Part shown: in pieces, positions 1-64,000 of the stretch | Layout of the letters: the number at the start of each line of letters is the position of its first letter | Position numbering within the stretch: the stretch's first letter is position 1 | Source: Tenericutes bacterium ADurb.BinA124 | Lineage (GTDB): Bacteria > Bacillota_I > Bacilli_A > ML615J-28 > CAG-698 | Direction: 5' to 3' | NCBI GenBank assembly: GCA_002068415.1 | Contig: MVZM01000004.1 | Location: forward strand, 3,445 to 67,444 | DNA length: 64,000 nucleotides | The notes under the pieces: model-generated | Seen by the model: only the letters and a program-made list of their open reading frames with translations | What the model was told of the DNA's origin: nothing | Databases searched by the model: none | Translations under genes and position numbers: made by a program

Positions 1-806
1 ACTGTTATTCCAAGTGATGGATTTGCTTTCTTCCAAACCTTAGGATCCGTCCAATCATCATCTACATCTGCTCCATAAATAACTGGATAAAATGTAGGAT
101 CAATCTTTCTTCCTTCAAGTAAGTCCTTAGCCTTTTGGTGTGTTTCATAGCAGATAGATTTAGTATCAGTTCCAGCTGTTGTAATGTAAAAGTATAAAGG
201 TTGCATTCTTGCATCACCTGAACCTTTAGTCATAACATCAAAAAGTTTTCTATTAGGTTGAGTGTGAAGCTCATCAAAAACAACTCCATGAATATTAAAT
301 CCATGTTTTGAATAAGCTTCAGCCGATAGAACCTGATAAAAACTATTAGTTGGAAGAAATACAATTCTTTTTGTAGCAGCTAGTATCTTGCACCTTTTAT
401 TAAGTGCAGGACACATCCTAATCATGTCGGCAGCCACTTCAAAGACAATCGATGCTTGTTGCCTATCAGCAGCACATCCATATATTTCTGCTCTTTCTTC
501 ACCATCGCCACAAAGTAAATATAAAGCAATTGCAGCTGCTAGTTCGGATTTACCTTGTTTCTTAGGTATTTCAACATAAGCATAATTAAACTGCCTATAA
601 CCATTTGGTTTAATGATTCCAAACAAATCTCTTATTATTTGTTCTTGCCAATCTATAAGTTCAAAAGGCTCTCCTGCCCATGTACCCTTTGTATGACATA
701 GACATTCAATAAAGCTAACAGCATAATCTGCTTTTGTTTTATCGTATTTGGAGTCTTTAGCCTTGAACTTAGTTGGCACATATTTTTTAAGTTTTCTCAA
801 TTCCAT
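1..806 (-). CDS. terL: Phage terminase large subunit (Terminase_1/HK97-like), N-terminal part; the gene runs off the left edge
   Basis: Own translation from the ATG at 806..804, with GGAGGT just upstream: MELRKLKKYVPTKFKAKDSKYDKTKADYAVSFIECLCHTKGTWAGEPFELIDWQEQIIRDLFG...EIPKKQGKSELAAAIALY (Walker A-like)...GVVFDELH (Walker B)...WTDPKVWKKANPSLG. It is absent from the ORF track because it has no stop in the window. Confidence 0.85.
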   Translation of the reverse strand, partial: MELRKLKKYVPTKFKAKDSKYDKTKADYAVSFIECLCHTKGTWAGEPFELIDWQEQIIRDLFGIIKPNGYRQFNYAYVEIPKKQGKSELAAAIALYLLCGDGEERAEIYGCAADRQQASIVFEVAADMIRMCPALNKRCKILAATKRIVFLPTNSFYQVLSAEAYSKHGFNIHGVVFDELHTQPNRKLFDVMTKGSGDARMQPLYFYITTAGTDTKSICYETHQKAKDLLEGRKIDPTFYPVIYGADVDDDWTDPKVWKKANPSLGIT

Positions 807-820
807 TACCTCCATTTACC

Positions 821-850
821 AAAGAAAAAGGACTCCGAATTTGGAATCCT
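821..850 (-). terminator. Intrinsic terminator-like hairpin between the Zn-ribbon gene and terL
   Basis: Minus strand reads aGGATTCCaaattcGGAGTCCtttttcttt. This is a 7-bp stem (one G.U pair) followed by a T-run. Confidence 0.55.
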
Positions 851-875
851 CAAACTATATTTTAGTCTTCAATTT

Positions 876-1079
876 TCATTTATCTTCAACATTTGGAATT
901 TGTGCGATTATTTTATCAATCTCGGACTGTTCTAGCCCTAGCCCTTCTAAAGCCTCACGTGTGCCACACAAAGGGCAAATTGGCGTTATATTATCCTCCC
1001 TTGAAATCGCAGGGTGACCCCTATATTCCTTACCACACTTTGGACACTTCTTTACTACAACATTCTCGTTATTTGCCAT
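876..1079 (-). CDS. Small zinc-ribbon protein (67 aa), function unknown
   Basis: Two CxxC pairs (CPKCG ... CPLCG). Its ATG directly abuts the stop of the upstream GGCT gene (TAGATG). Confidence 0.6.
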   Translation of the reverse strand: MANNENVVVKKCPKCGKEYRGHPAISREDNITPICPLCGTREALEGLGLEQSEIDKIIAQIPNVEDK

Positions 1080-1535
1080 CTACTTGACCTCCTTAAAACT
1101 AATCTTTAGTGCATCTTCTAAATGCTTTATATCAAAACCAAAATTCCTATATCCTTCAAGACATGTCTGAACATAGGCTTTACTTGGAATTCCTATTGTT
1201 CTTTCTTCATGCATAATGTAAATGAATGCTTTTGAATGAACCTTTAATCCTCTAAATGAGGTGAATTCAATTTCTAACTCTTTCTTATAGTAAAAACTAG
1301 GATATCCTTCATATCTATCAAGCGATAATTCATCGCTATCATCAACCTTCCAGACACCAATTGGCACAACCTTTCCTTTATGCTTTTCGACTGTTAAATA
1401 AGAACCGCTTTTACTTCCCTTAAATAAAAGTTCGTAATCTTTAAGTTCAAATCTTCCAACTGGTATCGCCTTAGGACATCTATATTTCATTTGCTCTACA
1501 TTGAGGTTAGAACCATATGCTAGATAATATTTCAT
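1080..1535 (-). CDS. Gamma-glutamylcyclotransferase-fold (GGCT/AIG2-like) protein
   Basis: N-terminal YGSNL signature (MKYYLAYGSNLNVEQMKYRCP) and an LDRYEGYP motif with the family's conserved Glu. Its start overlaps the amidoligase stop (TAATG). Confidence 0.75.
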   Translation of the reverse strand: MKYYLAYGSNLNVEQMKYRCPKAIPVGRFELKDYELLFKGSKSGSYLTVEKHKGKVVPIGVWKVDDSDELSLDRYEGYPSFYYKKELEIEFTSFRGLKVHSKAFIYIMHEERTIGIPSKAYVQTCLEGYRNFGFDIKHLEDALKISFKEVK

Positions 1536-2494
1536 TATGCTGCACCTCCAACTTGTGGTCTAACTCCACTTCTAAATGATGCATCACCACTTAGTCGTTT
1601 TGTTAAGAACTCTCTTGCAGTTGCAAATTCCTCACCAATGAACCCAAGTCTAAGTAGCCATGTTCTCATTGCGTATTTAGGGTTTTCGTGTTGTTGAGGT
1701 TTGCTAGATGCTCCTCTAACTTCTTTTGCCATCTCGCTTAAGGCTAAGCATAATTGAATGTAGCTTTTAAGTTGTCCAGCATGAAGTCCATTTTGCTTTC
1801 CATCTTTTGGTGCATCGAATTGGAATAATCTAAATTCAATTGTTCCTTTTGTAAAAGTCGCATGGAAGTTAAGCATATGGTATCTTGAGTCGTTGTAATG
1901 TTGGCTCCTTCCATAATCGCAATGTTGACTCTTGTACCAAACGTCTGCGAATGCACTCATTGTTTGAGGCTTTCTTTTATTTACTTGGCTTAAGAAGTTA
2001 GGGTCAACTGTTTTACAATAACGGTTCAATCTACCTCTATCAAGTTCTAAGGCTTCTGCAAGCAAGTTTTCGTGGCTTGCCATAATGTTTGCTAGGTTTC
2101 TCATCGTTCTTGGTGTGTGTCCGTTTGCTCCAATGTGAATGTGAACTCCACAACCTCTTGTTGCATCTGACTTAGCACCATTCTTTCTTAAGATTCTAAT
2201 AATCTCTTGTAAAGTTTCAATATCATCGTATTTTAGGATTGGTGTTACAAGTTCACATTTTTCATCTTCTGGTCCAGCAATTGAGCAGTCCCTTTGGAAT
2301 TTCCAAACCCTACCTTGTGGGTCTTTACAAGCCCAGGTCATGTAACCATATTCGCTTGCTGCATTCCAAGCTTGTGTTCCAAAGAATGATGCTATAAGGC
2401 TTGCAGCTTTCTTTCTTGTGATGTTGTTCATCTCAACCTCAACACCTATTGTTTGTTCCTTCATGTTTTGAATTTGTTTTTCAGTGTTTTTCAT
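1535..2494 (-). CDS. Glutamine-synthetase-like amidoligase (Amidoligase_2-type COOH-NH2 ligase)
   Basis: 319 aa with the motif string GVEVEM...CELVTP...CGVHIHIG...SRYHMLNFH...TIEFRLF...MRTWLLRLG. I recognise this from memory as the phage/ICE amidoligase family; it is not verified by a search. Confidence 0.7.
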   Translation of the reverse strand: MKNTEKQIQNMKEQTIGVEVEMNNITRKKAASLIASFFGTQAWNAASEYGYMTWACKDPQGRVWKFQRDCSIAGPEDEKCELVTPILKYDDIETLQEIIRILRKNGAKSDATRGCGVHIHIGANGHTPRTMRNLANIMASHENLLAEALELDRGRLNRYCKTVDPNFLSQVNKRKPQTMSAFADVWYKSQHCDYGRSQHYNDSRYHMLNFHATFTKGTIEFRLFQFDAPKDGKQNGLHAGQLKSYIQLCLALSEMAKEVRGASSKPQQHENPKYAMRTWLLRLGFIGEEFATAREFLTKRLSGDASFRSGVRPQVGGAA

Positions 2495-2527
2495 GTTCTA
2501 ATCCTCGACTTTCTTTTCTTTTGTCGT

Positions 2528-2570
2528 GTATATATATCACTCTAAAACACTTATATATCAAGTCATTTAG
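2528..2570 (-). promoter_or_regulatory. Copy A of a repeated 43-bp promoter-like element, upstream of the amidoligase cassette
   Basis: Minus strand reads CTAAATGACTTGATATATAAGTGTTTTAGAGTGATATATATAC. It has a TTGATA -35-like box and a TG-n-TATATA -10-like box. It is about 80% identical to copy B at 3199..3242. Confidence 0.5.
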
Positions 2571-2607
2571 TGTATATTTTTAAATATATTTTATATATTT
2601 AAAGTGG

Positions 2608-2982
2608 CTAATATTCAGTATCCAAACAATAGGTTTTACCAGCATTTATTTGATGTATGATATTCTCATATCTTTCTCTTTCTGCACCTTCACTTGAACT
2701 TGCAGCTTCAAAATAGAAATCCAAGGCTTCACGCTTTGAATCAAAGAGTTTTTCTTGCCCATAACAAATTGTTTTTATGACATCAATCTTCTTAACTTTA
2801 TCAACACCATCAACAACATTTAATGAACTACCGTTATCCCAGGAAACAAGTATTGAACCAATATCATCAACACCTACTACTGTTCCCTTTGTTCCAATAG
2901 GTGGTGCTTGAACATCATCCATTTTAAGAAGCTTGACTCTAGATCCAATTGGATACTTCTTTAAAAGTTCATCCTTTCTCAT
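2608..2982 (-). CDS. DUF4314-domain protein
   Basis: The N-terminal segment YPIGSRVKLLKMDDVQAPPIGTKGTVVGVDDIGSILVSWDNGSSLNV matches my memory of the DUF4314 module common on phages and conjugative elements. Confidence 0.6.
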   Translation of the reverse strand: MRKDELLKKYPIGSRVKLLKMDDVQAPPIGTKGTVVGVDDIGSILVSWDNGSSLNVVDGVDKVKKIDVIKTICYGQEKLFDSKREALDFYFEAASSSEGAERERYENIIHQINAGKTYCLDTEY

Positions 2983-3179
2983 AATTCCTTACCATCCTTA
3001 CCTAAAAATTTAATTTTTCTAATTGTTCCTTTATGGAATAAGCTAATAGCATAATTAACCGCTTTTTCTTCTGACCAGCCAAGTGACTTAATGTAATAAT
3101 CTACTAGCTTTTCCATACCTTCTTTTGAAGTCTCAGTTTCTTCACAAATCTTATAAAGTTTTTCTCTTAATTCACTCAT
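2979..3179 (-). CDS. Hypothetical small protein (66 aa from the internal ATG)
   Basis: The ORF track gives 2979..3248. The ATG at 3179 (MSELREKLYK...) has a GGAGGTG RBS upstream. The longer N-terminus would cover promoter-like copy B. Confidence 0.5.
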   Translation of the reverse strand: MSELREKLYKICEETETSKEGMEKLVDYYIKSLGWSEEKAVNYAISLFHKGTIRKIKFLGKDGKEL

Positions 3180-3198
3180 TTTGCACCTCCAAAATTCA

Positions 3199-3242
3199 CA
3201 TATATACATCACTCTAAAAGCAAAATATATCAAGTGATTTGG
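3199..3242 (-). promoter_or_regulatory. Copy B of the repeated promoter-like element, upstream of the 66-aa/DUF4314 cassette
   Basis: Shares ATCACTCTAAAA and ATATATCAAGT(C/G)ATTT blocks with copy A, at the same spacing. Confidence 0.5.
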
Positions 3243-3248
3243 CCACAT

Positions 3249-4493
3249 TTATTCGAGGTTTTTAACCAAATCTTTATAAGGTATTTGTTCACCATTCCTA
3301 ATGCAATAAACACCATCTTCGTCATGAGTGTTATCTACATATCTACGCAATATTACTGACGCATATTTTTCATCAAGTTCCATCGTGTAGCAGATTCTAT
3401 TTGTTAACTCGCAAGCCATCAAAGTTGAACCACTACCACCAAATGTATCGATTACTATTGCGTTTTCTTGAGAACTGTTTTGAAGAGGATATGAAAGTAA
3501 ATCTAATGGTTTAGATGTTGGATGGTTTTCATTTCTCTTTGGCTTTTTAAAGTTCCATATAGTGGTTTGCTTTCTATCTGAATACCAACTGTGCTTACCA
3601 TTTTTTAAGAAACCATATAAAACAGGCTCATGTTGCCATTGATAATCGCTTCTTCCAAGAACTAAAGAATCCTTAACCCAAATGCAACATCCTGCAAGAT
3701 GGAATCCTGCATCAATGAATGCGGTTCTAAAATTAAGTCCTTCAGTATCAGCGTGGAAACAATAAGCTGACGCACCAGGTTCAGCATGTGCAACCATATT
3801 CTTAAATGCAGCAAGTAAGAACTGATAAAATTCTTCATTTTTAATGGAGTCATTTTGAATTGTAAGACCGCTAGACGACTTAAAAGATACACCATAAGGT
3901 GGATCAGTTAGGATCAAGTTTGCTCTCTTACCATCCATCAATCTATTAACATCATCAGGATTAGTAGCATCACCACAAACAAGACGGTGTCTACCAACAA
4001 CCCATATATCGCCTTTTTCAACGAACGATGCTTTTTCTAAAGCAGCTGTTAAATCATAATCATCATCTTCTACTTCAGTTTTTTCGCCTTTAAACAAATC
4101 CGTTAATTCATCTTCGTCAAATCCAGTCAATGAAAGGTCGAATGCCTCAGCTTCCAAAGCTTCTAATTCAACTTTTAAAAGTTCTTCATTCCATCCTGCA
4201 TCAAGAGCCATCCTATTATCAGCAATAATGTAAGCTTTCTTTTGTGCCTCAGTTAGATGTTCAACAAAAACACAAGGCACTTCGGTTAAGTGTTCAGCTT
4301 TTGCAGCTTCAACTCTTCCATGCCCTGCAATAATATTAAAATCTTTATCAACGATTACTGGATTTACAAAACCAAATTCACGTAGGCTTGCTCTTAACTT
4401 ATTTATTTGTTCAGGCGAGTGTGTACGTGCATTATTGATATAAGGGATTAATTTATTGATATCAACTAATTCAAATTTAGACGTTGTCTTCAT
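3249..4493 (-). CDS. ParB-like nuclease domain fused to an N6/N4 DNA methyltransferase
   Basis: N-terminal ParB-type motif (IIAGHGRVEAAK). Methyltransferase motifs ILTDPPYGV and DTFGGSGSTL. The likely ATG at 4493 overlaps the stop of the upstream gene (TAATG). Confidence 0.85.
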   Translation of the reverse strand: MKTTSKFELVDINKLIPYINNARTHSPEQINKLRASLREFGFVNPVIVDKDFNIIAGHGRVEAAKAEHLTEVPCVFVEHLTEAQKKAYIIADNRMALDAGWNEELLKVELEALEAEAFDLSLTGFDEDELTDLFKGEKTEVEDDDYDLTAALEKASFVEKGDIWVVGRHRLVCGDATNPDDVNRLMDGKRANLILTDPPYGVSFKSSSGLTIQNDSIKNEEFYQFLLAAFKNMVAHAEPGASAYCFHADTEGLNFRTAFIDAGFHLAGCCIWVKDSLVLGRSDYQWQHEPVLYGFLKNGKHSWYSDRKQTTIWNFKKPKRNENHPTSKPLDLLSYPLQNSSQENAIVIDTFGGSGSTLMACELTNRICYTMELDEKYASVILRRYVDNTHDEDGVYCIRNGEQIPYKDLVKNLE

Positions 4494-5275
4494 TAAAATA
4501 ACCCCCATTCAGCAAATTTCTCGAAACCACCTAAGTCGTGAATGAACTCACGTGCAATTTCTACTATTTCTTCATAAGGTCTATTGTCTATGTATTCATC
4601 TCCAATAGCACATGAAAGCTCGACAACTTGATTAGTAGCTTGTGCTTTTAAGAAACAATAAATATTGACAGACACGTCTGCCTTAGATAGATCCTTGCCA
4701 TGCAATCCACCACCAGTTACTGAATCAGCCATATCAGAACCAAGCTTTCTATTGGTAGCACCTGTATCTACATCAGTTCCTCCTGTCCATTCACCTAAAG
4801 GATTAATAATTGCTTTAGGAAATAATCTATGTAGTTCATAGTTTTTGGCATTGCTTTGGCAAATTACCAATTTTTCATTATCAAGAATGTATTTTCCATC
4901 ACTATGGAATCTGCTATAAAGATTTCTTGCAATTGTCGATAAACTTTTTTGTTCCTTAGTAAGTGGCACTCCTTTAAAGATGCCATTGTCCCCACATCTT
5001 ATTTTTTCTTCTTGGTTATCAGCTAGGTGCTTATCTTGAGGGACTTCAGTGTAATCTACATAAACTTTACCCGCGATTCTTCTTACAATATGGATCACAT
5101 CTTTTTTATCTAGATACACACTAGTTTCTGCAATCACATGACATTTGCCGTGTCCGATTAGAACTTCCACTGCAATTCTTGGATTTTTTTGATTTTTATA
5201 TGCTAAATCTACAATAGCACCTGCTATTCTATCTGCAATTTTATCTGGATGTTTTGGATTTACTTTTTCAAACAT
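4493..5275 (-). CDS. Truncated S-adenosylmethionine synthetase (MetK) homologue, 260 aa
   Basis: HPDKIADRIAGAIVD aligns to E. coli MetK HPDKIADQISDAVLD. GDNGI aligns to GDQGL. INPLGEWTGG...TNRK...GGGLHGKDLSKADVS aligns to INPTGRFVIGG...TGRK...GGGAFSGKDPSKVDRS. SCAIGDEY aligns to SYAIGVAEP. Confidence 0.75.
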   Translation of the reverse strand: MFEKVNPKHPDKIADRIAGAIVDLAYKNQKNPRIAVEVLIGHGKCHVIAETSVYLDKKDVIHIVRRIAGKVYVDYTEVPQDKHLADNQEEKIRCGDNGIFKGVPLTKEQKSLSTIARNLYSRFHSDGKYILDNEKLVICQSNAKNYELHRLFPKAIINPLGEWTGGTDVDTGATNRKLGSDMADSVTGGGLHGKDLSKADVSVNIYCFLKAQATNQVVELSCAIGDEYIDNRPYEEIVEIAREFIHDLGGFEKFAEWGLF

Positions 5276-6506
5276 TTTCTATAATCTCCTTTAAATTTTT
5301 AAATATTTCAGTTAGGCAATTAACAACGATGGAATTGCCTGCCATTTTATATAGTTGTGTATCCGATACGCCTGTCTTAAAGGCTCTATTGATATCTTCA
5401 TCACACCATCCCATCAAGCGAAAACACTCACGTGGAGTGAGGCGTCTTATGGAAATCAAATTATTTATATCTTTAGTAACAACTGCTACATCGTTAGGAC
5501 TAGTCTTAAGAGTTGGAATCTTATCTTTTTGAACCACACCACGTTTGTATTGAACTCGGTTGGTATAAATTCCATCTCCTTCTTTGGCAAGAGCATAACC
5601 TTTCTTTGTAGCTTCAGGGACAATGATTAAATTATCCTTTTGAACTGTAGTGATTGTGTTTGTATTTCCATCATCTTTTAGTTCTAGATGTTGCTTAATC
5701 TTTCCATCACTTTCATATCTTCCTCTTAGTGCAGCAGGGATTGGTTCAATAATGTAATTATCAGTAGGTCTACTTCCTGCATGAGTTGTAATTGTCCAGG
5801 CATAATCTTCGTCTTTGCCTTTAGGCCTAAACCTAAGCCCACGAATTAGACCGTTACGATTTTTCATGTCAGTAAAACAATCAATGAGCTTATTGGATAA
5901 AAAGTATTTTTCATCAACTTCATCTTCAAGTAAGTCACGAAGTTTAACCTTCAATTCTTGCTTTTCAGGAAACTTGAAATCGCCCTCATAATTAAGGATT
6001 GAAATCATAAAGCAACGTTCCCTGTTTTGAGGAACACCATAATCTTTAGCGTTGAGCACTTGATAAAAGTTCTTATATCCAAGCTCGGTTAAGAAATCCA
6101 ACCATTCTTGAAATTTTGGCATGAATTTTTTTGATATGATGTTCTTCACATTTTCCATTAAAAGGAATCTTGGTAGTTCGTTATTATCACGTGCAACTTC
6201 AAGCAATCTTTGAACTTCCCATAATAGAGATGATCCGGTATTTGAACCTTTATCAAAGCCTTTCATTCTTCCGCTGATTGAAATATCAGTGCATGGGAAT
6301 GAATAGGTAATCAAATCAGCATTAGGTAATCTTTGAATTGTTTTTATATCACCAAGATTTATCTTTTCACCATGCAATGCTTCATAAACTTTATTTGCGT
6401 AAGAATCAATATCACTTGTAGCAACGATTCTATGCTTTATTTCTGCCTCCTTTAATGCTTGTTCCTGAGCACCAATACCAGAAAATAGTTCTATGACTCT
6501 TAACAT
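5268..6506 (-). CDS. DNA (cytosine-5)-methyltransferase
   Basis: Motif I ELFSGIGA, motif IV FPCTDIS, motif VI MENV, motif VIII QNRER, motif X GNSIVV. The ATG at 6506 is preferred (GGAGG 7 nt upstream) over the track start at 6527. Confidence 0.9.
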   Translation of the reverse strand: MLRVIELFSGIGAQEQALKEAEIKHRIVATSDIDSYANKVYEALHGEKINLGDIKTIQRLPNADLITYSFPCTDISISGRMKGFDKGSNTGSSLLWEVQRLLEVARDNNELPRFLLMENVKNIISKKFMPKFQEWLDFLTELGYKNFYQVLNAKDYGVPQNRERCFMISILNYEGDFKFPEKQELKVKLRDLLEDEVDEKYFLSNKLIDCFTDMKNRNGLIRGLRFRPKGKDEDYAWTITTHAGSRPTDNYIIEPIPAALRGRYESDGKIKQHLELKDDGNTNTITTVQKDNLIIVPEATKKGYALAKEGDGIYTNRVQYKRGVVQKDKIPTLKTSPNDVAVVTKDINNLISIRRLTPRECFRLMGWCDEDINRAFKTGVSDTQLYKMAGNSIVVNCLTEIFKNLKEIIENV

Positions 6507-6525
6507 GTGCATTCCTCCTTCCATC

Positions 6526-6550
6526 AAAAAAGGCCACCCAATTGAGTGAC
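6526..6550 (-). terminator. Intrinsic terminator-like hairpin directly downstream of terS
   Basis: Minus strand reads GGTCACtcaattgGTGGCCttttt. Confidence 0.5.
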
Positions 6551-6579
6551 CTATGTGTATTTTTATAAATGTATGATCT

Positions 6580-7128
6580 TTATGTTTTTCTTGCTTTAAG
6601 CAAACGCTCCATTAAATCGTCCTGTGGATTAGCACCACCATAACCTACCGATGAGTTTTCTTTTACTACTTGGAATATCTGAAACCACACTTGATTTACT
6701 TGTTTCATAAAAGATTGGCTCATAGAAACATATGGACTCGCTATTGCGTTACCAGTTGTAGGATGTTTTGCAAGAAAACCGAATTCAGATATTGCTTCTT
6801 CGCACTGAATCCAACGAGAGACTGACATTGCATACTGTTCAAGCAATTGTGGACTTACTAATTTTTCACAGCCTTTATCCCTCAACCACTGCCATGTTTC
6901 TTTATAAACTTCTTCAGCGACTAAGTCTTTGCCGTTTTTTTGTTTTGCTTTTAAGTATTCCTTTACTGGTGGCATATCATCACCTATAAACTCAGCTGGT
7001 TCAGGAAGTAAAGTATCAAATTTTGCCTTTGATTTTGTTTTGCCTTCATTGATTTTTTCAATTAAAGGTTTTGATTTTCTACCACTTCCAGGACGATATC
7101 CACCTCGATTTGTACCATCTTTAGCCAT
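6580..7128 (-). CDS. terS: Phage terminase small subunit (P27-family-like)
   Basis: 182 aa with a basic N-terminus (GGYRPGSGRKSKP). The central pattern LVSPQLLEQYAMSVSRWIQCEEAISEFGF...GNAIASPYVSM is typical of P27-type TerS. The gene sits downstream of an HNH gene. Confidence 0.75.
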   Translation of the reverse strand: MAKDGTNRGGYRPGSGRKSKPLIEKINEGKTKSKAKFDTLLPEPAEFIGDDMPPVKEYLKAKQKNGKDLVAEEVYKETWQWLRDKGCEKLVSPQLLEQYAMSVSRWIQCEEAISEFGFLAKHPTTGNAIASPYVSMSQSFMKQVNQVWFQIFQVVKENSSVGYGGANPQDDLMERLLKARKT

Positions 7129-7210
7129 AGGCTAATACCTCCTTGTTTGATTTTTTGGTTAATACCCCGTTTGAAAAAAGATTTTTACACACGAGACCCA
7201 GGGCCGATTT

Positions 7211-7753
7211 TCAAGATAAAAAGTCCTGGAGATAGAGAGGGCCCACCCCTATATCTTTTTTCCATGTTTCGTATCTTAATATATCGCTAACATGTCTTTG
7301 CGTTATTGAGAACATTGTGGCTATTTCTTTTTGTGAGCATCCATCATCTCTAAGCCAACGAATAGTATTTATGGATTTATTATTTAATTTTGACTTTATA
7401 TGATTTTCGCCATGTCGTAAAGCTGCTAAGGTTCCATGTCTAATTTGATCTTGCATATTTTCTTGGTGAGTACCCCACTTTAGGTTTTCCAAACGATTAT
7501 CGTGACAATTTCCATTTAGATGTCTACATTCCATTCCTTCAGGTTTTGGACCAACAAAAGCTAACAAAACACAAGTGTGAACGTTTAATTGTTTATCTTT
7601 TGCAGGCACACTATCATCACGAAGGTTAACTCTTAAATATCCCTTAGTATCTAATCTTTGTGGTTTCAATCTTAACTCTCCACTTCTATCTGAATATATT
7701 AGCCCATCTTCTGTCGCATATTGTCCAGGAAATCCAGGTATTTCTTTTAACAT
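7211..7753 (-). CDS. Free-standing HNH homing-type endonuclease (NUMOD4-like N-terminus, HNH_3 core, C-terminal HTH)
   Basis: IPGFPGQYATEDGLIYS (NUMOD4-like). HLNGNCHDNRLENLKWGTHQENMQD (HNH_3). CSQKEIATMFSITQRHVSDI (HTH). The ATG at 7753 (AGGTGA RBS) is preferred over the track start at 7768. Confidence 0.75.
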   Translation of the reverse strand: MLKEIPGFPGQYATEDGLIYSDRSGELRLKPQRLDTKGYLRVNLRDDSVPAKDKQLNVHTCVLLAFVGPKPEGMECRHLNGNCHDNRLENLKWGTHQENMQDQIRHGTLAALRHGENHIKSKLNNKSINTIRWLRDDGCSQKEIATMFSITQRHVSDILRYETWKKDIGVGPLYLQDFLS

Positions 7754-7761
7754 GTTTTCAC

Positions 7762-8130
7762 CTACCATTCGTGTGGATGTCTATCACCAAGTTCGATATG
7801 AATTTTATTGTGGCAACTCTTACAAACGCTCATAAGGTTTGAATCTTCATTCCCACCACCACGATTAACTGGTAAGATGTGATGAACTTCATCCATTGGA
7901 GTAATTCTTCCTTCTTTTAAGCAACGTTCACACAAAGGATGTTCTTTAGCATATCTATCACGGATTCTTTTCCAAGCACGACCATACTTTTTATTATGAT
8001 CAGACGAACGAGAATATCGATTGTATTCTTTTGCAACAAGTCCCTTATGCTCTTCGCAGTAACTACCTTCAGTAAGATTAGGACATCCTGGATATTTACA
8101 TGGTTTTAATGGTTTATGTGGCATATCCAT
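7762..8130 (-). CDS. Phage packaging-associated HNH endonuclease
   Basis: CERCLKEGRITPMDEVHHILPVNRGGGNEDSNLMSVCKSCHNKIH, a classical HNH core with flanking Cys pairs. Confidence 0.85.
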   Translation of the reverse strand: MDMPHKPLKPCKYPGCPNLTEGSYCEEHKGLVAKEYNRYSRSSDHNKKYGRAWKRIRDRYAKEHPLCERCLKEGRITPMDEVHHILPVNRGGGNEDSNLMSVCKSCHNKIHIELGDRHPHEW

Positions 8131-8149
8131 TTCCTCCTTTTACTGCAAT

Positions 8150-8198
8150 AAAAAAAGCCCATAGGATTGCTCCAAATGGACTATTATTCTCTATGGCT
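8150..8198 (-). terminator. Leader hairpin plus T7 run between a promoter-like site and the HNH/terS genes
   Basis: Minus strand reads AGCCATAG-(26 nt)-CTATGGGCTTTTTTT. Confidence 0.45.
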
Positions 8199-8206
8199 TT
8201 CGCCCA

Positions 8207-8215
8207 ATTATATCA
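8207..8215 (-). promoter_or_regulatory. Extended -10 promoter-like element (TGaTATAAT) for the packaging operon
   Basis: Minus strand reads TGATATAAT immediately downstream of the regulator gene. Confidence 0.4.
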
Positions 8216-8254
8216 TATCACACTATTGACAAAGACACCATTGGACACGCTTGG

Positions 8255-8671
8255 TCACACCTGGTCAATTTTTATTAGCTCTATAGCTTGGTCGTGTTTC
8301 CTTCTAACTGTCTTATCCGAATAATAAACTTTAGCGGCTATTTCGCTCCAAGTAAGCCAATCTATGTAACGATAAGTTAGAATCATTTGTAAGTCTTCAT
8401 CCTTAACTGTGTTGATTGCTTTTTCAATCTCCATTCTTACAAGACCAGCTTTCTTTTCTAATTCTTCCAACTCTTCTTCGGCTTCAATGCCTTTATAGAT
8501 CCACCTTACAAATGGAGCTTCATAACTTGGACTAGGATTATTGATTCTTTCACCATAACAAGGACCGGGAATGGATGAGGCTCTTTCATTACAAAAGTCG
8601 ATGTATTGCTTTTTCTTTTCTATCTTTTCCAAGATATTATGATATCTACATAAATAAGTCTTCTTATCCAT
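8255..8671 (-). CDS. Phage late transcriptional regulator with a sigma-70 region-4-like HTH (ArpU/RinA/DUF1492-like)
   Basis: C-terminal LTWSEIAAKVYYSDKTVRRKHDQAIELI. The gene lies immediately upstream of the packaging genes. Confidence 0.6.
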   Translation of the reverse strand: MDKKTYLCRYHNILEKIEKKKQYIDFCNERASSIPGPCYGERINNPSPSYEAPFVRWIYKGIEAEEELEELEKKAGLVRMEIEKAINTVKDEDLQMILTYRYIDWLTWSEIAAKVYYSDKTVRRKHDQAIELIKIDQV

Positions 8672-8674
8672 ATC

Positions 8675-10042
8675 CTACACCTCCGCTTTTACTGCTTTTA
8701 ATAATGCATTTTGTCGTGTTGCCTTTCCGTGAATTACATCAAGTACATCTTCATCGATAGTTCCTTTTGAAATAATGTGAATCACTATTACACTTTCTGC
8801 CTTTTGACCTTGCCTGTATAATCTCGCATTGGTTTGCTCATAGAGTTCCAAACTCCAAGTTAAGCCAAACCATACGATTACATTTCCACCACTTTGAAGA
8901 TTAAGACCATGCCCAGCTGATGCAGGATGAATTAAACCAACATTAAGTTTTCCTTCATTCCATTTTCTAATTGCATCATCTTTATCAAGGCATCCATAAT
9001 TGACTCCAAGTGAATCTAATCTTTCTTTGATTCTTTCCAAATCATGTTTGAACCAATATGCCACTAACATTGGTTTTCCGTTCGATGCTTCAATCAAATC
9101 TTCTAAAGCATCTAGTTTTGCATCGTGGATCTTAAATGTTGATCCATTATCTATGTATAAAGCACCATTAGAAACTTGGAGTAATTTATTAGTTAGTACA
9201 GCTGCATTTGCTACTGTTATCTCTTCATCTTTATCCTTTAGTTCTTGAATGAAATCATCTTGAAGATTCCTATAAACCTCTATTGCATTATCAGGCATTT
9301 CAACTTCATGATTTCGATAGATTAACTTTGGCATCTTAAGATAATCTTCTGCTTTCATTGACATCGTGATATCAGAAATCTTGTGATAGATAACCTTGTC
9401 AGCACCTGGAATTAGCTTATACGAATACACAATTTCGCCATTCCTCTTATCAGGGATAAAGTACTTATTACGATAATGAGTTATAAATCTTTCAAGCCTT
9501 ACACCATAATCAAGCAATTTGAATTCGGCCCATAAATCCATTAGACCATTTCCTGAAGGTGTACCAGTTAGACCTACTATTCTTTTGGCTAAAGGTCTTA
9601 CTTTAAGTAAACTTTTAAATCTTACTGATTTTCCATTCTTGAAACTTGATAATTCATCAATAACAATCATGTCATAATCGAACTTATAACCACTTTTATC
9701 GATTAGCCACTGAACATTCTCACGGTTGATAATGTAGATGTCGGCTTTTTCATCAAGTGCCTTTTTCCTTTGTACTTCAGTTCCAACTACAACCGAGTAT
9801 TTAAGAAAATTCAAATGTTCCCATTTTTCAATTTCGCTAGGCCATGTAAACTTTGCAACTCTTAGTGGAGCAATAACCAAAACCTTATGAACATCAAATG
9901 AATCAAAGAGTAAATCAAATAATGCAGATAAAGTTATAACTGTTTTACCTAAACCCATTGAAAGAAAGACTGCACTTGCTTGTTTTTCTTCAATAAAATT
10001 AGTTGCATATTTTTGATAATCATAAGGTTCGTATTTCATCAA
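8675..10042 (-). CDS. SNF2-family helicase/ATPase
   Basis: Walker A LSMGLGKT, DExx box VIDELSSF, motif III LTGTP, C-terminal helicase motifs (QTNARLYRQGQ). Confidence 0.9.
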   Translation of the reverse strand: MMKYEPYDYQKYATNFIEEKQASAVFLSMGLGKTVITLSALFDLLFDSFDVHKVLVIAPLRVAKFTWPSEIEKWEHLNFLKYSVVVGTEVQRKKALDEKADIYIINRENVQWLIDKSGYKFDYDMIVIDELSSFKNGKSVRFKSLLKVRPLAKRIVGLTGTPSGNGLMDLWAEFKLLDYGVRLERFITHYRNKYFIPDKRNGEIVYSYKLIPGADKVIYHKISDITMSMKAEDYLKMPKLIYRNHEVEMPDNAIEVYRNLQDDFIQELKDKDEEITVANAAVLTNKLLQVSNGALYIDNGSTFKIHDAKLDALEDLIEASNGKPMLVAYWFKHDLERIKERLDSLGVNYGCLDKDDAIRKWNEGKLNVGLIHPASAGHGLNLQSGGNVIVWFGLTWSLELYEQTNARLYRQGQKAESVIVIHIISKGTIDEDVLDVIHGKATRQNALLKAVKAEV

Positions 10043-10301
10043 TTATTCCTCCTATTTGTTCCTCATCGTCAAGGACATAAACCCTAAACCCCATCTTCCT
10101 TAACATCTCATGTCTTTTGACTTGTAGTTTTCTTGGTTTCTTACCTTTAGCTTTGACTTCGACAAACGCCATATGACCGATTGCTATAAGAATCAATCTA
10201 TCAGGCATCCCATCAAAGCCAGGACTTACAAACTTCAAGGCAATACCACCATTCTTTTTAACTTCTTTACAAAGTTTCTGCTCAATCTTTTTCTCTTCCA
10301 T
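10020..10301 (-). CDS. VRR-NUC domain nuclease
   Basis: GMPDRLIL...AFVEVKAKGKKPRKLQ pattern (PD-(D/E)xK). Confidence 0.8.
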   Translation of the reverse strand: MEEKKIEQKLCKEVKKNGGIALKFVSPGFDGMPDRLILIAIGHMAFVEVKAKGKKPRKLQVKRHEMLRKMGFRVYVLDDEEQIGGIIDEIRTL

Positions 10302-10435
10302 AACAACCTCCTATGACATGGTCTACTTAGTCGATATACAACTTTTTCTATATAGGTTTTTTTGGCCATTTTTTGCTATATGCAATAGTTTGTATTTAGA
10401 CTATGTAGACTATGTCGTTTTGGCTTTTTTCCTTA

Positions 10436-12700
10436 CTACGTAAGGAACTCCTCAAAGTCAGTCACAGTCGAATCAATAAGCTTAAGTCCTTTGATGTACT
10501 TGATTCTTTTTTTGACTTCCTTCTTAAATCCATTTTTTTCTAAGGCTGTATAAAAGTCACTTGTGCTTCTTGGATACTCACCAATACTAGAACAGTAAGC
10601 TCGATATGAAGAATAAAGTTGACTTGATGAAACTTCATAACCTTTACCTACTTCACAGCAATCTTCAATGAAATGGTTAAACCAGTTAGATTGTTCCTTA
10701 TACTCTTTGATGGCATCAGTTACTACCTTTGGTTCTGCTATTCTAAACTTTGAATCGATGACCTTCTTTGCACCTTCAATAAGCCATGAAAGGATATACT
10801 CTCCTGCATTCTCATAAAGGTAATCAGCATAGTTTTTGATGTCATCTTTGCCTGTTAGTTTTCTTGTATATGGAATAACAATTAAACGTCTCCAAATACC
10901 ATCATCGCTTCCTGATATTCTTGGAAGGTGGTTAGTATAAAGGACTAGCATATGGGTAGGCGTGAAATAGAAAGGGTCTTTGTACTTCTTTTCTGCCATC
11001 ACCTCATCAGTTGAACATAGTTGTTTTATCATCGACTCATTTAGCCTTGCTCCTTCTTGAGATTCACTAGCAATAAGCAATCTTCTTCCTGCCATTTCTG
11101 CCATTTCTGGCTTTACATTTCGCCTTACGCTCGTAGTTAGGGCATCAGCCGACAATTTACCTGAGTAGTTTCCTAAAACGCGGAATATGGCGTTCCAAAA
11201 TGTCGACTTGCCGTTTCCACCATCGCCATAAGCAATTATCATGGCTTCGATAAAGACTTTACCTATTACTGCAAGCCCACATATTTTTTGAACATAGTCA
11301 ATAAGCTCAGCATCGCCATAAATCTTATCCAAGCAATCAAGCCATAAATCCTTACCTTTATTACCTGGTGATACTGTTGTAATCTTAGTAATAAAATCTT
11401 CAGCTTTATGCTCACTAAAACCACCTAGCCCTTTTCTTAAGTCGAAAGTGCCACTAGGCGTATTTAAAAGATATGGATTCTTATTAAGTTCGCTTGGCAT
11501 AATTTCAACAATAGGTCTAACTTCCTTTAATGTTGCCGAGATATACTTGCTATCCCTACGCTTATAAACGAACTTTAAATATTGCTTATTAGTTTCTAGT
11601 TCTTGAACATCGTTAAATAGATCCTTGCTGATCTTATCTTGAAGGTTCTCACCCTTTTGAAGAGTGGAAATTACATCAAAAACGCCACCATTCTCAAGTT
11701 TTTTATTTAAATTTGCAATTTTAGTTAATGCTTCTTTCAATTGCTTATCAGTTAACTTTTGAACTAATCTTTGTGCCTTTTCTTCTGACTCTTGCCAATA
11801 GCCGTTTGTGTAGACTAAGAACTTAGTTGATGGTGAATAACGAAGACATGATTCATATGTGTTTTTAAGAACAGTAGCTTGTCCTAAGTCAGTAAAATCA
11901 TCAGGACGATACGACTTATCATCGTTGTACTTTTCCGGTGTTACATAATTAGGATTTTTAAGAACAGTATTTCTATAGAAATTTAAGGCACTGCCCCAAA
12001 TCATCTTTAATTCATTATCTTCAACAGGTGGATTACATCTTTCATCATTTGCTTTAACAAAAGAATTATAAGTTTCATCGCATTCACCAAAACGAACCAA
12101 TAGTCTAGCTGCAAGATGCGATAGATATGTATTTCTTCCACCCTCCTCAATAACTATTTCACTATTAAGTTTGGCAAACTTATTTTCATCTAGAAATTCG
12201 AGGATATTCATATCACCATCTACCCACTCTACTTGTGGTTCGCTAGTGCCATAAAAGAACCTTGCTGCGTCTTTAGCACCAAAGTCGAAGAAAGGATAGA
12301 TTGATAATATCTTCTCTTTTAATTTCCTATAGTCTTCATAATTTTTGATTGGTTCAATTGGAAAGAAAATATGGAATTTAGGGCGAGCCTTCTTTCCTTG
12401 CTTTTCTTTCATGTTGTTTCTTGAATAATGCACTGCAAAAGAAACGCCTGGTAGCATCTCTTTAATTGCTTTAATATCAACCCACTTGCTTTCATCTTCA
12501 GTATGCGTGTTATCACAATCAAGTGCTAAAGTATCAGCTATAACAAAATCAGCATTAGATCTATGAAAGTTCTTGTATTTAGCACAAACATAATCTTTGC
12601 TGACTGCTTTCTTAAGTGAATCAATATCTACTACTTTTATCTCATGTGGATAATAAGAGTTAGTTTCTTTTTGAAGTACATCAGATATATAAAAATGCAT
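10436..12700 (-). CDS. Primase-helicase (VirE/prim-pol-like N-terminus, D5/P4-type P-loop C-terminus)
   Basis: 754 aa with Walker A AYGDGGNGKST and Walker B-like LLIASE. Position is typical, next to the polymerase. Confidence 0.8.
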   Translation of the reverse strand: MHFYISDVLQKETNSYYPHEIKVVDIDSLKKAVSKDYVCAKYKNFHRSNADFVIADTLALDCDNTHTEDESKWVDIKAIKEMLPGVSFAVHYSRNNMKEKQGKKARPKFHIFFPIEPIKNYEDYRKLKEKILSIYPFFDFGAKDAARFFYGTSEPQVEWVDGDMNILEFLDENKFAKLNSEIVIEEGGRNTYLSHLAARLLVRFGECDETYNSFVKANDERCNPPVEDNELKMIWGSALNFYRNTVLKNPNYVTPEKYNDDKSYRPDDFTDLGQATVLKNTYESCLRYSPSTKFLVYTNGYWQESEEKAQRLVQKLTDKQLKEALTKIANLNKKLENGGVFDVISTLQKGENLQDKISKDLFNDVQELETNKQYLKFVYKRRDSKYISATLKEVRPIVEIMPSELNKNPYLLNTPSGTFDLRKGLGGFSEHKAEDFITKITTVSPGNKGKDLWLDCLDKIYGDAELIDYVQKICGLAVIGKVFIEAMIIAYGDGGNGKSTFWNAIFRVLGNYSGKLSADALTTSVRRNVKPEMAEMAGRRLLIASESQEGARLNESMIKQLCSTDEVMAEKKYKDPFYFTPTHMLVLYTNHLPRISGSDDGIWRRLIVIPYTRKLTGKDDIKNYADYLYENAGEYILSWLIEGAKKVIDSKFRIAEPKVVTDAIKEYKEQSNWFNHFIEDCCEVGKGYEVSSSQLYSSYRAYCSSIGEYPRSTSDFYTALEKNGFKKEVKKRIKYIKGLKLIDSTVTDFEEFLT

Positions 12701-12717
12701 ATATTAAATCCTCCGTA

Positions 12718-14661
12718 TTAATCTTTTTTGTAGAAGCTGCATTCATAGCCCTCGGCATTAAGAATTAAGCCATTAGCCCATGAAGGAACCTCACTCATTT
12801 TCTTAGACACGTCTTCGACCTTTAAATCGAGTGGTGCATCTATTACCACTTCATCATGAATATGCATAACTATCGGTAGATCTAGATTCTTCATCGCATA
12901 CACAAGTAAATCTCTAGCTGTTGCTTGAACGATGTTTTCAACAAACTTTGGACCGTAAGATTCTAATCGTTCCCATTTCTTTGCTTGAGACAAACCCATA
13001 TAAGTGATTTGCCCATCAACAACTTTAGGCATTGAATAAGCAAGCCTTCTTCCACTTGGAAGAGTGATGAAAAGAGTCCCACCAAGATATGCGAATTCTA
13101 AATTCTTAAACTTAACTGTTGTTTTATTTTCAATAGCCTTGATGACTGCTTTATCAACATCCCACCAAAACTTAGTAATATTTGGGTTTGCTACTCTCCA
13201 TGATTCAACAAGCGGCTTTAATTCATCTTCTTTAAGCCCCATCTCAATTGCACCCATAGCTTTAAGTGCTCCTACTGATCCACCATAGCCAAGTGCAAGT
13301 TCTGCAATCTTTCCTTTAGGTCGTAGTTCACCATTGACTCCGTGTTTTACTACAGGTACATGGAACATTTGTGATGCAGATGCACAATATATGTCTTCAC
13401 CATTTTTGAAAGCATTTAATCGCCACGTCTCTCCTGCATACCAAGCAATAACACGTGCTTCAATAGCAGAGAAATCAGATACAATAAACTTATGTCCTTT
13501 TGAAGGGATAAAGGCAGTACGAATTAACTGCGATAATGTATCAGGCACATCTTCATATAGGATTTCAACAGCATCAAGGTTTCCACCTCTCACAAGAGCC
13601 CTTGCTTCAGCTAAATCTTTGAGATGGTTTTGTGGTAAGTTTTGTAGCTGCACTATCTTTGAAGAGAACCTTCCTGTACGATTAGCTCCATAAAACATAA
13701 ACATTCCATGAACCTTGCCATCACTACATCTAGCACTTTTCATTGCAAGATATTTTTTGATTGAAGATTTGGATACTTGTTGGCGTAGCAATAATACTTG
13801 TTGCACCACTTTGTCATCAGCATAGCCTATAAGGTTAGCTACCTCTTTTTTACCTAAAGTTTCAACTTCTACATCATTTTCAAAGAGCCAACTTTTAAGC
13901 TGTGCCACAGAGTTTGGATTATCTAATTTAGTTAGGTTTTGAAGGGTTTTTATATTGAAATCCCTAGTTTTTTCATCAAAGTCGATAGCATTATCAACTA
14001 GAGTTTCATCTACTAAAACACCTCTATCATTTATAGTTTCTGATAGGTGATATTCATCCCAAACAAAATCAGGAACAGGGTACTTACTAATACGTTCTTG
14101 AATAGCCATTTCAGTTTCAACATCACGGATATTGTATTTCTTAAACAACTCCCACTTTTCTTTATCGTGGTAGTAATAGTTACGAGTCCTATATCCATTC
14201 TTGCTTGTTGGTCTACATGGAACACAAAAGTACTTAATTAGATCCTTACCTTCATTTAGTTTTTGCTTATCAAGTCTTAATATTTCACCTACTTGTTTTA
14301 ATGAAAAAGCGAGTCCTAAATAAGCACTCCAAGTCATGGTGCATCTCCAAGAATCAGGCGATAGATATTTTCCTTTTTCTATTCCAAGATGCCTTGATAA
14401 ACACACTCTTTCAAATGTTGAATTATATGCGTACTTTATTACATCATCACTTTTAATGGCATCAACCAGGAATCCTGGAAGTGGCTCACCTTGTGCTAGG
14501 TCAACCACCTCCACTTTTCCGTTGTTTATTGCATACGATAATAGTAATATTTCAAAATCGTTGGATTCGGCATATTTGTATACGCCACACTTGTTTAAGT
14601 CTGTGCTTGAGTAGGTTTCAATATCAAGATGTAATGACTTAATCAAGGAATCCATCATCAT
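12718..14661 (-). CDS. Family-A DNA polymerase with a 3'-5' exonuclease domain
   Basis: ExoI LHLDIETYS. Pol motif A FIVSDFSAIEARV. Motif B KGKIAELALGYGGS. Motif C VMHIHDEVV. The start is ambiguous (three consecutive ATGs at 14655..14661; the track uses GTG at 14676). Confidence 0.9.
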   Translation of the reverse strand: MMMDSLIKSLHLDIETYSSTDLNKCGVYKYAESNDFEILLLSYAINNGKVEVVDLAQGEPLPGFLVDAIKSDDVIKYAYNSTFERVCLSRHLGIEKGKYLSPDSWRCTMTWSAYLGLAFSLKQVGEILRLDKQKLNEGKDLIKYFCVPCRPTSKNGYRTRNYYYHDKEKWELFKKYNIRDVETEMAIQERISKYPVPDFVWDEYHLSETINDRGVLVDETLVDNAIDFDEKTRDFNIKTLQNLTKLDNPNSVAQLKSWLFENDVEVETLGKKEVANLIGYADDKVVQQVLLLRQQVSKSSIKKYLAMKSARCSDGKVHGMFMFYGANRTGRFSSKIVQLQNLPQNHLKDLAEARALVRGGNLDAVEILYEDVPDTLSQLIRTAFIPSKGHKFIVSDFSAIEARVIAWYAGETWRLNAFKNGEDIYCASASQMFHVPVVKHGVNGELRPKGKIAELALGYGGSVGALKAMGAIEMGLKEDELKPLVESWRVANPNITKFWWDVDKAVIKAIENKTTVKFKNLEFAYLGGTLFITLPSGRRLAYSMPKVVDGQITYMGLSQAKKWERLESYGPKFVENIVQATARDLLVYAMKNLDLPIVMHIHDEVVIDAPLDLKVEDVSKKMSEVPSWANGLILNAEGYECSFYKKD

Positions 14662-15202
14662 CGCCACCAAAATCACTCTCAGGTGTAGACTTAGTTCCTA
14701 AAGGTTCGCCATCAGCTATCTTTTGAAGATTGTTAAGTCCTACTGCGATACCACGTGCTCCATTGTTGTTATAAGCATAGAAAGTGATTGAGGCACGACC
14801 ATAAACACCACTATAGACTTCGCTATGATCTAAGATTGGATTGCAATCTACATCAACGATTCCAGGTGCAGTTGCAGAGTTGGCATTGACGAAATATGCA
14901 TTTTTATATGCTTCATCATCAGGACGTTCTACATCACCATCACGAAGAGGTGTGTGGATAGCTGCAAGTGCAGGAACGCTTTTTGCATTTCCTTTAAGCT
15001 TAGATTCGCCTTCTTGGTAAGCTGCGTTGATAGCATTCTTAATTTTTTCGATTGTTTGAACATCATCTTTAGGGATGATTAAGCTAACTGAATATTTAGG
15101 TGTAGCACCTTCGTTAGCTGCCTTTGGAGTCCATACATTTGCATAGCTCCATCTAGTTTTTTTACCTGTAATTACCTTTGTTGGATTTATAATTTTACTC
15201 AT
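14639..15202 (-). CDS. DUF2815-family protein (phage ssDNA-binding-like)
   Basis: RWSYANVWTPKA...KYSVSLIIPKDD...PLRDGD...YFVNANS...VYSGVYGRASITFYAY pattern. The ATG at 15202 has an AAGGAGA RBS. Confidence 0.7.
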   Translation of the reverse strand: MSKIINPTKVITGKKTRWSYANVWTPKAANEGATPKYSVSLIIPKDDVQTIEKIKNAINAAYQEGESKLKGNAKSVPALAAIHTPLRDGDVERPDDEAYKNAYFVNANSATAPGIVDVDCNPILDHSEVYSGVYGRASITFYAYNNNGARGIAVGLNNLQKIADGEPLGTKSTPESDFGGDDDGFLD

Positions 15203-16358
15203 TGTTATTGTCTCCTTTTTCATTTAAATCTTTGAAATCTAATTCAGCCGTTGTGACTTCAGGTCTTTTATCTTCGTCACGTTTAGCTAGGGTTAGTCTT
15301 CCCTTTGGTTTGAAGATGTAAGAATTTAATAATTCTTCAAACTTCTTTTTTCCGATTAACGACTGCATGGATGTAACGCTTAATACTTTCTCTTCATAAG
15401 GATTAAATCCTGCGTCTTTTACTACTTTTGCAACTTCATCTTCATCAGTCCACTTACGATTGCTTCTACCTTCGACAAGTTTATAGCGTTCGTACTTATG
15501 ACCTTTGATAGCTTCTGATAAAGCAAAATCTTTTACTGTGTTTAACCACTCGGTTATATCTTCTGCTTGATCCAAAATCTCTTCTATTTCCTCATCATTT
15601 AATAGAAACGGTGGTTGAAAATCTTTCTTTGCAACATCAAGATTTTTATCTCTTAATGCCTTACAAATTGGCTTTGCTTTGCAAAATTTACAATGTTTTC
15701 CTGGATGGAATTCTTCACTACCTTCCTTAATTTTTCTAATAGCATCTTTAAGGATTGTATCGGACCACTTATATAGGTCATCTTTAGAAATGCTCCATTC
15801 GGATACGTTAGATAATCTAGGTTGATAGATACACAATTTGATGTTGTTGATGTCATATAGATGGCCGAACGTTTCGATAAGGCAAAGAGCATAAATTTTT
15901 AGTTGAACATTATCGGTAGCATCAATTTTTACGCCCATGCCATACTTCAAATCAACTATCGTTAAGTCACCATCAGCTAAGACTGCAAAGTCACAAGTGC
16001 CAAATAGTCCTTCACCGTATCTATCAGTAGATACTTGTTGTTCCACCATTGTTACGACATCCTTTGTCTTCTCTTTGGCTTCAGCTACTTTTTCATTGCA
16101 ATAAGATACATAACCTGCGATATGATCTTCCATTTCTTTGTTGTACCAAGTTAAGTCGCCAGTGTTTATTTCAGCTTTTTCACCAAGACTGTTTAATAGT
16201 CTTACTGAAGCTAGTTCATGTGCATCAGTTCCTTCACTTGAGAATAAAGAAATTTTTTCAGGGATACCTTTACTTGCTTTAGCACTTCCAGGACAAGCGA
16301 TGAGTCTTGCCCCAGAAGATGGGCTAAACAAATCCGAATGACTAGTTGGACTCGCCAT
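15195..16358 (-). CDS. DUF2800-family PD-(D/E)xK nuclease with a Cas4-like Cys cluster
   Basis: SPSSGARLIACPGS...SEGTDAHELA N-terminal pattern, DLKYG core, and C-terminal HCKFCKAKPICKA. Confidence 0.75.
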   Translation of the reverse strand: MASPTSHSDLFSPSSGARLIACPGSAKASKGIPEKISLFSSEGTDAHELASVRLLNSLGEKAEINTGDLTWYNKEMEDHIAGYVSYCNEKVAEAKEKTKDVVTMVEQQVSTDRYGEGLFGTCDFAVLADGDLTIVDLKYGMGVKIDATDNVQLKIYALCLIETFGHLYDINNIKLCIYQPRLSNVSEWSISKDDLYKWSDTILKDAIRKIKEGSEEFHPGKHCKFCKAKPICKALRDKNLDVAKKDFQPPFLLNDEEIEEILDQAEDITEWLNTVKDFALSEAIKGHKYERYKLVEGRSNRKWTDEDEVAKVVKDAGFNPYEEKVLSVTSMQSLIGKKKFEELLNSYIFKPKGRLTLAKRDEDKRPEVTTAELDFKDLNEKGDNNNE

Positions 16359-16662
16359 CACCAATCACCTCGGCTTGAAGATATAAATCTTCATAGTCTT
16401 CTTCTTTAACTTCAGATAATTTATTAGCACCAAAGCTCTTAAGTAACGCTTTAACCTCAGCTGTATAGCCATCACGACTCTTAGCTGCAAGCAATGTTCT
16501 AACTTCTTCTAAAGTTAATTTTTTCTTTTCTTCTTTAGGACTTTCATCCTCCGTTGGTTTAGAAGAAAATAAAGAATGTAAGTCATCTACTAAAGAAATA
16601 ATCTTTGTAGCAGATTCTCTTAACTCTTTTAGAGTTAAATCAAGTTCACTCATCTTGCCCAT
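16342..16662 (-). CDS. Hypothetical acidic protein (106 aa)
   Basis: ORF in operon context; overlaps its neighbours; no recognisable motif. Confidence 0.5.
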   Translation of the reverse strand: MGKMSELDLTLKELRESATKIISLVDDLHSLFSSKPTEDESPKEEKKKLTLEEVRTLLAAKSRDGYTAEVKALLKSFGANKLSEVKEEDYEDLYLQAEVIGDGESN

Positions 16663-16823
16663 GATTTACCTCTCTTGTTTTGATTTTTAAGTGAATCAAT
16701 CATCACTTTCTTGGCTAACGATCTCGCTACAACGGAAATCGAGATAAGAGTTGCGACTAGCTCATCCTCTAGTCTTGGCTCTCTTTTGCGATAACCATGT
16801 TTGTAATTGTGTTGCTTTTTCAT
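16650..16823 (-). CDS. Possible small basic protein (57 aa), not in the ORF track
   Basis: Own translation: GGAGGT RBS, then ATG at 16823: MKKQHNYKHGYRKREPRLEDELVATLISISVVARSLAKKVMIDSLKNQNKRGKSWAR. Its stop overlaps the start of the next gene. Confidence 0.35.
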   Translation of the reverse strand: MKKQHNYKHGYRKREPRLEDELVATLISISVVARSLAKKVMIDSLKNQNKRGKSWAR

Positions 16824-16924
16824 GGCTCTTACCTCCTGAATTTATTTGAAGGATTTTTTGCAACTCTTCTTCCTTCAGGAGTTAAGGGACAGTTTTTTAG
16901 TTGGTTTTAAGCATTTTGCTAAAA

Positions 16925-17563
16925 TTAGTTACTTTTTTTCTTTTTTTCGTATATTCTTCTAATTTTTTCTAATCGTTGACATACAGCTGAAATTGAAATG
17001 CCTAGTCGTTTTGCTATCTTTGTTTCACTTTTCAGTTCAAACAATAGATTAATTGTTTCCATATAAATCGATTTTTCATTTCTAAACATTTCTTTTACTT
17101 TTGATTCCAATGTTTCTGATGAATTTTCTTCATCCATATCTTCTTCATAGCTAAATTGATAATAATTATCTTTTGTAATAAGATGCCCATGCTCATCAAG
17201 TTCAAGTTCATATAAATCATGGAGTTCATCAAGTGATACTGTTATTTGTCTATGACGTTGCTCTTCTTTTTTATCACGCCAATATGGACGCATATATCTA
17301 AGGAATAATTCTCTATCTAAGTAGATATAGGTATTATTTTCTAAATCGTATGCGTATACACGATTCTTGCTTGGATGATACCAATCAATTTGGAAATCCA
17401 TGATGTATTGGAACTTCTCTAGCTTTTCTTCATAGTTTGGATCGTTCTTATCCACATCAAATACAAACTTATCAACTACGTCTTCTACCCATGTCTCAGG
17501 GTGTGCTTTAGCCTCTTTAGTAAGGTAGGCCATCCTTTTTTCATTTTTGTTAAAATTTGTCAT
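16925..17563 (-). CDS. First early-operon protein with a C-terminal sigma-r4/LuxR-like HTH
   Basis: C-terminal IAKRLGISISAVCQRLEKIRR. The ATG at 17563 is preferred (AAGGAGA RBS) over the track start at 17644. Confidence 0.55.
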   Translation of the reverse strand: MTNFNKNEKRMAYLTKEAKAHPETWVEDVVDKFVFDVDKNDPNYEEKLEKFQYIMDFQIDWYHPSKNRVYAYDLENNTYIYLDRELFLRYMRPYWRDKKEEQRHRQITVSLDELHDLYELELDEHGHLITKDNYYQFSYEEDMDEENSSETLESKVKEMFRNEKSIYMETINLLFELKSETKIAKRLGISISAVCQRLEKIRRIYEKKKKSN

Positions 17564-17732
17564 TACTTTGTCTCCTTTTTGACTTAATTTCTTTGTCAGA
17601 AAAGGTTTCAAAGCATGACCACCTAATGTAGATGAGCGAAACAAAAAGAGATACAGCTTTTAAGCCTTATCTGACTCTTTGCAATCGCTCCTTCGCAATA
17701 GGTTTGACTGCTAATTATTTAGTTATTGATTC

Positions 17733-17784
17733 GCATCCGATTGCGACCCCTACAAAGGTAGCTAATCTTCATAGGGTCGGATGC
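17733..17784. other. GC-rich 52-nt imperfect hairpin in the AT-rich divergent control region
   Basis: GCATCCGA-ttgcgac-CCCTA-(19 nt)-TAGGG-TCGGATGC, giving 13 bp of pairing. Confidence 0.4.
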
Positions 17785-17935
17785 CTTGGAAGTAGCAAAT
17801 TCCCAAGAAAAGATGCTTAAAATTCATCTTCTGGATATATGGTATCATCAAAGAAAAATAATTGATATTTCCACAAAATTCGATTATTTTATTTTGAAAA
17901 ATATATGTTAAACTAATTACTTTTTTAAATATTTG

Positions 17936-17944
17936 TGATATAAT
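17936..17944 (+). promoter_or_regulatory. Extended -10 promoter-like element (TGaTATAAT) for the 381-aa gene
   Basis: TGATATAAT lies about 87 bp upstream of the ATG at 18031. An ATCAAT-n6-ATTGAT inverted repeat follows at 17951..17968. Confidence 0.4.
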
Positions 17945-18030
17945 CTAATTATCAATTATTTTATTGATTATTTTTTATTTAAAAACCTGCAAACATGCCT
18001 AAAATCAATCTATTTAGGAGGTTCTAAAAG

Positions 18031-19176
18031 ATGGCTAAACACGAAAAAAATAATAAAAAAAATTATAAAAAAGATGAAAATTTCTATTATGGGAGCACTT
18101 TTGCTTTACAAAATCTTCCTTGCGATTTCGTAATTGATACAATTCACCATTTACCAAGAGGTGAAAAAACAAATATTTATAAAATTGGTGCTACTGAAGG
18201 AACTATAAAATTTGCTTATGAAACTCAAAAAGGATTAGTTCGTCTTTCCAATTCTACTGGTATGATTGAGGAAGAAAACATTATGGGAAGATTCTTAAAA
18301 TTAAAGCCAAAAGACTATCCTAAGTTTTTTGAAAAAAATGGTTTTATTTTTGCAATAAAAAAAGACGAGTATCAATCATTGAATGAAGAGTCCATTCAAC
18401 AACTAATAGCTCGTCTAAAGTTATGTGTAGAATTAATGGGTGAAATTACCAACAATAATAAATCATACAAAAATATTTTATCTAACGCTCTGGCATTATT
18501 TAGTGCGGATCCGATTGATGTAAAGCTCGAAGGTGAAAAGATTTATTCTTCTGCTACACATCCGCTTTACGATGCAATTTATAATAATACTAGAATGACT
18601 AATGATGATTATAAAAGAAGATTGCAAAACTCAAATTATGATTACGAAATAAAAGATAGTATTTTTGGAACTTATATTTTTGATAGCGAGGAATGCTCTA
18701 ATTATATTGAAGATTGTAATGATGCCTGGTTGAAACGCCTTGTCATAACTTATGTGAATAAAAATAATGAGTACTCAAAGGATGAAAAATACATTATAGA
18801 CACATTATTCCACTATTATTATGATTTCTTGCCAAAAGCATCAGCTGATACTGAACTTGATGACAAATTAAAAGATGGTATTCTTGCTTTTGCTAAACTT
18901 ATGGTAAAAGAGGAAATAGATCATAATATTAAAGGAGTGCACGCATCATATGATACAGATAAAATGCAACCAAAATGGAATGTTGATGATTTATTTACTG
19001 CTATGTATATGTCTTTGTTCTATTTAAGAGCGAATAATTATATCTATAAGCAATGCCCACACTGTGGAACTTATTTTATTGTTTCTAGAACTACATCTAA
19101 GAAAATATACTGTACTGATAGATGCCGAAGAAACGCTAATGCTAAAGCATTTAGAAGAAAACATCAAATAGCATAA
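18031..19176 (+). CDS. Orphan hypothetical protein (381 aa) with a C-terminal CGNR-like zinc ribbon
   Basis: Strong RBS (AGGAGG). The C-terminus CPHCGTYFIVSRTTSKKIYCTDRCRRNANAKAFRRKH fits the C-x2-C...YC-x3-C-basic-tail pattern of CGNR-type zinc fingers. The rest of the protein is unrecognised. Confidence 0.7.
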   Translation: MAKHEKNNKKNYKKDENFYYGSTFALQNLPCDFVIDTIHHLPRGEKTNIYKIGATEGTIKFAYETQKGLVRLSNSTGMIEEENIMGRFLKLKPKDYPKFFEKNGFIFAIKKDEYQSLNEESIQQLIARLKLCVELMGEITNNNKSYKNILSNALALFSADPIDVKLEGEKIYSSATHPLYDAIYNNTRMTNDDYKRRLQNSNYDYEIKDSIFGTYIFDSEECSNYIEDCNDAWLKRLVITYVNKNNEYSKDEKYIIDTLFHYYYDFLPKASADTELDDKLKDGILAFAKLMVKEEIDHNIKGVHASYDTDKMQPKWNVDDLFTAMYMSLFYLRANNYIYKQCPHCGTYFIVSRTTSKKIYCTDRCRRNANAKAFRRKHQIA

Positions 19177-19184
19177 AAAAAAGA

Positions 19185-19220
19185 GGAACCAGATTATTAG
19201 TCTGATTCCTTTTCTTCTTC
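19185..19220. terminator. Bidirectional intrinsic terminator between the convergent 381-aa gene and the R2 gene
   Basis: An A-run, then GGAACCAGA-ttattag-TCTGATTCC (one mismatch), then a T-run. The hairpin includes the R2 stop codon. Confidence 0.6.
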
Positions 19221-20507
19221 TAGGTATTTTTCAATTTGTCTAACTAGTTCTTCTTTATCTTTTTGATGCTTAGATTCATAGTTATACATTAGATGCCTTA
19301 CATCAAGTACAATGCCCTGAATTCTTTCATAATTATCTAATTCAGCTTTAGTTTCCTTACGCCAGTCAGGAATAGCCTCTGCTACATTTGCAAGTTTCTC
19401 ACTTGTCCCGAATTCATTATTAGCCTTATTATAAGGCATGATAAATGCATTAAACAAATGGTAGTTATCTAGATGCTCTTTGTTTTTAACAAAGTCGCCA
19501 TACGTAATTTGCTTGTTAATATCCGATGAATTTGGAAGATGATCCATATTATTCGTAACACCATAACGATAATATTTAGCATCCAATACATAGAACTTAT
19601 TATTCAAAATCATAATTGAATCAGGTTCCAATGGATGCTTTTCTTTTGTCTTACCAGTTCTAGCAATCCATGTAGTTCTAGGAAAGTAATCCTCTTTATT
19701 AGGTTCACCAAAGACTTTATCAATTAGTTTTTCCCATACATGCTCAAAATGATCAGTTCCAAAGTAGAATAGTCTATCCGTTGTTTTTTCATCAAGATAT
19801 TTAATCATTGCTTTCATAGCTAAGAATAATCGCTTATCTTCAAGTATGTTAGTATGAAGAATTTTATAATCAAGCATTGAAAGATATTGATTCTTAACTA
19901 TTTTTAAAGCCTCTAAATCGATATTATATCTAGGGTCATTTGGCACAAAACTTACAAACAACCAGCCTAATTTTTGCATTGCTTCTTGAACACAATACTT
20001 ATTAATTTCAGTAATAAGCATATTCGCATTAGGAGATATCGCTCTTACTGTTTGCTTTAAATAAATTATTGATTGTCCATCAATATCGATATAAGGCATT
20101 TGATTTTTGATTGTTCTTGGCCAGTCGGTCTTACCACCAATATCAGTTTTATAAACAACCTCAGTTTCCATATAATATCCATTATGATCTAGATAATAGT
20201 TGATTACATCTAGATAGGCTTGGATTGGAAATGTGACAGTTTGTGGTGCTTCAAAACTTTTAAGAGCAAGCAACTTATCTTCTTTGTTTGTAAACTCAGC
20301 TAAAACTCTAAACAAATGTCTTATTTCAAGCCTTATATCATAATCATTATCAGGCAATTGATAACCTATTGGAAAGTAAACAACTGCACCTTGATCATCA
20401 GCTTTAACACCTACAAAGTTCTCACCATCTTCACCACTATTGACGTGGCAGCATTTCTTTATATCAACCTTAGGGTCATACATTTTAGTTTGTTTCGCTT
20501 GTTCCAT
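19197..20507 (-). CDS. McrC-like / LlaJI.R2-type restriction endonuclease subunit
   Basis: PD-(D/E)xK-like core FYVLDAKYYRY. The gene lies immediately downstream of the McrB-like GTPase. The ATG at 20507 (AGGTGA RBS) is preferred; the track start is 20549. Confidence 0.7.
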   Translation of the reverse strand: MEQAKQTKMYDPKVDIKKCCHVNSGEDGENFVGVKADDQGAVVYFPIGYQLPDNDYDIRLEIRHLFRVLAEFTNKEDKLLALKSFEAPQTVTFPIQAYLDVINYYLDHNGYYMETEVVYKTDIGGKTDWPRTIKNQMPYIDIDGQSIIYLKQTVRAISPNANMLITEINKYCVQEAMQKLGWLFVSFVPNDPRYNIDLEALKIVKNQYLSMLDYKILHTNILEDKRLFLAMKAMIKYLDEKTTDRLFYFGTDHFEHVWEKLIDKVFGEPNKEDYFPRTTWIARTGKTKEKHPLEPDSIMILNNKFYVLDAKYYRYGVTNNMDHLPNSSDINKQITYGDFVKNKEHLDNYHLFNAFIMPYNKANNEFGTSEKLANVAEAIPDWRKETKAELDNYERIQGIVLDVRHLMYNYESKHQKDKEELVRQIEKYLEEEKESD

Positions 20508-22824
20508 CGGCATCACCTGTAGCTTCATCCTTTGGTTTTGACTCATCAATCATTGTTCTTTTGATGTTATCAAGGAATATGTCAAATCTAGCATCACCCT
20601 TAGCTCCTAAGAATGATTTAATTATTGCTTCAAGTGAGTTATTTGTTCCATTATCACGAACATTGAATAGAGATTCACGATTAAACTTAAATGCATCATC
20701 CCATAAATACTTGATTACTTTTTCAGCAAATCTTCTATTCTCAAGTCTTGCATCTATTTGTTCTTGACCTGAACCAGTATCAGCTTTGTCATTGTACATC
20801 AAATCTTCTTCTACGACAAAATGAGTTCCAAGTCTCTTATCTTCAGCTGATGTTAATCTTACATTAGTATTAAGGATAATCTCATTAATAGTTTCTTGGA
20901 AAGCTCTCCATGTAACATTAGAATCAAGAATCTTGATATCAGCAAGCTCATCATTTTCTTTAAATGTATTCTCGATTAATCTCATATTCCATCTTCTTTG
21001 GAAAGCAGTATCTAGAGTAAATACATTTTGGTCGGATGTATTCATAGTACAAAGGATAGACATATTTGAAGGGATTCTAACCTTATGGTTTACATCCTCA
21101 TAAACAACTTTAGCAATATCAGCATTAGTAATTCCATACATACTAGTTCCATCAGGTGTTCTATCTAGTAATTGGAATATATCACCAAAAATTGCAGGAG
21201 CATTACCACGGTTGATTTCTTCAATAATTAAATAATATCTATTTTCAGGGTCTCTATATGCCTTTTTTAATAAAGTAGTGAAAGGTCCAGCTTCAAACTT
21301 ATATTGAATAGTCTTGCTTTCACCGCTTTCGTCAATTGATGGTAGGATTTGACCCACGAAGTCACTATATGTATAGTCAGGATGGAACACTAAACGTTCC
21401 ATTTTGTCTTCGTCTTTGCAATATTCAGTTTCGATTGTATAAGACTTACCAGCACCTGGAACGCCATAAAGAATAATGTTGCGTCCACCAGTAACTCTAT
21501 CTAATGAATCATAATCAATTACTTCACCTTTATCATAAAACTCTATTACTCTAACATAATCATCATATAATTCTTTTAATGTTTCGTTTGATTCTACTCC
21601 ATCATATAATGATAATTTAGATAAATCATATTCTTTCTCTAAAATTTTTGATATCTCATTTGATGGCTCCTTATCGCCTTCATAAACATCAATAAATAAG
21701 TATTTTATTTCTTTGGTATCATTATCAAATTTTGGCCTTACATTTATACCTGTCTCTGTTTTATTGATATAATTAACTTTTGAAAATGTGCTTTGATATC
21801 CAGCAATTATATTACAATCTAAAGTAAAAGCACCATAGTCTCTCCAATCTTTATATAATTCTCTAATTGCAGATCCAGGTTTATATCCTTGTCCTGAAGT
21901 TTTAGTTCCTTCTTCTAGTCCATTATTAATGTTCAACTGCTTAACAAACCATCCAACTAAATTTTTGAATTTTTGATAATTTTCATCAGCTTTTGAATCT
22001 TTATTTCCTTCATTAAAAGGATTTGACTCCCACAAAACTAAAGATGATATTGCCATACCATTTGCAACTGCATTAATAACATCTTCTTTATTATAAGATG
22101 AAGATTCTACGATATCCCTATATGTGAATTTGTGAGAGTTTGCATCCAATAATGGAGCATATTTTATGCCAAAAACCTGAGCGGCTTCCACTTCAGTTTT
22201 TCCTGCACTAATATTCGCATTCATTTCTGTATTGAATATATTTTTCACAGACTCTAAATCTACTTTTTTACCGTTTTCTTCCATTATTACATCCCTCCAA
22301 TTATCGATGATATTGATGCTAATTGTGTATCTTTCATCACTTTTAGTAATTTTAATATTTGTTATGGCACCTATAAACGTATGTCTAAAATCATCACCGT
22401 TTTTTAATGTGGTTGCACCATAAATTGGCTCATTAATTCTATAATCACTTTTGTTATTAAGAATTCTTATATATCTATCATCTTGAACATAGTCAAGAAC
22501 TAATTTTGCATCTTCTAGATTCATTGAAGCAAAACGAGAATAGATAGAATCAATTTTATCAAGAGGACCATGATACATTGATGTGTACTTTTGAATTATC
22601 AGTTTTACCATATTCAAATAATCCAAAAAAGATTTAACATCAATATAACAAATATGTTTCCCAAGAATAAAGTTTCTAATACTATCCTTTTCTTCCTGTT
22701 TATCTCCAATATAAAGACTAGCTTGACTTGAGCCACTTAGCCATTTAACTACAAATTCTCGTTCGCAATCACTTAATTTTAATACACCCTCAAGAATTGT
22801 TTTATCATTATTAAGTTTTAACAT
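20485..22824 (-). CDS. McrB-like AAA+ GTPase restriction subunit (LlaJI.R1-type) with a ~440-aa N-terminal extension
   Basis: Walker A ILYGVPGAGKSY. Walker B/EINR motif YYLIIEEINRGN. McrB signature CTMNTSDQNVFTLDTAFQRRW. Confidence 0.8.
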   Translation of the reverse strand: MLKLNNDKTILEGVLKLSDCEREFVVKWLSGSSQASLYIGDKQEEKDSIRNFILGKHICYIDVKSFLDYLNMVKLIIQKYTSMYHGPLDKIDSIYSRFASMNLEDAKLVLDYVQDDRYIRILNNKSDYRINEPIYGATTLKNGDDFRHTFIGAITNIKITKSDERYTISINIIDNWRDVIMEENGKKVDLESVKNIFNTEMNANISAGKTEVEAAQVFGIKYAPLLDANSHKFTYRDIVESSSYNKEDVINAVANGMAISSLVLWESNPFNEGNKDSKADENYQKFKNLVGWFVKQLNINNGLEEGTKTSGQGYKPGSAIRELYKDWRDYGAFTLDCNIIAGYQSTFSKVNYINKTETGINVRPKFDNDTKEIKYLFIDVYEGDKEPSNEISKILEKEYDLSKLSLYDGVESNETLKELYDDYVRVIEFYDKGEVIDYDSLDRVTGGRNIILYGVPGAGKSYTIETEYCKDEDKMERLVFHPDYTYSDFVGQILPSIDESGESKTIQYKFEAGPFTTLLKKAYRDPENRYYLIIEEINRGNAPAIFGDIFQLLDRTPDGTSMYGITNADIAKVVYEDVNHKVRIPSNMSILCTMNTSDQNVFTLDTAFQRRWNMRLIENTFKENDELADIKILDSNVTWRAFQETINEIILNTNVRLTSAEDKRLGTHFVVEEDLMYNDKADTGSGQEQIDARLENRRFAEKVIKYLWDDAFKFNRESLFNVRDNGTNNSLEAIIKSFLGAKGDARFDIFLDNIKRTMIDESKPKDEATGDADGTSETN

Positions 22825-23972
22825 TATTCGCCCTCCTCTTCAAAAACACCAGTATCTATTATATTTCTTAATATTGCTATTAGGACATCAACAACTATTG
22901 AATTTCCAGCTTGTTTATATGCTTGAGCTCTTGAAACAACTATTTTATAGTCATCTGTAAATCCCATTAATCTATGTGCTTCTCTTTCGGTAAGCATTCT
23001 AACTGATCCCAAGTTTTCTGTTCCATCAAATGATAAATAATTATCAACTCCAGCACGATGACGATTTCCCATAGTTTTTAACAATGTTCTTGCAATATCC
23101 TTATTAATTTCAACCTTTTGCACGAAAGTCTTTGTTCCAGTTTTCATAACATAATTATACAACTTTTGGCTTAAAGTATACTTTGCATCAGGAATTCCTG
23201 GTACGTTATCAAGTTGGATCTCACCTGCATTATTTGAAGTCATATGTCCCTCTGCGCAATAATTGATTGAAAAATCCTTCATTGTAAAATGTAATTGTCT
23301 TTGAATTGGTGGAAATTCAAATTCATCATTTAAATTTAAATCTCTTCTAAAACCTACAACAAACAATCTTCTTCTTGTTTGAGGAATTCCATAATCAGCT
23401 GCATTCAAAACATCAAATTTATAATCATAGCCTAGTTCATCAAAGACTTGCTTAATAACTCTCCAAGTATTACCCTTGTCATGATTTAAAAGATTTCTAA
23501 CATTTTCATATATAAATACTTTAGGATTGATTTCTTGCACCAATCTAGCAAACTCATAGAATAACGTTCCTCTAGTATCCTCTAGTCCAGCCTGAAAGCC
23601 AACGGAAGAGAAACTTTGGCATGGGCTTCCTCCAACGAATAAATCTACTTGATTTCTAAAATCCCTACCATCTAATAGTACTACATCTTGAAAATATCTA
23701 TTTTTAGAACACTGTGGGTAATTAGCTAAATAACTTTGTTCCACATAATTCTTTGAGCTTGTAATTGATGAATATAAATTGTCTACGTATTTTCTTTTTT
23801 CATCAATGCTATTTAGGTTTCTTACAATTTCACGTTCTTTTTCAATATCATAAGTCACATCTCGTTCGCCGTTATCACAAGCAAATACTATTTCATGATC
23901 TAATTTCAATCGTTTTATAGCAAATTCAATCGCACCAATACCACTAAAAACTGTAGCTAATTTAATCTTCAT
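22824..23972 (-). CDS. DNA (cytosine-5)-methyltransferase (second of a pair)
   Basis: FSGIGA, GGSPCQSFS, FIYENV, QTRRRLF and AGNSIVV motifs. Confidence 0.9.
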   Translation of the reverse strand: MKIKLATVFSGIGAIEFAIKRLKLDHEIVFACDNGERDVTYDIEKEREIVRNLNSIDEKRKYVDNLYSSITSSKNYVEQSYLANYPQCSKNRYFQDVVLLDGRDFRNQVDLFVGGSPCQSFSSVGFQAGLEDTRGTLFYEFARLVQEINPKVFIYENVRNLLNHDKGNTWRVIKQVFDELGYDYKFDVLNAADYGIPQTRRRLFVVGFRRDLNLNDEFEFPPIQRQLHFTMKDFSINYCAEGHMTSNNAGEIQLDNVPGIPDAKYTLSQKLYNYVMKTGTKTFVQKVEINKDIARTLLKTMGNRHRAGVDNYLSFDGTENLGSVRMLTEREAHRLMGFTDDYKIVVSRAQAYKQAGNSIVVDVLIAILRNIIDTGVFEEEGE

Positions 23973-25065
23973 AAATGTTCACCGCCTCAAAAATCTTTTT
24001 GTAAATTGCTTCAAGAACATTTACAACAATTGAATTTCCTGCTTGTCGATATGCAGGCACATTTGGAACAACAACATTAAAATCATCGCTAAACCCCATC
24101 AATCTTAAACATTCTCTATAAGTCAACTGTCTAATGACTCCACGTCTTCCATTCCATTCTGAAACATATGCTCTTTCAAGTATTTTTTCATTATTTGCAA
24201 TTTCTTCATATGGAACAAAAACAAAATCTCCATTCCAATTAAACTGCTGATTTGCTTTTTGCGTTTGGATGATTTCAGGATTAATTCTTGCTCTATTTCT
24301 ATACTTAGGATTAGTTACGAATTCAAACCCTTTTTTTCCTAAATAATGTTTGACTTCGACATCGTTATTAGCCTCAAGATAGTCAAAGAATTTTGTCGTT
24401 AAATTAATAGGTTGAGGAAATTCAAAATTGACATTCTTATCTTTAAACCCAACAACGAATAGTCTTTGTCTATCCTGTGGAATTCCAAAATCCTTGGCAT
24501 TCAATAATGATTTATAAACTTTATATCCTAGAGAATCAAAAACCGAATTAATAACTTTCCATGTATTTCCTTTGTCATGAGTAAGCATTCCAGGAACATT
24601 CTCGTAGATGAACACTTTAGGTTTGATTTCTTTTATTAGTCTTGCGTAATCATAAAAAAGAGTTCCTCTTGTATCTTCGAGACCAGCTCTTTTTCCAATA
24701 ATAGAGAAACTTTGGCATGGACTTCCACCAACTAAAATATCAACCTTTCCTTTATATGGCTTACCATCAAGAAATCTAATATCCTCATACCAGTTTTTCT
24801 CATTAATATCATAGTTAGCGAAATAACTATCCTTCATATAATTGTGTTTTCCACTTTTTGAGTAAATACTTTTTATATATTCATTAGCTTCATCGTTATT
24901 TAATGATGCGATTTCAGCTTTTATTTCATCAACATCTTTTTTGATTTCAACTTCTCCATTATCACAAGCAAATACTATATTATGTTTTACTCCCATTTTA
25001 TGTAAAGCTTGTTCTGGAGCACCTATGCCACTAAAAACAGTAGCAATATTAATAAAATCTTTCAT
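23962..25065 (-). CDS. DNA (cytosine-5)-methyltransferase (first of a pair)
   Basis: FSGIGA, GGSPCQSFS, FIYENV, QDRQRLF and AGNSIVV motifs. Confidence 0.9.
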   Translation of the reverse strand: MKDFINIATVFSGIGAPEQALHKMGVKHNIVFACDNGEVEIKKDVDEIKAEIASLNNDEANEYIKSIYSKSGKHNYMKDSYFANYDINEKNWYEDIRFLDGKPYKGKVDILVGGSPCQSFSIIGKRAGLEDTRGTLFYDYARLIKEIKPKVFIYENVPGMLTHDKGNTWKVINSVFDSLGYKVYKSLLNAKDFGIPQDRQRLFVVGFKDKNVNFEFPQPINLTTKFFDYLEANNDVEVKHYLGKKGFEFVTNPKYRNRARINPEIIQTQKANQQFNWNGDFVFVPYEEIANNEKILERAYVSEWNGRRGVIRQLTYRECLRLMGFSDDFNVVVPNVPAYRQAGNSIVVNVLEAIYKKIFEAVNIYED

Positions 25066-25066
25066 A

Positions 25067-25273
25067 CTACACCTTCTTGATAAATTCTACAACGTCACCT
25101 ATATTTACATCTAATGCCTCGCATATCTTCATTAGCACTTCTAATGTAACAGGCTCGTTTTTACCAAGCTTAGCTAAAGAAGACGAACTAATGCCGGCAA
25201 TATCTTTTAATTCTATTTTCTTCATATTTTTATCAATTAGAACTTTCCAAAGTTTGTTATAAGAAATTTCCAT
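25067..25273 (-). CDS. XRE-family HTH protein; likely R-M controller (C) protein
   Basis: 68 aa with an HTH segment (IELKDIAGISSSSLAKLGKNE). It is the first gene of the tightly packed R-M operon. Confidence 0.7.
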   Translation of the reverse strand: MEISYNKLWKVLIDKNMKKIELKDIAGISSSSLAKLGKNEPVTLEVLMKICEALDVNIGDVVEFIKKV

Positions 25274-25303
25274 ATCAATACCTCACTTAGTAATTCAAAT
25301 ATT

Positions 25304-25332
25304 ATTATATATAATAATTTCCGTTCTGTCAA
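25304..25332 (-). promoter_or_regulatory. Consensus sigma-70 promoter for the R-M operon
   Basis: Minus strand reads TTGACA, a 17-nt spacer (gaacggaaattattata), then TATAAT, about 30 nt upstream of the C-protein ATG. Confidence 0.65.
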
Positions 25333-25344
25333 TCGTTTTGTCCA

Positions 25345-25375
25345 TTCTCACAAAGAAAAAATTCGTTCTCACAAA
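25345..25375. repeat. Two direct repeats TTCTCACAAA spaced 21 bp apart, just upstream of the -35 box
   Basis: Copies at 25345..25354 and 25366..25375. Confidence 0.6.
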
Positions 25376-25405
25376 CTTATTTGTAATCTTACACGATAGC
25401 CTGAA

Positions 25406-25477
25406 CCTTTCGTGGTGCTTTCGTGTACCTTTCGTGGGCAACAATGAGCTTTCGTGGTTTTTCAAGACCTTTCGTGG
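25406..25477. repeat. Array of five direct repeats (C/G)CTTTCGTG(G/T) with 11, 11, 20 and 20 bp spacing
   Basis: Copies start at 25406, 25417, 25428, 25448 and 25468. Confidence 0.8.
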
Positions 25478-25563
25478 TAATGCATAATTGATGCAAATTA
25501 TGATCCAATAAAAAACTAGGCAATTTTACTAATAACGGGACTTGAACCCTACCAAAAACGCCT

Positions 25564-25611
25564 AAAAATAAAGAAAAAGTGCTGACTTGAGATGAAATCT
25601 CGTATCAACAC
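25564..25611 (-). terminator. Terminator-like hairpin downstream of ssrA
   Basis: Minus strand reads GTGTTGATACGAGAT-ttc-ATCTCAAGTCAGCAC (imperfect), followed by tttttctttattttt. Confidence 0.5.
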
Positions 25612-25624
25612 AGTTGTTTCAATA

Positions 25625-25974
25625 TGGTGGAATAGAGGGGAGTCGAACCCCTGTCCAAACTACAATCCATATTTATTTCTACATGCTTATTTTATTGTCT
25701 TATTTTCACTGCTTATCTAACAATAAACAAATAGACAATCAGCTAACCTTATAATCTCGAATCAAAGAGCCAAGGTAAACTCAAAGACTCATCCCTTAAT
25801 TCTGAGCCCGTTTATAAAACTTAAGGGGGATTCTACAACAGGCATGCTACTTATTTAATTAGGCAGCAAAAGATAAATTTTGATTTGCGGTTAATTTAAC
25901 CTCGGCGTTTTTACATGCGCAACCATGGCATGCTACAAATACTTCAAATAGCCTGTCGAAACCATGACTATCCC
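25625..25974 (-). ncRNA. ssrA: tmRNA (SsrA), about 350 nt
   Basis: The 5' end GGGATAGTCATGGTTTCGACAGG pairs with the 3' end GGACAGGGGTTCGACTCCCCTCTATTCCACCA, including the G3:U70 wobble. An internal tag ORF ends ...GCA AAT CAA AAT TTA TCT TTT GCT GCC TAA (..ANQNLSFAA*). The gene is adjacent to smpB. Confidence 0.9.
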
Positions 25975-25997
25975 ATAATGAAGAAACAATGTTTCTT

Positions 25998-26405
25998 CTA
26001 AAAAAAGATTAATCCAATTAAAAGGTAAACAGTTTTAAACAAAACGACGGCCATAGCCAAATAAGCCATCCATAAACCGACATTCCTTGTCGGTTCCAGT
26101 TTAACTTTGGTTGGTTTTTTCGCAAACCACATCGTCATGATAATGAAAACAACAACCAAAACAAAATACAAAACCACGAAACCGGGATGAAACAAAAACA
26201 AAATCATCAACAATAAAGAAGCTAGTCCAAATAAAAACGTCAAAATCGGAAAATCAATGAGTAAATTTTTGTCTTTTTCGCTAACTTCCGGATCGGCTTT
26301 TTGATTAAACAAAGCGGCGTATTTTTCATCTTCTTCAAAATCAAAGCCACATTCACAAACTTTGGTCTCATCACTCACTTCTTTGCCACAGCGTTTACAT
26401 TTCAT
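25998..26405 (-). CDS. Zinc-ribbon membrane protein (hypothetical)
   Basis: N-terminal CKRCG...CECG motif followed by several hydrophobic segments. Confidence 0.55.
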   Translation of the reverse strand: MKCKRCGKEVSDETKVCECGFDFEEDEKYAALFNQKADPEVSEKDKNLLIDFPILTFLFGLASLLLMILFLFHPGFVVLYFVLVVVFIIMTMWFAKKPTKVKLEPTRNVGLWMAYLAMAVVLFKTVYLLIGLIFF

Positions 26406-26863
26406 ATCCGTCCACGAACCTTATTGATTTTCTTGATTTCCGTCTTGATGGCTTCCTGACGCAAGTCTTCACGCTTGTCATAGTTCTTCTTTCCCTTACA
26501 AAGAGCTACTTCCACTTTCGCCAGTCCTTCACGTAAATAGACCGACAAAGGAATCAATGTTAAACCGTCCTGAGTTAATTTAGCCGCCAATTTGCGAATT
26601 TCGCTTTTGTGGGCCAAGAGTTTCCTCGTTCTTGTTTCCTGATGGTTAAAGATATTGCCCTTGTCATACGGAGCAATATGCATATTGATAATAATTAATT
26701 CCTGTTTTTCAATACGGCAATAAGCATCCGCAATGGCAACTTTGCCGGCCCGAATGGATTTTATTTCCGTGCCGGTAAGCACAATCCCGCATTCATACTT
26801 ATCCAGGATAAAGTAATCATGGGCGGCCTTTTTGTTGCGCGCGACGATTCGACTTTTTTCCAC
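26402..26863 (-). CDS. smpB: SsrA-binding protein SmpB
   Basis: IARNKKAAHDYFI...GTEIKS...YLREGLAKVEVALCKGKK pattern; next to ssrA. Confidence 0.95.
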   Translation of the reverse strand: MEKSRIVARNKKAAHDYFILDKYECGIVLTGTEIKSIRAGKVAIADAYCRIEKQELIIINMHIAPYDKGNIFNHQETRTRKLLAHKSEIRKLAAKLTQDGLTLIPLSVYLREGLAKVEVALCKGKKNYDKREDLRQEAIKTEIKKINKVRGRI

Positions 26864-28973
26864 TTGGCATCACCTTATGTTCATTATACACTATTTTGAA
26901 ATCAATTTCACGCTTTATTTTGCTGGCACCGATGACCTCAACCACAACTTCATCGCCTAAACGCAAGCGATGACCGCTGCTGCCAATTAAACTGACTGTT
27001 TCCGGATCATAGACATAGCGTCCCCGCAGATTCTTCATATGAACTAATCCTTCAATCGTATTGGGCAAACTGACAAAAACACCGAATTTGGTAACGGAAG
27101 AAATAATGCCGTTATAACGCTCACCAAGATAGTCTTCCATATATTCAGCTTTTTTCATATCGTTGACTTCATATTCACAATCAATAGCATCGCGTTCTCG
27201 TTTAGAAGATTGTTTGGCGATTTCCGCAATCTGTGAACTTAAAGCAAACAATTCAGCGGCTTTAACATCTTGGTCAAATAAATATTTTCTTAATAAGCGA
27301 TGTACCAATAAGTCGGGATAGCGCCTAATCGGGGCTGTAAAGTGCGTATAACAAGGACTTGCCAAGCCAAAGTGGCCGCTATTTTGTTCGGAATAAACGG
27401 CTTTGGCCATCGACCTTAATAAATAAGTTCGTAAAAACTGATCCTGCTCAGGCAAATTTTGTAAAAAAAGCTGGAGTTGTTTCGCATTGATTTGTTTTTT
27501 GAAAGCTTGATAACCAAGACTTCGGGACAGTTTTTTAAAAGCTTCAAGCTTTTGCACATTAGGTTTCTCATGAACCCGGTAAATAAAGGGTAAGTCGAGA
27601 TGATAAATCGTTGATGCCACCGTTTCATTGGCAATGAGCATGAATTCTTCGATGATGCGTTCACTTTGACCGCGACTTTCCAATTCTACTCTTAGGGGTT
27701 TTCCTTGGTCATCAACAATGATTTTTCCTTCTTCAATATTAAAATCCAGCGCCCCTCGTTTAACGCGCATTTTATTTAAAACCGTCGCCAGTTCCTTCAT
27801 TACCATAATATCAGCGGCAATATCCTGATAATTGCTTAATGTCTCTTTGTCATAATCAAGCATTAAATTGACATTGGTATAAGTCATCCGATGAACTGTT
27901 TTAATAACTGATGGAAACAAAGTTTGATTAACAACTTGACCTTGGTCGTTAATTTCCATTTCACAGGCTAAAACCAACTTCGACTGACCGGGGTTGAGGG
28001 AACAAAGATTGTTGCTTAAGAGGGGTGGTAACATCGGAATAACCCGATTGACTAAATAAACACTGGTGCCTCTAAATAAAGCCTCTTCATCCAAAGGAGA
28101 ATCCTTGGCAACAAAATAACTGACATCAGCGATATAAACGCCCAAAAGGAAATTCCCGTTGGCTAATTTCTTCACCGCTACGGCATCATCCAAATCTTTG
28201 GCATCTTCACCGTCAATCGTAATAATGCGTTCCAAACTAGGTAACGGCCGCTTAGCAATTTCCTTAGAAAAATCTTGGTTGATAGTCGTTAAATAAGCTT
28301 CTGTCGCTTTGGTAAATTCAAGAGAAAAATTAAAGTTGCTGGCAATTTGGATAATATCAATGCCGATATCATTTTTAAACCCGAGCCTTTCCACAATCCT
28401 TGCTTGTTTGGGGCTGCTTAGATAATCCGTAATGTGAACACGAACAATATCGCCTACTTGACAGAGGCTTAAAATCTCATTATCAACAATATTTAATCTT
28501 GCGATTTGCGGATGATTGACATAGATAAAAAACTGTTCCTTTTTCCATTTCAATTCACCGACGACATCGGTTAAATGGCGTTTGATAATCTTTAAAACCT
28601 TGGCTTCTTGGCGAAAATCTTGATGGGGAAATTTCCCATAATCTTTGATTTGAAACAAGACTTCATCACGATCAATGGCGTTTCCAAAATTGAAATGAGA
28701 GACATAAACATCATCAAGTCCTTCACTAATGATAAAACCAAAGTCTTCGTGTTTGATGCTGATGGTCCCTTTAAAAATCCCCACTTGCTGCGGTATTAAA
28801 AAACGATCCTTTTTCTTTGATAAAAACAAATCGTGATTTTCCACCATCTGCGCTAAAGTTAAATGCAGTTCTTCCCAATCATCAGGGCTTAATTTTAATT
28901 CTTCAAAAATTTCGCCCACCGTTAAGGGCTGATAATTTTCCTTGGTAAATAATTTTTCTAATAATTCTTTCAT
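26817..28973 (-). CDS. rnr: Ribonuclease R
   Basis: 718 aa with an RNB catalytic core (IDGEDAKDLDDAV...) and a C-terminal S1 domain (GIISSVTKFGVFVSL). The secG-rnr-smpB-ssrA order is conserved. Confidence 0.9.
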   Translation of the reverse strand: MKELLEKLFTKENYQPLTVGEIFEELKLSPDDWEELHLTLAQMVENHDLFLSKKKDRFLIPQQVGIFKGTISIKHEDFGFIISEGLDDVYVSHFNFGNAIDRDEVLFQIKDYGKFPHQDFRQEAKVLKIIKRHLTDVVGELKWKKEQFFIYVNHPQIARLNIVDNEILSLCQVGDIVRVHITDYLSSPKQARIVERLGFKNDIGIDIIQIASNFNFSLEFTKATEAYLTTINQDFSKEIAKRPLPSLERIITIDGEDAKDLDDAVAVKKLANGNFLLGVYIADVSYFVAKDSPLDEEALFRGTSVYLVNRVIPMLPPLLSNNLCSLNPGQSKLVLACEMEINDQGQVVNQTLFPSVIKTVHRMTYTNVNLMLDYDKETLSNYQDIAADIMVMKELATVLNKMRVKRGALDFNIEEGKIIVDDQGKPLRVELESRGQSERIIEEFMLIANETVASTIYHLDLPFIYRVHEKPNVQKLEAFKKLSRSLGYQAFKKQINAKQLQLFLQNLPEQDQFLRTYLLRSMAKAVYSEQNSGHFGLASPCYTHFTAPIRRYPDLLVHRLLRKYLFDQDVKAAELFALSSQIAEIAKQSSKRERDAIDCEYEVNDMKKAEYMEDYLGERYNGIISSVTKFGVFVSLPNTIEGLVHMKNLRGRYVYDPETVSLIGSSGHRLRLGDEVVVEVIGASKIKREIDFKIVYNEHKVMPSGKKSNRRAQQKGRP

Positions 28974-29028
28974 TCTTCCCTCATAAAATTGGCATTTAAA
29001 AAGACCTGTAACCAGGCCTATTTAATAA

Positions 29029-29265
29029 TTACGATAATCGATCTACAAAGAATGCCGAGATAATCGCTAAGACAAAAAAAGCAATCGACAGTCCGGCGGT
29101 AATATAGTTAATCCATAACTCAATTCCGCGGGCTTTTTTGTTAGCAAATAATTCGGATTTTTCGCCGGAAAACGCTTGGCTAGCATCTTCTTTTGAATCT
29201 TGTAAAACAATAATGGTAATTAATAAGCATGATACAATTAATAACAATATATCAACAGCGCTCAT
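29029..29265 (-). CDS. secG: Preprotein translocase subunit SecG
   Basis: 78 aa with two TM segments and the VLQDSKEDA...FSGE pattern; conserved position upstream of rnr. Confidence 0.75.
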   Translation of the reverse strand: MSAVDILLLIVSCLLITIIVLQDSKEDASQAFSGEKSELFANKKARGIELWINYITAGLSIAFFVLAIISAFFVDRLS

Positions 29266-29375
29266 AAGTCCTCCAATAACGATAAAGTATCCATCTTGAT
29301 ACCGTCTTAATTTTCACCAGTGGAATGATTATAACATAATTTAACTTAAATTGCAAACCATTTTACCTAAAATAT

Positions 29376-29408
29376 ACCAAAAAGCAAAGAGCAGCTATAA
29401 AGCTGCCC
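29376..29408 (-). terminator. Terminator-like hairpin after lon
   Basis: Minus strand reads GCAGCTttatAGCTGC followed by tctttgcttttt. Confidence 0.45.
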
Positions 29409-29409
29409 T

Positions 29410-31740
29410 TTAATCAAATAAAGCAATTTTCACTACATCATCGATGGTTTCTACCGGGATGATTTCTAAGGACTGACGCACGCCTTCAGGAATATCGTCC
29501 AAGTCACGAACATTTTCTTTCGGAATGATGATTTTCGCAAGCCCGCTGCGGTGGGCAGCAATCGCTTTTTCGCGAATCCCGCCAATTGGCAAAATGCGAC
29601 CCCGCAAAGTAATCTCCCCCGTCATGCCGACTTCATTATGAACATAGCGGTGGGCTAATGCGGAAATAATGCCGGTAGCAATGGTTACACCTGCCGACGG
29701 ACCGTCTTTAGGAACGGCGCCTTCCGGAACATGGATATGAATATCATTTTTATCAAATAAGCTCGGGTCAATGGCAAATTTTTGGTAGTTGCTCTTGACA
29801 TAACTTAAAGCGGCTTGGGCTGATTCCTTCATGACCTCACCCAGTTTACCGGTTAACATCAAGCGACCTTCCCCTTTATAATAGGTAACTTCCACAGGGA
29901 GGGTATCACCGCCAAATTGAGTATAAGCTAAACCGGTCACAATCCCAATCTGGTTGGCTTGGTCAATTTTATTGTAATCATATTTGGGTTTACCAAGCCA
30001 GGTGCTTAAATTATCTTTAGTGATGGTTACCTTATCAACTTTTTCAATTAAAATGGTTTTAATGGCCCGCCTAATTAAAGTGCCGATATTTCGTTCCAGT
30101 TCTCGAACGCCGGCTTCTTTTGTGTATAAACGGATAACATCCCAAAGGGCTTCATCCTGCAGTTCAAAATCAATCCGGCTTAAACCGTGATTGAGTAATT
30201 GTTTTTCCAATAAATGGCGTTTCGCAATCTCAAACTTTTCAAATTCGGTATAACTGCTTAAGGTCACAATTTCTAAACGATCCCTTAAAGCTGCCGGAAT
30301 ATTATCTAAATAATTGGCAGTAGCAATAAAGAAGACGCGCGATAAATCATAGGGTTCTTCTAAATAATGGTCACTGAAATATTTGTTTTGTTCGCTGTCC
30401 AAAACTTCCAACAAGGCGGAAGCAGGGTCACCCCGATAATCACTCGAAAGTTTATCGATTTCATCGAGCAAGAAAACGGGATTGATGACTCCGGCACGTT
30501 TCATTCCTTGTAAGATTCGTCCCGGGAGAGCGCCTAAATAAGTCCGGCGATGACCGCGGATTTCCGATTCATCCTTGATGCCGCCCAAAGATTGCTTCAC
30601 AAAGTGTTTATTTAAGCTGGTGGCAATGGAGCGGGCTAAGGATGTTTTACCAACACCCGGAGGTCCCACTAAGCAAAGAATCGCTTGCGGGTTCTTTTGC
30701 GTCATAATGCGGACCGCCAAATATTCTAAAATCCGTTCCTTCACCACATCTAAACCGTAATGATCGCTATCCAATTGCTCCTTAGCTTTTTTGATATCGT
30801 TGGTATCTTTGCTTTCTTTGCTCCAAGGAAGAGCAATCAAAAAGTCTAAATAGGTGCGGACAATTCCGCTTTCACCGGAAGTATTATTCAAGCTGCTGTA
30901 ACGCTGTAATTCTTTTAAGGCTTTTTCTTCAACGCTCGGTGGCATTTTAGCATCCAAGATTTTTTGTTTTAATTCATCGACATCCGTTTCTTTGCGGACT
31001 TTATCACCCAGTTCATCCTGAATGACTTTCATTTTTTCGCGTAAATAATATTCTTTTTGGCTTTCGCTGATGGATTTTTTAACTTGATTTTCAATATCCA
31101 ATTCGAGGTTACGGATGTACTTTTCCCGTTTGATGTCTTCTAACATAAAACGTAAACGTTCGCCGACATGCGGGGTATTTAAATATTTCAATTTAGTGTT
31201 GATATCAAAGGGCAAATTGTAAGCTAAAACATCGGTCAATTTGTCCGCCGTTACGCCCTTCGCAACGATATTGGCCAATTCGGAATTGCCATCAAAAATT
31301 TTGGCGGCATCAGCCTGCAATTCTTCAATCAACAAACGGACATAAGCCAATTCTTTATCCAAGTCATCATTGATGGCCGGAACCGTAATTAAGTTGGCCG
31401 TCCAATAAGGATCAGTTTCCGTAATGTCCACGATTTGACAGCGGACAATCCCCAGCATTTTAACTTTATGGACATTTTGGCTATCCATATCATAAATGAT
31501 TTTCGCAATAATCCCGGTTTTATGAAGATTTTTAATATTGGGAACTTCCTGACTATGGTCAATCTGCACAAACAAAGCAATAAATTTTTTGCTTTCAGCC
31601 GCCGCTTTTAAAGCTAAAATGCTCTCTTTACGAGCCACATCAAGGCGGATTTCGTTGTTGGGAAGCGGCACTTTGCCTCTAATGGCCATCACGGGAAGGT
31701 TTGCGGAAACAACAGTTTGGTTGGAAAACATCGGGTTCAC
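29410..31740 (-). CDS. lon: ATP-dependent Lon protease
   Basis: Walker A GPPGVGKTS and protease Ser motif PKDGPSAG; 776 aa. Confidence 0.95.
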   Translation of the reverse strand: MNPMFSNQTVVSANLPVMAIRGKVPLPNNEIRLDVARKESILALKAAAESKKFIALFVQIDHSQEVPNIKNLHKTGIIAKIIYDMDSQNVHKVKMLGIVRCQIVDITETDPYWTANLITVPAINDDLDKELAYVRLLIEELQADAAKIFDGNSELANIVAKGVTADKLTDVLAYNLPFDINTKLKYLNTPHVGERLRFMLEDIKREKYIRNLELDIENQVKKSISESQKEYYLREKMKVIQDELGDKVRKETDVDELKQKILDAKMPPSVEEKALKELQRYSSLNNTSGESGIVRTYLDFLIALPWSKESKDTNDIKKAKEQLDSDHYGLDVVKERILEYLAVRIMTQKNPQAILCLVGPPGVGKTSLARSIATSLNKHFVKQSLGGIKDESEIRGHRRTYLGALPGRILQGMKRAGVINPVFLLDEIDKLSSDYRGDPASALLEVLDSEQNKYFSDHYLEEPYDLSRVFFIATANYLDNIPAALRDRLEIVTLSSYTEFEKFEIAKRHLLEKQLLNHGLSRIDFELQDEALWDVIRLYTKEAGVRELERNIGTLIRRAIKTILIEKVDKVTITKDNLSTWLGKPKYDYNKIDQANQIGIVTGLAYTQFGGDTLPVEVTYYKGEGRLMLTGKLGEVMKESAQAALSYVKSNYQKFAIDPSLFDKNDIHIHVPEGAVPKDGPSAGVTIATGIISALAHRYVHNEVGMTGEITLRGRILPIGGIREKAIAAHRSGLAKIIIPKENVRDLDDIPEGVRQSLEIIPVETIDDVVKIALFD

Positions 31741-31745
31741 CTCCT

Positions 31746-32876
31746 TTACTTCGGTAATTCGACAATTCCTTTATCAAGACAATATTGAAAAACCTTAGCT
31801 TCCAATAAATGTCTTTCTAAATATTCTGGATAATCTTCAAAGCTTTTAGACCCAAAAAAGAGGGTTTTATCAAACTCGTATTCTTCTTGAATTTTTTTAA
31901 TTAACTTTTGAACATCGACACGATAATTTAAATCCATCAAGGAAAGTAAATATTCTTTAATAACATATTTATTTAATCCTTGAAGAAAAACCTCCCGTTC
32001 TTTGGGCTTGGTCGGTATTTTACTACTATCATAAAAATGATTAATCACAAATTCATCGGGAACAAACACTTGGGTTTGCCAAATAAATTCCACCAAATAA
32101 TCGACCACCACCATTACGATAGTGGAATAACGGTAGATTTCCGTGACTTTATCCGTTAATTCCGCAACCGTTTTGGTATTCAAAAAACGGCATTGAGCAA
32201 CTAATTTATCGCTTAAGGGGGGATATCTTTTTTCAGTAATCCCCGTTATTTTGGCTTTCACAAGCACCCCGTCATCGTTATCCAAAACCACTTCCTCACC
32301 AATCGCTTTGTTTAGGAATAAGCGGAATTGTTTTTGGTTAACAGTTGTGAAACTGATGCTGCGGTTTTCTAAATGGTTGATTAAGAAATCATCCTGCATA
32401 TAGCGTAAATCATAGCTTACTAAACTACGGTCAGTGACTTTTTTCTGGGGTTCATCATAATCAAAATGGTTAGCGGTCAACAATTGCTTGACAAAATCTT
32501 CAAAAATCATTTGGTCAAGTTCAACATGTAGTAACTCAGTGGGAATTTTGGGTGGAAAATGGATTTCAGTCCCCGGCGGTAAAACACAGAACTGACAAAT
32601 GACAACCAGCCCTTGATCAGGTGAAGTCTCGCAAAGATAGCGGAATTGTTTCCAACTGACGGCGATAACATCAAGGTTAGCAATTTCTTCATCCATCAGC
32701 CCTTCCAAGTGTTCCACCACCATTTCATCCAATTGCTTTTGGGCCTTTTTACTTTTCGGTTTCTCAAGCGAATACATATCCCGCACCAACCGATAAGCAT
32801 TTTGCATCTCGGCGGGCGAAAAGGTAAAGTAAACTTGATGATAGGCGGGGCTAATAATATCGTGTTTTATTTTCAT
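31746..32876 (-). CDS. Hypothetical protein, possibly a divergent trigger-factor paralog
   Basis: 376 aa. The segment VKAKITGITEKRYPPLSDKLVAQCRFLNTKTVAELTDK resembles Tig FKVKLHEIKKRVLPELTDEFVVSLNIEPKTVNDY. It lacks the GFRxGxxP ribosome-binding signature. Confidence 0.4.
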   Translation of the reverse strand: MKIKHDIISPAYHQVYFTFSPAEMQNAYRLVRDMYSLEKPKSKKAQKQLDEMVVEHLEGLMDEEIANLDVIAVSWKQFRYLCETSPDQGLVVICQFCVLPPGTEIHFPPKIPTELLHVELDQMIFEDFVKQLLTANHFDYDEPQKKVTDRSLVSYDLRYMQDDFLINHLENRSISFTTVNQKQFRLFLNKAIGEEVVLDNDDGVLVKAKITGITEKRYPPLSDKLVAQCRFLNTKTVAELTDKVTEIYRYSTIVMVVVDYLVEFIWQTQVFVPDEFVINHFYDSSKIPTKPKEREVFLQGLNKYVIKEYLLSLMDLNYRVDVQKLIKKIQEEYEFDKTLFFGSKSFEDYPEYLERHLLEAKVFQYCLDKGIVELPK

Positions 32877-32886
32877 TAATCTCTCT

Positions 32887-34137
32887 CTATGCTAACTTGG
32901 ATTGCTTTTTGACGAATTTCGCATCGCCACCGGAAACAATAAATTCTTTGGTAATAATACAATGAGTTAAATCTTTTTCCTCAGGAATTTTATACATAAT
33001 ATCCAACATGATGTTTTCAATGATGGCTCTTAGTCCTCTGGCTCCGGTTTTTTGTTTGTGGGCACGGCGGGCGATTTCCCACAGTGCTCCGTCTTCAAAT
33101 TCGAGGCTAACACCGTCCATCTTTAACATCTTTTGATATTGTTTAATGATGGCATTCTTCGGTTCTTTTAAAATCTTGATTAAATCTTCAACTTCTAAAA
33201 TATCCAAATAAGCAATAATCGGTAAGCGACCAACTAATTCCGGAATAATCCCATATTTTTGGATGTCTTCGGAAGTAACATCGCGATACATATCTTTATC
33301 AACTTTCGGAGTGACGGAAGCCGAATTAAAGCCGATGGCTTTTTTCCCAAGCCGGGATTTTACAATCTCGGTAATACCTTCAAACGAGCCTCCGCAAATA
33401 AACAAGACATTGGTGGTATCAAAGGGGATGAATTCTTGGTGCGGATGTTTGCGACCACCTCCGGGTGGAACATTGGCAACCGTACCTTCTAAAATCTTTA
33501 ATAAGGCCTGTTGAACCCCTTCACCGGAAACATCCCGGGTGATGGAGGGGCTATCGGATTTACGACCGATTTTATCGAGTTCATCGATATAAATGATCCC
33601 ACGTTGGGCTAAATCTAAATCATAGTCCGCCGCTTGCAACAAACGCAAAAGTACATTCTCAACATCTTCACCGACATAACCGGCTTGAGTTAGGGTTGTA
33701 GCGTCGGCAATCGCAAAGGGAACATTTAAAATTTTGGCTAAAGTTCTAGCAAAGAGCGTTTTCCCGCTTCCGGTTGCTCCCAGCAATAAGATATTACTCT
33801 TATCAATGTCAATTTCGCTTTTTTCAAACAAATTATTTTGTACTCGTTTATAGTGATTGTAAACGGCCACGGACAGCACTTTTTTCGCATATTGTTGACC
33901 GATAACATATTCGCTTAAGCGTTCATAAATTTCCCGAGGAGTCAAATTTAAAGCAAAATCGGTGGTTTTGGGGGCCGATTTTTCTTCTTCATCAAGGCTC
34001 AAATTAAACATTTGATGGCATACACCAACACAAACATCGCAAATAAAAGCATTGTCACCTTCAATTAAGTGCCGTTCCGGACTCTCCGGCAACCCGCAGA
34101 ATGAACAAAGACGGGCTTTTTTGGTTTCTTGGGCCAT
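32887..34137 (-). CDS. clpX: ATP-dependent Clp protease ATP-binding subunit ClpX
   Basis: N-terminal C4 zinc finger (CSFCG...CDVC), Walker [17 protein letters not shown]. Confidence 0.95.
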
Positions 34138-34155
34138 GCTTACACCTCAATTCAT

Positions 34156-35442
34156 TTATTTAATGATGGCTGTTTTCTTCATTTCTTCAATCGTTTTTAA
34201 CATTAAGAAATGGTAAGCAACCTGATTCTTCGGATATTGTTTTTTAACGGCTTCCACATCCTGATTGGACATTTTCGCAAATTCTTGATAATGATATTCG
34301 TAATCCTCATCACTTAGGCTCAACTGTTCTTGTTCAATAATCTTATTAATAACTAATTCTTTGAGGACATCAAAACGCGCCGGAGCTTTAATCATTTCCT
34401 GATATTGTTCTTTGGTCATACCTTGGTATTTCAGCAGTTGTTCAAAGGTAAGCCCATAAGCTTTGGCTCGGTCTTCTTCTTGTTTCAGCATGCTGTCAAC
34501 CCGACGATTTACTAACACATCCGGCACATTGACTTTAGCATCATCGCAGACTTTTTTCAACAAATCATGTTCAAACTTGTTATCGGAAGCTTCAGTTTTT
34601 TCCGTTTTGATTTTGTCGCTTTGATAAGTGCGATAATCATTAACGGTTTTGGGCTCAATGTTTAAGGAAACAACAAATTCATCGGTCAACTCCGGTAAAA
34701 CGCGTTTTTTAATTTCGTGCAGTTTAACTTTAAAAACGGCTTCCTTGCCCTTTAAGTTTTCCGCTTGATAATCATCCGGGAATTTAACCTTTAAATCGCG
34801 TTCTTCTTCTTGTTTCATGCCCACCATTTGCTCTTCAAAACCGGGAATGAATTGGCCGGAACCAATTTCCAAAGAATAATTTTTGGCCGTTCCGCCCTCA
34901 AACAAAACGCCGTCAACACGACCTTCAAAATCGAAAACCGCCGTATGACCAAGTTCTAAACTACCTTCTTCCACCAGTTCCAAATCCGATTTACTCCTTA
35001 AATCGCGATTGATGGCGGCTTCAACTTCACTTTCCTCGACCTCAGTACTGTCTTTTTTTACTTCCACTCCAAAGTATTTCCCTAAGACCACTTCCGGATA
35101 AACGAGGACTTCAGCTTTGTATTTCAAGGTTTTCTTTTTATCGAATAATTCAAAGTCGATATCGATTTTCGGTTCGTCGATGACCTGTACTTTGTTGTCT
35201 TCAACCGCTTGATAATAAGAAGCTGTTAAGGCACTGTCCAAAGCATTTTGGTAAACTTGGGCTTCACCAAAGCGTTTTAAATAAATTTCGCGGGGAACTT
35301 TTCCTTTTCGAAAACCTTTAAGTTCAGCTTTGGCCATTAATTTTTTTAATTCTTCTTCATAGTAAAAGGCGAATTCTTTTTTAGTCAATTCAACCGTTAA
35401 GAGGACTTTATCCTCGGGGCTTCTTTCAATATTAACATTCAT
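34156..35442 (-). CDS. tig: Trigger factor
   Basis: GFRKGKVP ribosome-binding signature, an FKBP-like middle domain, and tig-clpX synteny. Confidence 0.9.
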   Translation of the reverse strand: MNVNIERSPEDKVLLTVELTKKEFAFYYEEELKKLMAKAELKGFRKGKVPREIYLKRFGEAQVYQNALDSALTASYYQAVEDNKVQVIDEPKIDIDFELFDKKKTLKYKAEVLVYPEVVLGKYFGVEVKKDSTEVEESEVEAAINRDLRSKSDLELVEEGSLELGHTAVFDFEGRVDGVLFEGGTAKNYSLEIGSGQFIPGFEEQMVGMKQEEERDLKVKFPDDYQAENLKGKEAVFKVKLHEIKKRVLPELTDEFVVSLNIEPKTVNDYRTYQSDKIKTEKTEASDNKFEHDLLKKVCDDAKVNVPDVLVNRRVDSMLKQEEDRAKAYGLTFEQLLKYQGMTKEQYQEMIKAPARFDVLKELVINKIIEQEQLSLSDEDYEYHYQEFAKMSNQDVEAVKKQYPKNQVAYHFLMLKTIEEMKKTAIIK

Positions 35443-35456
35443 TATTTATTTCTCCT

Positions 35457-36032
35457 CTATTTTTCTTCAAATGGAAAGACGATGGATGCCACCTTTTGCA
35501 GTTCATCCATCATTTCTTTTGGATATCCCAGCTCATAAAGCGTATTCAACAAATCAAACCACCGCACAAGCAAGAGAGCTTCATCTTGACAATTATCGTA
35601 ACTAAACTCCCGCCCTAAACTTTCCCAGTAAAGCATTACTAAAATGGCTAAGCGCTCATAAAGATCAGCATCGGGTAAGTTTAACAATTGAGCGTAGTTG
35701 GCATTTTCCGGATTGTGAAAAGCGGAATATTCTTTTTGTTGCAACAAACGGCTTTTTTTAATCAAAGCTAAAGCACCATAAAGGTCCTTTTGACCTAAAT
35801 AAGACAAAAGCAGATAATAAAGTATCGCCATGCTTTCATAATTTTGGGCCAACAATTGTTGACCAAAAAACAAGTTATGGGAAAACTCCTTTAAAACAAA
35901 ACCGGCCATCAAAATTGCTTCCATAAGTTTATGGTCCAAGCCGGCCGCTAAGGCTTCATGGCGTAAGTTAAACAAAGCCGAAAATTGCTTAGTATTCTTT
36001 AAAAAGGTGATTCTTGCTGCTAGTTGATTCAT
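35457..36032 (-). CDS. Hypothetical helical protein (191 aa)
   Basis: ORF tightly packed between pepF and tig; no motif recognised. Confidence 0.5.
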   Translation of the reverse strand: MNQLAARITFLKNTKQFSALFNLRHEALAAGLDHKLMEAILMAGFVLKEFSHNLFFGQQLLAQNYESMAILYYLLLSYLGQKDLYGALALIKKSRLLQQKEYSAFHNPENANYAQLLNLPDADLYERLAILVMLYWESLGREFSYDNCQDEALLLVRWFDLLNTLYELGYPKEMMDELQKVASIVFPFEEK

Positions 36033-36033
36033 A

Positions 36034-37728
36034 TTATTGTAATTTCGTTTGATCGAAATTATCTAAAAACTTCTGTAATTCCTTCGCAATCATGGCAACG
36101 GTACCATCCACAAACGGATTCTTTAAACCGGCCGCCTCAATTAAACCCAAGAAAGATTTACTTCCGCCCAAAGTGCATAAATGATAGTATTGTTTCCAAG
36201 CTTGCTCATGATCCTTTTGGTTTAAAATCCAAAACTGCTGAGCACAGACTTGGGCTAAGGTATAATCGATATAATAGAAAGCCGTACTGAAAATATGTCC
36301 TTGGCGGAACCAATAAGTCCCTTTTTCTAAGAAGGGATTCTCATAGACTTTATACGGCAAATATTTCTTTTCAATCCGTCGCCAAACGGCTTTTCTTTCA
36401 TCCGGGGTTAATTCCGGATGTTCGTAGATCTCATGCTGGTATTCATCAACGGCCACACCATAAGGAATAAAGGTAATAGTCCCGGCTAAATGTTCATATT
36501 TATATTTATCGCTATCTTTTCCAAAGAATAAATCAATCCACGGCCAAGCGAAAAACTCCATACTCATGGAATGGATTTCCGCCGATTCCATGGTCGGCCA
36601 ATAATATTCCGGAACGGCAAAATGACGGCTGGAAAAAACCTGAAAAGCATGGCCGGCTTCATGGGTCAAAACATCGACATCTCCGGCCGTCCCGTTAAAG
36701 TTTGAGAAAATAAACGGTGATTGGTAATCCGGAAAATATGTACAAAAGCCGCCCCCGGCTTTGCCTTGCTTAGCCTCTAAGTCCAATAACTCATGCTCAA
36801 TCATGAAATCGATGAATTCACCGGTTTCTTGACTCATGGCATGATACATCTTTTGGGCTTGGCTAACTAAGAAATCACGGTCACCTTGCGGTTTGGGATT
36901 CCCTGAAGCAAAGTTAATCCCTAAGTCATAACTCTTTAAATCTTTAATGCCCAAGCGTTTCGCCTTTTCCTTAAAAAGGGAAACCGCTACCGGCACCAAG
37001 TCTTTTTCCACTTGCTTGCGGTAATTGGCCACCATCTTGCTGTCGTAATCGGTGCGGCCTAAACGGGCGTATCCGACCTCCACAAAATTCTCATAGCCCA
37101 GTTTTTTCGCAATCCTCGTTCTAACTTTTACTAGTTTATCATAGATGTCATCGTACTTCGCTTCATTGGCTTCAAAAAACTTCATGACCGCCGTTTCGGC
37201 TTGTTTTCGCGTTTCCCGATTAGGAGCAATCGCATATGGGGCCATCTGCGATAAATTGTTGATTTTGCCATCAAATTCAATTTTAGCGCTGGCTGTTAAT
37301 TTAGTATATTCCGTCACCAACTTATTTTCTTCCTGCAAATCTTCAATGATTTCCGGTTTAAAGGTTTTTAAGTTGGTTTCGATTAGGGCAAATAGTTGCT
37401 TCCCATACTTTTTAATTAGTTCCTGTTTAAAGGGGCTGGTATGCAAAGCGAGGGCCAATTGATGTTCAAACCCCGCAATAAACGGGGAATTTTCATCAAA
37501 GAAATTTTGTTCGTCTTCATAAAACTTATCCGTTGTATCAATGGCATTGCGTGCCCCCACTAAGGCTTGCATCGTTTGTAAAGTATTACGCACTTTATTA
37601 ATACTATCAATAGCTGCCACGACTTCATGAAGGACGGAGGCACTCGTTAGGGCTTTAAGTGCTTGTTCATAAGCTTGTTTGACTTCCTCTAAATTAGGTC
37701 TTTTATATGGATAATCTTTAAATTTCAT
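36034..37728 (-). CDS. pepF: M3-family oligoendopeptidase F
   Basis: 564 aa with the zinc motif THEAGHAFQ. Confidence 0.85.
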   Translation of the reverse strand: MKFKDYPYKRPNLEEVKQAYEQALKALTSASVLHEVVAAIDSINKVRNTLQTMQALVGARNAIDTTDKFYEDEQNFFDENSPFIAGFEHQLALALHTSPFKQELIKKYGKQLFALIETNLKTFKPEIIEDLQEENKLVTEYTKLTASAKIEFDGKINNLSQMAPYAIAPNRETRKQAETAVMKFFEANEAKYDDIYDKLVKVRTRIAKKLGYENFVEVGYARLGRTDYDSKMVANYRKQVEKDLVPVAVSLFKEKAKRLGIKDLKSYDLGINFASGNPKPQGDRDFLVSQAQKMYHAMSQETGEFIDFMIEHELLDLEAKQGKAGGGFCTYFPDYQSPFIFSNFNGTAGDVDVLTHEAGHAFQVFSSRHFAVPEYYWPTMESAEIHSMSMEFFAWPWIDLFFGKDSDKYKYEHLAGTITFIPYGVAVDEYQHEIYEHPELTPDERKAVWRRIEKKYLPYKVYENPFLEKGTYWFRQGHIFSTAFYYIDYTLAQVCAQQFWILNQKDHEQAWKQYYHLCTLGGSKSFLGLIEAAGLKNPFVDGTVAMIAKELQKFLDNFDQTKLQ

Positions 37729-37941
37729 ATTGGAAAATCCTTTCTTACTTTAAAATATTATAGCATAATAATTGCGATTACGCAAATTAAAGCACTCATT
37801 ATTTCACCGGCCCTTTGGTAATTTTCTCATCACTATTTAAGGGTTTTTGTTTTTAATAAAATCATCATTACAATGTTAAATTATGGTATAATAAACATAA
37901 TAAATTATATTATTATAACATAATAAGAAAAGGAGGACCTT

Positions 37942-38472
37942 ATGGATTTTAATGAGCTCATTAATAAACGGTATAGTTGTAGAAATTTTGCTAAGCGCCC
38001 GCTTGAACAAGAAAAATTGTTGACGATTATCGATCAAGCCCGCTTAGCGCCATCCGCCGTCAACGGTCAACCTTGGTTTGTTCATGCTGTTTCCCAAGCT
38101 GAGACGATGAAAAAAGTCATCACCGCCTGTACCGGCCTGGGGATGAACCGCTTTATTCACCAAGCTCAAGCCTTTTTCGTAGTTACGGAAACTCGGGACA
38201 AGCTCATTTCCACAACCATCAGTAAAATTAAAAAACTAGATTTTCAAACGATTGATATCGGCATTTTCATTGCCTACTTAAGTTTAGCGGCGACTTCTCA
38301 AGGTTTAGGAAGCTGCATTTTAGGTTGGTTTAATGAAAAACAGCTACAAGAAGCTCTAAATCTTCCGAAAAGCGAAAAAGTCAGGATTGTCATTGCTCTT
38401 GGTTATCCGGAAAGCGACGAAGTGAAACCGAAAAAACGCAAAAGCCTCAACCAAATCAGCAAGTTTCATTAA
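37942..38472 (+). CDS. Nitroreductase-family protein
   Basis: RYSCRNF...APSAVNGQPW signature. Confidence 0.8.
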   Translation: MDFNELINKRYSCRNFAKRPLEQEKLLTIIDQARLAPSAVNGQPWFVHAVSQAETMKKVITACTGLGMNRFIHQAQAFFVVTETRDKLISTTISKIKKLDFQTIDIGIFIAYLSLAATSQGLGSCILGWFNEKQLQEALNLPKSEKVRIVIALGYPESDEVKPKKRKSLNQISKFH

Positions 38473-38633
38473 TCAATGAATAGTTTAAAATAAGCTTTGC
38501 TTGAAAAATAAGCAAAGGTTTTTTAGCACATGGTCAACAAGCAAAAAACAAATTCTATGTATCACTTATTAACCATTAGTCAAGGCCAAATAAAAAGCGG
38601 TTTCCAACAAGAAACGCACTTAGTTAAGACCGA

Positions 38634-38709
38634 TGGCGTCCCAAAAGGGAGTTGAACCCTTGACCTATTGCTTAGGAGGCAATCGCTCTATCCACTGAGC
38701 TATCGGGAC
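38634..38709 (-). tRNA. tRNA-Arg (anticodon CCT)
   Basis: Manual cloverleaf: GTCCCGA/TTGGGAC acceptor, anticodon loop CT-CCT-AA, T-arm AAGGGTTCAACTCCCTT, encoded CCA. Confidence 0.9.
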
Positions 38710-38866
38710 AAGACAAGTATAATTATACCATTTTATTGTGCTTTTTTCCATTTTTTATTGGATAAGTCTTCTTTGAATTATGTTAAGGCATATGATTGGA
38801 GGATGAAACTATTGATAAGAAAACAAAGAAACATGGTTAAGGCTTTTGGTGTTTTTGTTTCCTTTA

Positions 38867-39385
38867 TTATTGGAGATATTTTTCTTGAATAAGGATTTCT
38901 AAAACTCTAGCTTCACGCTCAATCATGATAGGGTTTTTTGTACCATGGTCATGGTGACGGTTGGTAACAATGCCCTGCATCGCTTCAATCCATTCGAAAG
39001 TAAACTGCTCGGCTGATTCGTAATCATCTAACTTAGGAAAACCCCATTCATCCCTTACTTCACAAAGATAATAATAGTTATCTTGAATGAAAATAGCCTC
39101 GTCGGCAGTTTTTCCTTTTTGAATACTATGCACCAAACCAAATTCTTTAATGGAACCAAGAATAACCTCTAAACCGGTTTCTTCTTTAACTTCGCGAATA
39201 AGGGTATTAATTTGATTTTCACCGGGTTCAATTCCACCACCTGGGAAGGTATAATAATCATATTTGCGACTATGAATCATTCCCACCTTGTTGCCACGAA
39301 TAATGATGCCTCGAGTAGAAGGTCTTCGATAAACTTTTCCATTAAGATCATAATCTTTGGTATCAATCACAAATAAAGTGCGCAT
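38867..39385 (-). CDS. NUDIX hydrolase
   Basis: Nudix box GGGIEPGENQINTLIREVKEETGL. Confidence 0.85.
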   Translation of the reverse strand: MRTLFVIDTKDYDLNGKVYRRPSTRGIIIRGNKVGMIHSRKYDYYTFPGGGIEPGENQINTLIREVKEETGLEVILGSIKEFGLVHSIQKGKTADEAIFIQDNYYYLCEVRDEWGFPKLDDYESAEQFTFEWIEAMQGIVTNRHHDHGTKNPIMIEREARVLEILIQEKYLQ

Positions 39386-39554
39386 TTTTCCACCTTTTAA
39401 AAAAACATTGAGAATATTATAACAAATTATACGCTTAAATTAAACCATAATCTTAACATCTTGCCCTAATGATTTATTAAAGAAGAGATCTAAAGCCATC
39501 CTCCCATGAGAATAATAACCGCATTCAAAACCAAATGCGGTTATTTGTTAGCAA

Positions 39555-39631
39555 TGGTGTCCTGAAAGGGACTCGAACCCATGGCCTATTGCTTCGGAAG
39601 CAATCACTCTATCCAACTGAGCTATCAGGAC
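39555..39631 (-). tRNA. tRNA-Arg (anticodon CCG)
   Basis: Manual cloverleaf: anticodon loop TT-CCG-AA, T-arm ATGGGTTCGAGTCCCTT, encoded CCA. Confidence 0.9.
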
Positions 39632-39772
39632 AAAACATAAATATATTATACTCCTAAACGAATAATTTTTCCACCTTTTTTTCCAATCATCACCGAAGAT
39701 GTCGATTAGCTTTATAATGTCAGCAAATAACACCACCAAAAAAGACCGTCAGAATTCTGACGGTCTTTAGTG

Positions 39773-41272
39773 TTAATTGCGATGACAAAGGGCACGGTAA
39801 AAGGCATCGCCAATTTGTTCGTAACCATCCGTGTTAGGATGCATTCCCATACTTGTGCCAATCGGTTCCGTAATCGATGATTCGGTATTAACGGGTTTCG
39901 GACTTGTCGGCATATTGTACTCTGAATCAAATTGACCTTTCACATCAACATAACGCATGAAACTTGAATAACCGGCCATATTACAAAAATCTTCTAAAAA
40001 CTGATTATATTTCATGGCCGTAACCAATTGCCCATAATTGTCAGCGTAAGATTTATCCAAAGTGTAATAAGCGGATAAACCACCATTGACAGACGGGAGC
40101 GGAATTCCCATCAAAGTAATCTTGGCATGCGGGTAATCGGCATGCAGTTTGTCAATGAATATTTTAGCACTTGCAAACGGTTCGGAAGCAAACGAGAATT
40201 CGCGGAAAGAGCCGCCGATGCCGTTCCAAGTCATGAGGATATAAGCTTCATCGATAGTAGCATAACCATGAGTAGAGCAATAGTACTTAAAATCGAGTTG
40301 ATTGTTGGCATTCCAGAAAGGACTTGGAGTCACGGGTGTTGTTGCATAACCGTTAAGATACGATGACCATTGCCAACCGCCATGACCTTCATGTTTAATC
40401 GTCACCCCATTGAATGTTGAAGTAATGGTTCCTAGAGTAACAATATTTGTGGCTCCTGCATTATTGTATTTTTTAATCCCTTGTGCGACCCAATAGCCGT
40501 TAGCTGTTAAGCTATCCCCGATGCAAAGAATGTTTTTTGTGGTGGAGGGATTAAGGGCCGTAGAGACAATCAATTTGGTGGTTTTCTCGCTGATAACATT
40601 GCCGTTATTATCACAAATGGACATTTTAAGGTTAAAAGTTTTTCCATAATCAGCCGCCGCCGGAGTCCATTCATAATATCTTGGATAGGCATAGCCCTTC
40701 GTTCCCGTTAGTTTGATATAGTACTGATACGGATCAACAGCTTGAACAACGCTGCGGTAGAACAATTGGAAAGTATCACCGACCGCTAAATAATATTCTT
40801 TTGGTAAAAAGATGTTAACATTTTGGACCAGTTTATTATTGATGTTTGTTAACTGGGTTTGCAAAGAAGTGATTAAGGAGGCTTGTTCTTGACTAGTATA
40901 TTTCAAATCCAATAATTCTTGTTCTAAAGTGGCAATCTCCGCCTCCAAAACCGCCACCTGAGCCAGTTCTGTTTGGGTGTTAGTAAGGGTAGCATCGAGG
41001 GCATTGATTTTAGCATTGAGCGCTATTTTTTCCGTTTGTAAGTTAGTAAGGGCAGAATTAAGAGTTTCAATTTTAGTATCAAGAGCATCTTTTTCCGTTT
41101 GTAAACTAGTAAGTTGAGTATTAAGAGCATCTTTTTCCGTTTCTAAAGCAAAGACCGCTTCTTTTACATCATCTAAGTCTTTTGCTAGTGATGAATACTG
41201 TTCTTCAGAATTACAACCCGCAAAAGCCAAAGCCAAAATTAGGGTAACCACAACTGTCATTAATTTTTTCAT
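39773..41272 (-). CDS. Lipoprotein with an N-terminal coiled coil and a C-terminal SGNH/GDSL hydrolase domain
   Basis: Lipobox LAFAGC after MKKLMTVVV (ATG at 41272). Heptad repeats LQTEKDALNT... . GDSL block ILCIGDSLTANGYW and a C-terminal GMHPNTDGY block. Confidence 0.8.
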   Translation of the reverse strand: MKKLMTVVVTLILALAFAGCNSEEQYSSLAKDLDDVKEAVFALETEKDALNTQLTSLQTEKDALDTKIETLNSALTNLQTEKIALNAKINALDATLTNTQTELAQVAVLEAEIATLEQELLDLKYTSQEQASLITSLQTQLTNINNKLVQNVNIFLPKEYYLAVGDTFQLFYRSVVQAVDPYQYYIKLTGTKGYAYPRYYEWTPAAADYGKTFNLKMSICDNNGNVISEKTTKLIVSTALNPSTTKNILCIGDSLTANGYWVAQGIKKYNNAGATNIVTLGTITSTFNGVTIKHEGHGGWQWSSYLNGYATTPVTPSPFWNANNQLDFKYYCSTHGYATIDEAYILMTWNGIGGSFREFSFASEPFASAKIFIDKLHADYPHAKITLMGIPLPSVNGGLSAYYTLDKSYADNYGQLVTAMKYNQFLEDFCNMAGYSSFMRYVDVKGQFDSEYNMPTSPKPVNTESSITEPIGTSMGMHPNTDGYEQIGDAFYRALCHRN

Positions 41273-41486
41273 TTTATTCCTCTTTCTTCTTTTTTTATAG
41301 ATTGACAAATGACTCTACATTTGGATTATATAACATTGTATAAAAGGAGGCAATAACTTTTAAATAATTGCATTGAAAAACACCCTCATCTTAACTAGGG
41401 TGTTTGTGATTTCGTTATCGCATTTTAAAGACCATTGCTTAGAAAGAATGCAAGATTGCTTGTTCTCAATATTATGCAAAGAAATT

Positions 41487-42194
41487 TTATTTATATATTT
41501 TTTTACTGGCACCATAGGCTTGCGGTCGGAATTTTATTTTGTGAATAGGATGATGACGACGCGGATATTTGGGATTATAGCCAAATAAATTGCGATAATT
41601 TAAGCCATCATCACATTGATTCATCATCGTTTGGAAAAGGACGAGGGTCGCTCTAGCATCATCAAGGGCACGGTGGGAATTTTTTACTTCCTCTTTTAAT
41701 CCATAAAAGTTAATGGCATCCTGTAATTTATGGGGGTAGGGGGCACGGTCTTTATACATCGTTAAGCAATCATAATAATCAATGTGGGAAAGGTTTAGGA
41801 TGTGTTCCATCTTCATTTTCTTAAAGAAAGCGAACAAAAACTGTAAATCAAAACTGGCATTATAGGCGAGGAGGGCCAGTTCTTCTTGACCAACCATAAA
41901 GGAACTGACTTGCTTGAAAACTTTAAGAGGATTGCTTCCTTTTTGTATAAGCAAATCATTCGTGATTTTAGTTAATTGAACAATTTCATCAGGGATGGTT
42001 TTTCCCGGTGCTAGTTGAATAAGCTCATCTAATTCTTCTTTTTTTATAACATTACCGACATCATCCAAAGTTAGGACAATCATAGCAATTTCAAGTAGTT
42101 CATCAATAATAGGATTAAATCCCGTTGTTTCCACATCAAAGATGATTATTTTTTTGTATTTAGGGCCTAAACCACCAAGATAAAAAGTTTCCAT
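41487..42194 (-). CDS. DEDD-family 3'-5' exonuclease (DnaQ/epsilon-like)
   Basis: ExoI IIFDVETTG, ExoII AYNASFD, ExoIII HRALDDA. Confidence 0.8.
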   Translation of the reverse strand: METFYLGGLGPKYKKIIIFDVETTGFNPIIDELLEIAMIVLTLDDVGNVIKKEELDELIQLAPGKTIPDEIVQLTKITNDLLIQKGSNPLKVFKQVSSFMVGQEELALLAYNASFDLQFLFAFFKKMKMEHILNLSHIDYYDCLTMYKDRAPYPHKLQDAINFYGLKEEVKNSHRALDDARATLVLFQTMMNQCDDGLNYRNLFGYNPKYPRRHHPIHKIKFRPQAYGASKKIYK

Positions 42195-42383
42195 GGTGTT
42201 TTCTCCTTCATAGCTTTTATAGTTTCTTTGGTTTTCTCTTCATGGATAATTAAAGCCAATAAAGAGTTTCCTTTTTGTTATAAATTTTGCTAAAAACACA
42301 TAGAAAGGAAACTCTTCATTTCATGATAACACAAAACATCTAAAATTGGCATTAATATTTTAAATATCATCACCTTTTTATTA

Positions 42384-42884
42384 TTAATCCCAAAGAACAA
42401 GAGTTTTTTCCTTCATCGTCTTATTTAAATCAATAATTCTTTGATTTTCTGAACCACGAAATCGTAAAAGCAAATTTTTCCTACTGATATCATACTTTCC
42501 ATCAATTAAAAGATCGGTTTGGGAAAGCAATTCTTCCCATCCGGGATTCTTTCTTGCTATGATTTCTTCATAAGTATATCCTGTGTAGGTAACAATACTA
42601 AGTTTTAATGCTTTGGCCATCTTTGCTAATTCCGCAAACATCTTGGCTTGTTCAAAGGGTTCACCACCGCTAAAGCTTAAACCGTCCAATAAGGGATTGC
42701 TTTTAACCATTTCCATGATGGAAGCTATTGAAACTAGTTTTCCTCCTGTAAAGGAATGCGTTTCTGGATTATGACAACCCGGGCAATGATGTTTACAGCC
42801 CTGAGCAAAAACCACCAAGCGGATTCCGGGACCGTCCACAATTGATTCTTTAATGATTCCGGCAATTCTTAAATCCATATTCAA
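42384..42884 (-). CDS. nrdG: Anaerobic ribonucleoside-triphosphate reductase activating protein
   Basis: Radical-SAM cluster motif GCKHHCPGCHNP; downstream of nrdD. Confidence 0.9.
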   Translation of the reverse strand: MNMDLRIAGIIKESIVDGPGIRLVVFAQGCKHHCPGCHNPETHSFTGGKLVSIASIMEMVKSNPLLDGLSFSGGEPFEQAKMFAELAKMAKALKLSIVTYTGYTYEEIIARKNPGWEELLSQTDLLIDGKYDISRKNLLLRFRGSENQRIIDLNKTMKEKTLVLWD

Positions 42885-42916
42885 TTAATCACTCCTAAAT
42901 GATGATTTTTTAAGTT

Positions 42917-45241
42917 CTATTTATTAAAGGAAATATGCTTCACGCGATCACGAACTTCCGCTTTTTTGGAATTATTGAAGCGGTCCAAGGTACCTACCAA
43001 ATAGCCCGTAATCCGTCTAATCCTTTCAAAAGGAATATCGCCTTCTTCCCGACCACAGTAAGGACAGGTATTACCGATAATGCCGGTAAAGCCACAGACG
43101 GGGTCTCGATCAACCGGATGATTAATTGAGCCATAGCCGACATCGGCTTCTTTCATAGCGCGGATAATCTTTTCAAAAGCCTCCAGGTTTTGGCTTAAAT
43201 CCCCGTCAACTTCCACATAGGTAATATGTCCGGCATTGGTTAGTTCATGGTATGGAGCCTCAATTCTAATCTTATCAAAAGCCCTTATTTCATAGTAAAC
43301 CGGAACATGAAAACTATTGGTATAATATTCCCGATCGGTAATGCCGGCAATCGTACCAAAATTGCTTTTATCTAGGTTTACAAACCGCCCCGCCAAACCT
43401 TCCGCCGGCGTCGCAAGTAATGTGAAATTCAATTTATATTTACGACTCGCTTCATCCATCCGTTTTCGCATATGCGAAACAATCTCTAAACCAAGTTTTT
43501 GCGCTTCTTCTGATTCACCGTGGTGGTAACCGATTAAAGCTTTTAAGCATTCGGCTAAGCCGATGAATCCGCTTGCTAAAGTTCCGTGTTTAATTACCTC
43601 TCTAACCTCATCTTCCGGTTTCAGTTGGTCGGAATCAAGCCATATTCCTTGCCCCATTAAGAAGGGATAATTTTTCACCTTCTTCCTAGCTTGAATTTCA
43701 AATCTTTCTAACAGTTGATCAATTACTAAAGCTATTTTTTTATCTAAGTCTTGAAAGAATACATCAATGTTTTTGTTACTGTTTAAGGCAATTCTTGGTA
43801 AGTTAATGGTTGTAAAACTTAAATTCCCCCTGCCATGACTTATTTCTTTCGTCGGGTCAAAAACATTGCCAATCACTCGTGTTCGACACCCCATATAAGT
43901 GATTTCGGTTTCCGGATGTCCCGGTTTGTAGTACTTAAGATTGTATGGAGAATCTAAAAAAGAGAAATTGGGAAAGAGGCGTTTAGCACTCACCTTACAG
44001 GCCAGTTTAAATAAATCATAATTGGGATCTTCGGCATTATAATTAATTCCTTCTTTGACTTTAAAAATTTGGATGGGAAAAATCGGCGTTTCCCCATGAC
44101 CAAGGCCGGCTTCAGTAGCTAATAAAATGTTCTTAATGAGCATTCTTCCTTCCGCTGAGGTATCCGTACCGTAATTGATGGAACTGAATGGCACTTGAGC
44201 ACCGGCTCTACTATGCATAGTATTTAAGTTATGAATTAAAGCTTCCATAGCTTGATATGTTTTACTATCCGTTTCTTCTAAAGCTTTTTGACAAGCAAAG
44301 AGCTGTGCTTTATCAATAATTTCGGAATCTGAAACATCTTCTTGAAGAAGGCTTTTTTCAAGCTTAAGATATTCCTCATTAGCACTTAAAGTCGGATAAA
44401 GATGATTTTCATCTCTTATCTTTTTACTTATCTTATTAACAACAGTCACCACATCTTTCATTCCTACTAATAATTCTAAAGCTTTGATGAGATTTTGTTT
44501 ATATGTTTTTTGGTATGTTTTAGCAACCCCCAAAGCCAAACCATAATCAAAATTAGGGATGCTTTGACCCCCGTGTTGGTCGTTTTGATTGGCTTGGATG
44601 GCAATACATGTTAGAGCCGAATAAGTTTGGATATCATTGGGTTCTCTAATATTACCATGGCCCGTACTAAAACCATTTTTAAAGAGTTTAATAATATCAA
44701 TTTGACAACAAGTCGTGGTAAGAGTATAAAAATCGAAATCATGGATATGGATATCACCCTTCCTATGAGCAGCGGCATGTTCCGGTTTTAAGACAAAGAT
44801 TTCATTAAATTGCTTGGCACCTTCCGAACCGTATTTCAACATAATGCCCATCGGGGTATCACAGTCAATGTTGGCATTTTCTCGTTTCAAATCATTGTCT
44901 TTGGCATCTTTAAAAGTGAGTTCTTCATAGGTTTTCATTAGTCTTGTCTTCATCTCTCTTATCCGGGTGCGTTCAGCCCGATAAAGGATATACTGTTTGG
45001 CACTTTTTACATACCCTTCTTCAATTAATACTCTTTCCACAATATCCTGAATTTCTTCAACCGTGGGAATCGTGTTATGAGGAGCCTTTTGTAAGTTAGC
45101 TGTGACTTTTTTAGCTAGATGCTTGGCATTTACAAATTCACCTTCACCGCTAGCTTTCAAGGCTTTCAATAGGGCATTTTCTATTTTCCCAATATCAAAA
45201 GCAACCTCTCTTCCATCTCTTTTTCTAATTTTACTCATCAT
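42917..45241 (-). CDS. nrdD: Anaerobic ribonucleoside-triphosphate reductase
   Basis: ATP-cone N-terminus (KIRKRDGREVAFD), C-terminal zinc site CGF...CPYCG, and glycyl-radical motif RITGYL. The ATG at 45241 is preferred over the track's TTG at 45250. Confidence 0.95.
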   Translation of the reverse strand: MMSKIRKRDGREVAFDIGKIENALLKALKASGEGEFVNAKHLAKKVTANLQKAPHNTIPTVEEIQDIVERVLIEEGYVKSAKQYILYRAERTRIREMKTRLMKTYEELTFKDAKDNDLKRENANIDCDTPMGIMLKYGSEGAKQFNEIFVLKPEHAAAHRKGDIHIHDFDFYTLTTTCCQIDIIKLFKNGFSTGHGNIREPNDIQTYSALTCIAIQANQNDQHGGQSIPNFDYGLALGVAKTYQKTYKQNLIKALELLVGMKDVVTVVNKISKKIRDENHLYPTLSANEEYLKLEKSLLQEDVSDSEIIDKAQLFACQKALEETDSKTYQAMEALIHNLNTMHSRAGAQVPFSSINYGTDTSAEGRMLIKNILLATEAGLGHGETPIFPIQIFKVKEGINYNAEDPNYDLFKLACKVSAKRLFPNFSFLDSPYNLKYYKPGHPETEITYMGCRTRVIGNVFDPTKEISHGRGNLSFTTINLPRIALNSNKNIDVFFQDLDKKIALVIDQLLERFEIQARKKVKNYPFLMGQGIWLDSDQLKPEDEVREVIKHGTLASGFIGLAECLKALIGYHHGESEEAQKLGLEIVSHMRKRMDEASRKYKLNFTLLATPAEGLAGRFVNLDKSNFGTIAGITDREYYTNSFHVPVYYEIRAFDKIRIEAPYHELTNAGHITYVEVDGDLSQNLEAFEKIIRAMKEADVGYGSINHPVDRDPVCGFTGIIGNTCPYCGREEGDIPFERIRRITGYLVGTLDRFNNSKKAEVRDRVKHISFNK

Positions 45242-45379
45242 AAAAATCAACTCCCTTTCTCAATGATGAAAAATAAAAAACTCTCGACAACAAATGTCAA
45301 GAGGTGATGAAAAAATACTACTCAAAAAAGAGTATTTAAATTATCTGCTCACCTCTCTATCACTCGTAGAGGATATTGA

Positions 45380-45525
45380 ACATCATTACAGGCAGGTATT
45401 CTGACTCTGGTTCATCGAAACTTCATTCCTTCCCAGAATTAATCCAGTGGATTTAATTGAAGTTCCTCCCCATTACAGCGGCGGGACCGTGCCGGAATTT
45501 CACCGGCTTCCCTTTTAAACTGTTC
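45380..45525 (-). promoter_or_regulatory. Cobalamin (B12) riboswitch aptamer in the nrdDG leader
   Basis: Minus strand reads AAAAGGGAAGCCGGTGAAATTCCGGCACGGTCCCGCCGCTGTAATGGGGA...CCACTGG...CTGGGAAGG...AGTCAGAATACCTGCC (B12 box). Alternative hairpins lie downstream (AGAGGTGA...TCACCTCT). Confidence 0.9.
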
Positions 45526-45573
45526 ATAACAGTTACCTGTAAATCTATTTTATATAATTATCGATGTGCTTCT

Positions 45574-45602
45574 ATTATACCCCTTTATCAAAACTATGTA
45601 AA
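45574..45602 (-). promoter_or_regulatory. Sigma-70 promoter for the riboswitch-nrdDG transcript
   Basis: Minus strand reads TTTACA, a 17-nt spacer, then TATAAT. Confidence 0.6.
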
Positions 45603-45900
45603 GTAAATTATATTTTTAAAGCGGTGAAATTTAAGATATGGGGCGGTCAATTTCCGTTTACTATAAACAGTAGAGCATAAGTTAATTTTTAAAATATTAA
45701 CATCATTAGTCAAAGATAACTTGTAATTGCTTGTAAATTATTTTAAAATCATTTATTTTAAGAAACCCAATTTAAATATCGCTCCCAAAAGCTTAGCATT
45801 TATTTTGCTGCTTATAAAGAAAAGTTCCAGTTAATTTAGATAAATTTACTAGAACTTTATCATTAGACTTTTATACAAAACTAAAATTGGTAAATGTCAT

Positions 45901-46083
45901 TTAAGAATACTTTGTTTTATTATCTCGATAACTATTTTTGTTTTTACATTCTTTCCCGTACGGACAGCCAATACATTTTACGCCTTTTCTCTTAGCTTTA
46001 ATAATATAAAACAAGGCTCCGCCTATTATTAAGGCCATTATTAAAATCGCTATTAAATCTGATAAATTAAGTGCTAAAAACAT
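45901..46083 (-). CDS. FeoB-associated Cys-rich small membrane protein
   Basis: 60 aa with one TM helix followed by KCIGCPYGKECK; immediately downstream of feoB. Confidence 0.7.
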   Translation of the reverse strand: MFLALNLSDLIAILIMALIIGGALFYIIKAKRKGVKCIGCPYGKECKNKNSYRDNKTKYS

Positions 46084-46092
46084 AATAACACC

Positions 46093-48123
46093 TTAAGCAC
46101 TGGTTGATAAAGCATATTCTGCTTTTAATTGCTTTTGTTTTCTAATAATTAAGAACATTAAGAAGCCAACGATTCCGATTGTTACGGTCCAGCCAACAAT
46201 GGGCATCCAAATTGCACCAAAATCTTGATTGGTAAACAAAGTGCCAAAGAAAAACACTAAAAAGGCAAGCACATAACCAACGGCAAATTGTAAACCAATT
46301 CCCCCCCAGAACCATTTTTTATCTTTAATTTCCGAATTCATTGCTCCCATCGCAGCAAAACAAGGCGGAGTAAAGAGATTAAACATTAAGTATGCCAAGG
46401 CTGCTACTTTCGTAATAGCAAAGACGGCCGCTACTTCTGCTCCAGCACCTTCCATTAAGGCCAATTCTTCAACATCAATTAAATTTTCTAATCCCACGAA
46501 ACAAACGGCAAGCGTAGCAATGACATTTTCTTTCGCAATAAATCCGGTTACGGCCGCGGCTGCCAATTGCCAGGCAACCATACCGACAATCGGAGCTAAA
46601 ATAAAGGCAAAGGGCGTAGCCAAATCATGTAAGATTGATTCACCGGCCGCTACCACTTGGAAGCGCCAGTTAAATGTCTGCATGACATGAACGGCAAAGT
46701 TACATATTAAGATAATCGTACTGGCTTTCACAATATATGACCAACCACGTTCACACATGGAAACGAATGCCCGTTTGGCACTGGGGGCTTTATATTCAGG
46801 CATTTCAATAATAAAGAATGATTTTTTATTTTTATGTCCGGTAAGTAAGTTAATTAGTAAAGCGCCAAGGAAAATAATTATGATGCCAACAAAATACATT
46901 AATGGACCGACCCACCAGCTATCACTAAAAAACACCCCGGCAAATAAGGAAATAACCGGAAGTTTAGCGCCACATGGCATAAAGGGAGTTAACATCGCGG
47001 TTGCTCTTTTCTCTCTTTCATTCCGAATGGTCCGACAAGCCATAATTCCGGGAATGGCACAGCCGGTCCCGATAACAAAGGGGATAACGGATTTCCCCGA
47101 TAAACCGACTTTTTTAAAGATGGGATCTAAGACAACACTGACACGAGCCATATAGCCGCAATCTTCAAATAAGGCAATCAAGAAATACATAACCATTACC
47201 AAGGGCAGGAAACCGACAACTGCTATTACGCCCCCGATAATACCATCTACTAAAATTGAAGTCCAAATGCTTTCGGCATCTAAAAGTCCGGCCACCCATT
47301 CTTGGAACATTTCAAGTAATGTTACTAATCCCGGAATGGTAAAACCATTACTAAATTCATAACCTTCAGCTAACCAAATGCCGGGACCGACTTGGGAAAT
47401 CCAAAAGATTAAAAACATTACGCCAGCAAATATCGGAATTCCGAACCATTTATTGGTTAGGACTGCATCTATTTTATCCTGAAAATTCTTGTCTTTTGTT
47501 AGAACTTGTCTTTTTTCTACTTTCTTAACAATCTCATTAACAAACGCAAATCTTTTTCGGTCTTCTTCTTCAACAACTTTCTTATCGGTTAAATCAATAT
47601 CACCTTGATGATAATAAACTTTTTGGGTCGTTCCGATAACGCCAATCGCCGCTTGAACGACTTCTTTTAAGCCTTTTCCTTCCGTAGAAACCGTTTCAAT
47701 TACAGGACAAGCTAATTGTTTTGATAATTCCGCAACATTAATTACAGTCTTCTTCTTTTCATTAATATCGGCTTTGTTCAAGGCGACTACTATTGGAATA
47801 CCTAATTCTAATAACTGCGTTGTAAAAAACAAACTGCGACTTAAATTTGTCGCATCGACAATATTAATAATCACATCAGGGTTTTGATTTTTCACATAAG
47901 AACTGGTGATTGATTCTTCAGATGTAAACGGACTCATTGAGTAAGCACCCGGAAGGTCGACAGCAATTAATTCTTTTCCCGAAGAATAATTCTTTTTAAT
48001 GCTGTATTCTTTTTTTTCGACAGTAACGCCGCCCCAATTACCGACTTTTTCATTACGACCAGTGAGGGCATTATACATCGTCGTCTTGCCACTGTTGGGA
48101 TTTCCTGTTAACGCAATTTTCAT
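46093..48123 (-). CDS. feoB: Ferrous iron transporter FeoB
   Basis: N-terminal G-domain GNPNSGKTT...DLPG...NKAD, followed by a polytopic membrane domain. Confidence 0.95.
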   Translation of the reverse strand: MKIALTGNPNSGKTTMYNALTGRNEKVGNWGGVTVEKKEYSIKKNYSSGKELIAVDLPGAYSMSPFTSEESITSSYVKNQNPDVIINIVDATNLSRSLFFTTQLLELGIPIVVALNKADINEKKKTVINVAELSKQLACPVIETVSTEGKGLKEVVQAAIGVIGTTQKVYYHQGDIDLTDKKVVEEEDRKRFAFVNEIVKKVEKRQVLTKDKNFQDKIDAVLTNKWFGIPIFAGVMFLIFWISQVGPGIWLAEGYEFSNGFTIPGLVTLLEMFQEWVAGLLDAESIWTSILVDGIIGGVIAVVGFLPLVMVMYFLIALFEDCGYMARVSVVLDPIFKKVGLSGKSVIPFVIGTGCAIPGIMACRTIRNEREKRATAMLTPFMPCGAKLPVISLFAGVFFSDSWWVGPLMYFVGIIIIFLGALLINLLTGHKNKKSFFIIEMPEYKAPSAKRAFVSMCERGWSYIVKASTIILICNFAVHVMQTFNWRFQVVAAGESILHDLATPFAFILAPIVGMVAWQLAAAAVTGFIAKENVIATLAVCFVGLENLIDVEELALMEGAGAEVAAVFAITKVAALAYLMFNLFTPPCFAAMGAMNSEIKDKKWFWGGIGLQFAVGYVLAFLVFFFGTLFTNQDFGAIWMPIVGWTVTIGIVGFLMFLIIRKQKQLKAEYALSTSA

Positions 48124-48142
48124 TATTTTCCTCCTTTTATAT

Positions 48143-48160
48143 AGTTAGTTGGGACTAACT
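48143..48160. promoter_or_regulatory. Inverted repeat AGTTAGT-n4-ACTAACT in the feoA-feoB spacer (DtxR-box-like half-sites)
   Basis: Read directly. It shares the TTAGT/ACTAA half-sites with the palindrome at 48401..48422. Confidence 0.45.
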
Positions 48161-48176
48161 CAAATTGTAAAAAAAA

Positions 48177-48392
48177 TTAAATTATAATCGCTTCTGCTAA
48201 TTGGCGATCTATTGTATATCTCGCATCTTTAATGGCCACAACAAAAGCACCTCTAAGTTTAGAAACTATCGTAATCGGTTCCCCACTGTAACAACCTAGA
48301 GTCAATAAAAATTGATCTAATTCCACATCATTAGTATTAATGGTTTTAATTATATATTCTTGATTTAATTTTGCATTCGCTAAAGTCATCAT
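48177..48392 (-). CDS. feoA: FeoA-family protein
   Basis: 71 aa SH3-like FeoA pattern; upstream of feoB. Confidence 0.85.
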   Translation of the reverse strand: MMTLANAKLNQEYIIKTINTNDVELDQFLLTLGCYSGEPITIVSKLRGAFVVAIKDARYTIDRQLAEAIII

Positions 48393-48400
48393 AAAAACCT

Positions 48401-48422
48401 CTAGTTAGTTATAACTAACTAG
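48401..48422. promoter_or_regulatory. Perfect 22-bp palindrome CTAGTTAGTTATAACTAACTAG; candidate DtxR-family operator
   Basis: Lies between feoA and the divergent regulator gene. It resembles the TTAGGTTAGCCTAACCTAA iron-box architecture. Confidence 0.6.
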
Positions 48423-48525
48423 TATTCTATAACATTTTCTTTTTTTTGTCAATGCAAAAAAGGTTTTTTTGCAATATTAATTATTTTATGATAAAATAAA
48501 TTAAACAGGGAAAGGAAATAATGAT

Positions 48526-48891
48526 ATGACTTTATTTGAATCTGGCGAAAATTATTTAGAAACCATCTATAAATTGTCACTTAACAAAAACGGCGTTCAT
48601 GCCATTGATGTTGCTAAAGAATTAAACTATTCAAAACCCTCGATTTCTGTTGCTTTAAAGAAACTAAGCAGACAGGGGTACTTATTAATTGATAGTGATA
48701 GTCATATTATTTTAACTGAAAAAGGTATTAATGTTGCTAAAAAAATTTATGAACGTCATAAAATCTTAACTTCATTATTAATAAAACTTGGCGTTGATGA
48801 AAAAACAGCTGAAAATGATGCCTGCATAATTGAACACCATTTATCAAACAAATCATTTGAAGCATTCAAAAAACTAAATGATTCCCTTTAA
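48526..48891 (+). CDS. Minimal DtxR/MntR-family metal-dependent transcriptional regulator (121 aa)
   Basis: SGENYLETIYKL..., a winged HTH, and the ERHKILTSLLIKLGVDEKTAENDACIIEHHLS dimerisation/metal-binding segment. No SH3-like C-terminal domain. Confidence 0.8.
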   Translation: MTLFESGENYLETIYKLSLNKNGVHAIDVAKELNYSKPSISVALKKLSRQGYLLIDSDSHIILTEKGINVAKKIYERHKILTSLLIKLGVDEKTAENDACIIEHHLSNKSFEAFKKLNDSL

Positions 48892-48974
48892 GAAGACCCT
48901 TGCAATGGTCTTTTTTCTTTATAAAGCAAACAAAAACACCCTTTTTAAAAACTAGGGTGTTCTTTATTTCAATA

Positions 48975-49051
<77 letters not shown>

Positions 49052-49143
49052 ACGGACAGGAGTGTATATTATAAAAACTCATAAGAGGAAAGAATAATAT
49101 AAGTAAACTCAATATGAGTAAACTCAACATGAGTAAACTCATA

Positions 49144-49722
49144 TTATTCTTGTTGGGCTTTTAAATATTGATAAATCGTTATTTCATTAGTGGTATAGTG
49201 ATAGTTTTTCAAAATTCTTATTTCTCCAAACCCATCTTTCCAAGTTTTGGGTTCATAGCTCTTTCTTCGGTAATGGCATATAATATAAGCTCCATCATTC
49301 AGCATGGCATTGTTTATCAAAAGAACTATAACCTCATCTATGATTGCTAATCGGTAAGGAGGATCTAAAAAGATTAAATCATAGGATTGTTTTTTTTGAC
49401 TTAAAAAGAATAAAGCATGCTGATGATCCATTAAATGCAAGTTCACTAAGTTTTGAGCTTTTAGTTTATCAACATTGCTTTCAATAACCTTCATCGCTTC
49501 TTTAGAAATCTCCACAATGTCGGCATGAAGACAGCCGCGGCTGAGGGCTTCTAAACTTAAAGCTCCGCTGCCCCCAAACAAATCCAAGACTTTTTGACCG
49601 TCAAAATAGGGTCCTAGAATGTTAAAAACCGACTCTTTCATCCTATCCAACATCGGTCTGGTATTTAGGCCTTCAAGGGTGTTTAGTTTTCTTCCTTTAA
49701 ATTTACCGGCAATAATTCGCAT
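49144..49722 (-). CDS. rsmD: 16S rRNA (guanine966-N2)-methyltransferase RsmD
   Basis: MRIIAGKFKGRKL...LDLFGGSGALSLEALSRG...IFLDPPY. Confidence 0.9.
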   Translation of the reverse strand: MRIIAGKFKGRKLNTLEGLNTRPMLDRMKESVFNILGPYFDGQKVLDLFGGSGALSLEALSRGCLHADIVEISKEAMKVIESNVDKLKAQNLVNLHLMDHQHALFFLSQKKQSYDLIFLDPPYRLAIIDEVIVLLINNAMLNDGAYIICHYRRKSYEPKTWKDGFGEIRILKNYHYTTNEITIYQYLKAQQE

Positions 49723-49723
49723 T

Positions 49724-50077
49724 TTAAATTAAACTTTCCTCATCGTCATCATCGCTATCCATCACTCTTTCCACATAATAATAATCGTCCTTGCGATTAT
49801 ATTCGATATGATATTGACGATTGTTAGCGGAAAAATCGGGGAATTGTTCCCCTTTTTCTTCAGCCGTCCGATGATGCATGATGATGATATTACCATCATT
49901 ATTCTTGCCGCCTTGATTTAAAGGATGAAGATAGGAAACAAGCCACCCCACTTGATTGCTTTCTAAATAATCGCTTTGTTTGATTTTCCGGCCGGCAAAA
50001 TCATGAGTATATTCTTTATTACCGATTTCTTTTTGCCAGATTGTTAGAGCTTGAGCTTTGTCCATATTCTTCATCAA
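49724..50077 (-). CDS. Hypothetical protein with a degenerate HNH-like core and a poly-acidic tail
   Basis: DFAGRKI...VGWLVSYLHPLNQGGKNNDGNIIIMHHRTAEEKG resembles W-x-DHI-P-x-GG...N HNH signatures but lacks the DH pair. The C-terminus is DSDDDDEE. Confidence 0.45.
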   Translation of the reverse strand: MMKNMDKAQALTIWQKEIGNKEYTHDFAGRKIKQSDYLESNQVGWLVSYLHPLNQGGKNNDGNIIIMHHRTAEEKGEQFPDFSANNRQYHIEYNRKDDYYYVERVMDSDDDDEESLI

Positions 50078-50101
50078 GTATCACATCTTTCCTTTTTAAA
50101 T

Positions 50102-51031
50102 TTAGTATTTAAATAATTTTGATTTCGGCTTTTTGTTTGCTTTTTTCGGGACATAAATTTCTAAGTAATTATGGAGGTTTTCAATCATCACCGTCCCCGT
50201 GACGCCGGCTTCACCGTCCACACACCAAGTCGGATTGTTGGCTACTTCAATGGTAAACTTAGAAGATTTAAAATGGTAGGTAACATGGCTTCTTCGTAAT
50301 CGCAACAATCCTAAAATAAACAATTTCAAGATATTAAGAATACCGCTATGAACCCCTTTTTTCACAACCAAAACATCAAAGCGACCATCATTTAAGTGGC
50401 CGTTTTTATTAAACGGCATCCCGCCAACGGATGTTGAATTAAGAACTAAGACCAAGGGGGTATCAATTTCCACATCTTCGGTTTCCGTTTTAATGCGGAT
50501 TTGCGAAAGAGTCGGGTTGGAAATCTCTTTTAAACCGTCAAAAGCATAGGCCAAGCGCCCTAAAAGCCGTTTCGCATCATGGGTGGTGCGATAACTGACC
50601 CCTGTAAATGTGCCTAAAGCTGCAACATAAATGAAAAAACGGTCATTAATTTTACCGACATCGTGAAAAACGGTCTCTCCATCTAAAATAACTTGGAGGG
50701 CTTTTTTTAAATTGCGGGGGATTTTTAAGTTCCTCGCAATATCGTTAACCGTCCCCGAGGGAATATATCCTAAAACCGGACGAACGGACTGCGTCGCCAC
50801 CCCGCAAGCAACATCATTAAAAGTACCGTCGCCCCCGGAAAAAAGAATGGCATCGAATTCATGGCAAGCGGTTTTCGCGCGTTCAATCGTATCTTCCGCA
50901 CTGGCGGTTTGGTACATCACGACTTCGTCGAACTTCGTTTGTAATTGTTGTTTAATATAATCGAGCTTGGTACTTAACGCTCCCTTACCACTCATGGGAT
51001 TATATAAAAAGATACATTTCACAAGCATCAA
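50102..51031 (-). CDS. Diacylglycerol/lipid kinase (DagK/YegS family)
   Basis: NPMSGKG...FSGGDGTFND...PSGTVNDIAR motifs. Confidence 0.85.
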   Translation of the reverse strand: MMLVKCIFLYNPMSGKGALSTKLDYIKQQLQTKFDEVVMYQTASAEDTIERAKTACHEFDAILFSGGDGTFNDVACGVATQSVRPVLGYIPSGTVNDIARNLKIPRNLKKALQVILDGETVFHDVGKINDRFFIYVAALGTFTGVSYRTTHDAKRLLGRLAYAFDGLKEISNPTLSQIRIKTETEDVEIDTPLVLVLNSTSVGGMPFNKNGHLNDGRFDVLVVKKGVHSGILNILKLFILGLLRLRRSHVTYHFKSSKFTIEVANNPTWCVDGEAGVTGTVMIENLHNYLEIYVPKKANKKPKSKLFKY

Positions 51032-51232
51032 CTCCGTTTATCTATTATAAAGCAAAAAGCTTTATTTTTCAAGGCAAGAAACCGTTTTTTTATATAAGGG
51101 CATTTTAAAAGGCTAAAATCCCGCTAATTTACTTGTTTAATCCATTTTTACGCTTTCATCATGAAATTTAATCGCCCCTTAAAAAAGAACCAAGCCACAG
51201 CAACTAAGCAAAAGAAAAAGTCCGAAGAAGGA

Positions 51233-53080
51233 CTAATTAACTTCTTTGGACCTTTCAATCGCTTCATTAATAAATTGGTTTTTATAGAGATGGTAATATG
51301 CTCCGTGTAAGTTAAGCAATTCCTGATGACTGCCTTGTTCAATGATTTTTCCTTGGGAAATTACCAAAATCACATCCGCTTTCACAATCGTTGATAAGCG
51401 GTGCGCCACAATAAAACTGGTGCGCCCTTTTAACATTTTGTTAATGACTTCCTGAATGATTTGTTCCGTCTTGGTATCAATCGACGATGTGGCTTCATCG
51501 AGAACAAGAATCCGCGGATTGGCAATTAAAGCCCGAGCAAATGATACTAATTGACGTTGCCCGAGTGATAATTTCGAACCGTTTTCACCGACATTGGTTT
51601 GATAGCCATCAGGAAAATCCAAAGCAAATTGATCAACACCGACAGCGACCGCCGCCGCAATCACTTCTTCATCCGTGGCTGTCAGGCGCCCGTAGCGGAT
51701 ATTATCCATAATCGTCCCATTAAACAAATGCGGGGTTTGGAGCACATATCCTAAATTGGAATGCAGCCATCCTAAAGAACGCTCTTTGTAATTACGGCCG
51801 TCAATTAGGATTTCCCCCTTAATCGGTTCATAAAAACGACAAATTAAATTAACAATCGTACTTTTTCCGGAACCGGTTTCCCCGACTAAAGCCACTGATG
51901 TGCCCTTCGGTACATGGAGGGAAAAATCTTCCAAGACGGCTTCTTGTTCCTTATAATGGAAAAAGACATTTTTAAAAGTAACTTCACCCGCTAATTCTTC
52001 CCAGTTTTCTCTTTTCGGATTTTCCATTGTCCCGTATTTTTCGATTACTTCCGGTGTATCAAAAATCTCCGGTTTCATTTCGATTAAGGACAAGATCCGT
52101 TCCGCCGAAGCTTGGGCTTGTTGCAATTCCGCTAAAATTCTGGCAATCTGCACCACCGGGTCAAAGAACTGCGTTGTATAACTAATGAATAAATAAAGGG
52201 TGGCAACCGTAAACGGTAGGGCGGGGTTTAGTATCATTCCGCCACCGATTCTTAAAATGAGGACTACCGCAACATAACTCAAAACAATGATAATCGGAAA
52301 GAAAATGGCGGAATTAATGATGGCTCTAATCGACTGTTTGCGCATATTGACGCATAAATCATCAAATTCCTGGAGTTTAAAATCTTCTAGCACCAAGGTT
52401 TTGGTCGTTTTGTTGCCCATGATGCCTTCGTTGTAAGAAGCAGTAATCTTCGAATTCGTTTTTCGCACATTGCGGTAAGCGGCGAGGATTTTCTTCCGAA
52501 AATAGATACTGACAACCAGCAATACCGGCAGTAAAGCTAAAAGAATGAAAGCCAGTTTCCAGTTAACAATGAAGAGCACAATGAGAATGCCAATCATCGA
52601 CAGCCCGCCCCAAATCATATCAACGAGCCCCCAAGAAAGAATCATCGCCAGTCGGCGGGAGTCCGAGGTTAAGCGCGCCATAATCCATCCCGATGGGGTT
52701 TTATCATAATAAGAGAACGGTAACTGCTGTAAGCGGTAAAAAGCTTCATCGCGAAGTTCGTAACCGACTTCCACTTCCACTTCCCCCGCAGCTTTGATGT
52801 AAAAAAAGACGGTCATCGCAAAGCCCATGGCAATAAGAGCATAAGCGGCTAAAAAGAAATACTTGTTGGAAAAATCAGGATTAGCGGTTTTAAAATAATG
52901 ATCGATAGCATAGGCATTAAGAAGGGGATAAGCTAAATCAAGTAGACTCAGTCCAAGAACGGACAAGACCATAATGATTAAACTCTTCTTCTTTTTTAAG
53001 ACCACTTTAAAAATCTTTTTCCAAATGCGGAGGCTGAACTTTTCATCACTGTAGTCTTTTTCCTCAAAATTAGGATTCAT
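51233..53080 (-). CDS. ABC exporter half-transporter (TMD-NBD), second subunit of a heterodimer
   Basis: Walker A GETGSGKST, signature LSLGQRQ, Walker B ILVLDEATS. The ATG at 53080 overlaps the stop of the upstream gene. Confidence 0.9.
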   Translation of the reverse strand: MNPNFEEKDYSDEKFSLRIWKKIFKVVLKKKKSLIIMVLSVLGLSLLDLAYPLLNAYAIDHYFKTANPDFSNKYFFLAAYALIAMGFAMTVFFYIKAAGEVEVEVGYELRDEAFYRLQQLPFSYYDKTPSGWIMARLTSDSRRLAMILSWGLVDMIWGGLSMIGILIVLFIVNWKLAFILLALLPVLLVVSIYFRKKILAAYRNVRKTNSKITASYNEGIMGNKTTKTLVLEDFKLQEFDDLCVNMRKQSIRAIINSAIFFPIIIVLSYVAVVLILRIGGGMILNPALPFTVATLYLFISYTTQFFDPVVQIARILAELQQAQASAERILSLIEMKPEIFDTPEVIEKYGTMENPKRENWEELAGEVTFKNVFFHYKEQEAVLEDFSLHVPKGTSVALVGETGSGKSTIVNLICRFYEPIKGEILIDGRNYKERSLGWLHSNLGYVLQTPHLFNGTIMDNIRYGRLTATDEEVIAAAVAVGVDQFALDFPDGYQTNVGENGSKLSLGQRQLVSFARALIANPRILVLDEATSSIDTKTEQIIQEVINKMLKGRTSFIVAHRLSTIVKADVILVISQGKIIEQGSHQELLNLHGAYYHLYKNQFINEAIERSKEVN

Positions 53081-54902
53081 GTTCTTCCCCCCCTTCCACA
53101 ATCTTCACAAATTCGCTTTCCAATGCGCCTTGAATTGACCATAGTTTTTGATATAGGCCTTCTTGGTGAACGAGTTCTTCATGCTTGCCAATGGCGGTCA
53201 CAATACCATTTTCCAAAACAATAATCTTGTCCGCTTCTTTGGCGGTGGTAATTCGGTGGGTAATGATAAGAGAAGTTAATTTTTGGTTTCGTTCTTTCAG
53301 TGAGTTTCTAATCATTAAATCAGTGGTCGTATCAACGGCACTTAAGGAATCATCAAAAATCATCACCGGTTTATCCAAAACAAGCATCCGCGCAATGGCA
53401 ACACGTTGTTTTTGGCCGCCGGATAATGTGACGCCTTTTTCACCGACTAAAGTATCATAACCTTTTTCAAATTGCTTGATATCTTTATCAATCGCTGCTG
53501 TTTGGGCAGCACTGTAGATTTTTTCCGGGTTGATATCTTTGATGCCGATTTTGATATTTTCATAAATAGTCGTTGCATACAAAAACGGATCTTGTAAGAT
53601 AATGCCGATTTGTTGGCGAATCCATTGTTTTTTAATCGTTTTTAGTTCAACACCGTTAATCCGAATACTGCCCGATTCATAATCCAGCATTCGCACTAAT
53701 AAATTAGCAATCGTCGATTTTCCACTTCCCGTCCGACCAATAATGGCGACGGTTTCACCGGGATTGATGGTGAAATTAACCCCGTTCAATAAATGTTTAT
53801 CGGTATCGGGGAATTTAAAGCCAACATTCTCAAAAACAATATCACCAGTGACTTGTGGTGTTTCGCTACCGTCCACAGCAAATTCGGAAGGAATGCGCAA
53901 AATTTCATCAACGCGGTTGGCGGCAACAGTCGCTTTCCCAAAATCACCGATAATGCGTCCTAAACCACGAATCGGCCAAACGAGCATCCCGATATACATC
54001 AGGGCTGCAATAATATCACCTGGAGATACTTGACCTTTTTGGGCCAAATAAATGGCGACCGCCATTGTCACGGCATATTGCATCGTTGTAATAAAGTCGC
54101 TGGCACTCCAATAACGAGCCACCGCCATATTTAATTTCTGGGTTTCGTGCATATAGCCATGACTTTGTTTTCGGAATTTTTCAATTTCAAAAATTTCGTT
54201 GGCGAAAGCTTTCACCACCCGCACCCCATTAACATTTTCTTGGAGGACGGTCGTCATTTTAGCTTCCACTTCTTCGATTTCTTCAAATTTCTTTTTCACA
54301 TAGCGATAATAAATAATGGAAGCGGTTGCGCTAATTGGCACCACCCCGAGCGTAACCAACATCAAAGGCAGACTGATTCGTCCCATCTGCCAAGCTCCCG
54401 CCAAGAAATTACCGACAATAAATAAAATCTGCGGCAACTGCGAACTTAAGAAACTCTTGATGGTATCGATGTCCGAAGTACATCGCTGAATTAAATCCCC
54501 GGTATCGACATTGTTGTGATAAGAAAGTGGTAATTGCTGGATGTGGGAATACATTTGTTTACGCATATCGTAGGCAATATTTTCCGCTAAGCGACCTTTA
54601 TTGTATCCGTCAAAAAACATAATTGAACCGCGCCCAATTTGAAACAAGAGCAAACTCATTCCGACCACTAAGACCGCTGTTAACTGATTATTAAAGGACC
54701 CGAAAAAATCTAATAAAAAAGAAGGAAGCGTGATGCTTCCCTCAGTTGTACCTCCAAAAATAACATCAACAACATACTTAATGAATTGCGGCACATAGGA
54801 ATACAACAAAGGATTTAAAACAGTCGTTAAGATGATGAAAACAACCAGCCAAGCATAAGGTTTGGCCCACTTCACCAAATTAGTAAATCCTTTGGGTTTC
54901 AT
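53070..54902 (-). CDS. ABC exporter half-transporter (TMD-NBD), first subunit
   Basis: Walker A GRTGSGKST, signature LSGGQKQR, Walker B VMIFDDSLS (the Asp in place of the catalytic Glu suggests a degenerate site). Confidence 0.9.
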   Translation of the reverse strand: MKPKGFTNLVKWAKPYAWLVVFIILTTVLNPLLYSYVPQFIKYVVDVIFGGTTEGSITLPSFLLDFFGSFNNQLTAVLVVGMSLLLFQIGRGSIMFFDGYNKGRLAENIAYDMRKQMYSHIQQLPLSYHNNVDTGDLIQRCTSDIDTIKSFLSSQLPQILFIVGNFLAGAWQMGRISLPLMLVTLGVVPISATASIIYYRYVKKKFEEIEEVEAKMTTVLQENVNGVRVVKAFANEIFEIEKFRKQSHGYMHETQKLNMAVARYWSASDFITTMQYAVTMAVAIYLAQKGQVSPGDIIAALMYIGMLVWPIRGLGRIIGDFGKATVAANRVDEILRIPSEFAVDGSETPQVTGDIVFENVGFKFPDTDKHLLNGVNFTINPGETVAIIGRTGSGKSTIANLLVRMLDYESGSIRINGVELKTIKKQWIRQQIGIILQDPFLYATTIYENIKIGIKDINPEKIYSAAQTAAIDKDIKQFEKGYDTLVGEKGVTLSGGQKQRVAIARMLVLDKPVMIFDDSLSAVDTTTDLMIRNSLKERNQKLTSLIITHRITTAKEADKIIVLENGIVTAIGKHEELVHQEGLYQKLWSIQGALESEFVKIVEGGEEHES

Positions 54903-54919
54903 TATATTAAATTCTCCTA

Positions 54920-55429
54920 TTATTTATAACAATCATTAAAATATTCGCTTAATAAAATTGACCAATTTGATTGATAACTTCCGGAAAAATCTTTCAAACT
55001 ACTGATGTTAAAAGCTGTGCTCGTGGCACCGTCATTTTCCCAATAAATCAAAGTAGGAAAACTAATGGCCATGCTGGATTCAATTTTGATTTTTGTAATT
55101 TGATCTTCAGTAAGTTTATCAGATCGTAAATAATAAATCGTCGCAACATTTAGGCTTTTGGCCAACTTGTTGGTTTCATAAACAAATTGCTCCGCTGTTG
55201 GTAAAGCGGCAGAACCGATGTAAACTTGGAAGGTTTCACCAGCAGCAATTTTTTCCATCACACTATCAAAAGAAATCGTTGTGAACACATGATCGCGCCC
55301 ATTAAGGCTGTCATACTCCTTATCAATAGCCGCTTTATCTCCACCCCAGGGGATGGAAAGCAAAATAACGAGCAGGATTGCGAAAGCGGCAACGCTTAAA
55401 ACAATGTAAGTTAATTTTTTTTCATTCAT
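54920..55429 (-). CDS. Membrane-anchored hypothetical protein, possibly thioredoxin-like without a CxxC motif
   Basis: N-terminal TM helix. Overall resemblance to bacteriocin-transport accessory/thioredoxin-fold proteins is an impression only. Confidence 0.4.
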   Translation of the reverse strand: MNEKKLTYIVLSVAAFAILLVILLSIPWGGDKAAIDKEYDSLNGRDHVFTTISFDSVMEKIAAGETFQVYIGSAALPTAEQFVYETNKLAKSLNVATIYYLRSDKLTEDQITKIKIESSMAISFPTLIYWENDGATSTAFNISSLKDFSGSYQSNWSILLSEYFNDCYK

Positions 55430-55524
55430 TTGGATCCTCCGCTTTCATGATTGATAAGCCTCAATTATTATAACATAAGCCCTAATCGTTTGCAATGCTC
55501 GAAAAAAGGAAAAAGCATAAAAAA

Positions 55525-55601
55525 TGGCGCCCCCAATAGGACTTGAACCTATGACCCCATGATTAACAGTCATGTGCTCTAACCAACTGAGCTACGGAGG
55601 C
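55525..55601 (-). tRNA. tRNA-Asn (anticodon GTT)
   Basis: Manual cloverleaf: anticodon stem CATGA/TCATG, loop CT-GTT-AA, T-arm ATAGGTTCAAGTCCTAT, encoded CCA. Confidence 0.9.
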
Positions 55602-55720
55602 ACCGTGTCGACAGCATCGAACTTATGGATATTTTACCATAACTAAAATAAAATAGCAATTTATTTCTTGGATTTTAGATAAAAAAGGAGCCATATGTTA
55701 TGGCTCCTAGAGGACTTCCA

Positions 55721-58700
55721 TCATCCGTAGAAAACAACATCATCGATGCGAATATTCGAGGTCGCAGTCGGATTAGTTTCCGGTAATGTAATCTCAAATT
55801 TAATGTAGGCTGTTTGGGCGGATGGTAAATTATAAACATATGTATCCGTTAAGGTGTCTAAAGCAAAAGTTTTTTGGCCGAGGAAGTTTGTTCCGTCAGT
55901 AGAATAAGAAACCGTCACCTGTAAACCATTGGTCGAAGCCGCTTTAAAGACAACTCTGGATAAATTAGCTACGGTAAACTTCGTTACGGAATAACCTAAA
56001 TTATCCTTCGCACTGGTATACCAGCGATTTTGCAAGGAATTGCTTCCGGAAAGCGCACTGGTTGTAGCTACAGTTCCGTAGTATATACTCCACTGATAGT
56101 TTTCCGGTCCGTCATCCTTCGGTGTCTTATTGTTATAAGTATTGCTTGGGGTAAAACCGGTTTCAAAGTTTTGGGCATATAACTCACTAAGCGAGCTAGC
56201 CACGACATTGTAGGTATAAACTTTACTATGTGTCGAACTGAAGGTAGCCGTAACGGTAATCGTAACTGGGGTATCAGCCGCCGGTTTGGTAAATTTGCCG
56301 TCATTAGCAATCACATCTATGCTGTTCGAAACAAATGCAACCACAACACCGGGGAAAGTGTTTTGATATTGGGAAGCGGTGAAGAATGGTAAATCACCCA
56401 TTACTTCTTGTCCTTCTGTAATAATCGCTTCAATTTCCTCTTTCATTAATTCTTCTTTTTCCCCATCATTTAAAGTTATATCTAAATCGCCTAAATAAAC
56501 AAAACTCCATTTATCTAAACCATCATAGTTATATAAGGTTCCATATAAGGTTACTTGCCTACCGATTAAGAATTTTAATTCCTCTTGATTGCGAGATTGA
56601 TAATAAACATAAAGCCCCGGCGCACCTGCATCTAAACTGGTGGTTAAGTAAACATTGCTGAAAGGACCTTGAACGGTTAAATAACCGGTAATGCTGAGGT
56701 ATTTACCTGGGAGAGCATGAGCTTTTACCGCATTGATTTCATCGGTCGTTAATACTTCCGTGGTCCCTAAGGCCGGTAAATCGGTAATTTGGGCCGTCGT
56801 TACAGCCAAAGGATTGGCGTGGGTAGCATCATCGAGTTTAACTACGCTTGTTACGGAAGAAATTTGCCGCGTATATTGTTTATTGCTTTCCAAATAAACG
56901 GTCGCAGTTCCATCGACGCGCACATAATCACCAACTTGGAAAGTTCCAACCTTGAAGCGAACATAAACAATTCCCGTATTATCAGCTACGAAGAAATAAT
57001 CATCCAAAGTAATACCAACGATAACACCTTCAATAGCAACCAACTGATTGGGATTAGTATCAATCATGCTTAATACTTGAGAAATCGGGTTAGGAGCCGG
57101 ATACCATTTCGCATAGTAAGTTTTGGCACCGCTTGATTCCTTCGGAACAGCCGTAACTGGTGAATCCGAGAAATCGGACTTGCCATACCAACCGGCAAAA
57201 GAATATCCTTCTTTAACCGGTTTAACTAAAGCTTGTGGCAATTTGTTTACATCATAGGTTTGCGGATATTCACCGCTGAAAGCACCGCCATCAAGCACAT
57301 AGATGATTTGATAGATACCCTTCAATTCCAAGATTTTCACAATCGCCGCTTCTAATGTCGCCACATTGCTAACCAAGGATTGATGTTCTGCGCTTAAGCT
57401 GTCATATTTAGTTTTTAAATTATTAATCGCCGTTTCGTTATCTAGGGTGATTTCCCCAAGCGCCGGAAGAGCTTCAATATCAACTACTAACTGGGCAGCC
57501 GTCTTTAAGTCGGCCATTTCCGCTTCCGCCGCTTCTAAAACCGCATAATTGGTAACCAAAGCTTTTTCTTCACTTGTTAAGGCATCATAGGCGGTGCGGA
57601 TGGCTACAACCACCGCTTCATCGGCTAAGCTAATTTTAGTCGGTAAGTCATTAATGGCCGCAAGCACTTTTTTGGCGGGGTCCGGAAGCTTATACTGAGT
57701 AACTTCAATAATTATTCCTTCATCTAAAACGCCATTGTTCATCTGGCATAAGCGCGTTCCAAAACCAATATTGCTGTAGTCAACTTCCCAGCTATGCGGT
57801 GTCCATAAGAAATCACCGGGGTTTAAAGTAGCGATTAGGACACCGGTTGAACCGGTTGAGTTACCGCCACCTGGACCACCATGATCGGCTAAATATTTCG
57901 CGACCGTATAAGTTCCATCTTCGTTCTTGGTAAACATGATTTTTCCAAAACCTAAATTAGGAACATTGCAACGGCCATAAGTGTCACTGGCATCAAAGGT
58001 TACCGGCACGGTTCCGGTATTATGATATAGAGCCGCAGCTCCTCGATAAGTCTTAACGATACCGTTTTCCAAACCCGTATTGTTATAATCGGTTTGCGCT
58101 GATATTCCGTAAGGACGAAGAGTAGTACGGGAGATAAGCTCGTTTTCGGTCGTTCCGCTAATTGGAATATAGGCATTTTTGGAAATGAAATAAACATTAT
58201 TACCAACAACAATTTTGTAACCGCCAAAGCCGGCGACGGCTGATTGCGTGTCATAAGTCCCAAAACCTTCCCAAGTGTTGCCAGCATCGGGTTTGGCAGT
58301 AGTAGCACCGGTATAGAAAATCGCCTTTTGACCTTCTTCGAGTAAACCGAAGTTCACCACCACTTCTTCAGTCGTGGTATTGTATTTAGCTAATAAAGTA
58401 ACCGGTTGATAGGCATAGGTGGTCTTTAACAATTCCCCGCTTTCCAAATCAAAGAAACTTTGATCTTCACCGGCTTTATAGGACCACAGGACTCCACCGG
58501 TCGTCGGTAAGGCAAAATCAACGATGATTTGTTTCGGTACTTCTTTAATGACCGGAAGTAAAACTGCTAAGTCGGGATTCTTGACAATAGCCAGGTCTTC
58601 TTCTTTTTGGACAAGTCGATCATAATTGGTTACCATCTTCTTTTGGGTGGCATTTAAAGCCTCATAAGCGGTGCGAGCATCGCTAATCTTGCTTTCATCG

Positions 58701-59971
58701 GCCACAGTTAAAGTATCAGGAATGACCACAATCAAATCAACAACAATCTTAGCTTTTTCTAAGTTGGCAATCCGTTCTTCTTTCATTGTTAGAAGAATTA
58801 AAGTCGTCACTAAGTTCTTTTGCGCTTCGCTTAAAGCATCATAAGCAGTTCTTGCTTCCACAACCTTAACTTTATCGCTCAATTCAACCGTTGACGGTAA
58901 AGTGACGATTAAAGTATCAACAGCGGCTGCCGCTTCTTGATCGGCGATATCCGCCTTCATTTTTGTAATTGTTGCTTCGGCAGCTGTAAGGGTCGCATAA
59001 TTTAAAACTTTGCCTTTTTGGTCAGTTGTTAAGGCATCGTAAGCTGTGCGAGCGGCATTAACTTGTTCTTCATCGCTTAATGCGATGGTTTCCGGTAAAG
59101 CATCAATTAATGTTTCCACTGCCGCAACTGCTTTAAGCGACACTAATGTCGCTTCCGCCGCTTCCAATGTCGCTAAGTTCGTAACTAGGGCTTTTTGCGC
59201 AGTCGTTAATTTGTTGTAGGATGTGCGGGCAAAAACAACCGCAGTTTCCGAGGTTAAAACGATGACTTTGGGTAAATCATTGATGCGATTAATTACCAAA
59301 GTAGCAGCATTCATATCCGCCTTTAAAGGCGCTAAAGCCGCTTCTTTCGCAACTAAATCAGCTAATTTAGTAACTAAGTTCTTTTGCGCCGCCGTTAAGG
59401 CATCATAAGCGGTTCTCGCCGCAACAATATCTTTTTCATCACTAAGCTTCACCACGGCTGGGAGAGCCGCAATTAAATTATCGACGGCCAAAGCACTGGC
59501 GACATCTTGTTTTAGAGAAGCTAGGGTATTTTCCTTGGTGGTAAGGGCTGTTAAATTTTTAACTAAAGCTTTTTGGGCTTCGGTTAAGGCATTATAAGCG
59601 CTTCTTGCGGCGACAATACTATTTTCATCAGCAAGCTTCACCACCGCCGGGAGAGCGGTAATTAAATTATCAACCGCCAAGGCACTGGCCGCATCTTTCA
59701 AGGCCCTTAAGTCCGCCTCCTTGGTGGTGAGAGTCGTTAAGTTTTTGACTAGAGCTTTTTGCGCTTCAGTTAAAGCATCATAAGCGCTTCTTGCCGCTTC
59801 AATGGCATCTTCATCAGTCATTGCTACCGTTTCCGGTAATGCTAAAATCGTTTCATCGACCGCTTTAGCGGCTTTGGCATCAGCCGATTCAAGGCAGCCT
59901 ACTAAGCCAAAGCTTAGCACCAACACCAGAAAAATGAGTAGTAATTTTGAAAACCTGTTTGATTTGGTCAT
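55721..59971 (-). CDS. Giant surface lipoprotein (1416 aa) with nine ~60-aa helical repeats and a Listeria-Bacteroides (Flg_new) repeat
   Basis: Lipobox FGLVGC after MTKSNRFSKLLL (ATG at 59971). Repeat consensus AVDxLIxALPxxVxLxDExxIxAARxAYDALTxAQKxLVxNLxxL. GYSFAGWYGKSDF...TYYAKW motif. Confidence 0.85.
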   Translation of the reverse strand: MTKSNRFSKLLLIFLVLVLSFGLVGCLESADAKAAKAVDETILALPETVAMTDEDAIEAARSAYDALTEAQKALVKNLTTLTTKEADLRALKDAASALAVDNLITALPAVVKLADENSIVAARSAYNALTEAQKALVKNLTALTTKENTLASLKQDVASALAVDNLIAALPAVVKLSDEKDIVAARTAYDALTAAQKNLVTKLADLVAKEAALAPLKADMNAATLVINRINDLPKVIVLTSETAVVFARTSYNKLTTAQKALVTNLATLEAAEATLVSLKAVAAVETLIDALPETIALSDEEQVNAARTAYDALTTDQKGKVLNYATLTAAEATITKMKADIADQEAAAAVDTLIVTLPSTVELSDKVKVVEARTAYDALSEAQKNLVTTLILLTMKEERIANLEKAKIVVDLIVVIPDTLTVADESKISDARTAYEALNATQKKMVTNYDRLVQKEEDLAIVKNPDLAVLLPVIKEVPKQIIVDFALPTTGGVLWSYKAGEDQSFFDLESGELLKTTYAYQPVTLLAKYNTTTEEVVVNFGLLEEGQKAIFYTGATTAKPDAGNTWEGFGTYDTQSAVAGFGGYKIVVGNNVYFISKNAYIPISGTTENELISRTTLRPYGISAQTDYNNTGLENGIVKTYRGAAALYHNTGTVPVTFDASDTYGRCNVPNLGFGKIMFTKNEDGTYTVAKYLADHGGPGGGNSTGSTGVLIATLNPGDFLWTPHSWEVDYSNIGFGTRLCQMNNGVLDEGIIIEVTQYKLPDPAKKVLAAINDLPTKISLADEAVVVAIRTAYDALTSEEKALVTNYAVLEAAEAEMADLKTAAQLVVDIEALPALGEITLDNETAINNLKTKYDSLSAEHQSLVSNVATLEAAIVKILELKGIYQIIYVLDGGAFSGEYPQTYDVNKLPQALVKPVKEGYSFAGWYGKSDFSDSPVTAVPKESSGAKTYYAKWYPAPNPISQVLSMIDTNPNQLVAIEGVIVGITLDDYFFVADNTGIVYVRFKVGTFQVGDYVRVDGTATVYLESNKQYTRQISSVTSVVKLDDATHANPLAVTTAQITDLPALGTTEVLTTDEINAVKAHALPGKYLSITGYLTVQGPFSNVYLTTSLDAGAPGLYVYYQSRNQEELKFLIGRQVTLYGTLYNYDGLDKWSFVYLGDLDITLNDGEKEELMKEEIEAIITEGQEVMGDLPFFTASQYQNTFPGVVVAFVSNSIDVIANDGKFTKPAADTPVTITVTATFSSTHSKVYTYNVVASSLSELYAQNFETGFTPSNTYNNKTPKDDGPENYQWSIYYGTVATTSALSGSNSLQNRWYTSAKDNLGYSVTKFTVANLSRVVFKAASTNGLQVTVSYSTDGTNFLGQKTFALDTLTDTYVYNLPSAQTAYIKFEITLPETNPTATSNIRIDDVVFYG
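58577..59875 (-). repeat. Seven tandem in-frame coding repeats (about 177-198 bp each) within the giant lipoprotein gene
   Basis: The LP motif recurs at residues 51, 113, 176, 239, 298, 364 and 423 of the track ORF. Adjacent copies are near-identical at the DNA level around 59400..59830. Confidence 0.85.
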
Positions 59972-60190
59972 ATAATCTCCTTTCACATAAATAAGTTCAA
60001 TTAATTATAGCATGCACCCGCATTTTTCGCAACCTACCTCATAGCTAAAAATCCTTAAAGAGAAATTATCAAAAACTTGCCAATTTTATTAACCAATTTT
60101 TTCCGATTAATTTTTAGTTTTTTTCCTTTAGAGCACCCTTTAAAACCCCTGCCCCAGTAAAAACAATATCAGTGGCCGCTTGGCCACTAA

Positions 60191-61750
60191 TTATTTTATG
60201 ATGCGAATATTTTTAGGATCATCTTGAATGATGTCTTTAGTCTTCCGAATATAATCAATCATGATTTCCGCAACATCTTGATTGATTTCCTTCACAACCG
60301 GTAAATTTTTATACATCAAAAACTCGCCTCCGCCGGTGGAGCGATAATTGTTCATCACAATGTGAAAACAATCATCATCTTTAATCACTCGATTCTGATA
60401 ACAAAGATTTAAAATTTTGGCTCCTTCGGGATTGGATACTTTGATAGTATATTCAATTCCATCAAACATATCATAGTTATAGTGTTCCGCTTTCGGGTAA
60501 ATAAATTTAGGATTAACGGTGATGGCATCGTTAACAATGACAAAGTATTGAGCATTTTTTTCTAAAGCGGCTTTGAGTGTTTTGCCGTCAATCCTCTTCA
60601 CAACCAGTGTATTCGGATAAACATAAGTGTTTAAAATATCGCGGATGGTAATCCTTTGTTTAAAGCCACTGACATGATTGGCGAGCGCCGTTAAACTGAT
60701 TTGCGCTTTGCTTACCTCCAGTTGCACGCGGTTGATAAAGGAAACAATTTTATGTTTGTACAAACGGGCTAAAAAGCCATCCTTGACCTCTAAATCATTA
60801 TGGGGAACATAACCAATCGGTTCATCCAAAAATAGTTGGGTCGCTTTTTCCACATCAGCAATGATTTGATTAACTAAGGGATCGGGCGCAACATTGGTTG
60901 TATTTAACATCTTAGCCTGATATTCCTTAACTTGCCACTTCCCCGAAAACTCCATGGTCACTTCCACTTTCCCTAAATATTGAGCGGATCCGCCCGGTTG
61001 CGTAACCAAGGTTTTATTTTTCTTCTTGCAAATAATCCGATGCTGATGGCCGGTTAAAACAATATCCAAATCAGGCACACTTTCAATAATGCGATGGCCT
61101 AAATTTTCCCCTGTATCTTCCACCAATAAAGCATCGGTATCTAAATCTCGTTCCAAACCACCATGATAACCGAGAATGATTAAATCCGGTTGATGTTTTT
61201 CTTTGATTTCTTCCACAAGTTCTTTCGTCTTGGTAACGGCATGAACAAATTGGAAATCACGAATGTTTTCCGGTTTTTCCCATTTGGGAATATACTGAGT
61301 GGTAATTCCTAAAATGGCTACTTTCGGGCCGTTTTCATATTGTTTAAGATCGTAGGCATGAGAAAAAAGCGGTTCCTGTTGATCGTTTAAGATGTTTGCA
61401 CAAAGGGTTTTTGCGCTTAATCCCTGAACAAATGTTTTTAAATAATCAATGCCATAATTAAAGTCATGATTGCCGGGCACATAATAATCATAGCCCAAAT
61501 AATTAAACACCGTTGCCACCGGATTGGAAAAACGCTTGTGGTTAATTTGATGAAAATATAATAAGGGGCTTCCTTGAATGGCATCACCAGTATCAATCAA
61601 AAGGGTATTCGTTGTTCGATGTTGCTTGATTAAAGAAGACAATAAATTCATGCCGGAATTAATCGTCCCCTTGTGCGAATAATCATGGTTGAGAAGACAA
61701 CCGTGAGTATCACTCGTATGGAGAATCGTTAGTTTAAATATTTTTTTCAT
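60191..61750 (-). CDS. Metallophosphoesterase / 5'-nucleotidase-family protein (CpdB/YfkN-like); no obvious signal peptide
   Basis: HTSDTHG, GDAIQGSP, GNHDF and GHQH metallophosphatase motifs, plus a C-terminal 5'-nucleotidase-like domain. Confidence 0.85.
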   Translation of the reverse strand: MKKIFKLTILHTSDTHGCLLNHDYSHKGTINSGMNLLSSLIKQHRTTNTLLIDTGDAIQGSPLLYFHQINHKRFSNPVATVFNYLGYDYYVPGNHDFNYGIDYLKTFVQGLSAKTLCANILNDQQEPLFSHAYDLKQYENGPKVAILGITTQYIPKWEKPENIRDFQFVHAVTKTKELVEEIKEKHQPDLIILGYHGGLERDLDTDALLVEDTGENLGHRIIESVPDLDIVLTGHQHRIICKKKNKTLVTQPGGSAQYLGKVEVTMEFSGKWQVKEYQAKMLNTTNVAPDPLVNQIIADVEKATQLFLDEPIGYVPHNDLEVKDGFLARLYKHKIVSFINRVQLEVSKAQISLTALANHVSGFKQRITIRDILNTYVYPNTLVVKRIDGKTLKAALEKNAQYFVIVNDAITVNPKFIYPKAEHYNYDMFDGIEYTIKVSNPEGAKILNLCYQNRVIKDDDCFHIVMNNYRSTGGGEFLMYKNLPVVKEINQDVAEIMIDYIRKTKDIIQDDPKNIRIIK

Positions 61751-61820
61751 GGTCTCTTAACACCTACTCTAATAATACCACGAGCCCCCTGAAAAAGACA
61801 AATTGTTTTTTAAATATTTC

Positions 61821-61849
61821 TTGATATCACTCCTTGGCAATGCTATAAT
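61821..61849 (+). promoter_or_regulatory. Sigma-70 promoter for phnDCE
   Basis: TTGATA, a 17-nt spacer, then TATAAT. Confidence 0.6.
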
Positions 61850-61880
61850 AAGGTATCTTTTGAAAGATGGAGGAAAAGAT

Positions 61881-62801
61881 TTGAAAAAGATTGTTTTAAT
61901 GCTTTTAGCCTTTGTTTCATTGTTCGTCCTCTTCGGCTGTAAGGAAGAAGAGTATGTTAACCCGAAAGTATTAGCTGTACAATTAATCCCTTCTAAAGAT
62001 ACAGCTGTGTTAAATGCTCAACGCGGTCCGCTCGAAGCTTTGTTGGAAGCCGAATTAGACATGCCGGTGCAAGTTACCGTTGCTACTGATTACAATGCCC
62101 TAATTGAAGCCATGGGCTCCGAATTAGTCCATGTTGGTTTACTCGCAACCACTGCCTATGTCTTGGCTGCCGATGAAGGCTATGCGAAAGTCATTCTGAA
62201 ATCACTTCGTTATGATGTCGCCGATGACGGCACCCAATTAACCGATAAACCCTTAGTTGCCGGTTATAAATCACAATTGGTTGTTCATAAAGATAGCGGC
62301 ATTACTTCGGTTGCCGGCTTAAAAGGCAAACGCATTGCGATTGCATCATTTACTTCCACTTCCGGTTTCGTTTGGCCAGCCAACTTATTAGCTGATAATA
62401 ACCTTGATCCGGAAAAGGATGTTACTTGGGTTAATGCCGGCGGTCATGATAAAGCCATCCAAGCTGTTTTAAACGGCCAAGCCGATGCTGCTTTTACCTT
62501 TAAAGATGCTCGGGCATTATTAGTTAAAACGGTTCCTGATGTTCGCGAACAAGTCATCTTTATTAGAGATACGGAAAGCATTCCTAATGACACCATTTCG
62601 GTAATCACGAGATTAGATCCGGCTTTAGTGGAAAAAATCAAACAAGCATTCTTAAATATTGCTGCTTCCGAAGAAGGTAAAGCCATTATCAATGCCGTTT
62701 ACGAACATAAAGGTTATGCCGTTGCCACTGATGAAGAATATAACATTGTAAGAACCTATCTTAATAGACAAAAAGAATGGGATTTTGGAGCCAAAAAATA
62801 A
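61881..62801 (+). CDS. phnD: Phosphonate/phosphite ABC transporter substrate-binding lipoprotein
   Basis: Probable TTG start at 61881 after GGAGG. Lipobox LFGC. PhnD-like pattern (SFTSTSGF...). Followed by phnC and phnE. Confidence 0.8.
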   Translation: MKKIVLMLLAFVSLFVLFGCKEEEYVNPKVLAVQLIPSKDTAVLNAQRGPLEALLEAELDMPVQVTVATDYNALIEAMGSELVHVGLLATTAYVLAADEGYAKVILKSLRYDVADDGTQLTDKPLVAGYKSQLVVHKDSGITSVAGLKGKRIAIASFTSTSGFVWPANLLADNNLDPEKDVTWVNAGGHDKAIQAVLNGQADAAFTFKDARALLVKTVPDVREQVIFIRDTESIPNDTISVITRLDPALVEKIKQAFLNIAASEEGKAIINAVYEHKGYAVATDEEYNIVRTYLNRQKEWDFGAKK

Positions 62802-62871
62802 TTAATATTTAAAAATGTCTTAATTAATAGCCACCAATCTTTGGTGGCTATTCTCATAAAGGAGAAGGAAA

Positions 62872-63759
62872 TTGATTAAATTTGTGAATGTGTCAAAGAC
62901 ATATGCTAATGGCACGCAAGCCTTAAAAAATGTTAATTTAGAAATATTTGAAGGTGAATTTGTGGCGATTCTCGGTCTCTCCGGTGCCGGAAAGTCAACC
63001 TTGTTACGAACAGTCAATCAAATTATCGATGTTACTGAAGGTCATATCTATATTGATAATATTGATGTCAATACTTTTGATATCTATGGTGACAACCCCG
63101 ACCAAATGATTGAAAAACTAACTAATAAAGGTTTATCCATTGAGCGGGACAAACTGGATTTGCAAACCATTGATGTCACTACTTTAAAAGGCAAACAATT
63201 ACGAAAACTCCGTAAAAATATCGGCATGATTTTCCAAAGTTTTAATATTATTAAACGCATGTCGGTCTTACAAAATGTCCTAACCGGCCGTGTGGCTTAT
63301 AATCCCACTTGGCGTAACATTTTAGGAATTTATAAAGAAGCGGATAAGCAGATTGCTTACCGGGCTTTAAAGAAAGTGGATATCTTAGAGAAAACTTTCG
63401 GGCGGGCCAGTGAATTATCCGGCGGTCAAATGCAAAGAGTGGCGATTGCCAGATCCCTTGCTCAGGAAGCCAAAATCTTGTTGGCAGATGAACCGGTTGC
63501 TTCCTTGGATCCGGTTACCACTTTTGAAGTCATGGAGTTTTTAAAGAAAATAAATCAAGAAGACGGTGTCACGATGATTGCTAATTTGCATCATGTCGAC
63601 CTTGCCTTAAAATACGCTACCCGAATTGTCGGTATTAAAGGCGGTGAAGTTGTTTACGACATCCCCCGCCACGGTAAATCTGATAAACAAATTATTAAAG
63701 ATTTAGAACTTGTGTACGGACGGGCAATTGGGGCCAAAGATTTTGTTGGTGAACATTAA
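62872..63759 (+). CDS. phnC: Phosphonate ABC transporter ATP-binding protein
   Basis: Walker A GLSGAGKST, signature LSGGQMQR, Walker B LLADEPVASLD. TTG start after AAGGAGAAGG. Confidence 0.9.
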   Translation: MIKFVNVSKTYANGTQALKNVNLEIFEGEFVAILGLSGAGKSTLLRTVNQIIDVTEGHIYIDNIDVNTFDIYGDNPDQMIEKLTNKGLSIERDKLDLQTIDVTTLKGKQLRKLRKNIGMIFQSFNIIKRMSVLQNVLTGRVAYNPTWRNILGIYKEADKQIAYRALKKVDILEKTFGRASELSGGQMQRVAIARSLAQEAKILLADEPVASLDPVTTFEVMEFLKKINQEDGVTMIANLHHVDLALKYATRIVGIKGGEVVYDIPRHGKSDKQIIKDLELVYGRAIGAKDFVGEH

Positions 63760-64000
63760 TGAACCTTAAGCAACCAGAAGCCATTGTTCTTAAGCGTCCC
63801 AGTCAGCTAAAAAAGTATGTCACGATTGCCCTCGTTATTATCATTCTTTGGGGCAGTGCCCGCTTTGCGAACTTTAGCTTGATTGATATCATTGAGAACT
63901 TTCATCAAGCCGGGCGTCTTCTTAAACAAATGTTTGGTAAGCCGGCTTGGAATTATGCCCCGAAAGTCATTCCACCTCTTTTGGAAACGATTCAAATGGC
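63759..64000 (+). CDS. phnE: Phosphonate ABC transporter permease, N-terminal part (runs off the right edge)
   Basis: Own translation from an ATG overlapping the phnC stop (TAATG): MNLKQPEAIVLKRPSQLKKYVTIALVIIILWGSARFANFSLIDIIENFHQAGRLLKQMF... Confidence 0.75.
   Translation, partial: MNLKQPEAIVLKRPSQLKKYVTIALVIIILWGSARFANFSLIDIIENFHQAGRLLKQMFGKPAWNYAPKVIPPLLETIQM

Follow-up and report, generated by a model that had tools for sequence, protein, structure and literature searches.

Enzymes that attach a γ-glutamyl group to an amine are paired in several pathways with an enzyme that takes it off again: BtrJ with BtrG in butirosin synthesis, EgtA with EgtC in the ergothioneine pathway, and a glutamine synthetase (GS)-like ligase with a hydrolase in the γ-glutamylation of putrescine (PuuA/PuuD) or of arylamines. 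Ligation by GS, γ-glutamylcysteine synthetase (γ-GCS), PuuA, PafA and YbdK proceeds through an acyl phosphate. All enzymes of the γ-glutamylcyclotransferase (GGCT) fold known to us (GGCT, GGACT, ChaC, BtrG and GliK) remove a γ-glutamyl residue that carries a free α-amine. For phages, a neighbourhood combining Amidoligase_2 with AIG2/GGCT was predicted computationally by Iyer, Abhiman, Burroughs and Aravind in 2009, according to the accounts given in PMC11318856 and PMC10580990. A 2023 paper on such genes states that their functions “remain to be explored”, and the searchable literature reports neither a substrate nor a phenotype for the pair, as a first-pass annotation of the present locus had claimed. 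The amidoligase–GGCT gene pair is very common in human-gut phages.

The locus described here carries this pair within the first kilobases of the window, that is, the whole 64-kb stretch of DNA that was analyzed. Its features are as follows.

1..800, minus strand: start of the terminase large subunit (TerL) gene, the downstream boundary of the cassette; identified by translation and running off the window
828..851, minus strand: predicted intrinsic terminator ending the cassette (terminator scan: 9 pairs, then TTTCTTT)
876..1079, minus strand: small zinc-ribbon protein of 67 aa, CxxC…CxxC, with two C-terminal helices (phrog_2945)
1080..1535, minus strand: γ-glutamylcyclotransferase-fold enzyme of 151 aa (PF06094, phrog_2520, alignment with human GGCT)
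1535..2494, minus strand: Amidoligase_2 enzyme of 319 aa, full-length; predicted carboxylate-amine ligase with a glutamine-synthetase / γ-glutamylcysteine-ligase / YbdK / PafA-type fold
2526..2570, minus strand: promoter-like element before the amidoligase gene, AATGACTTGATAT-N9-TTTAGAGTGATATATATACACGAC, readable as TTGATA-17-GATATA
2608..2982, minus strand: DUF4314 protein of 124 aa, SH3-like domain with a C-terminal extension (PF14192)
3200..3236, minus strand: second promoter-like copy found by regex scan, CACTTGATATATTTTGCTTTTAGAGTGATGTATATATGTG followed by GGAGGTG and ATG, before a small ORF and the DUF4314 gene

What this locus shares with the neighbourhood of Iyer et al. is the adjacency of the two enzyme families on phages or mobile elements of Firmicutes; it is indeed an instance of that neighbourhood, and the cassette is a typical member of a predicted kind known since 2009. 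Added here, on the grounds of synteny and gene fusions, are the phrog_2945 zinc ribbon and DUF4314, together with a conserved promoter-like motif, a terminator and a constant location in the terS-terL slot of Ca. Heliusvirales, an order of phages reported to be widespread in the human gut (PMC11283538). A different version occurs in LUZ24-like and tf Pseudomonas phages, in phiEco32 and in Arthrobacter Laroyevirus, where Amidoligase_2 accompanies a class-II glutamine amidotransferase, with or without an ATP-grasp enzyme and with or without GGCT. The pairing of ligase and amidotransferase is also part of the Pfam description of PF12224. Both versions have the same ligase family and catalytic residues, and in the Arthrobacter phages GGCT likewise adjoins the ligase. 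The proteobacterial and actinobacterial version differs in that its ligase is only 23-27% identical, its genes lie in an early or replication region, a glutamine amidotransferase is present, and zinc ribbon and DUF4314 were not detected; neither of the latter two was detected beside the pair in Arthrobacter, Bacillus and Porphyromonas phages.

The ORF list and the sequence confirmed three minus-strand open reading frames (1535..2494, 1080..1535 and 876..1079). Base 1535 is common to the amidoligase stop and the GGCT start (TAATG), the GGCT stop codon TAG directly abuts the ATG of the zinc-ribbon gene (1080/1079), and each gene is preceded by a Shine-Dalgarno sequence (GAGGA, GGAGG and AGGAGG, respectively). 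The junctions from which translational coupling had been proposed are therefore real, but coupling is not a conserved trait, because the intergenic gaps vary among relatives from an overlap up to about 290 nt.

Upstream from the amidoligase gene, the promoter-like element annotated at 2528..2570 was not called by a sigma-70 consensus scan, although it contains a strongly conserved motif. The 21-mer TTTAGAGTGATATATATACAC (2546..2526) is unique in the window, where 0 occurrences are expected by chance, and its 19-mer core recurs ahead of the amidoligase start in 34 of 89 loci, set in flanking DNA that is otherwise divergent. Two of these 34 loci (L052 and L068) have a second copy of the core after the zinc ribbon, and variants of the motif precede other cassettes inserted before TerL. 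Conservation of the element points to a promoter at 2526..2570. An Rfam search of positions 1..20000 identified no known RNA family at this site. At the other end, the intrinsic terminator expected in front of terL was matched by the terminator scan at 851..828. Its T-run (827..821) stops 7 nt short of the Shine-Dalgarno sequence of TerL (813..809), and the 61-nt stretch from 875 to 815 has a minimum free energy of -15.6 kcal/mol (z = -2.4). Where TerL follows directly in relatives, a hairpin and T-run occupy this position too, with stems that differ in sequence. TerL itself is 92% identical to that of Ca. Heliusvirales phage NatCom_34063; its start is most likely TTG 800 rather than a codon further upstream, judging from the TTG or GTG starts that follow GGAGG in relatives. 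With a conserved promoter-like element on one side and a terminator before terL on the other, the description of the cassette as self-contained holds, and its layout resembles that of a moron-like unit.

The 319-aa product of 1535..2494 matches PF12224 (Amidoligase_2) over positions 1-244 of the 245-position profile (E=5e-54, 184 bits, cut-off 22) and belongs to phrog_2443 (E 1.7e-111). The best PDB matches of its AF2 model (pLDDT 84, pTM 0.86) in Foldseek are YbdK (1r8g/1tt4), GshF (3ln7), plant γ-glutamylcysteine ligase (GCL, 2gwc), Dop (9cku) and GS, the top five having probability 1.0 with TM-scores of only 0.40-0.45; a GS that γ-glutamylates 1-naphthylamine is also among the structural relatives. 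Residues E19, E21, E81, H118, H120, E220 and R222 do not vary among 45 homologues, and the catalytic set (ExE, HxH, ExR) is retained down to 23% identity. As these motifs are conserved and sit on predicted strands of the model (E19/E21, E81, H118/H120 and E220/R222), they were mapped onto the GS active site as the likely metal, ATP and acyl-phosphate residues, an equivalence of motifs and strands rather than a residue-level superposition. Sequence and profile searches against the PDB found no sequence relative of the amidoligase. The full-length profile match, the fold matches and the intact catalytic residues bear out the assignment of this gene to the GS-like amidoligases. Matches of 1.3-1.4 kb in some loci raised the prospect of an intron or intein, which was rejected since the additional match comes from a distinct short amidoligase-like paralogue located upstream. 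The “amidoligase” of a 2026 paper on Klebsiella fimbriae is an unrelated ATP-grasp enzyme.

The second gene was said to encode a protein of the γ-glutamylcyclotransferase fold, and this assignment stood: the product matches PF06094 (GGACT/AIG2; E=2.9e-11, 44.4 bits, cut-off 22.8) and phrog_2520 (E 1.3e-48), and its closest PDB sequence relative is human GGCT (2pn7/2i5t, E=2.5e-6). Its YGSNL (residues 7-11) aligns with YGSNL of the human enzyme and its LDRYE76G with human LDEQEG, both motifs being invariant across 58 homologues. The human LDEQEG segment holds the catalytic glutamate, Glu98, whose counterpart here is Glu76.

These affinities lend weight to one alternative to the model developed below, a small-molecule γ-glutamyl cycle serving auxiliary metabolism or host takeover. 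A free amine or amino acid (e.g., polyamine, cysteine or ammonia) would be γ-glutamylated and then split by GGCT, with zinc ribbon and DUF4314 acting as enzyme regulators; the outcome would be either a loss of ATP and glutamate to 5-oxoproline or the buffering or detoxification of an amine. The nearest structural relatives of the ligase (YbdK, γ-GCS and GS) are small-molecule enzymes, and human GGCT, nearest in sequence to the phage protein, acts on free γ-glutamyl amino acids. In addition, some authors class such genes as nitrogen-related auxiliary metabolic genes, and the very strong conservation of the ligase in hosts ranging from Bacilli to Clostridia would fit a universal metabolite. We regard this cycle as possible, if doubtful, in view of the partner proteins considered next.

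The third gene encodes, as annotated, a CxxC…CxxC zinc-ribbon protein. It belongs to phrog_2945 (E 6.8e-21), Pfam returned zinc-ribbon profiles below threshold only, and alignments define the signature CPxCG-x8-PAxSRxDNxTxICPxCGTREAL. A fold search with its AF2 model (pLDDT 81.5) found no significant analogue in the PDB, the best E-value being 1.8. The family is large (1124 representatives at E<=1e-10). In one protein (P0198) the zinc ribbon is combined with GGCT, and in four others (P0289, P0294, P0311 and P0215) with DUF4314. PADLOC returned one weak match for the zinc ribbon (E=2e-4, to a candidate model) and none of its defence models matched amidoligase, GGCT or DUF4314; NCBIfam has no model for these last three proteins.

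A GS-fold ligase accompanied by a small accessory protein recalls pupylation (PafA/Dop/Pup) and the LysW system; Dop is among the structural matches of the amidoligase, and LysW is itself a zinc-ribbon protein, like the third cassette gene. The carriers Pup and LysW are ligated through a conserved C-terminal Glu or Gln, whereas the C-terminal tails of 51 zinc-ribbon and 42 DUF4314 sequences have neither a fixed sequence nor a fixed length. Because these tails are not conserved, a LysW- or Pup-type carrier role was rejected for both proteins. Pupylation differs also in its remover, a second GS-fold enzyme in place of GGCT.

DUF4314 (2608..2982; PF14192, E=1.3e-26) is encoded no more than 700 nt upstream from the amidoligase gene in 81 of 114 loci, whereas its place is after GGCT in L078-L081 and in Blautia phage NatCom_24097. 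Short non-catalytic amidoligase-like paralogues are also accompanied by DUF4314. Homology searches with the domain returned almost only stand-alone proteins of about 70 aa, an architecture without functional clue, and no paper in the searchable literature mentions it. Synteny, together with the GGCT/zinc-ribbon and DUF4314/zinc-ribbon fusions, makes DUF4314 probably a fourth member of the amidoligase module. The module thus appears to be larger than the three annotated genes, as it includes DUF4314. The same protein and a small ORF of about 66 aa (probable start ATG 3179), both located in the block around the cassette, contradict the view that this block is otherwise made solely of DNA-modification enzymes.

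The partner proteins also speak against a small-molecule cycle. Enzymes of that type seldom need zinc-ribbon or SH3-like partners, which here are fused to GGCT and to each other; the cassette contains no transporter or further pathway enzyme; and a pure futile cycle would have no obvious benefit for a temperate phage. Butirosin synthesis offers a comparison of logic. The resemblance lies in an ATP-dependent γ-glutamyl addition to an amine followed by a dedicated remover (the butirosin system being BtrJ/BtrG with the carrier BtrI), with BtrG having the GGCT fold. BtrJ, unlike the phage ligase, is an ATP-grasp enzyme and not GS-like, and in this as in other γ-glutamylation pathways further enzymes transform the masked intermediate, none of which is found in the cassette.

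The 130 related loci show an almost constant gene order, amidoligase–GGCT–zinc ribbon–TerL. Of 121 loci, 118 have GGCT no more than 500 nt downstream from the amidoligase; the zinc ribbon is within 1.5 kb in 103 of 113 loci and TerL within 6 kb in 66 of 70. The amidoligase has a median identity of 75%, compared with 85% for the N-terminus of TerL and 74% for the ParB-methylase; it appears to be under strong purifying selection, conserved like core phage genes. The hosts of the pair include Bacilli, Lachnospiraceae, Oscillospiraceae, Ruminococcus and Christensenellales. Predicted hosts include metagenome-assembled genomes (MAGs) labelled Mollicutes or Anaeroplasmatales, in which the block is 82% identical. 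The block is also present in genome records of C. clostridioforme AGR2157, Petralouisia muris NM01_1-7b, Ihubacter sp. rT4E-8 and Sporofaciens sp. SGI.106, and Faecalibacterium phage FP_Taranis carries a 37%-identical version. Beyond these, amidoligase and GGCT are paired in many unrelated phages: the association is seen in a clade with 45% ligase identity (Blautia phage NatCom_24097) and recurs at 23-27% in Bacillus phage 031MP002 and in Arthrobacter phage Salgado, where the order is GGCT-amidoligase-GATase.

Such constancy is difficult to reconcile with mere co-location of enzymes that act on unrelated substrates without any add/remove logic, and the recurrence of the pair with a ligase of 23-27% identity also weighs against this idea. 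So does the fact that, in proteobacterial phages, the partner of the ligase is a class-II glutamine amidotransferase, itself a candidate for γ-glutamyl cleavage. On the opposite side stand the non-conserved coupling, with gaps ranging from overlap to about 290 nt, one locus (L056) with no detectable GGCT, and the occurrence of the zinc ribbon alone elsewhere. In another phage type, a zinc ribbon with the full signature has no amidoligase, GGCT or DUF4314 within 5 kb; the zinc ribbon is thus not obligately tied to the enzymes, which weighs against the model of a four-protein module. Taken as a whole, co-location seems to us scarcely probable.

The model we favor, to which we give about an even chance of being right, is that of a conserved accessory operon whose ligase γ-glutamylates an amine, X-NH2, whose GGCT frees X-NH2, and whose zinc ribbon and DUF4314 target a macromolecule. 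With ATP, the amidoligase would convert free L-glutamate to an acyl phosphate at its γ-carboxylate and join the activated glutamate to the amino group of the target; GGCT would later release X-NH2 and 5-oxoproline. Glutamate is proposed as the carboxylate donor only from the nature of the GGCT partner, the substrates of Amidoligase_2 enzymes being unreported, and it would have to be free glutamate because GGCT requires a glutamyl residue whose α-amino group is free. Since GGCT yields the amine and 5-oxoproline, each round of addition and removal would cost one ATP and one glutamate. The γ-glutamyl group would then serve temporarily as a mask or tag paid for with ATP, and not as a reversible mark. 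In the “writer/eraser” logic previously attributed to the locus, “eraser” is accordingly a loose term, as the reaction of GGCT is not the reverse of the ligation. Zinc ribbon and DUF4314 would be non-catalytic adaptors that direct the enzymes to a macromolecule, either a protein or a component bound to nucleic acid, and most likely not to a free metabolite; a macromolecule is favored because the two proteins are found fused to GGCT and to each other. A counter-point to the model is that forming a bond and then splitting it amounts to a futile cycle, unless time, place or the state of the substrate keeps the two steps apart.

The operon occupies a cargo slot that Heliusvirales-type temperate phages of gut Firmicutes have between terS and terL. 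Here the cassette immediately precedes terL and shares the slot with a C5 methylase, a SAM-synthetase-like protein and a ParB-N6/N4 methylase (Pfam), and in related phages the slot can contain Nmad4 (“nucleotide modification associated domain”), for which a literature search found no characterizing paper. This setting is the source of the proposal that glutamate, or another carboxylate, is placed on a phage DNA base before packaging, within an anti-restriction block of methylases. Yet the slot is a general cargo hotspot, which in related phages also receives Fic/DOC, Schlafen-AlbA_2, HTH, DUF7698 and DUF7678 genes, and distant phages have the pair among early or replication genes, without a methylase close by. 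The link to DNA modification therefore stems from the genomic slot and not from the enzyme pair. Moreover, in a scan of the prophage ORFs of 1..19.2 kb, limited to the larger ORFs and to the half of the prophage inside the window (the structural half lies beyond it), no precursor or transfer enzyme of thymidine hypermodification, of 7-deazaguanine formation or of the Mom type was present (hydroxymethylase, 5-hmdU kinase/aGPT-Pplase, DpdA/QueC-E or Mom acyltransferase); the ORFs scanned encode only methylases, the SAM-synthetase-like protein, replication and packaging proteins, and unknowns. Unmodified bases have no carboxylate and their amines are only poorly nucleophilic. We know of no DNA hypermodification pathway in which a GGCT partner has a role, which counts further against this proposal. 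Of the targets suggested earlier (a DNA base, a virion or packaging protein, or a defence protein), a DNA base thus has nothing specific in its favor, and we consider it very improbable.

The moron-like layout, with its own promoter and terminator, would fit lysogenic conversion, and thereby the idea that the envelope or a peptidoglycan precursor is modified so as to block superinfection, as proposed for the phiEco32 amidoligase and credited to Iyer et al. 2009 in PMC11318856 and PMC10580990. A γ-linked glutamate does occur in peptidoglycan stem peptides, but D-isoglutamate of peptidoglycan has an acylated α-amine and cannot be cyclized by GGCT. Mollicutes and Anaeroplasmatales lineages are generally wall-less, and the block is found in MAGs bearing these labels. 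Finally, Pfam and PHROGs place amidoligase, GGCT and zinc ribbon in no envelope-related family. A role in the envelope is, in our opinion, improbable.

Returning to the favored model of a macromolecular target, a more specific form can be put forward, which we rate as rather unlikely in this detail: DUF4314, amidoligase, GGCT and zinc ribbon would constitute a phage system that tags and untags macromolecules, with γ-glutamate placed on the amine of a lysine, of an N-terminus or of a nucleic-acid-bound component. The zinc-ribbon and SH3-like proteins would guide the ligase to a conserved host or phage protein, and GGCT would strip the tag as 5-oxoproline.

Being conserved like core phage genes, this version of the pair probably is important in a very common virus-host interaction. 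The compactness of the four-gene locus, with its own putative promoter and terminator, and its presence in named strains and in FP_Taranis make the question directly testable. Identifying the substrate would give a function to thousands of phage genes and, if the target is a macromolecule, would reveal a new modification chemistry. Should the tagging scheme hold true, very common human-gut prophages would carry a new reversible, ATP-paid post-translational modification, which may be used in host takeover, counter-defence or packaging control.

The cassette consists of three genes on the minus strand:

2494..1535, minus strand: amidoligase, 319 aa, matching the whole Pfam Amidoligase_2 profile (E=5e-54, 184 bits vs a 22-bit cut-off)
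1535..1080, minus strand: γ-glutamylcyclotransferase (GGCT), 151 aa, GGACT/AIG2 family (E=2.9e-11)
1079..876, minus strand: zinc ribbon (CxxC…CxxC), 67 aa, PHROG 2945 (6.8e-21), with sub-threshold Pfam zinc-ribbon matches

The first-pass annotation had read 1535..2494 as a GS-like amidoligase, a placement borne out by the full-profile Pfam match and by fold comparison. The protein also matches PHROG 2443 (1.7e-111). No sequence relative was found in the PDB by single sequence or by profile. An AlphaFold2 model built from an alignment of 45 homologues is confident (pLDDT 84, pTM 0.86), and its best PDB matches are all GS-fold carboxylate-amine ligases: YbdK (1r8g, 1tt4), the γ-glutamylcysteine-ligase part of GshF (3ln7), plant and E. 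coli γ-GCS, the depupylase Dop and many glutamine synthetases, with probability 1.0 for the top ones and TM-scores of only ~0.4. Residues E19/E21, E81, H118/H120 and E220/R222, all on predicted β-strands, are invariant among the 45 homologues and, along with D69, R204 and N209, are retained in full-length amidoligases of Arthrobacter, Bacillus, Porphyromonas and Faecalibacterium phages, down to 23% identity. They represent the ExE, HxH and ExR motifs expected for the superfamily; their one-to-one mapping onto GS residues is inferred from strand position and conservation. The middle gene product, a match to PHROG 2520 "gamma-glutamyl cyclotransferase" (1.3e-48), aligns with human GGCT (E=2.5e-6), pairing YGSNL (7-11) with the human YGSNL and LDRYE76G with LDEQEG, the motif carrying the catalytic glutamate; both motifs are invariant among 58 homologues. 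The family match and this alignment confirm the GGCT fold assigned initially. Misplacement of the ligase or loss of catalytic residues had been named as observations that would speak against the cassette; since both proteins fall within their families with catalytic residues kept, neither was observed. Judging from these residues, both predicted enzymes look active.

Using the amidoligase as probe, we gathered 80 viral and 49 bacterial-genome loci. The neighbourhood census proposed in the first-pass annotation (130 loci, amidoligase identity ≥60%) placed GGCT ≤500 nt downstream of the amidoligase in 118/121 loci, the zinc ribbon within 1.5 kb in 103/113, a DUF4314 gene ≤700 nt upstream in 81/114 and TerL within 6 kb in 66/70. 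Median identity reached 75% in the amidoligase, and 56%, 60% and 59% in GGCT, zinc ribbon and DUF4314, respectively; set against the TerL N-terminus (85%) and the ParB-methylase (74%), the ligase is under roughly the constraint of core genes. The records name as hosts uncultured Bacilli/Mollicutes/Anaeroplasmatales, Lachnospiraceae, Ruminococcus, Oscillospiraceae and Christensenellales, and the block occurs in the named strain records C. clostridioforme AGR2157, Petralouisia muris NM01_1-7b, Ihubacter sp. rT4E-8 and Sporofaciens sp. SGI.106. Farther afield, a protein search returned at least 8000 amidoligase homologues, and tblastn matched 104 annotated phage records. Blautia phage NatCom_24097 (45% identity), from a second Heliusvirales clade, carries a short amidoligase-like paralogue, amidoligase, GGCT and DUF4314; Arthrobacter Laroyevirus phages (~24%) carry GGCT, amidoligase and a class-II glutamine amidotransferase beside genes for a helicase and an exonuclease; Bacillus phage 031MP002 (27%) has the ligase-GGCT pair among its early genes; and in Faecalibacterium phage Taranis (37%) the amidoligase is accompanied by two unassigned ORFs and a phrog_2945 zinc ribbon. 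Dozens of phage "amidoligases" of similar structure are found in BFVD; some are crAss-like or from giant viruses, and one is fused to a LIM zinc domain. The fact that ligase and GGCT remain paired in very distant phages argues for a common chemistry of the ligase and its γ-glutamyl-removing partner.

The zinc-ribbon gene was correctly recognized at the outset. Its family comprises 1124 members at E≤1e-10 when the profile is run against 1.84 billion representatives, most of them stand-alone (60-110 aa). Behind the invariant core, CPxCG…PAxSRxDNxTxICPxCGTREAL, come two helices, and the C-terminal tail varies. This variability excludes LysW- or Pup-like use of the protein, which would require a conserved glutamate at the C-terminus as the point of ligation. 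A fold search with the zinc-ribbon model gave no structural analogue. One family protein, P0164 (3179 aa), is made of ~38 tandem 83-residue repeats, each corresponding to the second half of the profile. Fusions are informative: P0198 joins GGCT (1-153) to a zinc ribbon (154-213), DUF4314 precedes the zinc ribbon in P0289, P0294 and P0311, and the order is reversed in P0215. These fusions, together with synteny, tie DUF4314 (2982..2608 in the window) to the module. In another phage type, a zinc ribbon bearing the complete signature has no amidoligase, GGCT or DUF4314 within 5 kb; the zinc ribbon is therefore not an obligate subunit of the module, and its presence in an unrelated phage region suggests that it may have a function of its own. 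This lone gene (5001-5249 in the related loci L142-L144, own numbering) adjoins RNA-ligase-like, metallophosphatase and HAD_SAK_2 genes.

The wider setting involves four further elements:

8671..8255, minus strand: sigma-70/RinA-like regulator
7128..6580, minus strand: terS, followed by a terminator
3236..3200, minus strand: second copy of the promoter-like element, preceding a small ORF and the DUF4314 gene
851..828, minus strand: intrinsic terminator, from a terminator scan

Minus-strand order is terS, terminator, C5 methylase, SAM-synthetase-like protein, ParB-N6/N4 methylase, small ORF, DUF4314, amidoligase, GGCT, zinc ribbon, terminator, TerL. At higher coordinates, upstream of the terS region, lie genes for an SNF2 helicase, a D5-type primase, a family-A DNA polymerase, an Enc34-type SSB and a DUF2800 nuclease. 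The remainder of the window is bacterial chromosome (RNase R, Lon, ClpX, trigger factor, NrdD, FeoB), which identifies the cassette-bearing region as a prophage. At its N-terminus, TerL shares 92% identity with the protein of Anaeroplasmataceae phage NatCom_34063 (Ca. Heliusvirales), whose gene order is the same. Heliusvirales have been reported as a widespread human-gut phage lineage whose commonest "auxiliary" genes are DNA methylases and SAM synthetase (PMC11283538). The SAM-synthetase-like protein here (4493..5275, minus strand, 260 aa) matches MetK in the N-terminal domain only (phrog_1569); in a Jeotgalibaca prophage (L145), its position is taken by a full three-domain MetK of 389 aa. 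An HNH-type endonuclease gene (8130..7762, minus strand) and a 185-aa ORF directly upstream of terS (7768..7211, minus strand; no NCBIfam assignment) form the usual HNH-terminase arrangement of related phages. Just past the replication genes lies an LlaJI-type restriction-modification cluster (19197..23972, minus strand) with RE_LlaJI endonuclease, AAA_5 McrB-like ATPase and C5 methylase.

Between zinc ribbon and TerL, relatives carry Fic/DOC, Schlafen-AlbA_2, DUF7698, DUF7678, Nmad4, an HTH protein or a displaced terS, which makes the terS-terL slot a cargo hotspot; the Fic/DOC, Schlafen-AlbA_2, DUF7698, DUF7678 and Nmad4 inserts mark it as one for conflict-type cargo. Examples are L036 (2833-6294) and the inserts in L038, L049, L056 and L059; Schlafen-AlbA_2 is paired with Fic-like_C. 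Given this mixed content, the DNA-modification neighbours reflect the cargo insertion site of the lineage and not a specific link of the enzyme pair to DNA, so that the context stressed initially was over-read. A DNA base as target has no specific support: no precursor-base enzyme occurs among the prophage ORFs scanned and, outside this lineage, the pair shows no link to methylases.

Base 1535 belongs both to the amidoligase stop and to the GGCT start (TAATG), the zinc-ribbon ATG directly abuts the GGCT stop TAG, and each gene has a separate Shine-Dalgarno sequence. The junctions are thus as first described, but coupling is not a conserved trait, gaps in relatives ranging from overlaps to about 290 nt. 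The terminator postulated ahead of terL is supported by the scan, by the folding of a 61-nt stretch (875..815; -15.6 kcal/mol, z = -2.4) and by position: relatives with TerL directly next have a hairpin and T-run at the same place with other stems (GGATTCC/GGAGTCC, GTCGGCT/GTCGGCT, GGTTCC/GGAGCC, among others). Its T-run (827..821) stops 7 nt before the TerL Shine-Dalgarno (GGAGG, 813..809; probable start, TTG 800), leaving no room for a promoter; terL must therefore be expressed through read-through or antitermination. Together with the second terminator after terS (6552..6531, minus strand), this leaves 5.7 kb of insulated cargo between terS and terL. The promoter proposed at 2528..2570 was not called by a sigma-70-type consensus scan, but the site coincides with a strongly conserved promoter-like element upstream of the amidoligase (2526..2570, minus strand), AATGACTTGATAT-N9-TTTAGAGTGATATATATACACGAC. 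Its 21-mer occurs once in the window (zero expected by chance), and the 19-mer core precedes the amidoligase start in 34/89 loci within otherwise diverged intergenic DNA. The element reads TTGATA-17-GATATA here and TGGATA/TTGCTA-17-TAATAT/GAATAT in relatives, with invariant TTTAGAG inside the spacer and ATACAC after it. Extra genes between zinc ribbon and TerL bear their own copy, and L052 (7723-7741) and L068 (4416-4434) have a second core after the zinc ribbon; the motif recurs ahead of successive cargo cassettes in the slot. It may be recognized by a phage factor, such as the sigma-70/RinA-like protein. Flanked by this element and the terminator, the cassette would be an autonomous unit with the layout of a phage "moron". 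The copy at 3236..3200 further indicates that an 89-aa ORF call (2979..3248, minus strand) extends too far: the match to relatives begins only at about residue 24, promoter copy and GGAGGTG stand ahead of ATG 3179, and the real start is probably this ATG, giving a ~66-aa product (MSELREKL…) that falls in no assigned family.

The same slot houses short amidoligase-like paralogues (193-254 aa; phrog_2443, no Pfam match), usually beside DUF4314. Positions in four related loci are:

L082, 4584-5234: short paralogue
L083, 4584-5234: short paralogue
L085, 5136-5900: short paralogue
L145, 5372-5953: short paralogue

In Streptococcus Javan phages, Gardnerella phage vB_Gva_AB1 and the Jeotgalibaca prophage, the paralogue is accompanied by DUF4314 plus another small protein: Javan102 has DUF5049 and Nmad4, the Jeotgalibaca prophage a 63-aa Cys-rich protein. 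In L072, L081, L114, L123, L130, L131 and L135 the paralogue lies upstream of a full amidoligase. The aligned ones (L082, L083, L085; Javan102, Gardnerella, Blautia) lack the catalytic Glu/His/Arg residues and may be pseudo-enzymes.

In GS-fold ligases, a carboxylate is activated as its acyl phosphate and then joined to an amine. To our knowledge, all characterised GGCT-fold enzymes (GGCT, GGACT, ChaC, BtrG, GliK) cleave a γ-glutamyl amide by way of its free α-amino group; the products are free amine and 5-oxoproline. By analogy, the simplest joint reading would be that the ligase puts γ-glutamyl on X-NH2, joining the γ-carboxylate of free L-glutamate to it, and that GGCT afterwards takes it off, setting X-NH2 free. 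Because every round spends ATP and a glutamate, this is no true writer/eraser pair, and the "eraser" logic suggested at first went too far. Among the closest functional analogies are the γ-glutamyl protective-group chemistry of butirosin BtrJ/BtrG, EgtA/EgtC of ergothioneine biosynthesis, and polyamine or arylamine γ-glutamylation pathways. Fusions of the non-catalytic partners, the zinc-ribbon and SH3-like proteins, with GGCT and with one another incline us towards a macromolecular target; a small-molecule γ-glutamyl cycle is almost equally likely. Action on the cell wall is doubtful, since GGCT cannot use the acylated D-isoglutamate of peptidoglycan and some predicted hosts come from lineages that are generally wall-less.

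The Pfam description of PF12224 presumably carries the same Amidoligase_2/AIG2-cyclotransferase pairing. That Amidoligase_2 and an AIG2-family cyclotransferase go together in Firmicutes elements was predicted computationally by Iyer et al. 2009, to judge from the passages citing it in PMC11318856 and PMC10580990, and was rightly credited to that work. No experimental substrate or phenotype for the pair was found in the searchable literature, as anticipated; recent genome papers only restate what was suggested in 2009 or class the genes as metabolic. Overall, gene identity and the missing substrate stand from the first-pass annotation; the eraser and the DNA-modification context do not. The locus is a typical instance of a published but uncharacterised neighbourhood, to which the present analysis adds a fusion-supported four-part module composition, a dedicated conserved promoter-like motif and terminator, a fixed location in the Heliusvirales terS-terL cargo slot, non-catalytic short paralogues and a list of named strain records with the block. 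No surprise to the specialist, it offers a compact, prevalent and tractable way into a question open since 2009.

Follow-up and report, generated by a model that had tools for sequence, protein, structure and literature searches.

Canonical methionine adenosyltransferases (MATs, or S-adenosylmethionine (SAM) synthetases), such as E. coli MetK (384 aa) and human MAT2A, are housekeeping enzymes with a three-domain fold and eight substrate-binding motifs. A metK gene carried by phages has already been reported (PMC8223999, PMC11283538, 10.1101/2021.01.05.425418): among Ca. Heliusvirales genomes, 67% carry dcm and 58.9% a SAM synthetase gene (PMC11283538), and the truncation of the S. agalactiae 12/111phiA MetK relative to the E. 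coli enzyme has been noted (PMC8223999). No enzymatic assay or biochemical characterisation of a short phage MetK was found in the searchable literature. Another phage protein acting on the SAM economy of the host is the T3 SAM lyase (SAMase), which has an unrelated fold and acts in the opposite direction, breaking SAM down and tying up MetK (PMC8406200). Finally, fusions of a ParB-CTPase-fold domain to an N6_N4 methyltransferase are described as enriched in phages and prophages in the accessible part of a recent survey (PMC12704722), where we found no link between these fusions and a SAM synthetase gene.

In the window (the whole 64,000-nt stretch of DNA analysed, from Tenericutes bacterium ADurb.BinA124), a prophage gene encoding a 260-aa MetK-like protein is, as an earlier note on this DNA had claimed, packed tightly with methyltransferase genes: a dcm-type gene lies upstream and, downstream, a gene whose product has exactly the architecture of the ParB fusions mentioned above, with GHGR, DPPY and FGGSG motifs (Table 1). 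The two overlaps recognized in that note, of the MetK-like ATG with the dcm stop and of the MetK-like stop with the ParB-methyltransferase ATG, are present exactly as it had given them. The sequence does not, however, establish its further claim that the three proteins are made stoichiometrically. Indeed, a separate Shine-Dalgarno sequence precedes the MetK-like gene (GGAG, 5286-5289) and the ParB-methyltransferase gene (GGGGG, 4502-4506), so that the overlaps permit translational coupling without demonstrating equimolar synthesis.

Table 1. Features of the MetK-like locus in the window; reading frames are given from start to stop codon.
Feature	Coordinates	Strand	Reading frame	Evidence
C5 cytosine DNA methyltransferase (dcm type), 412 aa	5268..6506	minus	ATG 6506 to TGA 5268	PF00145 E 9.5e-69, TIGR00675 E 1.8e-62
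MetK-like putative miniature methionine adenosyltransferase (SAM synthetase), 260 aa	4493..5275	minus	ATG 5275 to TAA 4493	PF00438 E 9.9e-12; phrog_1569 E 1.3e-71; AF2, Foldseek
ParB-fold N-terminal domain fused to beta-class N6/N4 DNA methyltransferase, 414 aa	3249..4493	minus	ATG 4493 to stop 3249	PF02195 E 5e-07, PF01555 E 2.4e-23, phrog_498 E 4.4e-180
Small terminase subunit (terS)	6580..7128	minus		PF05119 E 1.5e-08
Terminator-like hairpin and T run, within the 73-nt terS-dcm gap	6531..6552	minus		consensus match only
dcm/MetK-like junction ATGTTTGA, 8-nt overlap of MetK-like start with dcm stop	5268..5275	minus		read from sequence
MetK-like/ParB-methyltransferase junction TAATG, 1-nt overlap of stop with start	4491..4495	minus		read from sequence

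The dcm gene, whose product has a long variable region (~150 aa), is preceded by AGGAGG at 6514-6519, 7 nt 5' of its ATG; a start at TTG 6527 is a less likely alternative. For the ParB-methyltransferase, an in-frame ATG at 4508 is another possible start, on which gene callers differ; the relatives support a start within TAATG/TGATG, a T[AG]ATG junction being found in 35 of 75 loci. The MetK-like gene sits downstream of a DUF1492/sigma-like regulator, and the products of the flanking genes include a DUF4314 protein, an amidoligase and a GGACT-family protein. A LlaJI-type system with two C5 methyltransferases also lies near the block. The late-operon dcm resembles these enzymes in the catalytic core only (25-26% identity), which gives no indication of a common specificity. 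No canonical metK gene was found in the window, a result of no weight given that only 38 kb of it is host DNA.

As stated in the earlier note, the MetK-like protein is about one third shorter than canonical MetK (260 aa compared to 384 aa in E. coli, i.e. 32%). Its description as truncated is misleading: according to AF2 and Foldseek, all three MAT domains persist in a pruned form, with no single subdomain lost. The missing 124 residues correspond to ~10 internal deletions, which affect each of the three domains, and to ~40 residues at the C-terminus, and sequence identity to canonical MATs is only about 20-33%. A first AF2 model, computed from 38 close homologues (78-93% identity), was poor (pLDDT 63, Foldseek TM ~0.4); a diverse alignment, used in its place, gave a pLDDT of 95.6 and a pTM of 0.93. 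With this model, the top Foldseek PDB matches were all MAT/MetK structures (E down to 2.5e-18, TMq 0.68-0.79), the canonical enzymes (PDB 7ll3, 7loo and 1xra; human MAT2A) being recovered with E values of 1e-16 to 1e-18, while a search of the BFVD viral structures returned no match at E <= 0.001. The predicted secondary structure contains three alpha-beta-beta-alpha-beta units, so that the model has the three pseudo-symmetric alpha/beta domains of class-I MATs.

Profile searches place the protein at the margin of the canonical family. The Pfam N-terminal domain model PF00438 was passed (45.7 vs 33.1), whereas the TIGR01034 MetK equivalog model failed by far (49.3 bits vs a cutoff of 309.4), and Pfam did not detect the central and C-terminal MAT domains (PF02772 and PF02773) in the MetK-like protein. 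By contrast, its full length (residues 1-260) aligned to positions 4-337 of 346 of phrog_1569, a PHROG phage protein family whose function is listed there as unknown. Judged from these profiles, the protein is an outlying, shortened branch and no standard equivalog.

Despite this pruning, the hallmarks listed in the earlier note are all there (HPDKIAD, residues 9-15; GDNG, 95-98; GGGLHGKDLSKAD, 188-200), and none of the eight substrate-binding motifs known from E. coli MetK is lacking. Following the motif list used in 10.1101/2021.01.05.425418, which draws on Komoto 2004, the class-I MAT motifs GHPDK, acE, gEit, GDqG, DaK, TgRK, sGKd and kvDrs read kHPDK, avE, aEts, GDnG, DgK, TnRK, hGKd and kaDvs, respectively. 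At the residue level (E. coli mature numbering in brackets), the correspondence covers H9, D11 and K12 (His14, Asp16, Lys17), E37 (Glu42), E50 (Glu55), Q80 (Gln98), D96 (Asp118), W163 (Phe230), D170 (Asp238), R176 and K177 (Arg244, Lys245), and K194, K198 and D200 (Lys265, Lys269, Asp271). The DGK motif required closer attention: the automatic alignments by MAFFT and hhalign (residues 104-150) put it on E. coli DDGK 176-179, a hairpin turn. We rejected this placement because in the AF2 model a helix leads into a hairpin of two strands starting at G127, and because in longer family members (e.g. P0148) DGK opens strand 1 while strand 2 carries a CQSHA motif, the counterpart of STQHS in E. coli MetK. 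D126 and K128 are therefore assigned to Asp163 and Lys165 from their modelled secondary-structure position, at the start of a hairpin strand.

Conservation within the family bears on the same residues. Among 321 unique members, the catalytic positions are 95-99.7% conserved, compared to a column mean of 71%, with catalytic residues lost in a few divergent members, and the MetK-like gene is under purifying selection, with a dN/dS of 0.06-0.17 (~0.1). The earlier note had considered that essential catalytic residues might be missing, or that homologues of this length might be the housekeeping MetK of the lineage. Neither is the case: every substrate-binding motif is present in the alignment, and the 260-aa protein is a very common gene product of this phage lineage. 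Clustering of the family at 90% identity yields no fewer than 8000 clusters, nearly all exactly 260 aa long; the family is borne by phages or prophages across several phyla, with 62-80% identity among phages of Firmicutes, Actinobacteria, Bacteroidota and others. The phage metK genes known from Ca. Heliusvirales, the Streptococcus Javan prophages and Gardnerella phage vB_Gva_AB1 (ORF19) belong to it, with 65-80% full-length identity; the S. agalactiae 12/111phiA MetK is probably a member too, judging from its description (PMC8223999) and the Javan matches rather than from its sequence. The MetK-like gene is thus an ordinary member of an abundant and already noticed phage family, and no new type of system. 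Fusions of MetK to a methyltransferase, sought as evidence of a complex, were not found: the long representatives are accounted for by loop insertions, a tandem duplication, chimeric contigs and a possible intein (P0121), for which a Pfam check gave no match to an intein domain.

The gene neighbourhood of the relatives identifies the conserved part of the locus. In 75 of 84 viral loci, the MetK-like gene is directly followed by the ParB-methyltransferase gene, with a gap of at most 14 nt in 69 of these 75 and usually an overlap, while in most relatives the gene immediately 5' is terS, which ends no more than 17 nt before the MetK-like start and places the block in a late/packaging operon. The order HNH, terS, MetK-like, ParB-methyltransferase is common to this locus and to the known phage metK loci. 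What sets the present locus apart is the extra dcm gene between terS and metK, a rare arrangement (3 of 84 viral relatives); in one locus otherwise identical (L167), this gene is split by an IS. The terS/MetK-like/ParB-methyltransferase cassette can therefore be recognized in the window, with a 1-nt overlap on the ParB side and terS upstream, set apart by the inserted dcm. The three-gene dcm/MetK-like/ParB unit proposed in the earlier note is not the conserved one: the conserved pair is the MetK-like gene followed by the ParB-methyltransferase gene, and dcm is a variable member.

In species-dereplicated genomes with both flanks available, 33 of 60 loci adjoin a methyltransferase related to those of the window. 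The other 27 have no adjacent methyltransferase, and only some of them have a radical SAM or DUF1848 neighbour. Among 26 larger neighbours scanned in these 27 loci, six were radical SAM enzymes (four with a SPASM domain) and three were DUF1848 proteins. We also considered whether the ParB-methyltransferase might be related to M.EcoGII, a non-specific adenine methylase, in which case its demand for SAM would be huge, but dropped the idea on the basis of the M.EcoGII architecture (349 aa, without extra domains; PMC5778455).

With the fold, the purifying selection, the phage or prophage location and the conserved adjacency to SAM users established, and with all substrate-binding motifs present and conserved, the 260-aa protein is probably an active SAM supply for the SAM-consuming enzymes of the phage. 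This corresponds to the first of the two hypotheses put forward in the earlier note, in which the phage brings a SAM source of its own for methylation, and is the best-supported reading. The protein would be a miniaturised, catalytically complete class-I MAT that forms the usual dimer and converts ATP and methionine into SAM. Its position in the packaging block, which extends from terS to the large terminase gene (the latter in relatives), suggests that it is expressed at a late stage of the lytic cycle. Host SAM may be limiting, as SAM riboswitches and product inhibition keep host metK low in many Firmicutes. The MetK-like protein would then top up the methyl-donor pool, mainly for the ParB-fused N6/N4 methyltransferase translated directly behind it and, in this phage, for the upstream dcm enzyme as a further consumer, so that progeny DNA would be methylated ahead of packaging. 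In a more elaborate version, the miniature MAT and the ParB-methyltransferase would be a physical pair: the ParB-fold domain would load the methyltransferase onto phage DNA, SAM would be made beside it or channelled to it, and phage genomes would be methylated before packaging even with a low host SAM pool. The MAT would in addition be a portable SAM-supply module, which phages could couple to SAM consumers of any kind (methyltransferases, radical SAM/SPASM enzymes, DUF1848 proteins), and would rank as the smallest known natural SAM synthetase. We consider this version unlikely.

The second hypothesis of the earlier note, drawn by analogy with the T3 SAM lyase, holds that the short protein poisons host MetK by forming inactive hetero-oligomers, so that SAM falls and SAM-dependent defences are disarmed. 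Mixed dimers are conceivable, as MAT active sites span the dimer interface, and oligomerisation could be changed by the pruned surface regions; moreover, the T3 SAMase-MetK heteropolymer provides a precedent (PMC8406200, 10.1101/2023.02.27.530186), and PDB 8bb1 is among the Foldseek matches. Yet a dominant-negative subunit, in addition to binding host MetK, must be catalytically defective, and here no catalytic residue is missing, the catalytic positions being the best conserved of the family. In most loci, furthermore, the gene is linked to consumers of SAM, which SAM depletion would starve, and an identity of 62-80% across phyla does not suggest co-evolution with the MetK of one host, even if the interface of MetK is a conserved one too. 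Poisoning of host MetK is therefore highly improbable.

Two further possibilities retain an active enzyme or a MAT scaffold. The prophage copy could alter host physiology through SAM-dependent polyamine, AI-2 or cell-envelope pathways, aggregation or biofilm formation rather than act on phage DNA methylation, as suggested by the restoration obtained with plasmid-borne metK (PMC8223999). This restoration was only partial, however, and was confounded by secondary mutations according to its authors; besides, a place between terS and other late genes is atypical for a moron expressed in lysogeny, and the conserved linkage is to methyltransferase and terminase genes. Such lysogenic conversion is distinctly unlikely as the main role, and since it also requires an active enzyme it is compatible with SAM supply. 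Alternatively, the MAT scaffold could use another nucleotide or amino-acid substrate, so that an analogue of SAM would be made for some unusual DNA modification, or could have lost product inhibition as its main adaptation. Compared to E. coli MetK, the gating-loop region (residues 80-96) lacks 4 residues, and AF2 confidence is lowest there (pLDDT about 80-87); two motifs contain Gly-to-Asn and Gln-to-Asn changes (TNRK and GDNG), and DUF4314, amidoligase and GGACT-family genes are among those flanking the locus. The contacts of E. coli MetK to methionine, adenine, ribose, triphosphate and metal ions are nevertheless all conserved and the data point to no specific alternative substrate, which makes altered chemistry quite improbable.

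To our knowledge, the MetK-like protein is one third smaller than any characterised MAT. If active as a SAM supply, it would be a natural minimal SAM synthetase and show what the fold can do without, a matter of interest both to enzymologists and to biocatalysis based on SAM regeneration. Activity would also mean that very common temperate phages of the gut and of streptococci pay for their own DNA methylation, a strategy opposite to that of the SAM-destroying T3: T3 keeps its own DNA unmethylated, whereas the phage studied here carries several methyltransferases. It would, finally, account for the fact that no auxiliary genes are more frequent in Ca. Heliusvirales than metK and dcm.

The MetK-like protein matched only SAM synthetases in sequence searches, and the matches were weak and partial: in Pfam the N-terminal domain model alone was found, the NCBIfam MetK equivalog scored 49 bits (cutoff 309), and phmmer against the PDB gave an E-value of about 1e-11. 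The PHROG phage family phrog_1569 (listed function unknown) covers its full length (E 1.3e-71). A first structure model, based on close homologues, was poor and was superseded by one built from a broader alignment spanning 39-93% identity (pLDDT 95.6, pTM 0.93). The solved structures best matching the latter were all methionine adenosyltransferases (MATs; E down to 2.5e-18; query-normalised TM-scores of 0.68-0.79). The earlier note had described a truncated MetK. However, the predicted secondary structure comprises three alpha-beta-beta-alpha-beta units, so no subdomain of MetK is lost: as modelled, the protein keeps all three MAT domains, each pruned in its loops, helices and hairpins. About 40 C-terminal residues of E. 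coli MetK are missing.

The MetK motifs quoted in the earlier note are present, as are all eight substrate-binding motifs of the E. coli enzyme (list from 10.1101/2021.01.05.425418, after Komoto 2004). In mature E. coli numbering, H9, D11 and K12 correspond to His14, Asp16 and Lys17, E37 to Glu42, E50 to Glu55, Q80 to Gln98, D96 to Asp118, W163 to Phe230, D170 to Asp238, R176 and K177 to Arg244 and Lys245, K194 to Lys265, K198 to Lys269, and D200 to Asp271. D126 and K128 were placed by us at Asp163 and Lys165, guided by longer family members and by the DGK that opens the first hairpin strand; automatic alignments put this DGK elsewhere. Among 321 unique family sequences, the catalytic positions are 95-99.7% conserved, compared to a mean column identity of 71%, and pairwise dN/dS ranges from 0.06 to 0.17.

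Some family representatives depart from this pattern. In the divergent branches represented by P0132, P0194, P0227 and P0239 (39-52% identity with the window protein), HPDK, RK or GGG catalytic residues are replaced while the C-terminal GGFEKLAEWGL is kept; these proteins may be pseudo-enzymes with another role. Another representative, P0121 (582 aa), carries an insertion of about 320 residues exactly within the catalytic GGGL/HGKD loop, bounded by Cys at its start and Asn-Cys at its end. It looks intein-like and is a candidate intein; a Pfam search of the insertion gave no intein-domain match.

ORF and sequence reading of the window places the gene block in a prophage, on the minus strand (see table).

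Features of the window and neighbours of MetK-like genes in related loci (L-numbers)
Feature	Position	Strand	Remark
GGACT/AIG2-like (GGACT-family) protein	1080-1535	minus	downstream of methyltransferase block
Amidoligase_2	1535-2494	minus	downstream of methyltransferase block
DUF4314	2608-2982	minus	downstream of methyltransferase block
Small ORF		minus	after ParB fusion, before DUF4314
ParB-fold/N6-N4 methyltransferase fusion	4493..3249	minus	414 aa
MetK-like gene	5275..4493	minus	260 aa
C5 cytosine methyltransferase (dcm)	6506..5268	minus	412 aa
Terminator-like hairpin with T run	6552..6531	minus	inside 73-nt gap from small terminase stop to dcm start
Small terminase (terS)	7128..6580	minus	
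Two HNH endonucleases		minus	between DUF1492/sigma-like regulator and terS
DUF1492/sigma-like regulator	8671..8255	minus	first gene of the list in transcription direction
ORF, 239 aa	16925-17644	minus	Pfam search without match
ORF, 381 aa	18031-19176	plus	Pfam search without match
RE_LlaJI	19197-20549	minus	LlaJI-type cluster
AAA_5 McrB-like ATPase	20485-22824	minus	LlaJI-type cluster
C5 methyltransferase, first of two	22824-23972	minus	LlaJI-type cluster
C5 methyltransferase, second of two	23962-25065	minus	LlaJI-type cluster
tmRNA gene (tag ANQNLSFAA)	25625-25974	minus	right of phage DNA
smpB	26402-26863		beyond tmRNA gene
Radical SAM, ~455 aa (PF04055), also SPASM	L121:3341-4705		abuts MetK-like gene; no adjacent methyltransferase
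Radical SAM, ~455 aa (PF04055)	L136:1171-2541		abuts MetK-like gene; no adjacent methyltransferase
Radical SAM, ~455 aa (PF04055), also SPASM	L148:3818-5194		abuts MetK-like gene; no adjacent methyltransferase
Radical SAM, ~455 aa (PF04055), also SPASM	L149:1772-3223		abuts MetK-like gene; no adjacent methyltransferase
Radical SAM, weak match	L113:1089-2396		upstream of MetK-like gene
DUF1848	L103:2160-2996		no adjacent methyltransferase

Direct reading bore out both junctions given in the earlier note, an 8-nt overlap between dcm and the MetK-like gene (ATGTTTGA) and a 1-nt overlap (TAATG) between the latter and the ParB fusion. The same note took the three genes to be made stoichiometrically as one unit. 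As each is preceded by its own Shine-Dalgarno sequence, the genes could be coupled, yet production in equal amounts does not follow. Gene callers differ on the start of the ParB fusion: the ATG within TAATG gives 414 aa, the one at 4508 gives 419 aa. The relatives and a GGGGG at 4502-4506 favour the shorter form.

Nor is the trio a conserved unit. Among 84 viral loci, which are the closest relatives and not independent, a ParB(-methyltransferase) gene lies directly 3' of the MetK-like gene in 75 (1-nt overlap in 35 of these, 4-nt overlap in 7, gap of at most 14 nt in 69), whereas dcm sits between terS and metK, as in the window, in only three; more commonly, a distinct C5 methyltransferase comes after the ParB fusion. 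In most of the 84, terS ends at most 17 nt upstream of the MetK-like gene. As this spacing is only about 4 nt in relatives without the window-type dcm, and a hairpin precedes dcm here, dcm looks like an inserted cassette that arrived with its own upstream hairpin. In a locus encoding an identical MetK-like protein (L167:406-3008), an ISAZ013-type DDE transposase interrupts dcm and the MetK-like and ParB-methyltransferase genes are intact. The synteny of the DUF4314, Amidoligase_2 and GGACT/AIG2-like genes is kept in many relatives, there between the small and large terminase genes.

After dereplication by species, a methyltransferase related to those of the window adjoins the MetK-like gene in 33 of 60 loci. 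Scanning 26 larger neighbours in the remaining loci revealed six radical SAM enzymes (four with SPASM) and three DUF1848 proteins; several others look chromosomal or unrelated. Adjacency to SAM-consuming enzymes is the recurring theme.

The earlier note had weighed a private SAM supply against a defective subunit that poisons host MetK. The latter requires a catalytic defect, which the MetK-like protein does not have, and is at odds with its linkage to SAM consumers; we therefore disfavour it. The best reading, given the fold, the conserved motifs, the purifying selection and the gene context shown above, is an active SAM synthetase feeding the phage's own SAM users. The protein would probably be made late, together with the packaging genes, with the ParB-fused methyltransferase that is translated next as its main client. 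Enzymatic activity, dimerisation, expression timing and SAM limitation are points that we infer. For S. agalactiae 12/111phiA, an effect on the physiology of the lysogen has been proposed (PMC8223999); such a role is likewise compatible with an active enzyme but fits the late-operon position less well.

Phage DNA lies left of the tmRNA gene and extends past the window start; on the other side, smpB, RNase R, Lon, ClpX and trigger factor mark the host chromosome. That the tmRNA gene directly adjoins phage-derived DNA suggests integration at the ssrA 3' end; no integrase was recognised near this gene. A LlaJI-type restriction-modification cluster (19197-25065, minus strand) separates the early genes of the phage from the tmRNA gene and is therefore probably prophage cargo. 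Its C5 methyltransferases have the catalytic core alone in common with the late-operon dcm product (25-26% identity).

Besides one 50-kb IMG/VR viral genome, at least 53 public contig blocks encode the identical MetK-like protein. At 90% identity the family falls into at least 8000 clusters, almost all of exactly 260 aa; among representatives at 50% identity, an exhaustive search gave 1476 matches at E 1e-3 or better, including many fragments and some longer forms with loop insertions. Annotated phage records (65-80% identity to the window protein) include Ca. Heliusvirales gut phages, nine Streptococcus Javan prophages, a Gardnerella phage and a Terrisporobacter phage. With one genome per species, the gene (62-75% identity) turns up in Clostridia, Erysipelotrichales, Bacilli, Tissierellia, Gardnerella, Prevotella and other bins, part of this set being metagenome bins whose taxonomy is only as reliable as the binning. 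Annotation is inconsistent: 24 of 27 GenBank phage records say only "hypothetical protein", while KEGG-based surveys name the same gene SAM synthetase.

The gene is thus an ordinary member of an abundant phage family that has been noticed before. Phage metK and dcm are a reported auxiliary-gene pair (10.1101/2021.01.05.425418), found in 58.9% (SAM synthetase) and 67% (dcm) of Ca. Heliusvirales genomes (PMC11283538); the shortness of streptococcal prophage MetK relative to the E. coli enzyme was already noted (PMC8223999), and ParB-fold/N6-N4 methyltransferase fusions have been described as enriched in phages (PMC12704722). The literature searched yielded no biochemical characterisation of a short phage MetK. 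What is new here is the structural reading (pruning in three domains versus truncation), the quantified conservation of the family, the identification of the ParB fusion, and not dcm, as the conserved partner, and the radical SAM and DUF1848 neighbours. The significance is modest, and lies mainly in the natural minimal MAT that this seemingly never assayed family would offer.
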